From positions 1 through 41,426 of the forward strand of contig CASEKZ010000033.1 of NCBI GenBank assembly GCA_949288625.1: a stretch of 41,426 nt of DNA, given 5' to 3'. The DNA comes from an uncultured bacterium. Lineage in GTDB: Bacteria; Bacillota_I; Bacilli_A; RF39; UBA660. How positions within the stretch are numbered: position 1 is the first letter of the stretch; every line of letters starts with the position of its first letter. Below are positions 1 through 41,426 of this stretch, in pieces. Both the position numbers and the translations under genes were made by a program. The notes under the pieces were generated by a model. It ran no database searches. It had not been told where the DNA came from and saw nothing but the letters and a program-made list of their open reading frames with translations.

Positions 1-158
1 CTTATTTCTTCTAATACTTCTTTGATTCCATCCTTAATAAACCAATTATAGGATTTTGTTTGTATCTCAAGTAAGTCTTGTAATTCTAGGGAATTATTAA
101 CTCTTGAGAAATCTCTTCTTTCACGGTATTCGTTTACTTTCCTAACTTTATAAGCCAC
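1..158 (-). CDS. rpoB: RNA polymerase beta subunit, first 52 codons only (gene runs off the left edge)
   Basis: Not in the ORF track because no stop lies in the window. Reverse-strand translation from GTG (156-158) gives VAYKVRKVNEYRERRDFSRVNNSLELQDLLEIQTKSYNWFIKDGIKEVLEEI. This matches the conserved RpoB N-terminus (B. subtilis ..[36 protein letters not shown]). GGGGTGG Shine-Dalgarno just upstream. Position after rplL-ybxB as in B. subtilis. Confidence 0.85.
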   Translation of the reverse strand, partial: MAYKVRKVNEYRERRDFSRVNNSLELQDLLEIQTKSYNWFIKDGIKEVLEEI

Positions 159-228
159 GCGTTTTCCACCCCTAAACTATAAATTTTAAAGAACATGTCT
201 AAAATTAAAGACACAGTACCAATTTAAA

Positions 229-257
229 ATATTACAAGAAAAAACTAGACTTGTCAA
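229..257 (-). promoter_or_regulatory. Candidate sigma-A promoter for rpoB
   Basis: Reverse strand reads TTGACA (252-257), a 17-nt spacer, then TAATAT (229-234), about 70 nt upstream of the rpoB GTG. Confidence 0.45.
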
Positions 258-300
258 TATATTTCACAAAAAAACACAAATATTTTTCGTTATTTATGTT

Positions 301-885
301 TTATTTTGCCATAATTATATAATATCCCTTTTTCTTATTAACTAGCTCTACTATTTTATAAGCCTTCTTCATATCTTTGACTAAAGAATCTGCCCCCTGT
401 TTTTTTCTTACTACTATCCAAAGCTCTCCATTTTCTTTTAAATACTTCTTAGCGCCCATTATTATTTCATAAAGCTTTTCTTTTCCTACCCTAATAGGTG
501 GGTTAGATACAATGTAATCATATTTTTTGTCTATGCTTTCATAAGCATCTGATTCAAAAACGTTAGCTTTTAACCCTTGTTCTTTTATAGACATTCTTGA
601 CAAATGAATCGCCCTTTTATTAACATCAGACATATCCACAGTAAAACCTAAAAGCGCTGCATATATTCCTATAGGTCCACAACCACAGCCTACATCAAGG
701 AGTTCTTTTTCCTGTGGATAAGTACAATTAAAGGTTTTTAAAAGCAACTCCGTACCAAAATCTAATTTACCTTTAGAAAAAACGCCATTATCAGTATAAA
801 AATAATAACTTATATTGTGGATAACCACATCAACTCTTTTTATTTCCGATTTTAAATTATCATTGTTTGTAAAATAATGTCCCAT
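301..885 (-). CDS. ybxB: Class I SAM-dependent (RsmC/YbxB-type) methyltransferase
   Basis: Motifs DVGCGCGPIG (SAM binding) and SNPPIRVGK (NPPY-like). The C-terminus KKKGYYIIMAK is nearly identical to B. subtilis YbxB, which has the same position between rplL and rpoB. The start is moved to the ATG at 885 (MGHYF..), which has a GGAGAG SD; the track start is 897. Confidence 0.85.
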   Translation of the reverse strand: MGHYFTNNDNLKSEIKRVDVVIHNISYYFYTDNGVFSKGKLDFGTELLLKTFNCTYPQEKELLDVGCGCGPIGIYAALLGFTVDMSDVNKRAIHLSRMSIKEQGLKANVFESDAYESIDKKYDYIVSNPPIRVGKEKLYEIIMGAKKYLKENGELWIVVRKKQGADSLVKDMKKAYKIVELVNKKKGYYIIMAK

Positions 886-903
886 AATACTCTCCATATA
901 AAA

Positions 904-914
904 ATTATATCACA
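904..914 (-). promoter_or_regulatory. Candidate extended -10 promoter (TGTGATATAAT) for ybxB
   Basis: Reverse strand reads TGTGATATAAT 8-10 nt upstream of the GGAGAG SD. The same 11-mer occurs upstream of recF (34837-34847). Confidence 0.35.
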
Positions 915-954
915 ACAAAAAACATTAAATAAGTTAATATCCTTTATTTTTAAA

Positions 955-1725
955 CTATTTTTTTACAAAACGACGATAAAAATCATCATCTGATTGCATT
1001 TTTAGCGAATAATCGTTATACACCCTAATAAAATCATCATCATAATATTCATTTTCCTTATTCAAATCATAACATAACAATATTTTATCTATTAATTTTT
1101 GATCTTCCATGCCCATTATTTTTAACATTTCGTAAGGTTTAAAATCTATAAATTCTAATTTTGATGACGTACACATATTAAACCACATGATAGCTAAAAG
1201 ATATAAATCTGCGTCTTTCGTAAACTTTTTATTAGAAAAATATTTTTTTTCATTTATAAATCTAGAGTTTTGCAATTCATAACTCCAAGCGAAAGGAAAA
1301 TAATCTTTAATTTGACAATCCTCGTAATCAGTCAAGAACACCTCAAACGTTTCTGGGTTATATTTTAAATTACCTTCGGATAAAAAATCTAAAAAAATAA
1401 CTCCGTTTTCGTGACCTATGAACAGCGTTTTATTTAAATTTGTCAAACATTTTGAAATTACTTCAAAAGAAAAAAAGTCCTTAGAAATATCATAACAAAA
1501 ATTAGGGTAATCAACATATTTAGTATATATTTCTTTTACCCATCCTTCTTTAACTTCATAATCAAAAGGAGTAATGAATCCAGGAATTTTTCTTAACTCA
1601 TCTTTTTGCTCTAACTTACTAAGTAAAATAGAGTTTGTTTTCTTTGTTAAATTTTTATATTCTTTAGTTACATAATCGCCATGTCTTATCACTCTGGTTC
1701 GTTCATCATCTTTTAAAACTTTCAT
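955..1725 (-). CDS. Hypothetical protein, possibly protein-kinase-like fold (APH/choline-kinase/CotS-like); function unknown
   Basis: Start reassigned to the ATG at 1725 (MKVLKDDERTRVIRHGDYVTKEYK..), preceded by AAGGAG. The track ORF extends to 1836 through the rplL terminator. Weak kinase-like landmarks: YVTKEY (beta3 Lys?), FLDFLSEGNL (catalytic-loop-like D....N), FLTDYEDCQIKDYFPFA (DFG/IDxE-like), DLYLLAIMWFNM (resembles D-x-[WY]-S-x-G subdomain IX). No confident family assignment. Confidence 0.6.
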   Translation of the reverse strand: MKVLKDDERTRVIRHGDYVTKEYKNLTKKTNSILLSKLEQKDELRKIPGFITPFDYEVKEGWVKEIYTKYVDYPNFCYDISKDFFSFEVISKCLTNLNKTLFIGHENGVIFLDFLSEGNLKYNPETFEVFLTDYEDCQIKDYFPFAWSYELQNSRFINEKKYFSNKKFTKDADLYLLAIMWFNMCTSSKLEFIDFKPYEMLKIMGMEDQKLIDKILLCYDLNKENEYYDDDFIRVYNDYSLKMQSDDDFYRRFVKK

Positions 1726-1747
1726 AAAATTCTCCTTTGTTAAAAAT

Positions 1748-1775
1748 ATTATATACAAATTTAAAATATGGTCAA
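1748..1775 (-). promoter_or_regulatory. Candidate sigma-A promoter for the kinase-like gene
   Basis: Reverse strand reads TTGACC (1770-1775), a 16-nt spacer, then TATAAT (1748-1753). It lies immediately downstream of the rplL terminator and about 20 nt upstream of the AAGGAG SD. Confidence 0.5.
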
Positions 1776-1776
1776 G

Positions 1777-1803
1777 AAAAAAAGAGCTAAAACACAGCTC
1801 TTT
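1777..1803 (-). terminator. Intrinsic terminator after rplL
   Basis: Reverse strand reads AAAGAGCU-GUGUUUU-AGCUCUUUUUUU: a stem of 6-7 bp followed by a U7 run, about 20 nt after the rplL stop. Confidence 0.7.
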
Positions 1804-1822
1804 AAAGTACTTATTATCTAAA

Positions 1823-2194
1823 TTATTGAAGTTCAACGGTTGCGCCGGCTTCTTCTAGTTTAGCTTTAATGTCATTTGCCTCTTCCATTGGAGCATTTTC
1901 CTTAATATTTCCACCTTCATCAGCTATCTTCTTAGCGTCCATTAATCCTAAACCAGTAATATCTCTAATTACTTTAATTACTTGAATCTTAGCTGAACCA
2001 GCATCTTTTAATACTACCGTTGCAGAAGTTTTCTCTTCTGCTTGGGCAGCTCCGGCAGCAGGTGCAGCAGCTACCGCAACAGCTGATGGATCTACACCAA
2101 ATTCCTCCTTCATAGCATCAACTAATTCTTTAACTTCAAGAATTTTCATTTCCTTTATTGCATCAATAATTTCTTGTGTACTTAATTTTGCCAT
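1823..2194 (-). CDS. rplL: 50S ribosomal protein L7/L12
   Basis: Ala/Pro hinge AVAVAAAPAAGAAQAEE and C-terminal domain KIQVIKVIRDITGLGLMDAKK..KAKLEEAGATVEL. Follows rplJ. Confidence 0.97.
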   Translation of the reverse strand: MAKLSTQEIIDAIKEMKILEVKELVDAMKEEFGVDPSAVAVAAAPAAGAAQAEEKTSATVVLKDAGSAKIQVIKVIRDITGLGLMDAKKIADEGGNIKENAPMEEANDIKAKLEEAGATVELQ

Positions 2195-2211
2195 TTTTAT
2201 TTTCCTCCTTG

Positions 2212-2712
2212 TTATTTACTTTCTTCTTCTAAATTTTTAGCATGTAAGTCTAAACATATAGCAGCATTTCTAACGTGTTCAATCAAACCAGATACAAACA
2301 TAGTAAGTAATCCTTCTTTTGATGGAACAGTTGCTAATTCATTTAGCTCATCTAAGCTTGCTACTTTACCATCTACAATGCCACCTTTAAGTTCTAAAGC
2401 TGGATGTTTTTTCGCAAAATCTGCCAAAACTCTTATTGGAGCTATAGCATCATCTGACATCGCAATTGCAGACGGACCCTTAAGACAATTATCTAAATCA
2501 ATAGATAACTTATCAAACGCTCTTTTTGTTAAAGTATTTTTATATACTTTATAAGAAGATTGCTCTTCACGTAATTTCCGACGAAGTTCTGTTACTTCTG
2601 CATCGGTTAAACCACGATAATCAAACAAAATAGCACTAGTTGCGTTTTTAACCTTGTCAGCTATTTCATTTACAACTTCTTCTTTCTTAGCAATTATAGC
2701 TTGATTTGCCAT
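2212..2712 (-). CDS. rplJ: 50S ribosomal protein L10
   Basis: 166 aa with L10-like sequence (AILFDYRGLTDAEVTELRRKLRE). AAAGGAGG SD. Synteny rplA-rplJ-rplL. Confidence 0.95.
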   Translation of the reverse strand: MANQAIIAKKEEVVNEIADKVKNATSAILFDYRGLTDAEVTELRRKLREEQSSYKVYKNTLTKRAFDKLSIDLDNCLKGPSAIAMSDDAIAPIRVLADFAKKHPALELKGGIVDGKVASLDELNELATVPSKEGLLTMFVSGLIEHVRNAAICLDLHAKNLEEESK

Positions 2713-2908
2713 TGTTCTTACCTCCTTTTAGTATAATAAGTACCTAATTAAAAGGCCTTCGACGAAAAGACGTGAAGACCTTAAAATCCTAATTATGAAT
2801 TTTTGTCCTCGGTAGGAATAAAGTTATGCAATAATGCTCCTACTGTCTTTGGTACTATATAATTATGCCATCAAAACATAATACATTCATATTTTATATC
2901 ATTTATTA
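2713..2908 (-). promoter_or_regulatory. Probable rplJ (L10) leader RNA with terminator-like hairpin
   Basis: 196-nt untranslated spacer that is locally GC-richer than its surroundings. On the RNA strand: GUAGGAGC..UUCCUAC hairpin and GGUCUUCACGUCUUUUCGUCGAAGGCC hairpin (2754-2780) followed by UUUU. The position matches the L10(L12)4-controlled attenuator known in B. subtilis. No covariance model was run. Confidence 0.5.
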
Positions 2909-3607
2909 TTATTTGTCAAACGAGCTTAAATCAACCCTGATACCAGGACCCATTGTTGAAGCTAATGATACGTTCTTTAAGTAAACACCCTTAGCAGCTT
3001 GTGGCTTTGATTTTATTATAACGCTCATAAAAGCATTAACGTTATCCATTAATTGTTTTTCAGTAAAAGATACCTTACCAACAATCGCATGAACGTTTGC
3101 ATATGAATCAGTACGATATTCAACACGTCCTTTTTTAACGTCTTCAACAGCTTTTTTAGTATCTAGTGTAACCGTTCCGGTTTTCGGATTTGGCATTAAC
3201 CCTTTAGGACCTAACACCTTACCTAGTTTACCTAAAAGCGGCATCATTTCAGGAGTTGCAATAATAACGTCAAAATCAAACCAATTTTCTTTTTCTATTT
3301 TGTTAATCATGTCAACGTCACCAACAAAGTCAGCTCCTGCTTCTTGTGCTAACTTAGCAGCATCCCCTTTTGCTAGAACCAAAACCTTCTTTGTTTTACC
3401 GGTTCCGTGAGGCAACACGATGGCACCCCTTAATTGTTGATCGTTCTTTTTCGTATCCAAGTTTAACCTAACCGCAAGTTCAACAGTACCATCAAACTTA
3501 GAAACAGATGTTTCTTTTACCAATTTTACAGCTTCCTCAAGTGAATAAAGTTTACCTTTTTCTATCTTGCTTAAAGCCTCTTGATACTTCTTACTTTTCT
3601 TTTTCAT
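2909..3607 (-). CDS. rplA: 50S ribosomal protein L1
   Basis: 232 aa with L1 motifs ([27 protein letters not shown]). Follows rplK. Confidence 0.97.
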
Positions 3608-3683
3608 TTTTCTTACCTCCCTGTGGTATAAGCGGATTTTCCTCCCACATAGATAAATCTATATGATATTTATTTTTAATAAA
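3608..3683 (-). promoter_or_regulatory. rplK-rplA spacer with GUGGGAGG..AUACCACA hairpin (possible L1-binding rRNA mimic)
   Basis: RNA strand reads CUAUGUGGGAGGAAAAUCCGCUUAUACCACAGGGAGGUAAG, then AUG of rplA. UGUGG pairs with CCACA. GUGGGAGG and AUACCAC resemble the 23S rRNA L1-stalk sequence as I recall it (GGUGGGAGGC ... AAAUACCACCC). Confidence 0.3.
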
Positions 3684-4109
3684 CTAATTTTTTATTTCAA
3701 TACCCATGTTCTTAGCGGTACCAGAAACAATTTTTATTGCTTCTTCTAAATCGTATGCATTTAAATCAGGCAATTTAATTTCTGCGATCTCTTTTAATTG
3801 TTCTTCGGTAATACTTCCAACAATCTCTTTAGACCCTTTTGAAGAACCAGCCTTAATCTTAGCATACTTTTTAAGTAAAAATGGTGTTGGTGGGGTTAAA
3901 AACCTAAGTTCGTAACTCCTGTCATCATAAACAGAAATTTCAACTGGAATAATATCGCCCATCTTATCTTTAGTTGCATCATTGTACTTTACACAAAACT
4001 CACCTGAGTTAATACCTAATGGTCCAAGTGCGGTACCTACCGGTGGAGCAGGTGTAGCTTTTCCTGCTGGTAATTGCAACGTTAATTTTCTTATTAGTTC
4101 TTTTGCCAC
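3684..4109 (-). CDS. rplK: 50S ribosomal protein L11
   Basis: PAGKATPAPPVGTALGPLGIN motif. Start reassigned to the second GTG (VAKELIRK.., 4109), which has GGGAGG 8 nt upstream; the track start is 4118. Confidence 0.95.
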   Translation of the reverse strand: MAKELIRKLTLQLPAGKATPAPPVGTALGPLGINSGEFCVKYNDATKDKMGDIIPVEISVYDDRSYELRFLTPPTPFLLKKYAKIKAGSSKGSKEIVGSITEEQLKEIAEIKLPDLNAYDLEEAIKIVSGTAKNMGIEIKN

Positions 4110-4118
4110 GAAAAACAC

Positions 4119-4266
4119 CTCCCATAATATTTTTTTCGCGAGTGGTCAAATAGCTTTTGTTTTAAATCCGCGCCTCCCACTAATTTTCTTTCATCATCTA
4201 TATAAAATATAGCTGCGCATATAATTTTAACACAGCAAACATGATAAAAGCAATAGTTTTTTATCA
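4119..4266 (-). promoter_or_regulatory. Probable rplKA (L11 operon) leader with L1-stalk mimic
   Basis: The RNA strand contains AGUGGGAGGCGCGGAUUUAAAACAAAAGCUAUUUGACCACUCGCG (4137-4182). This is a conspicuously GC-rich island in AT-rich DNA. AGUGG pairs with CCACU, and GUGGGAGGC plus GACC recall the L1 binding site. No covariance model was run. Confidence 0.4.
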
Positions 4267-4815
4267 TTATTCTTTGGTAAACTGCGTAAGTTCTAACTCA
4301 ACATTTGTCTCTTGTCCAAATAAATCTATCGCAACATTAGCCTTACCAGCATCTAAATCAATATCGGTAATCTTACCTGCTAACATTTTGAACGGACCAT
4401 CAATTATTTTAACGTTATCGCCTACTTCATAGTTAACCACAACATTATCACCTGTATAACCAATCTCTTTAAAAATTCTTTCTACCTCTTCATCATATAA
4501 CGGAACTGGTTTTGCCCCTTTACCAGAAGAACCTAAAAAACCAGTTACCCCCGGAGTATTACGTACAATATACCATGATTCATCAGACATAATCATTTCT
4601 ACTAAAACGTAACCTGGAAATAATTTCTTTACTTTTTCTTTTCTTTTACCATCTTTTATCTCAACTTCTTTTCTTTCAGGAACGATTACTCTAAATATGT
4701 TTTCTTGCATATCCATTGAGTTAATTCTCATGTCAAGCTTTTCCTTAACCTTTGATTCGTGTCCAGAGTAAGTATTAACAACGTACCATTTTTTTTGTTC
4801 TTCCATCTTAACCAA
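4267..4815 (-). CDS. nusG: Transcription termination/antitermination factor NusG
   Basis: KWYVVNTYSGHE NGN motif and C-terminal KOW (VGDNVKIIDGPFKMLAGKI). Follows secE. The start is either TTG 4815 or ATG 4806. Confidence 0.95.
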   Translation of the reverse strand: MVKMEEQKKWYVVNTYSGHESKVKEKLDMRINSMDMQENIFRVIVPERKEVEIKDGKRKEKVKKLFPGYVLVEMIMSDESWYIVRNTPGVTGFLGSSGKGAKPVPLYDEEVERIFKEIGYTGDNVVVNYEVGDNVKIIDGPFKMLAGKITDIDLDAGKANVAIDLFGQETNVELELTQFTKE

Positions 4816-5026
4816 CTAACTCCTTTACATATGATAATAATGCAATAAGTAAATCCGTCCCAACAAAAAACACACATATAAACAGCATAAATGCTAACGT
4901 TGCAACAGAATACTTTAATAAATTTTTCCTAGAAGTCCACATAACTTTTTGAGCTTCTTTTTTTACATCTTTTAAAAAATTAGCTAAAAAGACAAACGGA
5001 TTTCTTCTTTTTTTTGACTTTGCCAT
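4808..5026 (-). CDS. secE: Preprotein translocase subunit SecE
   Basis: Small basic N-terminus plus a single TM segment (ATLAFMLFICVFFVGTDLLIALL). Immediately upstream of nusG. The ATG at 5026 (MAKSKK..) has a GGGAGA SD. Confidence 0.85.
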   Translation of the reverse strand: MAKSKKRRNPFVFLANFLKDVKKEAQKVMWTSRKNLLKYSVATLAFMLFICVFFVGTDLLIALLSYVKELVG

Positions 5027-5107
5027 ATTTCTATCTCCCATTATTTCAAAATAAAAAACACTTTTTCGTGCTTACTACCTAAATAGTAACACAAACTAAT
5101 TAAATAG

Positions 5108-5722
5108 TCAATTTATTTCGTTTAATATGTTTTTTAATTTTATTCTAATTCTAAATAAAACACTCTCAATTGACTTTGGTGTTTTTTTTAAGTTTTTAGA
5201 AATTTCATCATAGTTAAAACCATAAAGCCTTAACTCATATACTTCTTTTTCAAAAGGAGTTAATTCCTCTTTAATTCTTTTATTAAAATACTCAGTATTT
5301 TCTTTACTTACAAGTAAATCTTCAATACCACCTTCATTATTATAAACAACGTTATCAAATCCATTCTTATCATCATCGTTATGATAATCTATCGAATATG
5401 ATTCATTTAAGATACTATGCTTTTTTCTACTTGCACTTTTAACTGCCGTTATTATTTTCCTTTTGATACATACAAAAGCAAAGGTTGAAAACTTAATGTC
5501 TTTTTGATCTTTATAGCCTTTTATCGCCGAGTCAAGACCTATTAACCCTTCTTGATACAAATCATTATAATCAATTCCCTTACCATCTACTAAAGGCAAG
5601 TATTTCCTAGCATAATACTCAATTACCGCCTCATATTTTTTAAATAATTCTTCATTAGCATCCTCGTTATTTTCAGAAATTAAATACAATAATTCATAAT
5701 CATCCTCGTATTGTTTTTTCAT
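5108..5722 (-). CDS. sigH: RNA polymerase sigma factor SigH
   Basis: QEGLIGLDSAIKGYKDQKDIKFSTFAFVCIKRKIITAVKSASRKKH aligns with B. subtilis SigH (QEGMIGLYKSIRDFKEDKLTSFKAFAELCITRQIITAIKTATRQKH). Synteny mrnC-rlmB-sigH-secE-nusG. Confidence 0.85.
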   Translation of the reverse strand: MKKQYEDDYELLYLISENNEDANEELFKKYEAVIEYYARKYLPLVDGKGIDYNDLYQEGLIGLDSAIKGYKDQKDIKFSTFAFVCIKRKIITAVKSASRKKHSILNESYSIDYHNDDDKNGFDNVVYNNEGGIEDLLVSKENTEYFNKRIKEELTPFEKEVYELRLYGFNYDEISKNLKKTPKSIESVLFRIRIKLKNILNEIN

Positions 5723-5734
5723 TTTTGTCCCCCC

Positions 5735-6439
5735 TTATTTTCGTTGTCTTACAACCTCATACATTATTATTCCGGCCGCAACTGATGCGTTTAAACTATT
5801 TATTTTACCAAACATTGGTATTGAAACGATAAAATCACAATTTTGTTTTACTAAGCTACTCATTCCAAAGCCTTCACTTCCTATTATTAAAGCGGTAGGC
5901 AAAGTATAATCAACACTATCATATGGAACACTATTTTCCATATCAGTACCATAAATCCAAACACCTTTTTTCTTTAACTTTTTTATTAAATTATTAATAT
6001 TAGTAACTTGAACAATTTTAACGTTATCCAAAGCACCAGCGCTAGTCTTCATCACGGTAGCATTAACCTTAACGCTTCGATCTTTAGGAATTACCACAAA
6101 ATCTACGCCTGCTGCTTCCGCAGTTCTTATTATAGCACCAAAATTATGCGGATCTTCTATGTGATCTAGGATAATAATAAAAGGATTTGATTCCAAACAA
6201 GAAAGCATATCATCTTCTGTTAAATAAGAAAAGTCAGGTATTTCTAATATTACACCTTGATGATTGCCTTCAATGATTTGATCAAGATCTGTCTTATTTA
6301 GGTAACTCACTTTCACGTTTAAACTTTTTAAGTTCTCATCAATACTAGACGAAATCATACTTTTTGACAGATAAGCTTTTTTTATATGCCGTCTATTTGA
6401 AATTAACTCCTTTGCTACGTTTTTACCAAATACATACAT
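5735..6439 (-). CDS. rlmB: 23S rRNA (Gm2251) 2'-O-methyltransferase, TrmH/SpoU family
   Basis: SpoU motifs DHIEDPHNFGAIIRTAEAAG, LIIGSEGFGMS and SLNASVAAGIIMYE. Follows mrnC as in B. subtilis (yacO). Confidence 0.9.
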   Translation of the reverse strand: MYVFGKNVAKELISNRRHIKKAYLSKSMISSSIDENLKSLNVKVSYLNKTDLDQIIEGNHQGVILEIPDFSYLTEDDMLSCLESNPFIIILDHIEDPHNFGAIIRTAEAAGVDFVVIPKDRSVKVNATVMKTSAGALDNVKIVQVTNINNLIKKLKKKGVWIYGTDMENSVPYDSVDYTLPTALIIGSEGFGMSSLVKQNCDFIVSIPMFGKINSLNASVAAGIIMYEVVRQRK

Positions 6440-6440
6440 T

Positions 6441-6830
6441 CTAATCACCCATTATTTCTTTTGATAGTTCATTTATTCTTTTATAATCTCTTTTTAAATA
6501 AAGCATTGCAAATAACGCTTCCAAAGCCGTAGCTTTTTTATAATCTTTAATATTTACGTTTTTAGGCTTTGAATTTGGCTTATAGTTTCTTGATCTATTA
6601 ATCGTATAAAGCTCTTCTTCAGAAAAAATTCCTTCTGATTTAAGTTTTTCCAAAATATGAGCTTGATTATTAGCACTAACATATTTTTTTGCATATTGAT
6701 TAAGAATCCTTGCATTACCTATTTTTTTACTTACTAAGTAGCTTCTTATAACAACTTCATATACCGCATCACCCAAATAAGCCAACACTCCTGCATTTAA
6801 TTCATTTACATTCACTTTCTTCACATCCAT
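6441..6830 (-). CDS. mrnC: Mini-ribonuclease 3
   Basis: LAYLGDAVYEVVIRSYL RNase III-like signature. About 130 aa. Upstream of rlmB. The start at ATG 6830 (MDVKK..) is uncertain because no clear SD is present. Confidence 0.85.
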   Translation of the reverse strand: MDVKKVNVNELNAGVLAYLGDAVYEVVIRSYLVSKKIGNARILNQYAKKYVSANNQAHILEKLKSEGIFSEEELYTINRSRNYKPNSKPKNVNIKDYKKATALEALFAMLYLKRDYKRINELSKEIMGD

Positions 6831-6854
6831 AAGTATTAAATCACAATAATACGT

Positions 6855-6874
6855 AAAAAACAAGGTAAACCTTG
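6855..6874 (-). terminator. Intrinsic terminator after divIC
   Basis: RNA strand reads CAAGG-UUUA-CCUUG followed by UUUUUU, starting directly after the divIC stop codon. Confidence 0.6.
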
Positions 6875-7165
6875 TTAATCTATCTTTAGTATTTTTTCAC
6901 CATTTTTAGAATACAAATATTTTTCCCTTGCATATCTTGCAGCATACTCAGGATTCTTTAACTTCTCAACGTCATCAGAAAGCATCTTTTGCTCTTCTTC
7001 TAATTTTTCAAGTTGAGCAGTTAAAGTTCGTTTTTCTTCGTTTTTTTCTTTGATTTTAAATATGTTACCTACCGAAGAGACAATTGATACGCCAATTATA
7101 AAAAAACAAAATATTGAGGTTAATACAACCCTTCTACGCTCTTTTGCAGTTAATTTGTTTTCCAT
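6875..7165 (-). CDS. divIC: Septum formation initiator (FtsB/DivIC family)
   Basis: 96 aa with an N-terminal TM segment followed by a coiled coil (LTAQLEKLEEEQKMLSDDVEKLKN) and the ending EYAARYAREKY. Follows yabP-yabQ as in B. subtilis. Confidence 0.8.
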   Translation of the reverse strand: MENKLTAKERRRVVLTSIFCFFIIGVSIVSSVGNIFKIKEKNEEKRTLTAQLEKLEEEQKMLSDDVEKLKNPEYAARYAREKYLYSKNGEKILKID

Positions 7166-7216
7166 AACATCATCCCCATAATATAATGTTATTATATAAC
7201 GAAAAAAAGAAATTTT

Positions 7217-7489
7217 CTAGGTTTTTTTGTCTTTAAAGTAAAGTAATTGACAAAATAACCCACCACATATTAGAAAAATCACAATATAATAGTTAAGGAT
7301 ACCATAATTTATTTTATATAATAAAAAATAGAATGTAATAACATGAAAAAAGCAAAAAAGCACCTCACATAAAACCTTTAGTAAATTTTTTTTAAATTTT
7401 ACTAATTTTAAAGCTTTAAAACTAGCTAAAAAAAACATGCCATATATAAAAGAAAAAAATATTACTTTAAATTGACTATCCAAGCTCAT
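7217..7489 (-). CDS. yabQ: Spore cortex biosynthesis protein YabQ
   Basis: Small polytopic membrane protein directly after yabP, with overlapping stop/start at 7489. The pattern ..F..H.I.F....L....N.G....Y resembles B. subtilis YabQ. Confidence 0.7.
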   Translation of the reverse strand: MSLDSQFKVIFFSFIYGMFFLASFKALKLVKFKKNLLKVLCEVLFCFFHVITFYFLLYKINYGILNYYIVIFLICGGLFCQLLYFKDKKT

Positions 7490-7779
7490 TATTTAAATAA
7501 CCTTGATATAACAGAATCTTCTTTCTTTGCTTTTCCAACATCCAAATATGTAAAACCATCTATAATACCTTTTATCATAATGGTACCATCATACGTGTCA
7601 AGTTTTATTATCTCTAAATCCCTACCTTTTATTCCCAAGGGTCCAGTGCTAGTTTCAAGAAGAAATTCTTCGCTGTCAAAACTATCTATTTTAGTTATTC
7701 CACTTATTGTAATACTTTGTCTTTCAGTAATTGTTATATTGTGATTCATCAATGTCACTTTATCGTTGTCCTTATCCAT
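7489..7779 (-). CDS. yabP: Sporulation protein YabP
   Basis: ITISGITKIDSFDSEEFLLETSTGPLGIKGRDLEI..ISRLFK aligns with B. subtilis YabP (DITGVKHVESFDNEEFLLETVMGLLSVRGQNLQM..LGKLFK). Start at ATG 7779 with an AGGAGG SD; the track ORF is over-extended to 7869. Confidence 0.9.
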   Translation of the reverse strand: MDKDNDKVTLMNHNITITERQSITISGITKIDSFDSEEFLLETSTGPLGIKGRDLEIIKLDTYDGTIMIKGIIDGFTYLDVGKAKKEDSVISRLFK

Positions 7780-7831
7780 AAGTGCCTCCTGATAAAGTAT
7801 ATTAAAAAAAAAGAAAAATATGATAATTTGT

Positions 7832-8089
7832 TTATTCGGCTTTATTATAAGCCTCCTCAACAGCATCATCTATTTTCTTTCTTAGCTCTGCGTTAATAGG
7901 ATGAACATAATCCTTGTACTTACCATCTTGTAACTTCTTATTTGGCATTGCCGCAAAAATCTTTGTATTACCTTTAATAACTCTTATTCCGTTTACCTTT
8001 AAACAATTATCAAAAATTATTTCAGCATAACCGATCAATCTAGAATTATCATGACTTTCTTTTTTTACCAATACACTAGTTATTTCCAT
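7832..8089 (-). CDS. spoVG: Septation/sporulation regulator SpoVG
   Basis: MEITSVLVKK...LIGYAEIIFDNCLKVNGIRVIKG...FAAMPNKK is a typical SpoVG sequence. AAGGGAG SD. Confidence 0.95.
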   Translation of the reverse strand: MEITSVLVKKESHDNSRLIGYAEIIFDNCLKVNGIRVIKGNTKIFAAMPNKKLQDGKYKDYVHPINAELRKKIDDAVEEAYNKAE

Positions 8090-8161
8090 AAGATCACTCC
8101 CTTAGTTAATACTTACAATTTAATTTTAACACAATAATTAAAAAAATAGCAATTGATATTA

Positions 8162-10450
8162 CTATTTTTTTATTTTTTTTCTTAATATAATTACCACAAT
8201 AAGTAAAGCCGCAAGAGAAGAAATAATAACAACATAATTAGGAACTTTTCTTCCAGTAGTAATGGTAACCACTAACTCAGCTGATGCCCTACTTCCGTTT
8301 TGTAATACTTTTTGATCAATCATTTCTACTATATAATAATCATCCACTCCAGTATCTTTAATCGTAATAGTAGCATTTGAATCTTTATCCTCGATAAGTT
8401 CATATCCTTCAGGTGCTTCTTTTTCTACAACTCTATACTCTCCTGGTGGCAGTTTAGAAATACGAGCAATTCCCTTTTCTTCGCCTTCTTCAGAGCCATC
8501 TTTTGTAGTAATTATATATGTTGCTCCTTCATCCTCCTCAGTTAGGTTGGCATCGTAAGTATAATTACCTTCGCTAAGTTCTTTAAGCAAAACGTCTTTA
8601 TATACATTATTTACCCTCATCTGAAGAGAAAACTTACCACCTGCTAAAAATACACCATTCTCATTTTTCTTTTGAAATTCTAAACCTGTATATCCATTAG
8701 TAAGCGATATTGTTTTGTCAGAACCACAAACATTAATATTTCTATTTGGCTCCGATGGCAGCGTAAGTCCCTCAGGCGGCTTTGTTTCGGATATTGTATA
8801 ATTACAACTAGTTAATGCGTATACCTTAAGTCTTCCATTACAAGTTTTTAACTCTGTTGTTGCTCCTTCGGTATCATTATCTGCAAGTTCATAACGCCCT
8901 TGCGAAATTTCTTTAAAATATAAACTATTATCACCTTGTCTTATTTCAAACGTAGGACCAGTATAAGTATCAGTTCCACAACCATCATTTAAAACAGCAG
9001 AATTACCATTTTCATCAACAGTCATTTTTGTTAAATCAAAAACTTTTTTATCATTTGTAATCGTTATACTACCATAACTTGTAGATCCAGCAACATTTGA
9101 TGTAGAAACAGTTATAGCTCGTGGTGTTGTATCAAGTTCATAGCCTGCTGGTGCAACTGTCTCTTTAACATAATACGTTCCAGGTGCAGGAATTTCGTCA
9201 AAAGTTGCAACTCCGCTTGAATTAGTCGTTATAGTTCCAAGTACGTTAGTACATGAGCTGTTTGAACATATGTTAAACTTAGCTCCCGCTAGGTTTTCAC
9301 CCGTAGATACACCATCTATAGAAGCCTTTTTATTTATTTTTATTTGATAATAAGGTGTATATACTTTTATATATAAATCTCTTGTTGCTCCTCCAATAGA
9401 TAATACATCTTGAAGTTCGTTATCAATATAAACTTTAGTTCCATCTTCACCAACATCATTTTTATTATATACCATGATTCCAACTTTTTTTGCAGAATCT
9501 TCACTAATTGGTTTATCACTTGAAATAGTAATATAATTTGAACCAATAGTTACATCTAAATCAGATGTTAGTTTAACTCTCCAATACTGAAACTTAGTAT
9601 CATAAATTGTAAGTGTGTATTTTCCGGTTGCCGCATTCCATGATAAAGGAACAACGTTTTCAGAACCTCCTACTTTAAAGATTTTACCTCCGCTCGATTC
9701 TCCTGGGGATTTATAAAACGCGTTTTGTACCGCTGATACAATTCGATCATACTCGTTTTTCATAGCCGTTGTATCAACTGATGTACAATTATTCTTACCA
9801 TGAATAACATTATAAAAACTACAAGTAGGACCATATTCTGGCCATGTGTTATTAAAGCTTGCTCTTTCTCCGGTTACAACTTCCCAGATCATTCCTTGAG
9901 CCGCAAATATTTTATACGTACTTGATAATAAGCTAGTTTCATATTTTTTAGCAAGACCTTTTGCAATATTAGTCCAATTAGAATTATTATAATTGCCTTC
10001 TGCTATACCTCCTTGGCTTTCAGCAAACGTCATAATGTATGATATCAATATTCTTCTGTCATTATTTGTTCCCTGATCATTAGCAACAAATTGTTTACTG
10101 CTTCCATTTGTAGTAAAATAACCACCAGTATAATCAAGAAGCGAACTACCATTTGTTGCTACATATCCCCCAGTACTATTAATTGGAACTCCAGGTTCAA
10201 TACAGTAAGCATGCTTTCCATTAATCATATAAATTCCCGTATTTAAAGAATGAGTTCCTGTACTACCATTAATATTACCATTACTATCTTTTCCAATTTT
10301 CTTCATATTAAACGTAACGCCATCTGCATACGGGTGTGGATAAATTGCTCTTGTCTGAATTTTTTCAGCTTTTATATTACCACAAAACCCAAAGAAGGCT
10401 ACTAGTATTAAAGTAAATAAACTTACTTTTTTTATTATTTTATTACTCAT
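8162..10450 (-). CDS. Surface adhesin: signal peptide, putative Cys-Gln thioester domain, three Cna-B/SpaA-type (prealbumin-like) repeats, C-terminal TM anchor with basic tail
   Basis: Signal peptide KKVSLFTLILVAFFGFCGNIKA. AYCIEPG (Cys86 in track numbering, nt 10202-10204) and FAAQGMIWEV (Gln188, nt 9896-9898) fit the thioester-domain motifs [Y]C[IV][ED] and Q-x-x-[IV]-W. Repeats carry GAKFNI..GTYYVKETVAPAGYEL, YTISETKPPEGLTL and GGKFSLQ..GEYRVVEKEAPEGYEL. The tail is VTITTGRKVPNYVVIISSLAALLIVVIILRKKIKK. The start is probably ATG 10450, which overlaps the upstream stop as ATGAGTAA. Confidence 0.8.
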   Translation of the reverse strand: MSNKIIKKVSLFTLILVAFFGFCGNIKAEKIQTRAIYPHPYADGVTFNMKKIGKDSNGNINGSTGTHSLNTGIYMINGKHAYCIEPGVPINSTGGYVATNGSSLLDYTGGYFTTNGSSKQFVANDQGTNNDRRILISYIMTFAESQGGIAEGNYNNSNWTNIAKGLAKKYETSLLSSTYKIFAAQGMIWEVVTGERASFNNTWPEYGPTCSFYNVIHGKNNCTSVDTTAMKNEYDRIVSAVQNAFYKSPGESSGGKIFKVGGSENVVPLSWNAATGKYTLTIYDTKFQYWRVKLTSDLDVTIGSNYITISSDKPISEDSAKKVGIMVYNKNDVGEDGTKVYIDNELQDVLSIGGATRDLYIKVYTPYYQIKINKKASIDGVSTGENLAGAKFNICSNSSCTNVLGTITTNSSGVATFDEIPAPGTYYVKETVAPAGYELDTTPRAITVSTSNVAGSTSYGSITITNDKKVFDLTKMTVDENGNSAVLNDGCGTDTYTGPTFEIRQGDNSLYFKEISQGRYELADNDTEGATTELKTCNGRLKVYALTSCNYTISETKPPEGLTLPSEPNRNINVCGSDKTISLTNGYTGLEFQKKNENGVFLAGGKFSLQMRVNNVYKDVLLKELSEGNYTYDANLTEEDEGATYIITTKDGSEEGEEKGIARISKLPPGEYRVVEKEAPEGYELIEDKDSNATITIKDTGVDDYYIVEMIDQKVLQNGSRASAELVVTITTGRKVPNYVVIISSLAALLIVVIILRKKIKK

Positions 10451-13400
10451 TACCATCACCTTCTTCTAGTTTACTTCCACCTACAACCAGGATTTGCAAA
10501 TCTTCGTCTTCTACTTCAGCATAATTAACGAAAGACCCGGCCTCTTTTCTTATGATATCAAACGCAATCGTAAGGTACTTCTTTTCACCTGATGCAACAA
10601 GTTCGTCAAACAAAGTATCGTTTTCTAAATAACCATAATCAGTCATTACCCATCCTGCGTTTTCTTCATAATCAGGATTAAATTGCATGCCGTCTGGAAC
10701 ATAATCTTTTACTGCATAAATATATCCTGGATAATATCCTGTGTTTTCTAATTCAATTGTATAAACAACTTTTATACTTAAATTACTAATATCTTTTACA
10801 TCGAGCTTTGCTAATGTAGCGTTACCATATTCCTTTATTGTTGAAACACCTAAGTTATTAGTTGTTATAGCTCTCGTAACGTATTTTCTAACTTTTACAG
10901 AGTATTCTTTTCTTAATGCTAAACCAAGATTAATATCTCTAATAGCCCTAGTGTTTTCGGTAATTACTATGTCATCAGTTCTAACTACAGAACTTGGTGT
11001 AGCAGGTTCTTTAGGAACATCTTCGGTATCATCACAATCATCACCCTCACATGGCTTTTGTTCATCGTTTTGCAAAGTATCATCTTTATTATTATTTTCA
11101 TTTTCTTCGGTTTGGCTAGAATTGCCTTCTTCTGATGAATTTTCATCAGAAGAACCATCATCATCCAACACCTCATCTCCTGTTGATCTAAACGATGAAG
11201 TATTCGACCTGTCAGCGCTTACTTGATATGGTGATACGCCGTATTTAGCAGTATTATATTCTGCTACTACATAATAAGTACCTGGTTCTAAATCGGTTAA
11301 ACGATACTCTCCTTTTTCATCTGATGTGGTTGTTTTTATAAGTTCATCACTTTCGGAATCATATAGTTTTAACGTTACACCAGAAACCTTCTTTTCGGTT
11401 GAATCCATAATACCATTTGCATCAAAGTCTTCCCAAACCGTACCGGTTATTTGCTTACTTATTACTTCAACCCTTAATCTCTTTGAATTAGCAACTCTTC
11501 TTGTTGCTTGATTCTGCTCAGTAGGCGTACTATCCATAATTAAGTATGAATTAATAAAATATGTATCTCCAGTTTTATTAGCTATTGGAGTTATAGTCAT
11601 ACTTTGATTATAAACTTGTGCTTTTTCTAAACTTATTCCATTTACTCTAATAGCAGTTACTCCTAAATAATCACTATCTGCATAATTGCTACAATCTTCC
11701 CACGTGATTTCTTGACCAGAAATTAATCTGTCATTATCTGCTATTAACGTTGGCAAACTAGTAGTACATAACGCACCTTGAGGTAAATTAGAGATTGTAT
11801 AAGTTCCAGTGTAAGAAGTTTTATTACTTACATCATTATAAGGAAGTAACGTTACAATATCTAGGTTTGATCTTGTTATGTTACTATTGTTATATAGTGC
11901 CGTATTAACATCAAAACTTGTTTCCTTGGCAATTGCCGTATTTGGTGTATATAGTGCATGTGCTACTATCTCGTTATTTTGATACGTTATTGTTCTTGTT
12001 GTTGTTCTTGCAGCAACTGAAGAAGCATCTGAAATTTCAGAAGTTGATTCAGCTTGAATTAAAACGCTTACGGTTTTCTTTGCACCTGACTGAATGTTTA
12101 TATCATAACTTACATTAAAGTAAATTGGATCAATCCACTCATTAACACTTTTATCCTTTAATACGTAAGTTAACTTTTTACCTCCAGCACTTACCGTTGG
12201 AATATCATAGTTCTCATTATAAACATAATTTAAACCATCAGGTAAAGTAACTTCTATCGTAATGTTTTTTAACTTATTAATACTAGCAACATTGGTATTT
12301 ACGCTTTGAGCAGGCAAACTAACAGTTGGATATATTGCCCATGTAGAACTACTAGTGTTTGCCCCATTTATTATTATATCTTGTTCACTTCCATCAACAA
12401 ATACGCTTGTCCTTGCTTTAAAAGCTGTTATACCAACGGAAGATGAACCAGAAACATCTTTTGTTGTTAAAGAATCATTTTCTTTTTCATCATACGTAGA
12501 CGTAGAAGTCATAGTAACGATTCCAGCATGATTTCCAACATTCGTTATTAATCTTAATCTAAAATCCACTTCTGTTCCTGGTGCAACATCCGTAATTGTA
12601 TATGTCACGTATGCTAATTTTAAATCAGAATTTTCAGCTAACGCTTCATTTAATTCATTAAAGCTATTATATGAAGTAGTATCACCCTCACATGCATCAC
12701 CTTTAGAATTAATTTTACAAGCATAATATTTAACTGTAATTTCTTTATCCTTTAATTTGTCATTATTACTATTTATATAATATGGCTCAGTATCTTCAAG
12801 CTCACTACTATATTCTGTCATTGTAAATGGTGAGGCCGGATTATTGGTTGATGTTCCTAATCCAACAGGTATGGTTGTAGTTAACGTTCCTATGTTATCA
12901 TCACCATCAGCAGAATAATAAAATACTGATCTTAATATAACTTCTTCACCATATGCCAGCATATCATTATTGGATAAAGGTGTTAAAGCACCAGAAGAAT
13001 CAAGTGTGTTGAAAGTTAACGTATTAGTTTTAGTACCAACAGAATGATTTGGATTTGTAACTGGATCTGATGAAACAGGTGCTGAATCTGTACCTTTAAT
13101 GCTAGCTTTTAAAGTTACTAAGATATCTTGTGTAATTTCTTTAGGTCTTTCTGATTTTGCTGTTACAAAATAAGAACCTAACGCAGCAAAATTATTATCA
13201 TAAAAGTTTATTGTGCCATCTGATTTAATTCCAGTAATTTTAACTAAATATTTTGTTTGAATATTAACCATATTACTAGTTTGAATTACATAACCATCAG
13301 CAGTTACGGTATATACTGCTTTATACGTACCAGCTTTATTTTTATTAACGCTAGTTTCTTTATTAGTAATAGGATTATAATATGTTACTTTACAACTAGA

Positions 13401-15152
13401 ATTTTCGTTACATTCCTTATCTTCACCATTAATATTAACTATTGGATTACCAAAAGTTCCATCAGAAACAGCAGAAATTGTTCTTGCGATTAACGTTCCT
13501 GCCTTAGTGTAAGAATAATTATCAACCACCATAACAACTCTTGTGAAAGTAATTACTTGTGGCTCAGGTTCGTTTTCTTCTGAAGTTTCTTCTTCCGTAT
13601 TTGAACCATCTGCTTTTGAATCCGGATTTTCTTCATCAACATCAGGTTCTTGCGAAGTTTGCGTATCCACAACCGTATACGTTACTTTATATGTGCCAGG
13701 TTCTTTCGTATTAATTTCCGGTATTTCTTCATCATCTTTAGTAATAACTATGTCATAATTATAAAAGTTTTCTCCATCCTTTAATAGTCCTTGTTCATTA
13801 TATTTAGAATTCGTTTTTAAAATAATATTTTTATTACCTTTTAAAGAATATGAAGAGTCATTTAAAGTTTGTGTTTCTTTATCGGTAACATTAACGTTTC
13901 TTATTAAAGTTGTTTTGCTATCGTTTTCACCCGCATACTCATATGTTATCGTGTATTTACCAACGCTTTTTGTAATATCATTTTGTGCAACCGAAACACC
14001 ATTTTCGTTAGTAATTATCCTTGTGCATCCATTTCTAGTAGAATTTGTAGTACAAATCACATCACCATTTTCGGTTAGTGATACACCATACTCATAATAA
14101 GTATCTCCAACCTGTAACTGTATTTCTTTTTCACCAATTAAGTATAAATCAGGATTGTTAGTTTCTACGTTAGAGCCGCTAACTCCTTCTGCCGACTTTT
14201 CTAGCGAATTAAAAGTACCAGAGTTATATACCGAATATTGCATATAATCCTTAATGTAATGTGGCATAGAAGGAAGTAAATTAGAACTTTTATTATATAA
14301 ACCAAAATATTTTTTGTTTTCCGCTCCAGACATTAACTCTATCTGAACGTCGTTACCATTTATCTCTTGTGTTGCTTCTAAAACTAAGTCTACGTTAGGA
14401 TCAAAATATAAACCTTCTAAACTATTTCCACTAGTTAAGTTGGATTTATCAATTCCAATCAAAATACCAAAAGGTGCTAACCTACCATCAACATAATCTT
14501 GTGATTTATACGCGGTACCAGAAACAAGCTTTGCCTTTAAATCAACTTTTTTACTTTCAACCGTGATACTTTTTGTGCCTATACCAGTGAACTCAGATGC
14601 AGTTGATTCTTTTATTTCTATTTTCGTTTCAATATTAGTACCATTAGGCACGTTATTTACCTTTAAATATAACTGCTTATTATTAGGCTCACCAACTTGT
14701 GTTTGATAAATCGTTGCGTATAACGTTCTGTTATCATCATCTAACGTATACGTTGCTTCCGTATCTTGTATTACCCATTCGGCATCAATTCCCTCATTAA
14801 AAGTGGCCTTAATAATAACTTGATCACGGGTAACAATTTGATCAGATGGCAAATCCGCTACCGCCAACTTGTAAGATATATCATATACTATCGTACTAAA
14901 ACTTTTAATGGTAGTAACTTCTTCACTACTAGAAACGCTTTTTTGCTGCACTGATGCTGTAACAGAAACCCTTCCCGCATACTCATCAGAATTGGTAGCA
15001 AAAACTATAAGGGCAACTATACTAGACATTAAAAAAATACCAATAAACGCTGATATATACTTATGTTCTTTAGCAAAGTTAGTTAATCTTATTCTTTGTA
15101 TAATAAACCAATCTTTTATTTTGCTTTTAAAATTAGATTTTGTCATATTCAT
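10443..15152 (-). CDS. Giant (about 1570 aa) N-terminally membrane-anchored surface protein with bacterial Ig-like repeats, an SdrD-B-like domain, acidic linkers and a C-terminal DUF11-like domain
   Basis: Start ATG 15152 (MNMTKSNF..) with a GGGAGG SD. Signal-anchor YISAFIGIFLMSSIVALIVFA. Ig-like repeats ending ..GKYTITYEYAG, ..PGTYKVTYTVVD and ..AGTYKAVYTVTADG. SdrD-B-like ITGTVWEDFDANGIMDSTEKKVSGVTLKLYD..DEKGEYRLTDLEPGTYYV (about 11225-11470). Asp/Glu/Ser/Asn-rich linkers at about 13540-13660 and 10985-11180. DUF11-like KVVYTIELENTGYYPGYIYAVKDYVPDGMQF. No C-terminal anchor or LPXTG. Confidence 0.8.
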   Translation of the reverse strand: MNMTKSNFKSKIKDWFIIQRIRLTNFAKEHKYISAFIGIFLMSSIVALIVFATNSDEYAGRVSVTASVQQKSVSSSEEVTTIKSFSTIVYDISYKLAVADLPSDQIVTRDQVIIKATFNEGIDAEWVIQDTEATYTLDDDNRTLYATIYQTQVGEPNNKQLYLKVNNVPNGTNIETKIEIKESTASEFTGIGTKSITVESKKVDLKAKLVSGTAYKSQDYVDGRLAPFGILIGIDKSNLTSGNSLEGLYFDPNVDLVLEATQEINGNDVQIELMSGAENKKYFGLYNKSSNLLPSMPHYIKDYMQYSVYNSGTFNSLEKSAEGVSGSNVETNNPDLYLIGEKEIQLQVGDTYYEYGVSLTENGDVICTTNSTRNGCTRIITNENGVSVAQNDITKSVGKYTITYEYAGENDSKTTLIRNVNVTDKETQTLNDSSYSLKGNKNIILKTNSKYNEQGLLKDGENFYNYDIVITKDDEEIPEINTKEPGTYKVTYTVVDTQTSQEPDVDEENPDSKADGSNTEEETSEENEPEPQVITFTRVVMVVDNYSYTKAGTLIARTISAVSDGTFGNPIVNINGEDKECNENSSCKVTYYNPITNKETSVNKNKAGTYKAVYTVTADGYVIQTSNMVNIQTKYLVKITGIKSDGTINFYDNNFAALGSYFVTAKSERPKEITQDILVTLKASIKGTDSAPVSSDPVTNPNHSVGTKTNTLTFNTLDSSGALTPLSNNDMLAYGEEVILRSVFYYSADGDDNIGTLTTTIPVGLGTSTNNPASPFTMTEYSSELEDTEPYYINSNNDKLKDKEITVKYYACKINSKGDACEGDTTSYNSFNELNEALAENSDLKLAYVTYTITDVAPGTEVDFRLRLITNVGNHAGIVTMTSTSTYDEKENDSLTTKDVSGSSSVGITAFKARTSVFVDGSEQDIIINGANTSSSTWAIYPTVSLPAQSVNTNVASINKLKNITIEVTLPDGLNYVYNENYDIPTVSAGGKKLTYVLKDKSVNEWIDPIYFNVSYDINIQSGAKKTVSVLIQAESTSEISDASSVAARTTTRTITYQNNEIVAHALYTPNTAIAKETSFDVNTALYNNSNITRSNLDIVTLLPYNDVSNKTSYTGTYTISNLPQGALCTTSLPTLIADNDRLISGQEITWEDCSNYADSDYLGVTAIRVNGISLEKAQVYNQSMTITPIANKTGDTYFINSYLIMDSTPTEQNQATRRVANSKRLRVEVISKQITGTVWEDFDANGIMDSTEKKVSGVTLKLYDSESDELIKTTTSDEKGEYRLTDLEPGTYYVVAEYNTAKYGVSPYQVSADRSNTSSFRSTGDEVLDDDGSSDENSSEEGNSSQTEENENNNKDDTLQNDEQKPCEGDDCDDTEDVPKEPATPSSVVRTDDIVITENTRAIRDINLGLALRKEYSVKVRKYVTRAITTNNLGVSTIKEYGNATLAKLDVKDISNLSIKVVYTIELENTGYYPGYIYAVKDYVPDGMQFNPDYEENAGWVMTDYGYLENDTLFDELVASGEKKYLTIAFDIIRKEAGSFVNYAEVEDEDLQILVVGGSKLEEGDGNE

Positions 15153-15241
15153 AGTATAGACCTCCCATTCTAGCTTATACATTATAATTTAACCATAAAT
15201 AAGAAGAAAAATCAACAATCACAACAAAAAAAGTCCATGCA

Positions 15242-15448
15242 TCATGAACTTATAACAACAGCGTTTATTAAAACATCAGAATAACCAAAACTTTTTATAT
15301 CCGTACTGGTTTTAAGCGTCCAGACGTTTTTGTAAGTATTTAAGATTATTCCTTCATATACCTCGCTTTTATTTCTTCCAACATCAACGTATATTTTTAC
15401 CTTTTTCCCTTTAAAACCTGCCACTTTATTTCTTATTTCATTTATCAA
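15242..15448 (-). CDS. veg: Veg protein (biofilm/sporulation-associated small DNA-binding protein family)
   Basis: 68 aa. I..I...V....GKKVKIYVDVGRNKSEVYEGIILNTYKNVW... fits the Veg family. Follows yabG as in B. subtilis. TTG start with a GGGAGTG SD. Confidence 0.8.
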   Translation of the reverse strand: MINEIRNKVAGFKGKKVKIYVDVGRNKSEVYEGIILNTYKNVWTLKTSTDIKSFGYSDVLINAVVISS

Positions 15449-15463
15449 ATAATCACTCCCATC

Positions 15464-16216
15464 TTACCTAGGATACCCAATTGTCATAACTCCTCTTGTA
15501 TTAACTCCGCCAATTCCATCTTTTCCGTTACTTGTTTTTTCTAAAAGATTAAGTAAATCAACGTTTTTATTCTTATCAAACAAACTAAGCGATAAAGCTA
15601 TAATTGCCGGATCTAGTGCATGAATGTTCATCTTTTTAGGACTTGATGCAAAATTAGCGCCAGCTTTTATAAGACTCTCATAATCCGACTGACAAGCACC
15701 AGCTATTATAATTAATTTATCATAATCCCTTTGGTACTTACGACATACTTTAACAGCATCCACAAAATATTTAGAATTCTTTTTCACTTGAGAATCATGT
15801 CCGGTTATAACCACGATGTCTGGATTAATATCTTCCATGTATTTTTCAATGTTTTCTGCCATCTTATCTTCTGGTGAGAAAACACCATAGGCAAGTACGT
15901 TGCCTTTTTTATAAAAATCTAAACACCTACTCAAATACTCTCTATCACCATCTACATGAAGTATTTTTCCAGGAATATAAAAATAATCACTTCTTTCAAA
16001 GTCTCTTATGGTATCTAATTTTTCATAAAACACACGATCATCTTCACTATCTTTAGTTTCTATTAAAACCAAATCATCAATACTACTATCCGCGCATAGC
16101 CTTACGTTTACTCCTTTTAAATAAACAGTGTTATCTACTATTTTTTCTATTTTAAAAATAACATCATTATTATGTGATATTCTTGTAACTAAATCTCCAA
16201 CTTTTAACAATATCAT
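15464..16216 (-). CDS. yabG: Sporulation-specific protease YabG
   Basis: Strong similarity to B. subtilis YabG: GKILHVDGDREYLSRCLDFYKK, PDIVVITGHD, IIAGACQSDYESLIKAGANFASSPKKMNIHALDP, GGVNTRGVMTIGYP. The exact start is uncertain (ATG 16216, or TTG 16210, which has better SD spacing). Confidence 0.9.
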   Translation of the reverse strand: MILLKVGDLVTRISHNNDVIFKIEKIVDNTVYLKGVNVRLCADSSIDDLVLIETKDSEDDRVFYEKLDTIRDFERSDYFYIPGKILHVDGDREYLSRCLDFYKKGNVLAYGVFSPEDKMAENIEKYMEDINPDIVVITGHDSQVKKNSKYFVDAVKVCRKYQRDYDKLIIIAGACQSDYESLIKAGANFASSPKKMNIHALDPAIIALSLSLFDKNKNVDLLNLLEKTSNGKDGIGGVNTRGVMTIGYPR

Positions 16217-16259
16217 CACCCAATAAAATATATGCATTAAAAAAACTAAACATGATTGT

Positions 16260-17075
16260 TTAGCTTAAATTATTCGCAACATCTATAAACTCATCAATAC
16301 TTATGTTTTCTGCTCTAGAATTTATAGTCTTATTATATTTTGCTAAAATTTCATTTATTTTAACCAAATCATAATTTCTTAAATTATTTTTTAAGGTTTT
16401 CCTTTTTTGGGAAAAAGAATCTTTAACTAACTTAAAAAATACGTTTTCATTCTTTAAAAAAGCTTTTTTATTTTTTTTCGTGAAAACAACAACCGCTGAA
16501 TCTACGTTAGGTTTTGGATAAAAAACGTTCTTTGATACGGTAAAAGCTTTTTTGATATCAAAATAATAATTCAAAAATATTGTTAATGAATTATACGACT
16601 TAGAGTTTGGTCTAGCAGAAAACCTATCGGCAACCTCGTTTTGAACCATAACTATTATTTTTTCCACATCAACTTTTTCTTCTATAAACTTTGTTATTAT
16701 AGGCGTTGTTATGTAATAAGGAAGATTTGCAACAACGTATAATTTATCATAATTATATTTTTTTATATCTTGATTTATATCACGTTTTAAAAAATCATCA
16801 TAAATAATTTCGACGTTATCATTGTCTTTTAAAATTTTTTCTAATGGCTTTTCTAAGGTTTTGTCTATCTCATAACCTAATACATTTTGTGCTTTAATCG
16901 CAAGCTTTTTTGTTAAAGCCCCGGCTCCTACACCAATTTCAATAACCAATGTGTTTTTTGTTATATAAGATGTATTTATTATGTTATTAAGAACGTTTTG
17001 ATCCAATAAAAAATTTTGACCAAACCTTTTTTTAAAAATAAAATTATTATCATTTAGTATTTGTTTTGCATTCAT
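16260..17075 (-). CDS. rsmA: 16S rRNA (adenine1518/1519-N6)-dimethyltransferase
   Basis: RFGQNFLLDQNV, EIGVGAGALT and ANLPYYITTPII motifs. Synteny with tatD and yabG. Confidence 0.95.
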   Translation of the reverse strand: MNAKQILNDNNFIFKKRFGQNFLLDQNVLNNIINTSYITKNTLVIEIGVGAGALTKKLAIKAQNVLGYEIDKTLEKPLEKILKDNDNVEIIYDDFLKRDINQDIKKYNYDKLYVVANLPYYITTPIITKFIEEKVDVEKIIVMVQNEVADRFSARPNSKSYNSLTIFLNYYFDIKKAFTVSKNVFYPKPNVDSAVVVFTKKNKKAFLKNENVFFKLVKDSFSQKRKTLKNNLRNYDLVKINEILAKYNKTINSRAENISIDEFIDVANNLS

Positions 17076-17092
17076 TTTTAACCTCTTACACT

Positions 17093-17127
17093 AAAAAACA
17101 AATAAAGCATAAGTTTATTTGTTTTTT
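17093..17127 (-). terminator. Intrinsic terminator between the 3D-domain gene and rsmA
   Basis: AAAAAACAAAUAAA-gcauaag-UUUAUUUGUUUUUU: an AT-rich stem of about 10 bp with U-runs on both strands (potentially bidirectional). Confidence 0.6.
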
Positions 17128-17150
17128 ATTTTATCATAATATGCAACATA

Positions 17151-17732
17151 TTACCAAGAAACCGCAATATCAATCTGTGTAGAATTATTTTCGGCAAACC
17201 CTCCTGTGTCACATACGATTGCATACCCAAGGGAACTTTCTATTATAGTTCCTCGCGGACGAATTTCAAAGTTTGCTGCTATCATTACGTAATCGCCAAG
17301 CATTTTAACTCCATCATCACGAATCCAATATGGGTATTCTTCTTCAGAATAACCTAAACGACGCATTGTATTAATTACGTTTGTCATGTTTAAATTATAA
17401 TATGTTTCTTTTCCAGACGGGCCATAAACAACGCCTTTACTTTTAGTAAGTACATCTCCAGACCAATTAAAAGCTGGTAAAGTATTTGCTTTTTTTGTTG
17501 TTGCTTGTTGCGTGGTTGTAGTCACACTTTCCTGTGTGCTTAGTTCCTCAACGACTGCAGAAGAAGCAACATAATTATTAGGGTCAAACGTTTTTTTAGT
17601 AGTAGAAACAGTAATTACATCTCCACCATTTACGGAAAATAATATTCCGGCCTTTGAAAAACCAATAAATGCTATTAAACAAACCACAAGGATTAGTAAA
17701 GCACCCTTAATTTTTCTATTAAAATGTTTCAC
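17151..17732 (-). CDS. 3D-domain (YabE/YuiC-like, RlpA-type double-psi beta-barrel) cell-wall protein with N-terminal signal-anchor
   Basis: C-terminus YVMIAANFEIRPRGTIIESSLGYAIVCDTGGF..IDIAVSW is a typical 3D domain. It occupies the B. subtilis yabE position after tatD. Start reassigned to GTG 17732 (VKHFNRKIKGALLILVV..), which has an AGAGGTG SD; the track start is 17795. Confidence 0.75.
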   Translation of the reverse strand: MKHFNRKIKGALLILVVCLIAFIGFSKAGILFSVNGGDVITVSTTKKTFDPNNYVASSAVVEELSTQESVTTTTQQATTKKANTLPAFNWSGDVLTKSKGVVYGPSGKETYYNLNMTNVINTMRRLGYSEEEYPYWIRDDGVKMLGDYVMIAANFEIRPRGTIIESSLGYAIVCDTGGFAENNSTQIDIAVSW

Positions 17733-17784
17733 TTTTTCACCTCTTACCCTTTCGGGTTCGTATTTAATGTTATCATAAATGCCA

Positions 17785-18537
17785 CTATAAGTCAAATTTT
17801 GAGCAAACTGAATCCGCGCTTATCTTTATTACTTCACTTTCTTTCATACCTTTTATTTGAGCTATTTTTTTAGCTACTAAAATAACGTTTTTAGGCACGT
17901 TTTTCATACCACGATAAGGCTCAGGAGATAAGTACGGGCTATCCGTTTCTAATGATAAATAGCTAATATCTACCTTTTTTACCACTTCTTGTAAAGCTTT
18001 TGCATTTTTAAAGGTAACTACGCCGCCAATGCCTAATAAAAATCCTAATTTAGTAAAATTATTAGCCATCTGTATGCTTCCTGAATAACAATGTAATATT
18101 CCTTTAACATTATATTCTTTAAGTAAATTATACGTGTCTAAAAAGGCTTTTCTACAATGTACTATTACCGGTAAGCCGTTTTCATTTGCAATTTTAAGCA
18201 TTTCTTTAAATACGGTAATTTGTTTGTTTTTGTTTTTTTTTGTCCAATAATAATCAAGCCCTATTTCGCCTACTGCAACAACTTTATCATTATGTACTAA
18301 TTCATTAATCATATCATATGTATATTCATTATAGTTTTCTACGTTTTGAGGACTAATACCAACTGCTGCATATACGTTTTCATAACTACTAGCTAAAAAA
18401 ACAGCTTCTTTACTAGATTCTAAATCATAACCATTAATAATAATTTTATCTACGCCAGAATTAAAAGAATCTTCTATAATCTTCTTAGGATCTTCATATT
18501 CACTTGATAAAACATGACAATGAGAATCAATTAACAT
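17785..18537 (-). CDS. tatD: TatD-family metal-dependent DNase/hydrolase
   Basis: LIDSHCHV, GEIGLDYYW, PVIVHCRKA, ILHCYSG and ETDSPYLSP motifs. Start at ATG 18537 (MLIDSH..) with a GGTGA SD. Confidence 0.92.
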   Translation of the reverse strand: MLIDSHCHVLSSEYEDPKKIIEDSFNSGVDKIIINGYDLESSKEAVFLASSYENVYAAVGISPQNVENYNEYTYDMINELVHNDKVVAVGEIGLDYYWTKKNKNKQITVFKEMLKIANENGLPVIVHCRKAFLDTYNLLKEYNVKGILHCYSGSIQMANNFTKLGFLLGIGGVVTFKNAKALQEVVKKVDISYLSLETDSPYLSPEPYRGMKNVPKNVILVAKKIAQIKGMKESEVIKISADSVCSKFDL

Positions 18538-18563
18538 AATATCACCAAAAAAATTATACCACA

Positions 18564-18746
18564 CTAATGGTATAATTTAATTATTAAAAACTTAATAAAA
18601 ATTATCAAAACGATAGCAAAATAAATAGCATCTTTTAAAAGACCGCTTTCAAAATACATAAGCCCTATAAAAGATAGTAAAACCATAAAAAACATGATTT
18701 TAATCACAAGGCTCTTTTTTTCTTTTGTTGATGTGCTACGGTGCAT
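18564..18746 (-). CDS. Hypothetical small membrane protein (60 aa, two predicted TM segments)
   Basis: ORF with an AAAGGAAG SD. Basic N-terminus followed by two hydrophobic stretches. No recognisable family. It could be a real micro-protein or a chance ORF. Confidence 0.4.
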   Translation of the reverse strand: MHRSTSTKEKKSLVIKIMFFMVLLSFIGLMYFESGLLKDAIYFAIVLIIFIKFLIIKLYH

Positions 18747-18884
18747 AATTGTTCTTCCTTTCGTAGGATTTTTACCACAATTACAGCATTAAAAATATAA
18801 CACAATAAAAAATAGATGTAAATGTTTTAGACAATTAATTTCAGAATTAGACAAAATTTTACAATTATAATAATTATATAAAAA

Positions 18885-19391
18885 TTATGCATACTCAAAA
18901 TAACTTTCTAAAAAAGAAATTGAAAACTTTATTAATTCATCATGCGATTTAAGGTTGCTATCTGCACCTTCAAACACCAAATACCCAGATAAATCGCCAT
19001 TAGGCGAAATTGGAAAAACTTTATATGACTTATTTAACTTATAATCGTTAGTTAGTTTTAGATCCTTTAATGTGCCTTTTAAAGCATTATTTTCAAAATC
19101 AGCAGAAAGCGATACATTTGATAAAGTGCAAACGTTAGTAAAAACTACTTCATCAGTGTTTGTAACAAAAACATTAGCATTTACTTTATTTGCAAGAGCC
19201 TTGATAAAAGAACTTATAAATTCTTCGTTTTTACTTATAGCTATATATTTTTTTAATGATATTGTTTGGGTATCGCTCAAAAAAATTTCAAGCAATTCCC
19301 CTGCTTTAATATGCATGGTTTTTCTCATTTCCTTTGGGATTACAATTCTCCCTAATTCATCTATTCTTCTTGTTATTCCAGTTGTTTTCAT
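18885..19391 (-). CDS. spoVT: Stage V sporulation transcription factor SpoVT (AbrB-type swapped-hairpin N-domain plus GAF-like C-domain)
   Basis: MKTTGITRRIDELGRIVIPKEMRKTMHIKAGELLEIF matches B. subtilis SpoVT (MKATGIVRRIDDLGRVVIPKEIRRTLRIREGDPLEIF). 168 aa. Directly after mfd as in B. subtilis. Start at ATG 19391 with a GAAGGGAAG SD. Confidence 0.88.
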   Translation of the reverse strand: MKTTGITRRIDELGRIVIPKEMRKTMHIKAGELLEIFLSDTQTISLKKYIAISKNEEFISSFIKALANKVNANVFVTNTDEVVFTNVCTLSNVSLSADFENNALKGTLKDLKLTNDYKLNKSYKVFPISPNGDLSGYLVFEGADSNLKSHDELIKFSISFLESYFEYA

Positions 19392-19434
19392 ACAATTCTT
19401 CCCTTCTTTTTTAGAATGTATAAAACTACTAATT

Positions 19435-22400
19435 TTATTCAATAACATCAAGCATTTTTATTAAATAGTAAAGATAATGTTCACTTAGTCCTTTAAGTTT
19501 TAATATTATTATTAAAATATCATTTAAGTACTTAACCTCAAAATTAGAACTAATGTTAAATAGTGTTACTAACACGTTGGTTCCATCTTGTTTTTTTGAT
19601 GTTTCTTTACTAAAGTAGACTGTTATAGTGTTTGGCTGCTGATCTACCTTAAACACACCTTTTTTCTTGGCATTAGATTGAAATAATTCTTCTAACATAT
19701 AAGATATTATGGAATCATCTAACTCTCCAAAACGGTCAGATAACTCGTTTTTTACTTTAACAAAAGTATCAAAGCTGTCAATCATGTTTATTTTTTTATG
19801 TATTTCTATTTTTAGGTCTTCACTATCAGCATACCTATCACTTATATGAGTAGATACCTGGACAAATGGTTTTTCATCTTCTTTTAAAGTAAAATCGTCT
19901 TCGACTTTGTTTCCTTTTAGTTTTTCTACTTCTTCGTTTAAGATTTTTAAATACATATCATATCCAACCGAATCGATAAATCCCGATTGCTCTGCGCCCA
20001 ATATATTCCCCGCACCACGGATTGCAAGGTCTCTTACGGCAAGTGCATACCCACTACCTAATTCAGTAAATTCTTTTATGGCATCTAGCCTTTTTACAGC
20101 AATATCATTTAACTCTTTATTTTTATTATACATTAAATATGCGTATGCTAACACTTTGCCCCTTCCTATTCTTCCTCTTATTTGATAAAGTTGACTAAGT
20201 CCAAAATGATCCGAATCTAAAACGATTAATGTGTTAGCGTTAGAAATGTCAATTCCAGTTTCAATGATTGTTGTACATACTAAAACGTTATATTCTTTAT
20301 TAACAAAACGTTCCATTGTTAATTCGATTTTTTCTTTATTCATTTGACCATGAATATATGCAATTTTTGATTCTGGAACAAGTTTTTTAACCCTGGCCAC
20401 CTGATTTTCAATTTTTGACACATTATTATAAAGGAAAAAAACTTGACCATCACGTGCTAATTCTTTATAAATAGCATCCCTTATAACCTGCTCATTTTCC
20501 CTTAAAACATATGTTTGAACAGGATACCTAAAATTTGGTGGTGTTTCTATTAAAGATAAACCTCTTATTCCCGTTAATGACATTTGCAAAGTCCTTGGAA
20601 TAGGAGTTGCAGAAAGCGTTAAAACATCTACATTTTCTTTATATTTTTTTATTTTTTCTTTATGTGTTACACCAAATCTTTGTTCCTCGTCTATTACTAA
20701 AAGGCCTAAATCCTTAAATTTTATATCATTACTTAACAACCTATGTGTACCTATTATCAAGTCTATCTTGCCGTTTTTTAAATCATCCAATATTTCTTTT
20801 TTCTTTTTACCATTAACAAATCTATTTATAACTTTTATATTTACCCCGACAGAAGAAAATCTTTCTAATGCATTATCATAATGTTGTTTTGATAAAATTG
20901 TGGTAGGACATAAAAACGCTGCTTGTTTACCTGCTTCAATCGCCTTAAAAATTGCCCTAAAAGCCACTTCCGTTTTACCATACCCGACGTCTCCACAAAG
21001 TAATCTGTCCATTGGATAAGGCTTTTGCATATCTTCTTTTATTTCTTTTATTGCTTTTAATTGGTCTGTGGTTTCTTCATAATTAAATTTACTTTCAAAG
21101 ATAAGCTGTTCTTCATCATCATTTGGAAATGCAAAGCCAGGCGTAAGTTTCCGTTTTGCGGATACCTCTAAAAGTTCTTTTGCAATATCTTTAACTTTTC
21201 CCTTTATTTTAGCTTTTTGTTTTACCCATTCTGTTCCACCGAGTTTATTAAGTTTTGGTCTTACACCTTCATTGGAAGAATACTTGCTAATGTATTCTAT
21301 TTTTTCAACAGGAATATATAATTTATCAGAGTCTTTATATTCTAAGTGAATAAAATCTTTTTTTAATCCTTTAACGGTTAATGTTACTATTCCTAAATAC
21401 CTTCCTATTCCATGAGCCATATGAACAACATAATCACCCGGGTTAAGTTTATTTATATCTTTAATTTTAACGCCGTATTTAAAAGTGCTTTTATATTTTA
21501 TAACTTGTTTTTCTTTATAGATTTCATTTTGCGATAAATATACATAATTATCTATGACAAAACCATTATATAATTTTTCTTTAATAACATTAACTACATT
21601 TTCTTTTAAATCGTTATTGCTACTTAAAACCGACATTACACTAGATTTACTAATAAAGTCATTAACTTGTTCTTTGTTATTTAAGCAAACAATTACCATT
21701 TTCCCATCTTGAAGAGAATCTTTTAAGAATTTATTTATTTTATTGTAGTTTCCATTAAAATTCTCTATTTTATATGAAGAATAATTTTCCACAATACTTT
21801 CATCTTTTTTAATGTAGTTATCAACAGATAAAATGTTAACGTAGCTACTTGGAATTATATTGTTTAAATCATGCATATAATTTTCAATATCAAAACTATC
21901 TGTTTTTTTAAACTCAGTTACTTCTTCCATAATTCTCTCATATGCTAAAAAAATTGAATCTAAATCAATGAATACTTCTATTTTAGATGAAAGATAATCA
22001 GATAAAGAAGATATTTTACTCATAACCTGAGGTAATAAGCTTTGTCTATCTGGTATATCATCTAAGTTTTTTTCTTTTATAAACTCAGTAAAAGGCATTA
22101 TTTTTACATCATCTTTTTGCGAAACAGATAATTGTGTGTTAACGTTAAATTCTCTTATTTGTTCAACTTCATCATCAAAAAATTCAATTCTTATTGGGTT
22201 ATCATAGCCAAAGGGAAAAACATCTAAAATATAGCCACGGTTAGCATACTCACCTGTTTTAGTTACTATGCTTTCTTTTTTATAACCTATTTTAGAAAGC
22301 TTATCTATTAAAGTTTGGCGATTTATTTCATCACCTTTCCTTATTGTGATATTTAAAGTTTTCCACAGGTTATTATCAGGCAAGAATCTAAGATATCCCA

Positions 22401-22734
22401 TCAAGTTAGTAATAACTATTCTTTTATTATCACAACATGTTAAATCGTTTAAGGTTTCTATTCTTTTTGACATCAAATCAGGTGATGTAGCTAACGCTTC
22501 ACTTACTACAAAATCGTCCATTGGAAATAACAAAACCACGTTTTCATCAAAAAAAGATAACGATTTATATAGGTTATTAGCTTCGTATAACGTGTTCGTA
22601 ATAACCAAAATATTTTGTTTTGAAGCACAAAAAAGATTCCAAACATAAAATGCTTGGACATTGTTATTTAATCCGAAAACATTTACTGACTTCGAACTTT
22701 TTAAAATCTTATGTTCAAAAACGCCTTCAAACAT
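19435..22734 (-). CDS. mfd: Transcription-repair coupling factor
   Basis: 1099 aa. CarD/TRCF motif GDYVVHMAHGIGRYLGI, helicase motifs CGDVGYGKTEVA, VIDEEQRFGV and TATPIPRTL. Follows pth. Confidence 0.97.
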   Translation of the reverse strand: MFEGVFEHKILKSSKSVNVFGLNNNVQAFYVWNLFCASKQNILVITNTLYEANNLYKSLSFFDENVVLLFPMDDFVVSEALATSPDLMSKRIETLNDLTCCDNKRIVITNLMGYLRFLPDNNLWKTLNITIRKGDEINRQTLIDKLSKIGYKKESIVTKTGEYANRGYILDVFPFGYDNPIRIEFFDDEVEQIREFNVNTQLSVSQKDDVKIMPFTEFIKEKNLDDIPDRQSLLPQVMSKISSLSDYLSSKIEVFIDLDSIFLAYERIMEEVTEFKKTDSFDIENYMHDLNNIIPSSYVNILSVDNYIKKDESIVENYSSYKIENFNGNYNKINKFLKDSLQDGKMVIVCLNNKEQVNDFISKSSVMSVLSSNNDLKENVVNVIKEKLYNGFVIDNYVYLSQNEIYKEKQVIKYKSTFKYGVKIKDINKLNPGDYVVHMAHGIGRYLGIVTLTVKGLKKDFIHLEYKDSDKLYIPVEKIEYISKYSSNEGVRPKLNKLGGTEWVKQKAKIKGKVKDIAKELLEVSAKRKLTPGFAFPNDDEEQLIFESKFNYEETTDQLKAIKEIKEDMQKPYPMDRLLCGDVGYGKTEVAFRAIFKAIEAGKQAAFLCPTTILSKQHYDNALERFSSVGVNIKVINRFVNGKKKKEILDDLKNGKIDLIIGTHRLLSNDIKFKDLGLLVIDEEQRFGVTHKEKIKKYKENVDVLTLSATPIPRTLQMSLTGIRGLSLIETPPNFRYPVQTYVLRENEQVIRDAIYKELARDGQVFFLYNNVSKIENQVARVKKLVPESKIAYIHGQMNKEKIELTMERFVNKEYNVLVCTTIIETGIDISNANTLIVLDSDHFGLSQLYQIRGRIGRGKVLAYAYLMYNKNKELNDIAVKRLDAIKEFTELGSGYALAVRDLAIRGAGNILGAEQSGFIDSVGYDMYLKILNEEVEKLKGNKVEDDFTLKEDEKPFVQVSTHISDRYADSEDLKIEIHKKINMIDSFDTFVKVKNELSDRFGELDDSIISYMLEELFQSNAKKKGVFKVDQQPNTITVYFSKETSKKQDGTNVLVTLFNISSNFEVKYLNDILIIILKLKGLSEHYLYYLIKMLDVIE

Positions 22735-22748
22735 AATATCCCTCGTTT

Positions 22749-23324
22749 CTAATTTTGAATTTTTCCGTTGTATTTGTTCATAACATCTTTAAATGGGTGT
22801 CCAATTGAATATAATACCGCATCTGCAACACGTTCTATAACGGGTTTTAATATTTTCTTTTCCTCAGGACTTAATTTACCAAGAACATAATCTTTGGTAT
22901 CAATGTCTTTGTTATTTGATATTCCAATTTTTATTCGTTTATATTCATTAGTTTTTAACTGATTTTCTATGTTTTTTAAACCATTATGCCCACCTGAGCT
23001 ACCTTTTTCTTTTAGTTTTATGGTACCTAATGGCAAGTCTAAATCATCACTAACAACAAGAATATTTTCGGTTTTAATATCAAGAAAATTAACAAAATTT
23101 ATCATAACATCACCTGATAAATTTATAAATCGCTGAGGTTTAAGAAAAACTACTCTACACAAGTCTAAATGACAATCAAAATAAAGTGCACCATCTCTTT
23201 CCTTCCATTTATAAACTTCTAATCTTTTAGCTATTTCATCTAAAACTTTAAACCCCATGTTATGTCTTGTATTTTTATATTTCGCACCGGGATTACCCAA
23301 ACCAACAACTAATTTTATTTTCAT
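22749..23324 (-). CDS. pth: Peptidyl-tRNA hydrolase
   Basis: LVVGLGNPGAKYKNTRHNMGF and GSSGGHNGLKNI motifs. Confidence 0.96.
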   Translation of the reverse strand: MKIKLVVGLGNPGAKYKNTRHNMGFKVLDEIAKRLEVYKWKERDGALYFDCHLDLCRVVFLKPQRFINLSGDVMINFVNFLDIKTENILVVSDDLDLPLGTIKLKEKGSSGGHNGLKNIENQLKTNEYKRIKIGISNNKDIDTKDYVLGKLSPEEKKILKPVIERVADAVLYSIGHPFKDVMNKYNGKIQN

Positions 23325-24049
23325 ATACTACCTCCATTAAATATTGCTAATACTTCATTCGTATAAGACCCATCGTCATTATGTATAACCATATTTTTCT
23401 CTATTTCAAAACCTGGTTTACCATTTTTGGATCCCTCAATTAAAATCAGATTTGACTTTGCGTTTTTAAACGGATAAATTATTCGCAATCGTTTTGGTTC
23501 AATGTTATTTTGCCTCATTAAAGTTATAATATCAATTAAACGTTCAGTACGATGAACCATTGCGATTTTTCCGTTATTTTTCAATATTTTTTTTGCACAT
23601 TTAAACACGTCATTAAGACGAAGCGATATCTCGTGCCTTGCTTTTGCCTTTACAAAATTATCATTTACATTACTTTCATTACTAATTTTAAAATACGACG
23701 GATTACACGTTATCAAATCAAAACTATCGGTATTATAAACCTTATTGGCATCATTTACATCCATGTTTAAAATTTTTATTTGATTATCCAAATTGTTTAT
23801 TTTCACACTATTTAATGCCAGTTCAAAAACTTCTTTTTGTAATTCTATTCCAGTAATACTAGATTTTGTCTTTGTACTTAAAAAAAGCGGAATTGGGGCA
23901 TTTCCGGTACAAAAATCAATTATTTTCATTTTATTATTTACCTTTACAAAATCCGCTAATAAAACAGAATCTAATGAAAAACTAAACCATTTTGTGTTTT
24001 GAAAAATTTTTAAACCTTTATAGTTTAAAAGATCATTAATTACTTCCAT
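23321..24049 (-). CDS. yabB: SAM-dependent N6-adenine methyltransferase (YabB / tRNA1(Val) m6A37 TrmN6-like)
   Basis: DFCTGNAPIP (SAM pocket) and CNPSYFK (NPPY-type) motifs. Follows yaaT, close to the B. subtilis order. Confidence 0.8.
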   Translation of the reverse strand: MEVINDLLNYKGLKIFQNTKWFSFSLDSVLLADFVKVNNKMKIIDFCTGNAPIPLFLSTKTKSSITGIELQKEVFELALNSVKINNLDNQIKILNMDVNDANKVYNTDSFDLITCNPSYFKISNESNVNDNFVKAKARHEISLRLNDVFKCAKKILKNNGKIAMVHRTERLIDIITLMRQNNIEPKRLRIIYPFKNAKSNLILIEGSKNGKPGFEIEKNMVIHNDDGSYTNEVLAIFNGGSI

Positions 24050-24833
24050 TATTTTCCACCATAACTTCTATTTCTTCTTGTTCATCAGTTCTAAACTTAT
24101 AGCTTTTCTTTAAAACGTTAAGTTCAAATACTCGTCCAGTTTTTTCATTAACAGTAACTAATTCCCCGATTTTCGGCAAATTTTTTTTATAATCAGTATA
24201 AACGTTATCTTCATACCCTAAACAACATAAAAGTCTGCCACATGATCCATTTATTTTAGTAGGATTTAAAGCAATTCCTTGATTTTTTGCCATATTTATT
24301 GAAACACTATCAAAAGTCGTTAAAAACTCGCTACAACAAAGTTTTCTTCCACATAAACCAATTCCCCCTATTTCTTTAGCTTTATCCCTTACTCCAATTT
24401 GTCTTAACTCTATCCTGGTTTTATACTTAGATGCAAGTAATTTTGCTAATTCTCTAAAATCAACCCTCGTATCCGCGATAAACTTAAAAATAAGTTTCTT
24501 TCTATCAAACGTATAAGAAGCATCATAGAGCTTCATTTCTAAATTTTCACTTTCTACTAGTTTTTTTGCATACTCTAATGCTTTACTAGCATCCACGATA
24601 TTTTTATTATTTATACGTTGGTCTTCTTTTGTGGCTATTCTTACAACGTCCTTTAATGGTAAAAACACTTTTTCTTTTTCAAGGTTTTCAACATCAGTAA
24701 CCGCAGTTCCATATTGTAATCCGCGTTCGGTTTCAACAATAACAGAATCATTTAATCTTACTTTTGTTTTACCTGGAGAAAAATAATATGTTCTACCACC
24801 TGATGAAAATCTAATTCCTATCACCTTTACCAT
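24036..24833 (-). CDS. yaaT: PSP1-domain stage 0 sporulation protein YaaT (RicT)
   Basis: VIGIRFSSGGRTYYF, ELRQIGVRDKAK and cysteine cluster GLCGRKLCC..CGRLLCCL. Follows holB. Confidence 0.9.
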   Translation of the reverse strand: MVKVIGIRFSSGGRTYYFSPGKTKVRLNDSVIVETERGLQYGTAVTDVENLEKEKVFLPLKDVVRIATKEDQRINNKNIVDASKALEYAKKLVESENLEMKLYDASYTFDRKKLIFKFIADTRVDFRELAKLLASKYKTRIELRQIGVRDKAKEIGGIGLCGRKLCCSEFLTTFDSVSINMAKNQGIALNPTKINGSCGRLLCCLGYEDNVYTDYKKNLPKIGELVTVNEKTGRVFELNVLKKSYKFRTDEQEEIEVMVENNGSN

Positions 24834-25743
24834 TTGTTATTTCTCCTATTCCAATTAAAACGTTACTAACAAACAACGTTACATTTACATTGTACTCCAA
24901 TTTATGTATATTTTCTAAAATAAATTTTATTTTTTTTATTAAAATCTTTGTCGAATGCGAATTAGCAATGTTTTTAATGCCAGTTTCACCATTAAAGTAT
25001 TCCATTTTTTGAAAAGTTTTATAATTTAAAGCATCCTTATACGCCAAAAGAATCACTAAAAAAGACGATTTTAATAACTCTTTGGAATTAAATTCATCTA
25101 AATAAAGTTCTTTTACTAAAGCAGTTGCTCTGACAATGTTATTTTCAATAACAAATAAATAATTTAATACATGATTTATTTGTTCTATATCTAAGTTAGT
25201 TATAGTTTCGATAAAATTTATGTCTTTTTTTATATTAGTATTATTTAACTTTATTATTTGACATCTTGAAACAATTGTATTTATAACCTCGTTTAAATTG
25301 GTTGTTGTAAATATAGCTACTGTATTACTTTCGGGTTCTTCAAGAAATTTCAATAAAGAATTAGCAGCAGATGAATTTAATGTTTCGGCGTTGTTAATAA
25401 TATAAACTTGCTTTTTTCCTTCAATTGATTGAGTTTGAAAAGAATCTCTTAATTTTATGATTTTTTCTTTATTTATTGTTCCGTTTACAGGGTTAATTAT
25501 TTTCAGTTCGCCAAAATTTCCAGAATTTATTCTAGCGCATATATTACAAAGTGAACAATTCATAAAATATTTATGGGGACAAATCATAACTTTCGATAAT
25601 AAAAGTGCATTTTTTTCTAAATCTTCAGGATTTATACCAACAAGCATATATGCTTGAGCACATGTTGAAGTGTTATTTATTTTATTCAATATTCTACTCA
25701 AAATTGGTTGTTTTTCTAATACTATTTCATGCAACTTTACCAC
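24811..25743 (-). CDS. holB: DNA polymerase III delta-prime subunit
   Basis: AQAYMLVG, Cys-rich insert CPHKY..CSLCNIC, LLKFLEEPESNTVAIFTT and TIVSRCQIIKL motifs. Confidence 0.88.
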   Translation of the reverse strand: MVKLHEIVLEKQPILSRILNKINNTSTCAQAYMLVGINPEDLEKNALLLSKVMICPHKYFMNCSLCNICARINSGNFGELKIINPVNGTINKEKIIKLRDSFQTQSIEGKKQVYIINNAETLNSSAANSLLKFLEEPESNTVAIFTTTNLNEVINTIVSRCQIIKLNNTNIKKDINFIETITNLDIEQINHVLNYLFVIENNIVRATALVKELYLDEFNSKELLKSSFLVILLAYKDALNYKTFQKMEYFNGETGIKNIANSHSTKILIKKIKFILENIHKLEYNVNVTLFVSNVLIGIGEITNGKGDRN

Positions 25744-25748
25744 CTCTT

Positions 25749-25937
25749 TTAGTAGTTAAAAAGGAGAAACAATGCCAACCCAATGATACCTGGCACATCA
25801 AAAAGACTTGCAATAATAATGGTTATTACATTTATTGGAATCATCAGATTAAGAGAAGATAAAAACGTATTATAACCAAATAATAAAATCATTCCTATAA
25901 CTACTTTTTTTAATATTTTCAACAAAAACCTGAACAT
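25749..25937 (-). CDS. bofA: Pro-sigma-K processing inhibitor BofA
   Basis: LNLMIPINVITIIIASLFDVPGIIGLALFLL aligns with B. subtilis BofA (LGIHVPINLVTTAISGILGIPGIAALVVI). Located after recR. Start at ATG 25937 with an AGAGGTGA SD. Confidence 0.75.
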   Translation of the reverse strand: MFRFLLKILKKVVIGMILLFGYNTFLSSLNLMIPINVITIIIASLFDVPGIIGLALFLLFNY

Positions 25938-25976
25938 ATTTTCACCTCTAATAAAAAATATGTTCAATTAATTATT

Positions 25977-26576
25977 TTATGATATCTCACTTCTGTTTTC
26001 AAATGCCATTTCTAAAGTCAAATCGTCCAAATATTCCATATCGGCTCCAATTGGTACACCATAAGCTATTTGTGTAACTTTAACATCAGTATTTTCCAAT
26101 AGTTTTTTTATGTATAATGATGTTGTATTTCCTTCTACACCAGGACTTAAAGCTAAAATTATTTCTTTTATATTTTCTGCTTTTATTCTATCAATAAGTT
26201 TTGCAATTGATAAGTCTTCAGGATTAACCCCGTCCATGGGTGATATCAAACCACCTAATACGTGATATTTTGTTTTAAAAATGCCTATTTTTTCAAAAAC
26301 AAATACATTTTTTTGATTTTCTACAACACATATCGTAGAGGAAGATCTGTTTTCATCATCACAAATCAAACATTTGTTCTCTTCTGATAAACAACCACAA
26401 TTAGGACAAGTTGTAATTTTTTTATTTAAATTAAGCAATGTATTACTAAAGTTGATTATTTGTTCTTCATTGAAATTCAGCATCGAAAAAGCATATCTTT
26501 CAGCTGTTTTTTCTCCAACACCAGGCAATAATTTAAAACATTCAATAAGCTGCAGTAAAGTTTTTGGATAATTCAT
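25977..26576 (-). CDS. recR: Recombination protein RecR
   Basis: LPGVGEKTAERYAF helix-hairpin-helix, C4 zinc finger CPNCGCLSEENKCLIC, and Toprim domain. Confidence 0.96.
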   Translation of the reverse strand: MNYPKTLLQLIECFKLLPGVGEKTAERYAFSMLNFNEEQIINFSNTLLNLNKKITTCPNCGCLSEENKCLICDDENRSSSTICVVENQKNVFVFEKIGIFKTKYHVLGGLISPMDGVNPEDLSIAKLIDRIKAENIKEIILALSPGVEGNTTSLYIKKLLENTDVKVTQIAYGVPIGADMEYLDDLTLEMAFENRSEIS

Positions 26577-26587
26577 TTCATAAACTC

Positions 26588-26887
26588 CTATAAAAGATTT
26601 CCTAATGGTCCCGCTTGACTACCTAATTTGCTGTTTATTTCTTTTTCTATTTTCTTTAATGCGTCGTTAACCGCAATTGCTATCATATCTTCTAAAATTT
26701 CAACATCATCTTTTTCTAACGAAATATCATCCTTAATTTTTACAGATATAACCTCTCTTTTTCCATTCATTTTAACTGAAACTAATTCAGAGTTTCCATC
26801 AAAAGTCATCTCTTCTATTTTTTTCTTAGATTCCATTATGTTTTTTTGCATTGCTTGTGCTTGTTTCATTAAAGCTTGTATATTCAT
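26588..26887 (-). CDS. ybaB: Nucleoid-associated protein YbaB/EbfC (YaaK)
   Basis: 99 aa. MNIQALMKQAQAMQKNI.. is a typical family sequence. Located between dnaX and recR. Confidence 0.92.
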   Translation of the reverse strand: MNIQALMKQAQAMQKNIMESKKKIEEMTFDGNSELVSVKMNGKREVISVKIKDDISLEKDDVEILEDMIAIAVNDALKKIEKEINSKLGSQAGPLGNLL

Positions 26888-28524
26888 TATTTTTCCTCCA
26901 TTTCAATTAATTCACTAAACTCATTTACTGAGTTTTTGTTTTTAATTTTACTTATTATAGACAATAAATATTCTTCGTCTTTTAACTCTAATTCATTATT
27001 TTTTACTAACTTAACATATTTTGGTCTTATGTTTTTCCAGTATTCATCAGTTATATATACAATTTTATACGTTGAATTAAAAATTTTGCTTAATAGTTCT
27101 TTACTTAAATCATAAGTTTCTTCTATACTTAAAAGTAAACTTTTTGCAGGCAGTACAACTAAAACACCTTTATTTGAAGCCGCAACCGGTTTTCCCTCCA
27201 ATAACATTCCTGCACACTTTTTATATTTTTCTTCTGTTAAAAAATCATTTAAATTATTCCACATTTCTTCAATAAAGTTTAAATTTTTACGAGAGGATTC
27301 TTTTAATATGTTATTTATTCTAACGTTTTTTAATTCGTTGATTTTTTCTTCCAACAAATTATTTTCCATTGTTTCGTTTAATGTTCCACGTGGAACATCA
27401 TTTTTTAGTATATCTTTTTTTTCTTGTTTATAGTTTTCATATGTTTCACGTGGAACATTTATCTCATCCATTATTTTTATCATTTGAACCTCAAAAATCA
27501 GTTCTTTTTGATAAGTAAACTTCATTTTTTCAAACATGCTTAAAAAATTATCAATCATTAAATATAGTTTCTTCTCAGAAATTTTATTAAAAACATTTAT
27601 GCTTTGTTCATCATATTCTTCTAAATTAACTTGCTTTTTAAATAATATTCCATTTCTTAAATAATTTATAATTTTTTGTGTAATAAAATAAAAATCTTTT
27701 CCAGAATCAGACCAGGTTTTAATTTTTTTTGTTATTTCATTATAATTTATATCAATTAACTTTTCTAAAAATTCATTTATTTCAGCAATAGAAATTGTTC
27801 CAGATAATTCCTGAATATCATCTAACGTTATCATATCATCGCAAAAAGCAAAAGCTTGATCTAACATTCCTATAGCATCTCTCATTCCACCATTAGAATT
27901 ATTGATAATTTCCAATAAAGCCTCTTTTGCTATACTTATATTTTCTTTTTTTATTATATTTTCAAGACATTTTCTCATGTTTTCTTTAGAAATGCTTTTA
28001 AAATCGAATCGTTGACATCTTGAAACAACCGTTGCGGGAAGTTTTTGCGGTTCCGTGGTAGCTAATATAAAAACAACATAGTTTGGCGGTTCTTCTAGTG
28101 TTTTTAACAATGCATTAAAAGCCCCAATTGAAAGCATGTGTACCTCGTCTATTATATATATTTTATATTTTGAAAATGAAGGCACCAAATTTACTTTATT
28201 TCTTATTTCCCGTATTTCATCAACTCCATTATTAGAAGCGGCATCAATTTCAATAATATCCGGATTACTATTATTATTAAAACTTTCACAATTTTTACAT
28301 TTATTACAAGCATCACCATTTTGATTATTTTCACAATTTATAGCTTTTGCAAAAAGTTTCGCACTACTAGTTTTCCCTGTTCCTCTAGGCCCTGTAAATA
28401 AATATGCATGACTTAATTTATTTTTTTTAATAATATTTTTTAACGTTTTTATTATTGTATCTTGACCATAAACCAATTCAAAAGAATTTGGTCTATATTT
28501 TCTATATAGTGTTTGATAAGCCAT
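26887..28524 (-). CDS. dnaX: DNA polymerase III subunit tau
   Basis: GPRGTGKTS Walker A, zinc module CNKCKNC, YIIDEVHMLS and SRCQRFDF motifs. Start at ATG 28524 (MAYQTLYRKYRP) with a GAGAGGAG SD. The linker after domain III contains two parS sites and an A8 run (see findings). Confidence 0.95.
   Translation of the reverse strand: MAYQTLYRKYRPNSFELVYGQDTIIKTLKNIIKKNKLSHAYLFTGPRGTGKTSSAKLFAKAINCENNQNGDACNKCKNCESFNNNSNPDIIEIDAASNNGVDEIREIRNKVNLVPSFSKYKIYIIDEVHMLSIGAFNALLKTLEEPPNYVVFILATTEPQKLPATVVSRCQRFDFKSISKENMRKCLENIIKKENISIAKEALLEIINNSNGGMRDAIGMLDQAFAFCDDMITLDDIQELSGTISIAEINEFLEKLIDINYNEITKKIKTWSDSGKDFYFITQKIINYLRNGILFKKQVNLEEYDEQSINVFNKISEKKLYLMIDNFLSMFEKMKFTYQKELIFEVQMIKIMDEINVPRETYENYKQEKKDILKNDVPRGTLNETMENNLLEEKINELKNVRINNILKESSRKNLNFIEEMWNNLNDFLTEEKYKKCAGMLLEGKPVAASNKGVLVVLPAKSLLLSIEETYDLSKELLSKIFNSTYKIVYITDEYWKNIRPKYVKLVKNNELELKDEEYLLSIISKIKNKNSVNEFSELIEMEEK
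27381..27398. other. parS (ParB/Spo0J binding) site inside dnaX
   Basis: aTGTTCCACGTGGAACAt is a perfect 18-bp palindrome. The 16-bp core differs at one position from the B. subtilis consensus TGTTNCACGTGAAACA. It encodes DVPRGTL in DnaX. Confidence 0.75.
27441..27458. other. parS site inside dnaX
   Basis: aTGTTTCACGTGGAACAt. On the opposite strand TGTTCCACGTGAAACA is an exact match to the consensus TGTTNCACGTGAAACA. It encodes NVPRETY and lies exactly 60 bp from the site at 27381. Confidence 0.8.
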
Positions 28525-28610
28525 ACATATCACTCCTCTCATATGATTATATCATTTTAATAGAAAAAACGCGATTTTTTTATTAAAAAAACAAATAGTA
28601 TAATATATTT

Positions 28611-28628
28611 ATGTTTCACGTGAAACAT
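28611..28628. other. parS site between tadA and dnaX
   Basis: aTGTTTCACGTGAAACAt is a perfect 18-bp palindrome with an exact consensus core. It abuts the tadA stop codon (28628-28630). Confidence 0.85.
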
Positions 28629-29041
28629 TATCTTATTTTTTTAAAAAAATCATGAATTAAATTAAGTGACTCGCTAGTTGCGGTAGTATTATTTAAATAA
28701 TTATATTTTTCTAAATTTATATTAATTTCTTTATCTTTTTTTACAAAAAAATATATTTTTTTTAACCTGCATAATTCGATTGCGGCCATACACATTGCAC
28801 ACGGTTCCAAGGTGACATACATTTCACAATCATTTAATCTCCAATTTTTTATTTTTTTTGATGCTTTTTTTATTGCAAGCAACTCAGCGTGCAATGTAAC
28901 ATCTTTTTTTCTTTCAACCATGTTATGTGCCTTAGAGATGATTTTATTATTCTTAACAATAATTGCGCCTACTGGAATTTCATTTTTTTTATATGCTTTT
29001 TTAGCTTCATTTAAAGTTTTTTGAATAAATTTTTCTTGCAT
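28628..29041 (-). CDS. tadA: tRNA-specific adenosine deaminase
   Basis: HAELLAI and PCAMCMAAI zinc-deaminase motifs. Start at ATG 29041 (MQEKFIQKTLNEAKKA) with an AAAGAGG SD. The 45-codon N-terminal extension in the track ORF runs through the SRP RNA. Confidence 0.92.
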   Translation of the reverse strand: MQEKFIQKTLNEAKKAYKKNEIPVGAIIVKNNKIISKAHNMVERKKDVTLHAELLAIKKASKKIKNWRLNDCEMYVTLEPCAMCMAAIELCRLKKIYFFVKKDKEININLEKYNYLNNTTATSESLNLIHDFFKKIR

Positions 29042-29067
29042 TGCTATACCTCTTTTTTTACAAAATA

Positions 29068-29146
29068 AAAGCACACACAGAAAGAGGTTATTAAGGCTGC
29101 TACCTCTCGGTCCTGACCTAGTTCTAACATTTCTGTTGTGCACTAA
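29068..29146 (-). ncRNA. ffs: Small (4.5S-type, Alu-less) signal recognition particle RNA
   Basis: Reverse strand reads GUGCACAACAGAAAUGUUAGAACUAGGUCAGGACCGAGAGGUAGCAGCCUUAAUAACCUCUUUCUGUGUGUGC. The domain IV core GGUCAGGACC-GAGA-GGUAGCAGCC matches E. coli 4.5S (GGUCAGGUCC-GGAA-GGAAGCAGCC), with a GNRA tetraloop and a closing helix GUGCACAACAGAAA/UUUCUGUGUGUGC. The ends are approximate. Confidence 0.8.
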
Positions 29147-29188
29147 TATTTTATTATATAATTTATAAATAATCAAGCTTTATTTTAC

Positions 29189-29206
29189 ATGTTTCACGTG
29201 AAACAT
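29189..29206. other. parS site between gyrA and the SRP RNA
   Basis: aTGTTTCACGTGAAACAt is identical to the site at 28611 and lies 3 nt after the gyrA stop codon. Confidence 0.85.
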
Positions 29207-29209
29207 AAC

Positions 29210-31711
29210 TTAATTTAAATTATCGTTAGATTCTTGTTCTTTTTCAACAATTGAAACAGTTGATACTTTTTGGCCTTCTCGCAAATGCATTAATCTTACA
29301 CCTTGCGTTACTCTGCTCATTTTAGAAACTTTGTCCAAAGAAATTCTTATGACAATACCTTGATCAGTCATAATCATTAAATCTTTATCCGAGGTAGTCA
29401 TTTTAAACGCTACAATTGTACCATTTTTATCGGTTATGTTTAACGTTTTAACACCTTTACTTCCTCTATGAGTTAAACGATATTCATTTATGTCCGTCCG
29501 TTTTCCATATCCATTTTCGGTAACTACAAGCACATCTTCATTATCTTTTGCAATTTCTGTACCAACACAGAAACAGTTTTCAGATAATTCTATTGCTTTA
29601 ACTCCACTTGCGTTTCTGCCCATTACTCTTATTTCGTTTTCGTTAAATCTAACCATTCTACCATTATTTGATGCTACAACAACGTCATCATTACCTGATG
29701 TAAAATGAACGGATAAAACTTCATCATCCTCTTTTAATGTAATAGCAATTTTTCCATTTTTTCTAATATTTTCAAATTCATGAACATTTGTACGTTTTAT
29801 TAATCCTTTTTTAGTTGCTATAACAAGATATTTATTACTTTGACTTCCGTTATCCAATAATATGTTATTTACTTTTTCTTCTTTTTCAATTGGAAGTAGG
29901 TTAATTATTGGTAACCCTTTTGATTGCCTTGAATATTCTGGAATTTCATAACCTTTTATACGATAAACCTTTCCTTTATTAGTAAAGAATAACACGTAAT
30001 TATGAGTTGTTCCTGATTTTAGTATTTCAACAAAATCCTCATCGTTTGTTGTCATTCCTTTTATTCCTACCCCACCTTTATTTTGAATCTTATAAGTATC
30101 AGTTTTCATTCTTTTAATATAACCATTATGAGTTAATGTAATTACAATATCTTCTTCTGGAATTAATGACTCATCTTCAATATAATCAACCGCGGTCATA
30201 TCAATAGAAGTTCTTCTTTCATCAGCGTATTTTTTCTTTATTTCTAACATTTCTTGTTTTATTATCTCTAATACTTTTTTTTCAGATGCCAAAATAGATT
30301 TTAATTCTTCTATTTCTTTTAATAATTCACTTAGCTCATTTTCTATTTTATTTCTTTCCAAGCCAGTTAATCTTCTTAAACGCATTTCAAGAATACTATT
30401 ACTTTGAATTTCAGAAAGACCAAACTTACTAATTAATTTATCCTTAGCTTCTTGATCATCTTTTGCGCCTCTTATGATTTTAACTACTTCATCTATGTTG
30501 TCTAAAGCAATTTTTAAACCCTCTAAAATATGAACTCTTTTTTCATCTTCATTCAAATCATACCTGGTTCTTCTTATAATAACTTCTTTTTGATGATCAA
30601 TGTATTTTGAAATAATATCCTTTAATCCTAAGGTTTTAGGTGTTCCGTTATCAATTACCAAGAATATTATTCCATAATTTGTTTGAAAATTAGTATGTTT
30701 ATATAAATTATTTAAAACAACTTGAGGATTAGCATCCTTTTTTAGTGTTATTGTTATTTTAACCCCGTTTTTTAAATCTGTATGATAATCTGAGATGCCT
30801 TCTATTGTTTTATTATGAACTAACTCCGCAACTTTATTTTTTAATTCCATAGTATTCGTTCCATAAGGAACCTCAGTAATTATTATTTGACTATGGTTTC
30901 CAACTTCTTCTATGTAAGCTTTACTTCTTATGGTTATGCTTCCTCTTCCCGTTTCATAAGCTTTTTTTATACCTGAATTTCCTAAAATTATACCACCTGT
31001 TGGAAAATCCGGCCCTTTAATATACTGCATCAATCCTAAGGTATCAATATCTGGATTATCTATGTAAGCTATACATCCATCTATTACTTCACCTAAGTTA
31101 TGAGGAGGAATGTTAGTTGCCATACCAACTGCTATTCCCATTGATCCATTTATTAAAACATTTGGTATTCTAGAAGGTAAAACAACTGGTTCTAAACTTG
31201 TTTCATCAAAGTTAGGCATCATATTAACAGTATTTTTTCTTATATCTCTTAACATTTCAAGTGCTATTTTTGATAATCTTGCTTCGGTGTAACGATATGC
31301 CGCTGCACCATCACCCTCAATATTACCAAAGTTACCATGACCATCAACTAACATATATCTTTGATTAAAGTCTTGAGCTAATCTTACCATAGCTTCATAA
31401 ATTGACGAATCACCATGAGGATGATAATGACCCATAACGTAACCAACCGTTGTAGCACTTTTTTTATGTGGCTTATCTGGAGTATTGCCCTCTTCAAACA
31501 TCGACCATAAAATTCTTCTATGAACTGGTTTTAAGCCGTCTCTTAAATCTGGTATTGCGCGTGACGTTATAACACTCATTGAATAGTCAAGAAATGATTC
31601 AGAAACTTCAGTTACAATATCATTTTCAGCATGAGAATCTCTTTCGTGAAAAGTTCCACCATATTCGTTTTGTTCTTCAGCATTTACTACATTTTCTTCG
31701 TTATTTTGCAT
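29210..31711 (-). CDS. gyrA: DNA gyrase subunit A
   Basis: DGLKPVHRRIL, HPHGDSSIYEAMVR and AAAYRYTEARL (active-site Tyr) motifs, plus C-terminal beta-pinwheel repeats. Follows gyrB. Confidence 0.98.
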   Translation of the reverse strand: MQNNEENVVNAEEQNEYGGTFHERDSHAENDIVTEVSESFLDYSMSVITSRAIPDLRDGLKPVHRRILWSMFEEGNTPDKPHKKSATTVGYVMGHYHPHGDSSIYEAMVRLAQDFNQRYMLVDGHGNFGNIEGDGAAAYRYTEARLSKIALEMLRDIRKNTVNMMPNFDETSLEPVVLPSRIPNVLINGSMGIAVGMATNIPPHNLGEVIDGCIAYIDNPDIDTLGLMQYIKGPDFPTGGIILGNSGIKKAYETGRGSITIRSKAYIEEVGNHSQIIITEVPYGTNTMELKNKVAELVHNKTIEGISDYHTDLKNGVKITITLKKDANPQVVLNNLYKHTNFQTNYGIIFLVIDNGTPKTLGLKDIISKYIDHQKEVIIRRTRYDLNEDEKRVHILEGLKIALDNIDEVVKIIRGAKDDQEAKDKLISKFGLSEIQSNSILEMRLRRLTGLERNKIENELSELLKEIEELKSILASEKKVLEIIKQEMLEIKKKYADERRTSIDMTAVDYIEDESLIPEEDIVITLTHNGYIKRMKTDTYKIQNKGGVGIKGMTTNDEDFVEILKSGTTHNYVLFFTNKGKVYRIKGYEIPEYSRQSKGLPIINLLPIEKEEKVNNILLDNGSQSNKYLVIATKKGLIKRTNVHEFENIRKNGKIAITLKEDDEVLSVHFTSGNDDVVVASNNGRMVRFNENEIRVMGRNASGVKAIELSENCFCVGTEIAKDNEDVLVVTENGYGKRTDINEYRLTHRGSKGVKTLNITDKNGTIVAFKMTTSDKDLMIMTDQGIVIRISLDKVSKMSRVTQGVRLMHLREGQKVSTVSIVEKEQESNDNLN

Positions 31712-31723
31712 TCATCACACCTC

Positions 31724-33655
31724 CTATATATCCAAATTCTTAACATAACGTGCGTTTTCTTCTATAAATTTTCTTCTAGGTTCTACTTCTTCACCCATAA
31801 GTTTATTAAACATTGCATCAGCCATAACACAATCATCAACCGTTATTTTTCTTAGCGTTCTTTTTTCTATATCCATGGTAGTCTCATTTAATTCCTCTGC
31901 ATCCATTTCACCTAAACCTTTCATTCGAGCAATTTCAGCTCTTTGTCGTACGTTATCTGGTAAAGATGCTAAATATGCTTCTTTTTCTTCTTCATTTAGT
32001 ACATATTTACGAGTTTTACCATGCATTATTCTAAATAATGGCGGTTGTGCAGCATAAACATGTCCAGCTTCAACAATCGGCCTAAAAAATCTATAAAACA
32101 ACGTAAGCAACAATACCCTTATATGTGAACCATCAACGTCCGCATCGGTCATGATTATTATTTTATCATATCTTAGTTTTGATAAATCAAACTCTTCGCC
32201 TATACCCGTTCCAAAAGCTGTTATTATAGTCCTTATTTCCTCATTACCTAAAGCTTTATCTAATCTTGCTTTTTCAACATTTAATATTTTTCCTCTTAAA
32301 GGTAATATTGCTTGAGTAATTGAGTCTCTTCCTTTTTTAGCTGATCCACCAGCAGAATCCCCCTCTACTATAAATATTTCTGATACTTTTGGATCTTTAC
32401 TTTTACAATCTGATAGTTTTCCAAAAAAGTTAGTCGTTGTTAAATCACTTTTTCTTGTTATTTCCCTTGCCTTTTTTGCAGCATTACGAGCACGTGATGC
32501 AAGTAATGCTTTATTTACGATTATTTTAGCATCATCTGGGTTTTCTAATAAAAATTTTTCAAAGCCTTCAGAAAACACTTTATCCGCTAACTTTCTTACT
32601 TCAGAATTACCTAACCTACCTTTTGTTTGCCCTTCAAATTGTGGATTTGGGTGTTTACAAGAAATAATCATAGTTAATCCTTCTTTAACATCATCACCCG
32701 TCAAAGACTCATCTTTTTCCTTTAACATGTTCGTTTTTCTTGCATAACTATTAATTACCCTAGTTAATGCTCTTCTTACACCTTCTTCATGAGTTCCACC
32801 ATCATGTGTGTTAATATTATTTACAAATGAATATATATTATCGTTATATCCAGTGTTATATTGTAAAGCTACTTCAAAAAACACCCCATCATTAATACCT
32901 TCTAAATGAATTATATCATCATGAATAGGCGTTTTATTTTGATTTATAAACTTAACATATTCAGAAATACCACCTTCGTATAAAAAAGTTTCTCCAGTCG
33001 TATCTTCTTCGTCACGATCATCTCTTAAAGTAATCCTTAATCCTTTGTTTAAAAAAGCAAGTTCTCTTACTCTTACTTTCAATGTTTCATAATCAAAAAT
33101 ATCAGTATCAAAAATTTCTGGATCTGGTTTAAAGGTTACCCAAGTACCAGTTCTTTTTTCTTCACAACTTCCTACTACTTCCAGTGGATGAGTTGTATGT
33201 CCACCATTTTCAAACCGTATATTATATATATTACCATTTTTATATACAGTTACTTCTACCCAGCGAGAAAGAGCATTAACAACACTTGCTCCAACACCAT
33301 GAAGTCCACCAGATACCTTGTATCCGCCACCACCAAATTTACCACCGGCATGAAGTACCGTATAAACTGTTTCAACCGTTGATATTTTAGTTTTGGGATG
33401 AATATCTACTGGTATTCCTCTTCCATCATCTTTAACCGTGACAGAATTATCTTTATTTATAATTATTTCTATATTATTACAATAACCCGCTAAAGATTCA
33501 TCTATTGCATTATCAACTATTTCCCAAACTAAATGGTGTAATCCCTTTACATCCGTTGTACCTATGTACATACCTGGTCTTTTTCTTACAGCTTCTAAGC
33601 CTTCTAAAACTTGTATATCAGAAGCATCATAATGTCCTGTTGTTTTTTCTTCCAT
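31724..33655 (-). CDS. gyrB: DNA gyrase subunit B
   Basis: [38 protein letters not shown] and [12 protein letters not shown] motifs. Confidence 0.98.
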
Positions 33656-33658
33656 AGC

Positions 33659-34768
33659 TTATTCCTCCTTTTTAAAATTGCCGTTTTCAACTATATAAAT
33701 GTCTGACTTTTCTTTTAAATCTTTATTTATTTCTTTTATATCAGTAGTAGTTATAAAAATTTGTATATCATCTTTAAAATAATTTATTATGTTATTTTTC
33801 TTATTCTCATCTAATTCACTAAAAATATCATCAAGTAAAATAACCGGTTTAATATGTTTTTCATTTATAAATACTTCTATTTCTGCTAATTTTAAACTAA
33901 GTATTGAAAGTCTTTGTTGTCCTTGTGAACAAAATTCAGTTACATCTAAGTTATCTAAATACATTTTAAAATCATCCTTATGACACCCTAAAAGTGTCGT
34001 TTTTTGAAGTAATTCATTGGTAAACAACTCATCATACCTTGATTTTAGTAGCTGTTTTAATTCAGGATTATTTAAACTTTCTTCTTTTATAAAACTTTTA
34101 TATTTTATACTTAACTCACCCATTTTTGCAATATTATTAAAAACTTTTTTTAAACATGCATTTACTTTATTTATAAAATCATACCTTATTTTTACTATTT
34201 CAATATTTTTTAAAATAAGTTTATCAGTTATAATTCCAAAATAAGTTTGATCAAATTTTGCGTTGTTTTTCAACTTTAAATACTCATTTCTTTGCTTTAA
34301 TATCTGATTATATTCTTTTAATAAAGTTACATAATCACGTCTAAATTGTGACAATTCAATGTTTAAAAAACGTCTTCTAATATTTGGCGAACCTTTAATA
34401 ATTTCTAAATCATCAGGACAAAACATAATAACGTTAAGTCTAGATAAATAATTACTTATTTTTTTCTGCGGAATGTTATCAACACTTACTTTTTTACCCT
34501 TATTATTTAATAAAATAGATAAAGAACGAACATCACCATTAGTTTGAAAAACACCAGATACCTTTATATATAACTCTTCTTTTTTTATTAAATTAAGTTC
34601 GTTATGAGTTCTATGAGATCTTGTTATTGCAAGAAAATAGATACTTTCAAGCACGTTTGTTTTTCCTTGAGCATTATTTCCAATAAATATATTTATATTT
34701 TTATTAAAATTAAATGAAATTCTAGAAATATTTCTAAAATTATTAAGTTCTAAATTTTTCAAAAACAT
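33659..34768 (-). CDS. recF: DNA replication and repair protein RecF
   Basis: MFLKNLELNNFRN, Walker A GNNAQGKTNVLES, signature SQGQQR and Walker B ILLDDIFSELD. The stop lies 3 nt from the gyrB start. Confidence 0.95.
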   Translation of the reverse strand: MFLKNLELNNFRNISRISFNFNKNINIFIGNNAQGKTNVLESIYFLAITRSHRTHNELNLIKKEELYIKVSGVFQTNGDVRSLSILLNNKGKKVSVDNIPQKKISNYLSRLNVIMFCPDDLEIIKGSPNIRRRFLNIELSQFRRDYVTLLKEYNQILKQRNEYLKLKNNAKFDQTYFGIITDKLILKNIEIVKIRYDFINKVNACLKKVFNNIAKMGELSIKYKSFIKEESLNNPELKQLLKSRYDELFTNELLQKTTLLGCHKDDFKMYLDNLDVTEFCSQGQQRLSILSLKLAEIEVFINEKHIKPVILLDDIFSELDENKKNNIINYFKDDIQIFITTTDIKEINKDLKEKSDIYIVENGNFKKEE

Positions 34769-34836
34769 AATTTCGTATTTTAATGCCCATTTAAACCACC
34801 TATACTTGTTTTTAATATACTACTACATGCATAATA

Positions 34837-34847
34837 ATTATATCACA
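34837..34847 (-). promoter_or_regulatory. Candidate extended -10 promoter (TGTGATATAAT) upstream of recF
   Basis: Reverse strand reads TGTGATATAAT about 70 nt upstream of the recF ATG and downstream of the comK stop. Confidence 0.35.
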
Positions 34848-34882
34848 AAATGAGGCTAATTTAGGCATTATTTATTAAAAAA

Positions 34883-35341
34883 TTAGTTTTTTTTATAATT
34901 TTCTATCCTTTTTAATAATAAAGACTCCAATCTAGTAGCTCTTAACACCTGATTATCAACAATTCCATAAGAAACTTCTAATTTTATTTTTTTTCCACAA
35001 TTAAACTTAATAATTGTATCAATACCAATCTTATAATAGTCATTTATGTTATTTAATGCTACCCAAGCACAATTTTCTAATCTAGGAGAAGTAGTAGGAA
35101 AAAATATTATTCCGTTACTTTCTTCAATAATAATTGGTGCCTTATGTGATACTCCTAAAATACTTTTAGTTCCATTTAATCTACCTTCATACGAACTACC
35201 AAAAAACTTACAACTATTATCAATTATTTTAGTAGCTGGTAAATTAACATAAAATTCATCATCTTCTTCTATTATTTTAGATTTTTCCTTACCACATGAT
35301 ATTATTGCAAGTGTTTGTTTATTAATTTCATAATCTAACAT
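34883..35341 (-). CDS. comK: ComK-family competence transcription factor
   Basis: SKIIEEDDEFYVNLPATKIIDNSCKFFGSSYEGRLNGTKSILGVSHKAPIIIEESNGIIFFPT...NQVLRATRLE aligns closely with B. subtilis ComK (SKIIEKDCVFYVNMKPLQIVDRSCRFFGSSYAGRKAGTYEVTKISHKPPIMVDPSNQIFLFPT...NQVYRTAWLR). Start at ATG 35341 with an AAGGGAAGG SD. Confidence 0.88.
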   Translation of the reverse strand: MLDYEINKQTLAIISCGKEKSKIIEEDDEFYVNLPATKIIDNSCKFFGSSYEGRLNGTKSILGVSHKAPIIIEESNGIIFFPTTSPRLENCAWVALNNINDYYKIGIDTIIKFNCGKKIKLEVSYGIVDNQVLRATRLESLLLKRIENYKKN

Positions 35342-35377
35342 AACCAAAACCTTCCCTTTCAAAAATATTAGCACCTA

Positions 35378-35386
35378 TTATCCACA
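35378..35386 (+). promoter_or_regulatory. Consensus DnaA box (TTATCCACA) in the comK upstream region
   Basis: Exact 9-mer located 37 nt upstream of the comK start and 76 nt downstream of the dnaN stop. Confidence 0.5.
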
Positions 35387-35461
35387 GTATTTTTAAGAAA
35401 AATGTCACATTTTGAAAAAAAGTTAATAAAAAAAGAATAATTTAATATTCATTTAATTTAA

Positions 35462-36583
35462 TTAATAAGTTTTTATTGGTAAAATAAGTTGTAATAAACT
35501 ATCATCATCTTCATCTAAAATGATAATTGGTTTTATATCACTATTAAAGTTTAATATAACGTTTTTACTTTCTATTGTTTTAATTGCATCCATCATATAT
35601 TTTGAAGAAAAAGCAATTTTTATATTTTCTGCGTTATTTTTATCAACGGTTATTTTTTCTTCTACCTTTCCTATTTCTGGAGAATTAGAAGATATAATAA
35701 CATCACTATCATCAGATTCAAATTTAATAATGTTTTTATCTTTTTCACTAGTTAACAAAGAAGCTCTATCTATTACATTATAAAATTCATTAGTATTAGT
35801 TTTTATTGAAAGCAAAAACGATTCAGGAATTAATCTTTCTACATCAGGAAACGTTCCACTTAAAACTCTTGTTTGAAATAAAATATTATCAAACTTAAAC
35901 AAAACTTTATTATTAAATACGTGCATTTCTATATTTGAATCAGTATCTTCTAATATTTTAGTTAATTCCATAAGATTTTTACCTGGAATTACTATATTTA
36001 TATCTTCTTCTGATTTATTATTTAACATAATGTATTTTTTAGCCAAACGATATGAATCGGTTGCAATACATTCTAATTTATCTTTGTTAATTTTAAAATT
36101 TATACCCGTTAATATAGGTCTTGTTTCTTGCGATGAAACCGCAAAAGAAGTTTTTGATATTAAGGTTTTAAAATCATCTTTTTTAAGTATTATTGGTTGT
36201 TTTTTTTCTTCTAAATTCAAGTTAGGAAATTCATTATCATCCATACAATTTAAATTAAATTCAGAATTTCCACAAGAAATTAAAACTTTTATTCCATCTA
36301 ATAATTCTATATTAACTATTCTTCCTTCCAATTTTCTTATTATTTCTAATATATATTTTCCTTGAATTACCGTACACCCAGTATCATCTATTTTTTCTAA
36401 TTGATCTTTATCAATAAAAGATTCTATACTAATATCATTATCACTTGCACTTAAAAATAAGCCATTATTTGTTAAGTTAAACTTTATACCAGATAAAATA
36501 GGTATTAAATTTTTATTAGATAACGCTTTACTAACAGCGTTTAAGCCTTGTAATAAAATTTCTTTTTTTATACTAAATTTCAT
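35462..36583 (-). CDS. dnaN: DNA polymerase III beta sliding clamp
   Basis: 373 aa. MKFSIKKEILLQGLNAVSKALS.. with typical three-domain length. Directly after dnaA and oriC. AAAGGAG SD. Confidence 0.96.
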   Translation of the reverse strand: MKFSIKKEILLQGLNAVSKALSNKNLIPILSGIKFNLTNNGLFLSASDNDISIESFIDKDQLEKIDDTGCTVIQGKYILEIIRKLEGRIVNIELLDGIKVLISCGNSEFNLNCMDDNEFPNLNLEEKKQPIILKKDDFKTLISKTSFAVSSQETRPILTGINFKINKDKLECIATDSYRLAKKYIMLNNKSEEDINIVIPGKNLMELTKILEDTDSNIEMHVFNNKVLFKFDNILFQTRVLSGTFPDVERLIPESFLLSIKTNTNEFYNVIDRASLLTSEKDKNIIKFESDDSDVIISSNSPEIGKVEEKITVDKNNAENIKIAFSSKYMMDAIKTIESKNVILNFNSDIKPIIILDEDDDSLLQLILPIKTY

Positions 36584-36724
36584 TTTAATTCTCCTTTATA
36601 TATTATGTATTTTTATTATTACTGTGGAAAATGTGGATAACTTTAAAATTTGTTTTAAAATAATACAAAAATCACTATTTATATTCCACAAGATAAGTTG
36701 AAAAATTAATTTTAATCCACAAGT
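36584..36724. other. oriC, dnaA-dnaN spacer part (DnaA boxes plus AT-rich tract)
   Basis: Two abutting boxes TGTGGAAAA (36623-36631) and TGTGGATAA (36632-36640, perfect). Degenerate boxes TATTCCACA (36682-36690) and TAATCCACA (36713-36721). The surrounding sequence is extremely AT-rich. The position is equivalent to B. subtilis incC/DUE. Confidence 0.75.
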
Positions 36725-38074
36725 TTATATTTTACTTTTTAAAGCTTCAAGAATGGTTTTAAACTGTGGATTAATTTTTATTTCATTTTCGATTTTATCA
36801 ACGGAATGCATAATCGTTGAATGATCTCTTCCACCAAATTGAATTCCTATTTTTGGAAAAGATTCATCAGTTAACGTTCTACATAAGTAAATTGCTACCT
36901 GTCTTGGAAAAGCAATACTAGCCTTTCTTTTTTTAGATTTTAAATCCTCTACCGTTATGTTATAATATTCTGCCACAATTTGCTGAATTTTTTGAATATT
37001 ATTTTTTGTAAATGAAGATTTTGATAAGTAATCTTTTAAAGCATCGATTGCTAGGTTTAAGTTTATGTTACTTGTGTTAAACATAGTTGCATAAGCGATA
37101 ACCCTAGTTAATGCTCCTTCTAATTGTCTTACGTCTGAATCACAATTATTAGCTATATAAGCTATAACATCATCATTAATTGTTCCATCCATGTTTTGAC
37201 CAATTATTTTTTTTCTTAGAATTTCTACCCTCATTTCATAATCAGGTGGATAAATGTTAACACTTAATCCCCAATTAAATCTTGTTCTTAACCTATCTTC
37301 TAATTTTTTTAAATCATCAGGTGATCTATCTGATGATATTATTATTTGCTTATTATCATCATACAAGTTGTTGAAAGTATTAAAAAATTCTTGTTGAGTT
37401 TGTGTTGCTCCACCTAAAAACTGAATATCATCAATAATTAAAACGTCTACCCCACGATATTTATTCTTAAAACTATCTATGTAGCTAAAATTGGTACCTG
37501 ATTCATCTTTCTTATTAATATTAAGAAAATCTGATATAAATTGTTCACTAGTTACGTATAAAACTTTTTTATTTGAGTTTTCAATGATGTAGTTTCCAAT
37601 TGCGTGCATAAGATGAGTTTTCCCTAATCCGCTATTTCCGTATAAAAATAATGGATTATAAGTTTTTCCAGGATTTTCTGCCACTGAAACTGATGCCATG
37701 TAAGCAAATTTATTACTTTCTCCTACTATAAAAGAATCAAAAGTATACTTTGCATTTAAATTAGATTTTTCAGGAGTATTTAATGGTACCCCTATGTTTT
37801 CCACAGAAATTTTAACGTTATTTTTAATTTCATCTTCAAAAACAAATTCAAAATCAAAGCTTGTATTTGTTATTTCACTAAAAACATCTGATATTGTTTG
37901 ATACCAAGTTTCTTGTAAACTCTTTTTTTGAAGCGGTGAATCAACAAGTATTTTAGCTATGTTGTTATCAAGTGATACTAATTTGGTATTTTTAAACCAG
38001 GTATCATATGACAATGAAGATATTCTTGGTTTAATTTTTTCTAGGAAATTAAGCCATAGATTATCTATGTTCAT
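36725..38074 (-). CDS. dnaA: Chromosomal replication initiator protein DnaA
   Basis: GNSGLGKTHLMHAIGN, LIIDDIQFL, domain IV FGGRDHSTIMHSVDKI. Start at ATG 38074 (MNIDNLWLNFLEKIK) with an AAAGGAGG SD. The track ORF extension to 38185 crosses DnaA boxes. Confidence 0.97.
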   Translation of the reverse strand: MNIDNLWLNFLEKIKPRISSLSYDTWFKNTKLVSLDNNIAKILVDSPLQKKSLQETWYQTISDVFSEITNTSFDFEFVFEDEIKNNVKISVENIGVPLNTPEKSNLNAKYTFDSFIVGESNKFAYMASVSVAENPGKTYNPLFLYGNSGLGKTHLMHAIGNYIIENSNKKVLYVTSEQFISDFLNINKKDESGTNFSYIDSFKNKYRGVDVLIIDDIQFLGGATQTQQEFFNTFNNLYDDNKQIIISSDRSPDDLKKLEDRLRTRFNWGLSVNIYPPDYEMRVEILRKKIIGQNMDGTINDDVIAYIANNCDSDVRQLEGALTRVIAYATMFNTSNINLNLAIDALKDYLSKSSFTKNNIQKIQQIVAEYYNITVEDLKSKKRKASIAFPRQVAIYLCRTLTDESFPKIGIQFGGRDHSTIMHSVDKIENEIKINPQFKTILEALKSKI

Positions 38075-38553
38075 AATAACCTCCTTTCCCCCTATAAATG
38101 AGTTATTTGTATATATTTTATCAAAAAAATTGTGGAAAAACAACGTATAAAGTTTAATAATTAATTTTCCACAATAGTTTTCCACAAGAAAAAAACAATT
38201 ATTTCAACAAAATATGACATTATTAACTTTTCCACAAAAAAAATAAATGTTGATAAAATAATTAACACATAAAAGTTATCCACAATATGTTTAAAATTGT
38301 TTTATTATATAAAAATAAACCATTTTTTTATTAAATTTTGTGGAAAACTATGTTAATAATTTTATTTTTTATTTTTACAATATTAATAACCTGTGGAAAA
38401 GTATGATTTATTAATAATCATAGTTTGTCTTTAAGTTGTATAACTTTTTCATATCTATATATGCATATGAAAACTTACGTTATATTAATTGGTAATATTT
38501 CTGATAAAAATTAATAATTATAACTGTATATATATAACTGTATATAAAAAAGG
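38075..38553. other. oriC, upstream-of-dnaA DnaA-box cluster and AT-rich region
   Basis: Boxes: TGTGGAAAA at 38131-38139, 38339-38347 and 38392-38400; TTTTCCACA at 38165-38173, 38178-38186 and 38228-38236; perfect TTATCCACA at 38276-38284. An AT-rich tract follows up to the rpmH promoter. Confidence 0.85.
38519..38546 (+). repeat. Perfect tandem 14-mer (TATAACTGTATATA x2) abutting the rpmH -35
   Basis: Copies at 38519-38532 and 38533-38546 are identical, and the repeat ends 7 nt before TTGACA. Confidence 0.8.
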
Positions 38554-38582
38554 TTGACAATTAACATAATAAAACGTATAAT
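38554..38582 (+). promoter_or_regulatory. Consensus sigma-A promoter of rpmH
   Basis: TTGACA (38554-38559), a 17-nt spacer, then TATAAT (38577-38582). GGAGGTGG SD at 38603-38610. Confidence 0.8.
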
Positions 38583-38615
38583 ATTCGTGTTTAAAAAGAG
38601 CTGGAGGTGGATTAA

Positions 38616-38744
38616 ATGAAAAGACCTTTTCAACCAAATAATAATAAAAGAAAAAAGAAACATGGTTTTTTTGCAAGAAAATTAGCTGGAACAGGTATTA
38701 TTAATAAAAGAAGAGCAAAAAAACGTGAGAAATTATCAGCATAA
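38616..38744 (+). CDS. rpmH: 50S ribosomal protein L34
   Basis: Not in the ORF track (42 aa). [42 protein letters not shown] fits the L34 consensus (MKRT[FY]QP...R...HGFR.RM.T..G...L..RR.KGR..L). Upstream of rnpA. Confidence 0.95.
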
Positions 38745-38746
38745 TT

Positions 38747-38772
38747 CCACTTATTTAAATAAGTGGTTTTTT
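38747..38772 (+). terminator. Intrinsic terminator/attenuator between rpmH and rnpA
   Basis: CCACTTATTTAAATAAGTGG (a 20-nt palindrome, giving a stem of about 8 bp) followed by TTTTTT, 3 nt after the rpmH stop. Confidence 0.7.
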
Positions 38773-38801
38773 GTTATATTCTTATAAAGAGGTGAGTTGT
38801 T

Positions 38802-39116
38802 TTGAAGAAAATAAACATAGTTAAAGAAAAAAAAGATTTTGATAGGGCTTTTAAGCTTAATAATCAAAAAAAATCAAAATATGCCTTTTTATATACATGT
38901 AATTCTAAAAATAATTATCGATTTGGTATTTGTGTTTCAAAAAAACTAGGTAATGCGGTAACTAGAAATAAGCTAAAACGCCAAATAAAGGATATTATAG
39001 ACAAATCAAAGTTGCATTTTGAAAACAAAGATTATATAATTGTATTAAAGAAAAGTGCTGTTGGTACTGAGTATTTAAAATTAAAAGAAGATATACTTAA
39101 TCTTTTAGAAAAATAA
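38802..39116 (+). CDS. rnpA: Ribonuclease P protein component
   Basis: KKLGNAVTRNKLKRQIKD (RNR-like motif). 104 aa. TTG start with an AAAGAGGTGAG SD. Located between rpmH and yidC. Confidence 0.9.
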   Translation: MKKINIVKEKKDFDRAFKLNNQKKSKYAFLYTCNSKNNYRFGICVSKKLGNAVTRNKLKRQIKDIIDKSKLHFENKDYIIVLKKSAVGTEYLKLKEDILNLLEK

Positions 39117-39138
39117 AATGAATAGGAGATAAAAATAA

Positions 39139-40122
39139 ATGAAAAAACTAAAAAAAATAATCATAGTTTTTTTACTGTTTTTTTTACTTTCTGGTTGTAC
39201 GAAACAGCTAGTGGTTGAAAAGACTAATGATGATGGTAAAAAAACAGAAGTAGTTGTTAAATATGATGAGGGTAAAAACGCAACGGGGCAAACACTAACA
39301 GAAAATATACTATGTAGTCCAAGTGATAAAGATTTAGTTAATATATATAACAAAAATGGAGTAGATACAGATAAAATCGTTAGTTGTGAAAAATTTAAAC
39401 CATCGTTAAATAATGATGAGGGAATATGGGATAATATCTTTGTAAAACCACTGGCATGGGTAATTTTAAAATTAGGATATTTAGTTAAAAACTTCGGTTT
39501 GGCTGTTATTTTAGCAGGCTTAGTTATAAGATTAATTTTATATCCGGTAACTAAAAAAACCGCAATGCAATCAGAAAATTTAAAAAAAGCACAACCTGAA
39601 TTACAAAAACTAGAAAAAAAATATGCTAACAAAGCTGATGATCAACAAGCAATGCTTCAAAAGAGTCAAGAGATGATGGCAATTTATAAAAAATATAATA
39701 TTTCGTTATTTTCAGGATGCATAATTGCCTTTATACAATTACCTTTGTTTATTGCGTTTTTAGAAGCTATAAATAGAACACCTGCAATTTTTGAAGGACA
39801 TTTTTTAGGTTTACAGTTAGGAACAACGCCATGGTTTGCCTTAAGTCAAGGTAGTTGGTGGTATGTTATAATACCAATAATCGTATTTTTAGTAACATTC
39901 TTCTCATTTAAATTTACACGAAATGATGTGACGAATGATTCTAATCCAGCAGCTGGATCTACTAAGATAATGATGAATGTAATGGTAGTAGTTATAACGA
40001 TAAGCTCATTTCAATTATCAACCGCAATTGGTTTATACTGGATAACTTCAAGTTTGTTTACTATCATTCAAAACTTATTAGTGGCAAGAGGTGGTAATAG
40101 TGCTAAAATTAAAAAGTTATAA
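39139..40122 (+). CDS. yidC: Membrane protein insertase YidC/SpoIIIJ (lipoprotein type)
   Basis: Lipobox LLSGC. RLILYPVTKKTAMQSENLKKAQPELQKLEKKY and polytopic C-terminal part LYWITSSLFTIIQN. Confidence 0.93.
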   Translation: MKKLKKIIIVFLLFFLLSGCTKQLVVEKTNDDGKKTEVVVKYDEGKNATGQTLTENILCSPSDKDLVNIYNKNGVDTDKIVSCEKFKPSLNNDEGIWDNIFVKPLAWVILKLGYLVKNFGLAVILAGLVIRLILYPVTKKTAMQSENLKKAQPELQKLEKKYANKADDQQAMLQKSQEMMAIYKKYNISLFSGCIIAFIQLPLFIAFLEAINRTPAIFEGHFLGLQLGTTPWFALSQGSWWYVIIPIIVFLVTFFSFKFTRNDVTNDSNPAAGSTKIMMNVMVVVITISSFQLSTAIGLYWITSSLFTIIQNLLVARGGNSAKIKKL

Positions 40123-40723
40123 ATATGAAGGAAAAAATAGTGAAGAATTATTAAATAAGGCATTAAATGAACTTAATGCATCTACTACAGAAGTTTATTA
40201 TAATGTTAAAGAAGAACAATCAGGAGGAATATTTAAATCAAAAAAATATTCTTTAGTGGTATCATTAAAAGATGATGTAATTGAATATATAAAGTCGTAT
40301 TTGAAAGATATAACAGATTTAATGGGTATAAAAGTGGATTTTGAAATTTCAAAAAGAGAAAATTATATTAAAGTAAATATGATATCTGATAATAATGCTA
40401 TTTTAATAGGTAAAAATGGTAGAACGATGAAATCTTTACAATCACTTTTAAGACAATCTATTCAAAGTAAATTAGGAATAAAAATAAATATTATTATTGA
40501 TGCTAATGGTTATAAAGAAAAGCAAGAAAAAAACATTGAAAGACTTGCACTTAAATTAGCAAAAGAAGTAAGAAAAACAAAAGTAGAAGTTAAAATGGAT
40601 AGTATGAATTCTTATGAAAGAAGATTAGTTCATAACGTTCTTACGAATTTTAAGGGTGTAACGACGATAAGCGAAGGTGAAGAGCCTAATAGGTACGTAG
40701 TTATTAAACCAACAGAGGAATAA
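40100..40723 (+). CDS. jag: Jag/KhpB RNA-binding protein (Jag_N, KH, R3H)
   Basis: KH-like LIGKNGRTMKSLQSLLR and R3H ERRLVHNVLTNFKGVTTISEGEEPNRYVVIKP. Probable GTG start at 40100 with an AGAGGTGG SD; the track start is 40091. Confidence 0.9.
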   Translation: MLKLKSYKYEGKNSEELLNKALNELNASTTEVYYNVKEEQSGGIFKSKKYSLVVSLKDDVIEYIKSYLKDITDLMGIKVDFEISKRENYIKVNMISDNNAILIGKNGRTMKSLQSLLRQSIQSKLGIKINIIIDANGYKEKQEKNIERLALKLAKEVRKTKVEVKMDSMNSYERRLVHNVLTNFKGVTTISEGEEPNRYVVIKPTEE

Positions 40724-40778
40724 AATATATTTCTCTTTTTTTATGATATAATAAATGAAACGAAGGGTGTGATTAGTT

Positions 40779-41426
40779 ATGAATGATACGATTGTTGCAA
40801 TATCAACAGCTTTAGGCGAGGGTGCTATATCAATTATAAGAGTATCAGGCGATGACGCTATAAAAATAGTAAACAGCGTATTTAAAGGAAAAGATTTAGA
40901 TAAAGTAGAGTCCCATACCATAAATTATGGTCACATTGTTTATAAAGATGAAATAATTGATGAGGTATTAGTTAGTGTAATGAAATCACCTAAAACTTAT
41001 ACTAAAGAAGATGTCATAGAAATAAATACCCATGGATCAGTTGCGGTAGTAAATAAGATAATGGAAATACTGCTTTTATCAGGCTGCAAGTTAGCAGAAC
41101 CAGGCGAATTTACTAAAAGAGCATTTTTAAATGGTAGAATAGATTTAACTGAAGCGGAAGGAGTAATGGATTTAATAAATTCTGAAACAGAACTAACAAG
41201 AAAAATGGCTGTTAATGAGTTGTCTGGTAAAGTATCAAAACTCATCAATGATTTAAGAGAAAAAATAGTAGCTTTAATTTCTAATATAGAGGTAAACATT
41301 GATTATCCTGAATATGAAGATATAGAAGTGGTAACAATAGATAGAATTAAAAAAGAAGTTAAAGAAATGAAAGAAGAATTAACTAAAATTCTAAAATTAT
41401 CAGAAGATGGAAAAATATTAAAAGAT
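40779..41426 (+). CDS. mnmE: tRNA modification GTPase MnmE, N-terminal 216 codons (runs off the right edge)
   Basis: Not in the ORF track (no stop in the window). MNDTIVAISTALGEGAISIIRVSGDDA.. and ..PGEFTKRAFLNGRIDLTEAEGVMDLI are typical MnmE N-domain motifs. Follows jag. Confidence 0.93.
   Translation, partial: MNDTIVAISTALGEGAISIIRVSGDDAIKIVNSVFKGKDLDKVESHTINYGHIVYKDEIIDEVLVSVMKSPKTYTKEDVIEINTHGSVAVVNKIMEILLLSGCKLAEPGEFTKRAFLNGRIDLTEAEGVMDLINSETELTRKMAVNELSGKVSKLINDLREKIVALISNIEVNIDYPEYEDIEVVTIDRIKKEVKEMKEELTKILKLSEDGKILKD

Follow-up and report, generated by a model that had tools for sequence, protein, structure and literature searches.

The window analyzed here, a stretch of 41,426 nucleotides, carries a VEG-family gene (15242..15448) and a SpoVG-family gene (7832..8089), both identified by Pfam calls on the same contig, and the gap between them is filled by two long minus-strand ORFs that were listed as 8162..10459 and 10443..15182. 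Both were confirmed as ORFs, as was the dnaA-to-rpoB gene order in which the original prediction had placed them, and their starts could be refined. Gene 1, referred to as BIG (10443..15152, minus strand), starts at the ATG at 15152 behind the RBS GGGAGG and encodes 1569 aa, with an exact database match of the same length (P0121); the upstream ATG at 15182 was rejected as a start and falls within the promoter. Gene 2 encodes the TED protein (8162..10450, minus strand) and starts at the ATG at 10450 with the SD AGGTGA, giving 762 aa, again with an exact database match (P0001, 762 aa). The gene 2 ATG overlaps the 3' end of gene 1 by 8 nt, overlap or abutment of this stop and start is kept in relatives, and the two genes form a bicistronic, translationally coupled operon.

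A hairpin after veg and a conserved promoter before gene 1 had been missed by the original prediction. The terminator-like hairpin and T-run at the end of veg (AAGTTCATGATGCATGGACTT TTTTTGTTGT; 15221..15251, minus strand, with the hairpin at 15251..15231 in the terminator scan) is kept in almost all related loci and, judged by its sequence, separates veg from the two-gene operon. The promoter-like element before gene 1 (15187..15215, minus strand), recognized from sequence and conservation, consists of TTGATT (15215-15210), a 17-nt spacer ending in TATGg, which is a TRTG -16 element, and TTAAAT (15192-15187); a conserved 5'UTR and then the RBS (15166-15161) lie downstream. The element was assigned by eye, with an 8/12 consensus match and T at -11, and was not listed by the consensus scan; about 35 loci retain it, even where an insertion parts veg from gene 1, and its -35 across loci is TTGAYT. 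Right after the gene 2 stop, the scan found a spoVG promoter-like element (TTGCTA, 18 nt, TGtTAAAAT; 8123..8152, minus strand) that is kept in related loci, and no GC-rich terminator or hairpin was found between gene 2 and spoVG, either in the window or in related loci.

These signals bear on the proposal that the two proteins build a surface structure of the spore or mother cell and that their genes are expressed along with the sporulation neighbours. Homologues of yabG, spoVT, yabP and yabQ are among the neighbours, no terminator lies ahead of spoVG, and RF39 is predicted to sporulate (PMC10868615). However, the TTGAYT -35 and TRTG -16 promoter shows by inspection no match to a sigma-E, -K, -F or -G -10 consensus, and the same sporulation neighbours are present in sister lineages, whose junction is empty of the pair. 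Furthermore, coat and exosporium assembly takes place in the mother-cell cytoplasm, whereas Sec-type export signals and TM anchors on both proteins would place them outside the cytoplasmic membrane. That veg and spoVG of B. subtilis are not known to be sporulation-specific also counts against a spore function, which we regard as highly improbable.

BIG, according to its model, is a giant all-beta fibrillar surface protein or stalk with no enzyme fold; residues 631-1569 were modelled with AF2, and its Foldseek matches are PrgB Ig-like domains, SdrD and UafA. Alignment of 21 homologues (A2) and a translation check delimit a basic cytoplasmic N-tail (residues 1-33; 15054..15152, minus strand), in which D14, I18, I21, R22, N25, F26 and K28-E29-H30-K31-Y32 are invariant, and a hydrophobic signal-anchor/TM segment (residues 34-53; 14994..15053, minus strand) with invariant S34, F40, S43 and A52. 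The basic residues ahead of the helix point to an N-in, C-out topology. Bacterial Ig-like repeats (PF16403; residues 336-630; 13263..14147, minus strand), placed by Pfam and the conservation profile and split by acidic linker 1, include two significant Bact_surface_Ig-like stretches. They are followed by an SdrD_B-like domain (residues 1231-1412; 10917..11462, minus strand; Pfam E 3e-16 and a PDB profile match to SdrD), which is 64-80% identical across the family and holds a disordered acidic insert at about residues 1321-1380 in the AF2 model. The Ig-like and SdrD_B-like calls of the original prediction are thus borne out, and the two acidic low-complexity stretches that it described are real, the second being this insert. 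Its 'DUF11-like' C-terminal domain has Pfam support in 0 of 21 homologues and belongs to no Pfam family; the region (residues 1413-1560; 10473..10916, minus strand) is instead delimited by conservation and models in AF2 as a beta-sandwich. This domain terminates in the conserved strand DEDLQILVV, is the most conserved part of BIG (71-84% identity in 21 homologues), and stays 51-60% identical even in proteins with a replaced middle region. Together with the N-tail and the TM segment it makes up the best-conserved parts of BIG, which is devoid of a C-terminal anchor.

The TED protein models as a TIE-type thioester adhesin. Its AF2 model has a mean pLDDT of 82, and the top Foldseek match is BaTIE of B. 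anthracis (6fwv; E 2.9e-24, 727 columns). A putative cleavable Sec signal peptide read from the sequence (MSNKIIKK...GNIKA, cut before E; 10367..10450, minus strand) contains the invariant A31 and forms a low-pLDDT helix in the model. The thioester domain and its beta-sandwich lobe (9365..10363, minus strand) carry Cys86 (10202-10204) in YCIE, Gln188 and Trp192 in AAQGMIW, and Gln350 (9410-9412) in LQDVL. Y85, C86, Q188, W192, Q350 and D351 are shared by all 23 sequences compared, which covers all three thioester-domain motifs as defined previously (PMC6194298), and the thioester Cys and Gln are retained in the distant group too. With 23.5 bits, Pfam TED (PF08341) clears its cut-off of 22, and TED_2 does not reach its own; a Cys86-Gln350 thioester bond is predicted.

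Three SpaA/CnaB-type domains form the stalk (8312..9364, minus strand; Pfam SpaA x3, E 4e-31), and their invariant columns include conserved Lys-Glu-Asn/Asp positions (K377/E433/N-or-D470; K478/E558/N588; K598/E679/D-or-N715); PDB profile matches of the stalk are to pilins and collagen adhesins. Both the thioester domain and the three repeats had been proposed from the first reading, and PF08341, the invariant motifs, the BaTIE match and the SpaA hits substantiate them. Identity rises from 33% in the head to 61-69% in the stalk, and one MAG contains two paralogues with 100% identical stalks and heads of about 45% identity; these comparisons show a hypervariable adhesin head on a conserved stalk.

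Beyond the stalk lies a juxtamembrane peptide (AELVVTITTGRKVPNY; 8234..8281, minus strand), defined by its conservation across loci. Its near-invariant consensus, AEL[IV]xT[IV]xTGR, is present in all 40 loci, and its mean identity is 87%, as opposed to 33% in the head; it is predicted to be unstructured (pLDDT 31-35). Synonymous sites are saturated here, which indicates that the peptide is selected at the protein level, and among 1.84 billion representative proteins the motif is restricted to the TED protein family. It is followed by a predicted C-terminal TM helix (VVIISSLAALLIVVIIL) and the basic tail RKKIKK (8165..8233, minus strand; AF2 helix 742-763), with L749, L753, R760 and K765 invariant. 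The opposite membrane topologies originally proposed for the two proteins are supported.

The TED protein tail, composed of a T-I-x-T-G motif, 6 residues, about 17 hydrophobic residues and RKKIKK, resembles a cell-wall sorting signal in this three-part layout but lacks Pro at position 2, and probably derives from such a signal. It could still act as a signal for a non-canonical sortase or other transpeptidase, which would cleave between T and G and join the protein to peptidoglycan or a lysine of BIG, so that the adhesin would be anchored to the wall or form, with BIG, a short pilus-like fibre of two proteins. The variable third motif position (T/I/S/K/N) next to a fixed T-G fits this possibility, as do the E-box-like motifs in the stalk, and LPXTG is almost always present on TIE proteins (PMC4450167). 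RF39 has been reported to keep srtA/B (PMC10868615), and at least four genomes of the clade encode a small unclassified sortase. That enzyme, however, is encoded elsewhere in the genome than the pair and adjoins another thioester protein, which is smaller and has a canonical LP[NK]TG signal. This genuine substrate has an ordinary, poorly conserved signal, so the TIxTGR tail is under different constraints; conservation in the latter far exceeds a five-residue sorting motif, stretching 5 residues to its N-terminal side (AEL), to its C-terminal side (R, NY) and on into the TM helix. No other protein family carries this tail, neither BIG nor the TED protein matches LPXTG, the YPK pilin motif or Gram_pos_anchor, and the window contains no sortase, the absence of LPXTG and sortase having been correctly noted at the outset. 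A check of relatives for an adjacent sortase with LPXTG found one such case, L036, where the pair lies directly upstream of the sortase module; the LPXTG-bearing protein there is neither BIG nor the TED protein but a third one, in what is a derived arrangement, and in about 40 other loci no sortase was found within 10 kb. A sortase-independent TIE adhesin has a precedent in TIEpLS20 (PMC8092201). We consider processing of the tail by a transpeptidase unlikely, and the module may be independent of sortase, as first proposed.

A different arrangement would follow if 'VFA' in the hydrophobic segment of BIG were a signal-peptidase site, which is possible, since Ala52 in this motif is invariant and ends the segment. 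BIG would then lack the N-terminal anchor of our preferred reading and would be freed from the membrane after a long conserved YSIRK-like targeting signal peptide; it would stay on the cell through its C-terminal module, which would bind the juxtamembrane peptide of the membrane-anchored adhesin by beta-strand addition. The lack of a C-terminal anchor in BIG is consistent with this arrangement, as are the conserved gene pairing and translational coupling, and the two best-conserved elements of the pair are the BIG C-terminal module and the unstructured, beta-prone peptide of the adhesin. Nevertheless, a 20-residue hydrophobic segment with conserved small S34, G38 and S43 resembles a retained TM helix more, and a cytoplasmic tail that is discarded would hardly be conserved; this arrangement seems rather doubtful.

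About 31 of 33 species genomes, together with several metagenome contigs, carry the pair at the same veg/spoVG junction, and its position is identical across nearly all of about 35 species, down to about 31-37% protein identity. About 60 loci of sister lineages have an empty junction, with spoVG following veg after about 100 nt. An identical junction within the clade and an empty one in its sisters argue for one ancient, fixed and vertically inherited insertion and not a mobile cassette, which indicates that the pair is a lineage-specific module of one RF39 clade of uncultured gut Bacilli (GTDB order RF39, including CAG-594 / Ca. Aphodocola). The term 'cassette' accordingly holds in the sense of an insertion that the sister lineages lack and fails insofar as it implies mobility. 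Recent acquisition of a mobile adhesin island might be suspected, as the pair breaks an otherwise conserved gene order and its GC of about 0.32-0.34 is slightly higher than that of its neighbours. Other accessory genes also occupy this junction in sister lineages. Yet no integrase or transposase was found at the pair, scans detected no tRNA in the window and no meaningful flanking repeats, as first described, and plasmid relatives are only remote (at most 24-29% identity). Synteny effectively refutes a recent island, which has a negligible probability. Elsewhere, a solo TED paralogue (L020) has no giant gene beside it, so a partner gene alongside the adhesin may be dispensable.

These observations support the idea of a two-gene surface-fibre/adhesin unit, and the account that we consider reasonably probable is a lineage-specific module of two membrane-anchored proteins that serves adhesion at the surface of vegetative cells. 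Transcription would begin from the conserved promoter of the operon itself, just past the veg terminator, with probable readthrough into spoVG. BIG would be inserted N-in/C-out via its conserved N-terminal tail and TM segment, and the TED protein would be secreted by Sec and held at the membrane by its C-terminal TM helix and basic tail, with three CnaB/SpaA stalk domains carrying the thioester domain (Cys86-Gln350) at their tip. This thioester would react, on vegetative cells, with a nucleophile of its target, possibly host mucosal material or another microbe, to form a covalent attachment. Between species the head would diversify, with the stalk and anchor fixed, and the juxtamembrane peptide together with the conserved TM faces may serve as a partner docking element, for which the co-encoded BIG is the likeliest partner. 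The pair would thus represent a variant of known Gram-positive adhesins, rather than a spore structure or a novel kind of machine.

The two genes occupying the interval between a VEG-family gene (15242..15448) and a SpoVG-family gene (7832..8089) both lie on the minus strand. When each is read as the long ORF from its first in-frame start, gene 1, which encodes a giant protein, spans 10443..15182 and gene 2, which encodes an adhesin, spans 8162..10459, and the sequence context suggests that the true starts are likely downstream of these codons in both cases. The likely start of gene 1 is the ATG at 15152 behind GGGAGG, which yields a 1569 aa product equal to the database protein P0121, and that of gene 2 is the ATG at 10450 behind AGGTGA, which yields a 762 aa product equal to P0001 (residues of gene 2 are numbered here from the GTG at 10459 of the 765-aa ORF; subtracting 3 gives the position in the 762-aa protein). 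Counted from its ATG, gene 2 shares 8 nt with the end of gene 1, and abutting or overlapping ends are also found in relatives. The surrounding order is mfd, spoVT-like, tatD, rsmA, yabG, veg, gene 1 and gene 2, spoVG, yabP, divIC, mini-RNase III, rlmB, sigH, secE, nusG, rplK/A/J/L and rpoB, with dnaA, dnaN, recF, gyrB, gyrA, dnaX, holB and pth upstream of mfd. The identities of these neighbours were confirmed by precomputed Pfam calls on the same 74-kb metagenome contig, which bore out the dnaA-to-rpoB neighbourhood of the original prediction. In addition, the GC skew changes sign near 38 kb, in an interval (38186-39138) between dnaA (36725-38185, minus) and yidC (39139-40122, plus) that is likely the replication origin, and the pair is therefore co-directional with replication, on the leading strand, about 23-30 kb from the origin. 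Between tatD and rsmA, a 214-aa ORF (17151-17795) with an N-terminal TM segment and no Pfam match is 60-80% identical across the clade, and its positional counterpart in one related locus (L005) has a Glucosaminidase domain.

By the tested sequence and fold criteria, the product of gene 2 is a TIE/TED adhesin in all but the near-universal LPXTG. The Pfam thioester domain (TED, PF08341) scores a marginal 23.5 bits against a cut-off of 22, reaches 24.9 bits in a paralogue and is also listed for the database homologues P0025-P0035, and PF20610 (TED_2) stays under its cut-off in gene 2. Thioester domains are defined by the motifs [YFL]C-phi-zeta, phi-Q-zeta-phi-phi and TQXX-phi-W (PMC6194298). In gene 2, the bond-forming Cys motif reads Y85-C86-I-E, the Gln motif L-Q350-D-V-L and the TQXX-hydrophobic-W motif A-Q188-G-M-I-W192, with T replaced by A; the Cys motif, Q350 and D351, and Q188 and W192 are each invariant in 23 homologues, and the presence and invariance of all three motifs strengthen the domain call. 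From its position, Q350 would be the bond-forming Gln. In a distant gene 2 group the Cys motif takes the form F/Y-C-[IV]-[EDQ]-P, and both the Cys and the Gln are retained. The AlphaFold (AF2) model, with a mean pLDDT of 82, finds its best PDB match by Foldseek in the full-length TIE protein of B. anthracis (BaTIE, 6fwv; E 2.9e-24, 727 aligned columns), followed by pilins. The stalk consists of three SpaA/CnaB domains (E 4e-31), all of which keep the Lys/Glu/Asn-or-Asp positions of the isopeptide type. Hence both the putative thioester domain and the three Cna-B/SpaA repeats that had been read from the sequence are upheld. A lipoprotein reading of the 'FGFCGN' stretch of the signal peptide was discarded, as there is no lipobox and the Cys is a Ser in homologues.

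Gene 1 contains one SdrD_B domain (PF17210, E 3e-16), which also matches PDB SdrD at 6.7e-20, and two significant bacterial surface Ig-like stretches. These Pfam families recur in 18-21 of 21 homologues (SdrD_B in all 21), and about 1100 of the 1569 residues match no Pfam or NCBIfam family. While the predicted SdrD-B-like and Ig-like domains were thus recovered, two further elements of that description did not hold: the second of the two acidic linkers sits inside the SdrD_B-like domain and not between domains, and the C-terminus described as DUF11-like gave no PF01345/TIGR01451 match at E <= 0.1 (window protein) or E <= 0.01 (21 homologues), and models as a beta-sandwich. The AlphaFold model of residues 631-1569 (mean pLDDT 74) is composed entirely of beta-sandwich domains and one disordered acidic insert, and its Foldseek matches are generic stalks (PrgB Ig-like domains, SdrD, UafA, macroglobulin, integrin legs), with no enzyme fold among them. 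An isopeptide formed by Lys1423-Glu1467-Asn1543 in the C-terminal domain was considered and set aside, since secondary structure alone gave no confirmation.

Conservation within gene 1 is concentrated at its two ends. The cytoplasmic N-terminal tail is near invariant (D14, I18, I21, R22, N25, F26, K28-E29-H30-K31-Y32), the adjoining hydrophobic segment has invariant positions at S34, F40, S43 and A52, and the C-terminal module (residues 1231-1560) is 64-84% identical, while the middle is variable and in some lineages even replaced. An alternative in which gene 1 is cut from its signal peptide and docks by this C-terminal module on the peptide of the adhesin appears quite unlikely. Behind the C-terminal domain, a short conserved strand of low confidence, DEDLQILVV (10473-10500, residues about 1549-1557), constitutes a second conserved beta-prone peptide within the pair.

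A gene 2 profile scan across one genome per GTDB species recovered 33 loci, onto which the window proteins were mapped, and the pair lies between veg and spoVG in almost all of them, even where gene 2 identity is 31-37%. Metagenome contigs agree on this position, one form among them having a gene 1 of only 1182 aa. In a second scan, yabG served as the seed. Loci whose yabG is at least 72% identical carry it, and about 60 sister-lineage loci, with yabG 53-58% identical, have the order rsmA-yabG-veg-spoVG-yabP-divIC with about 100 nt from veg to spoVG; examples are Mycoplasma sp. CAG:877, Clostridium sp. CAG:914 and Ca. Faecimonas. The sharpness of this break implies that a single insertion, in the ancestor of one clade, brought the pair into an empty junction and that its descendants have retained it. 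The short distance in the sister lineages further implies that sspF-ispE-purR-yabJ, the genes of this interval in B. subtilis, are absent in the whole group. The question of whether related genomes have an empty interval, the same cassette or a cassette linked to a sortase is answered by lineage: the same pair in the clade, an empty junction in the sister lineages, and a sortase beside the pair in a single, derived-looking locus (L036). The clade carrying the pair includes Ca. Aphodocola, which corresponds to GTDB genus CAG-594 of family CAG-433 and order RF39 (PMC8035907), an uncultured group with small genomes that is predicted to be walled and spore-forming (PMC10868615). That the pair could be a recent mobile island is barely credible; the window holds no tRNA, mobility gene or flanking repeat. 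Candidate direct or inverted repeats around the pair proved to be AT-rich chance matches, and a plasmid origin was dismissed because only remote plasmid relatives were found.

The junction itself varies in several loci. Some in-clade genomes (L021/L058 and L035) are without spoVG, and the adhesin gene is then directly followed by yabP. In sister lineages, the veg|spoVG interval sometimes holds other accessory genes (L099:10097-10489, L100:9988-10428, L102:4452-5903, L064:10047-11111, and L097/L103 about 10020-11280), including those for type IV prepilin-like proteins with an N_methyl motif, an N-anchored BspA-type LRR protein, an antitoxin-like product and a DUF3419 protein, and accessory genes, often for surface proteins, appear to have landed at this junction repeatedly. 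Several of the MAGs from this RF39-type Bacilli clade (L015, L028, L034, L036, L048, L054, L056 and others) bear the title 'uncultured Muribaculaceae bacterium', and of the sister-lineage MAGs one is listed as 'Ignavibacteriales' and another as 'Bacteroidaceae', which looks like mislabelled taxonomy.

Within gene 2, mean identity rises from 33% in the thioester head to 61-69% in the stalk and 87% in the tail peptide before the C-terminal TM helix. The MAG CAKOWI01 carries two copies of gene 2 (L021:9926-12250 and L020:9758-12007), one of which is at veg-spoVG and the other, L020, is a solo copy between a HAD hydrolase gene and metG, in the context dnaJ-sigA-ATPase-HAD-metG. From about residue 336 onward (about 414 aa) the copies match at 100%, and their thioester heads are about 45% identical, which suggests head swapping or gene conversion, an assembly effect being also conceivable. 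Together with the head/stalk identity gradient, these copies imply a conserved stalk and anchor carrying exchangeable heads, a pattern that points to an adhesin under pressure to change its specificity or antigenicity.

Regarding expression, veg ends in a terminator-like hairpin with a T-run, and 3' of it a block is kept in nearly all loci that consists of TTGAYT, 17 nt ending in T[AG]TG-n, TTAAAT and then TAAAATGTATAYACTAGAATGGAGG. In two loci with DNA inserted between veg and gene 1 (L034 and L035), the block stays joined to gene 1. The block looks like a sigma-A promoter carrying a -16 TRTG, and its weak -10 hexamer (T at -11; 8/12 overall) explains why a consensus scan did not list it. The insert of L034 (4390-5086) is a fragment of about 600 nt with a transposase-like ORF, and the veg terminator hairpin is duplicated there, with one copy on each side. 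That of L035 (3106-5368; 2.2 kb) encodes a GNAT-radical SAM-SPASM fusion (515 aa) and then a 49-aa acidic Cys-containing peptide; it looks like a RiPP cassette, with the operon promoter kept beside gene 1. At the other end, spoVG has its own conserved element, TTGCTA-N17/18-TGTGnTAAAAT, about 10 nt past the gene 2 stop; in the window it reads TTGCTA-N18-TGtTAAAAT (8123-8152) and is sigma-A-like with an extended -10, thereby differing from the spoVG promoter of B. subtilis, which is a sigma-H promoter. No GC-rich hairpin was found between gene 2 and spoVG, here or in the related loci inspected, and thus read-through into spoVG is likely. The gene 2 stop and the promoter-like element of spoVG are both spanned by an AT-rich inverted repeat (8123-8188), whose 31-nt arms are 81% complementary around a loop of 4 nt and which is not a typical intrinsic terminator. 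An Rfam scan of 7000-16500 gave no RNA family match.

These signals bear on the suggestion, raised by the sporulation genes nearby, that the pair forms a spore- or mother-cell-associated structure. Judged by eye, the gene 1 element TTGAYT-17-TRTGnTTAAAT is without a CATA-type -10 and does not look sporulation-like, the block fitting no consensus for sigma-E, K, F, G or H; reading the conserved 5' region as a sigma-H, sigma-G or sigma-K promoter was likewise rejected by eye on spacing or for missing CATA/AGGA. Furthermore, the sister lineages have the same sporulation neighbours without the pair, and both proteins bear Sec-type hydrophobic export or anchor segments; Sec-exported, TM-anchored proteins are not known to reach the spore coat or exosporium. 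A spore association is consequently very improbable, and the evidence goes against that part of the prediction.

An unusual part of the pair is the C-terminus of gene 2, which runs ...EMIDQK VLQNGSRAS AELVVTITTGRKVPNY VVIISSLAALLIVVIIL RKKIKK. The juxtamembrane peptide AEL[IV]xT[IV]xTGR is present in 40/40 loci examined, and the TM helix region has invariant positions at N741, Y742, L749, L753 and R760. Codon usage in the peptide is unconstrained at synonymous sites, each of the four Ala and four Thr codons being represented among 37 distinct nucleotide versions, which implies that selection acts on the peptide and not on the DNA. The peptide is unstructured in the model (pLDDT 31-35), which places it after the last CnaB domain and ahead of a TM helix predicted with confidence. 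A phmmer search of the 56-residue tail against 1.84 billion representative proteins found it only at the extreme C-terminus of the gene 2 family, and three non-family matches were rejected as spurious, being internal repeats rather than tails. In shape, the tail has a motif of 5 residues, in which T-G is fixed and the third position varies, then six polar residues and a hydrophobic stretch, and its end is basic. LPXTG is almost always present on TIE proteins (PMC4450167), and with this geometry of a sorting signal the gene 2 tail probably descends from LPXTG.

Such a geometry also raises the possibility that the tail is a non-canonical sortase or transpeptidase signal, perhaps building a two-protein fibre, and the near-constant LPXTG of TIE proteins (PMC4450167) and the existence of a sortase in the clade speak in the same direction. 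As predicted, regex searches found no LPXTG in either protein, the gene 2 tail reading TITTGR, then the TM helix and RKKIKK, and no YPK pilin motif in either; clade-specific queries found no sortase in the window, again as predicted, and none closer than about 10 kb to the pair in about 40 loci, with the exception of L036. In that locus (271-11714 of contig CAYOAY010000034.1), the pair lies directly upstream of a sortase module, in the order gene 1, gene 2, a third protein (499 aa), a 177-aa sortase (PF04203, E 4e-16), HU and an IS110 transposase. Gene 2 here encodes 1119 aa, with six SpaA domains and its usual TIxTGR tail; the third protein has a TED and two SpaA domains and ends in ELPNTG-hydrophobic-EKKHI. 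The arrangement looks derived, since the veg locus of the same MAG (L054) is without the pair and without spoVG. With the L036 sortase as query, the module of a TED protein ending in LPNTG/LPKTG (480-504 aa), a sortase (177-183 aa) and HU was found in three further in-clade MAGs, away from the veg locus (L124:404-2474, L125:6575-8540 and L126:6160-8149). The clade sortase is unclassified, scoring below the class C and class D cut-offs. In a comparison within one genome, the LP[NK]TG signal of the TED protein beside the sortase is ordinary and poorly conserved, in contrast to the long invariant peptide of gene 2, which implies that the two tails are under different constraints; this difference favours a retained anchor and docking peptide in gene 2, and a sortase signal in the tail is unlikely. 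A bolder conjecture, to which we give little credence, would make AEL[IV]xT[IV]xTGR an undescribed sorting or assembly signal cleaved at T|G by a dedicated transpeptidase, such as the small unclassified sortase, with the adhesin being joined to the C-terminal module of gene 1 to form a covalent, thioester-tipped two-protein fibre without a pilus locus, the main attachment organelle of RF39.

Several known systems help to place the pair. Gene 2 shares with TIE proteins such as BaTIE (PDB 6fwv; PMC6194298, PMC4450167) a signal peptide, an N-terminal thioester domain with its three motifs, a lobe of beta-sandwich type and a stalk of three CnaB-type domains, but in place of LPXTG it has the invariant, family-specific AEL..TIxTGR before the TM helix. 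It is also translationally coupled to a partner of 1200-1600 aa encoded alongside, and its place on the chromosome is constant in a gut lineage with reduced genomes. A sortase-independent TIE adhesin is already precedented by TIEpLS20 (p34) of the B. subtilis plasmid pLS20, a class II-type thioester adhesin with CnaB domains and no LPXTG, which indicates that thioester adhesins can mediate cell-cell attachment (PMC8092201). Gene 2 resembles it in these domains and in the missing LPXTG; TIEpLS20, however, is without any C-terminal TM segment and is plasmid-borne in a conjugation operon, and the sequence similarity of plasmid TIE proteins to gene 2 is only remote.

The pair also recalls the Cpa/FCT pili of S. 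pyogenes (mentioned in PMC6194298), sortase-assembled pili with a thioester tip adhesin, in its thioester head on an isopeptide-type stalk, its E-box-like motifs and the adjoining gene for another large surface protein. Unlike these, it has no pilus-type sortase in the locus (the derived L036 excepted), no LPXTG or YPK pilin motif and a partner, gene 1, that is N-terminally anchored, and by the tested criteria (class C sortase, LPXTG, YPK) the locus is not a pilus locus. Gene 1 probably works like a fibrillar Sdr-type stalk. Its best Foldseek matches are MSCRAMM or fibrillar adhesins (SdrD, UafA, PrgB stalk) with a similar beta-sandwich chain including SdrD_B; it differs from MSCRAMMs in having no LPXTG and no recognisable A-region ligand-binding domain (no Pfam match; model covering residues 631-1569), and in its conserved N-terminal tail and TM segment. 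Finally, the sortase module of the clade occurs in the same organisms with the same warhead and stalk domain types, but there the sorting signal is canonical and the sortase gene adjoins, and the TED protein is shorter (two SpaA domains), without a giant partner and at a different locus.

Taken together, the pair is probably a membrane-anchored adhesion module of the vegetative cell surface, in which a covalent adhesin of the TIE type and its giant fibrillar partner would contact each other through their tails and TM faces. Both proteins would be co-expressed from their own promoter and held at the membrane by their TM segments, and the invariant juxtamembrane peptide, the conserved TM faces and the tails would mediate the partner interaction.

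Bacteria of the RF39 lineage are uncultured, have reduced genomes and are widespread in the gut of humans and animals, and no description of their surface proteins or attachment biology was found in the literature. The main points of interest are the family-specific invariant tail, the coexisting LPXTG/sortase thioester protein and the likely attachment role in such a lineage. Gene 2 represents a natural thioester adhesin with a different, strictly conserved peptide at the LPXTG position, and the coexistence of a canonical LPXTG and sortase thioester protein in the same genomes makes it a clean test case for TIE anchoring and assembly without the usual signal. A 7-kb operon kept at one origin-proximal junction clade-wide, with a hypervariable covalent-binding head and an invariant base, is a strong candidate for host or partner attachment, and it may serve as a handle for capturing or culturing RF39 bacteria.
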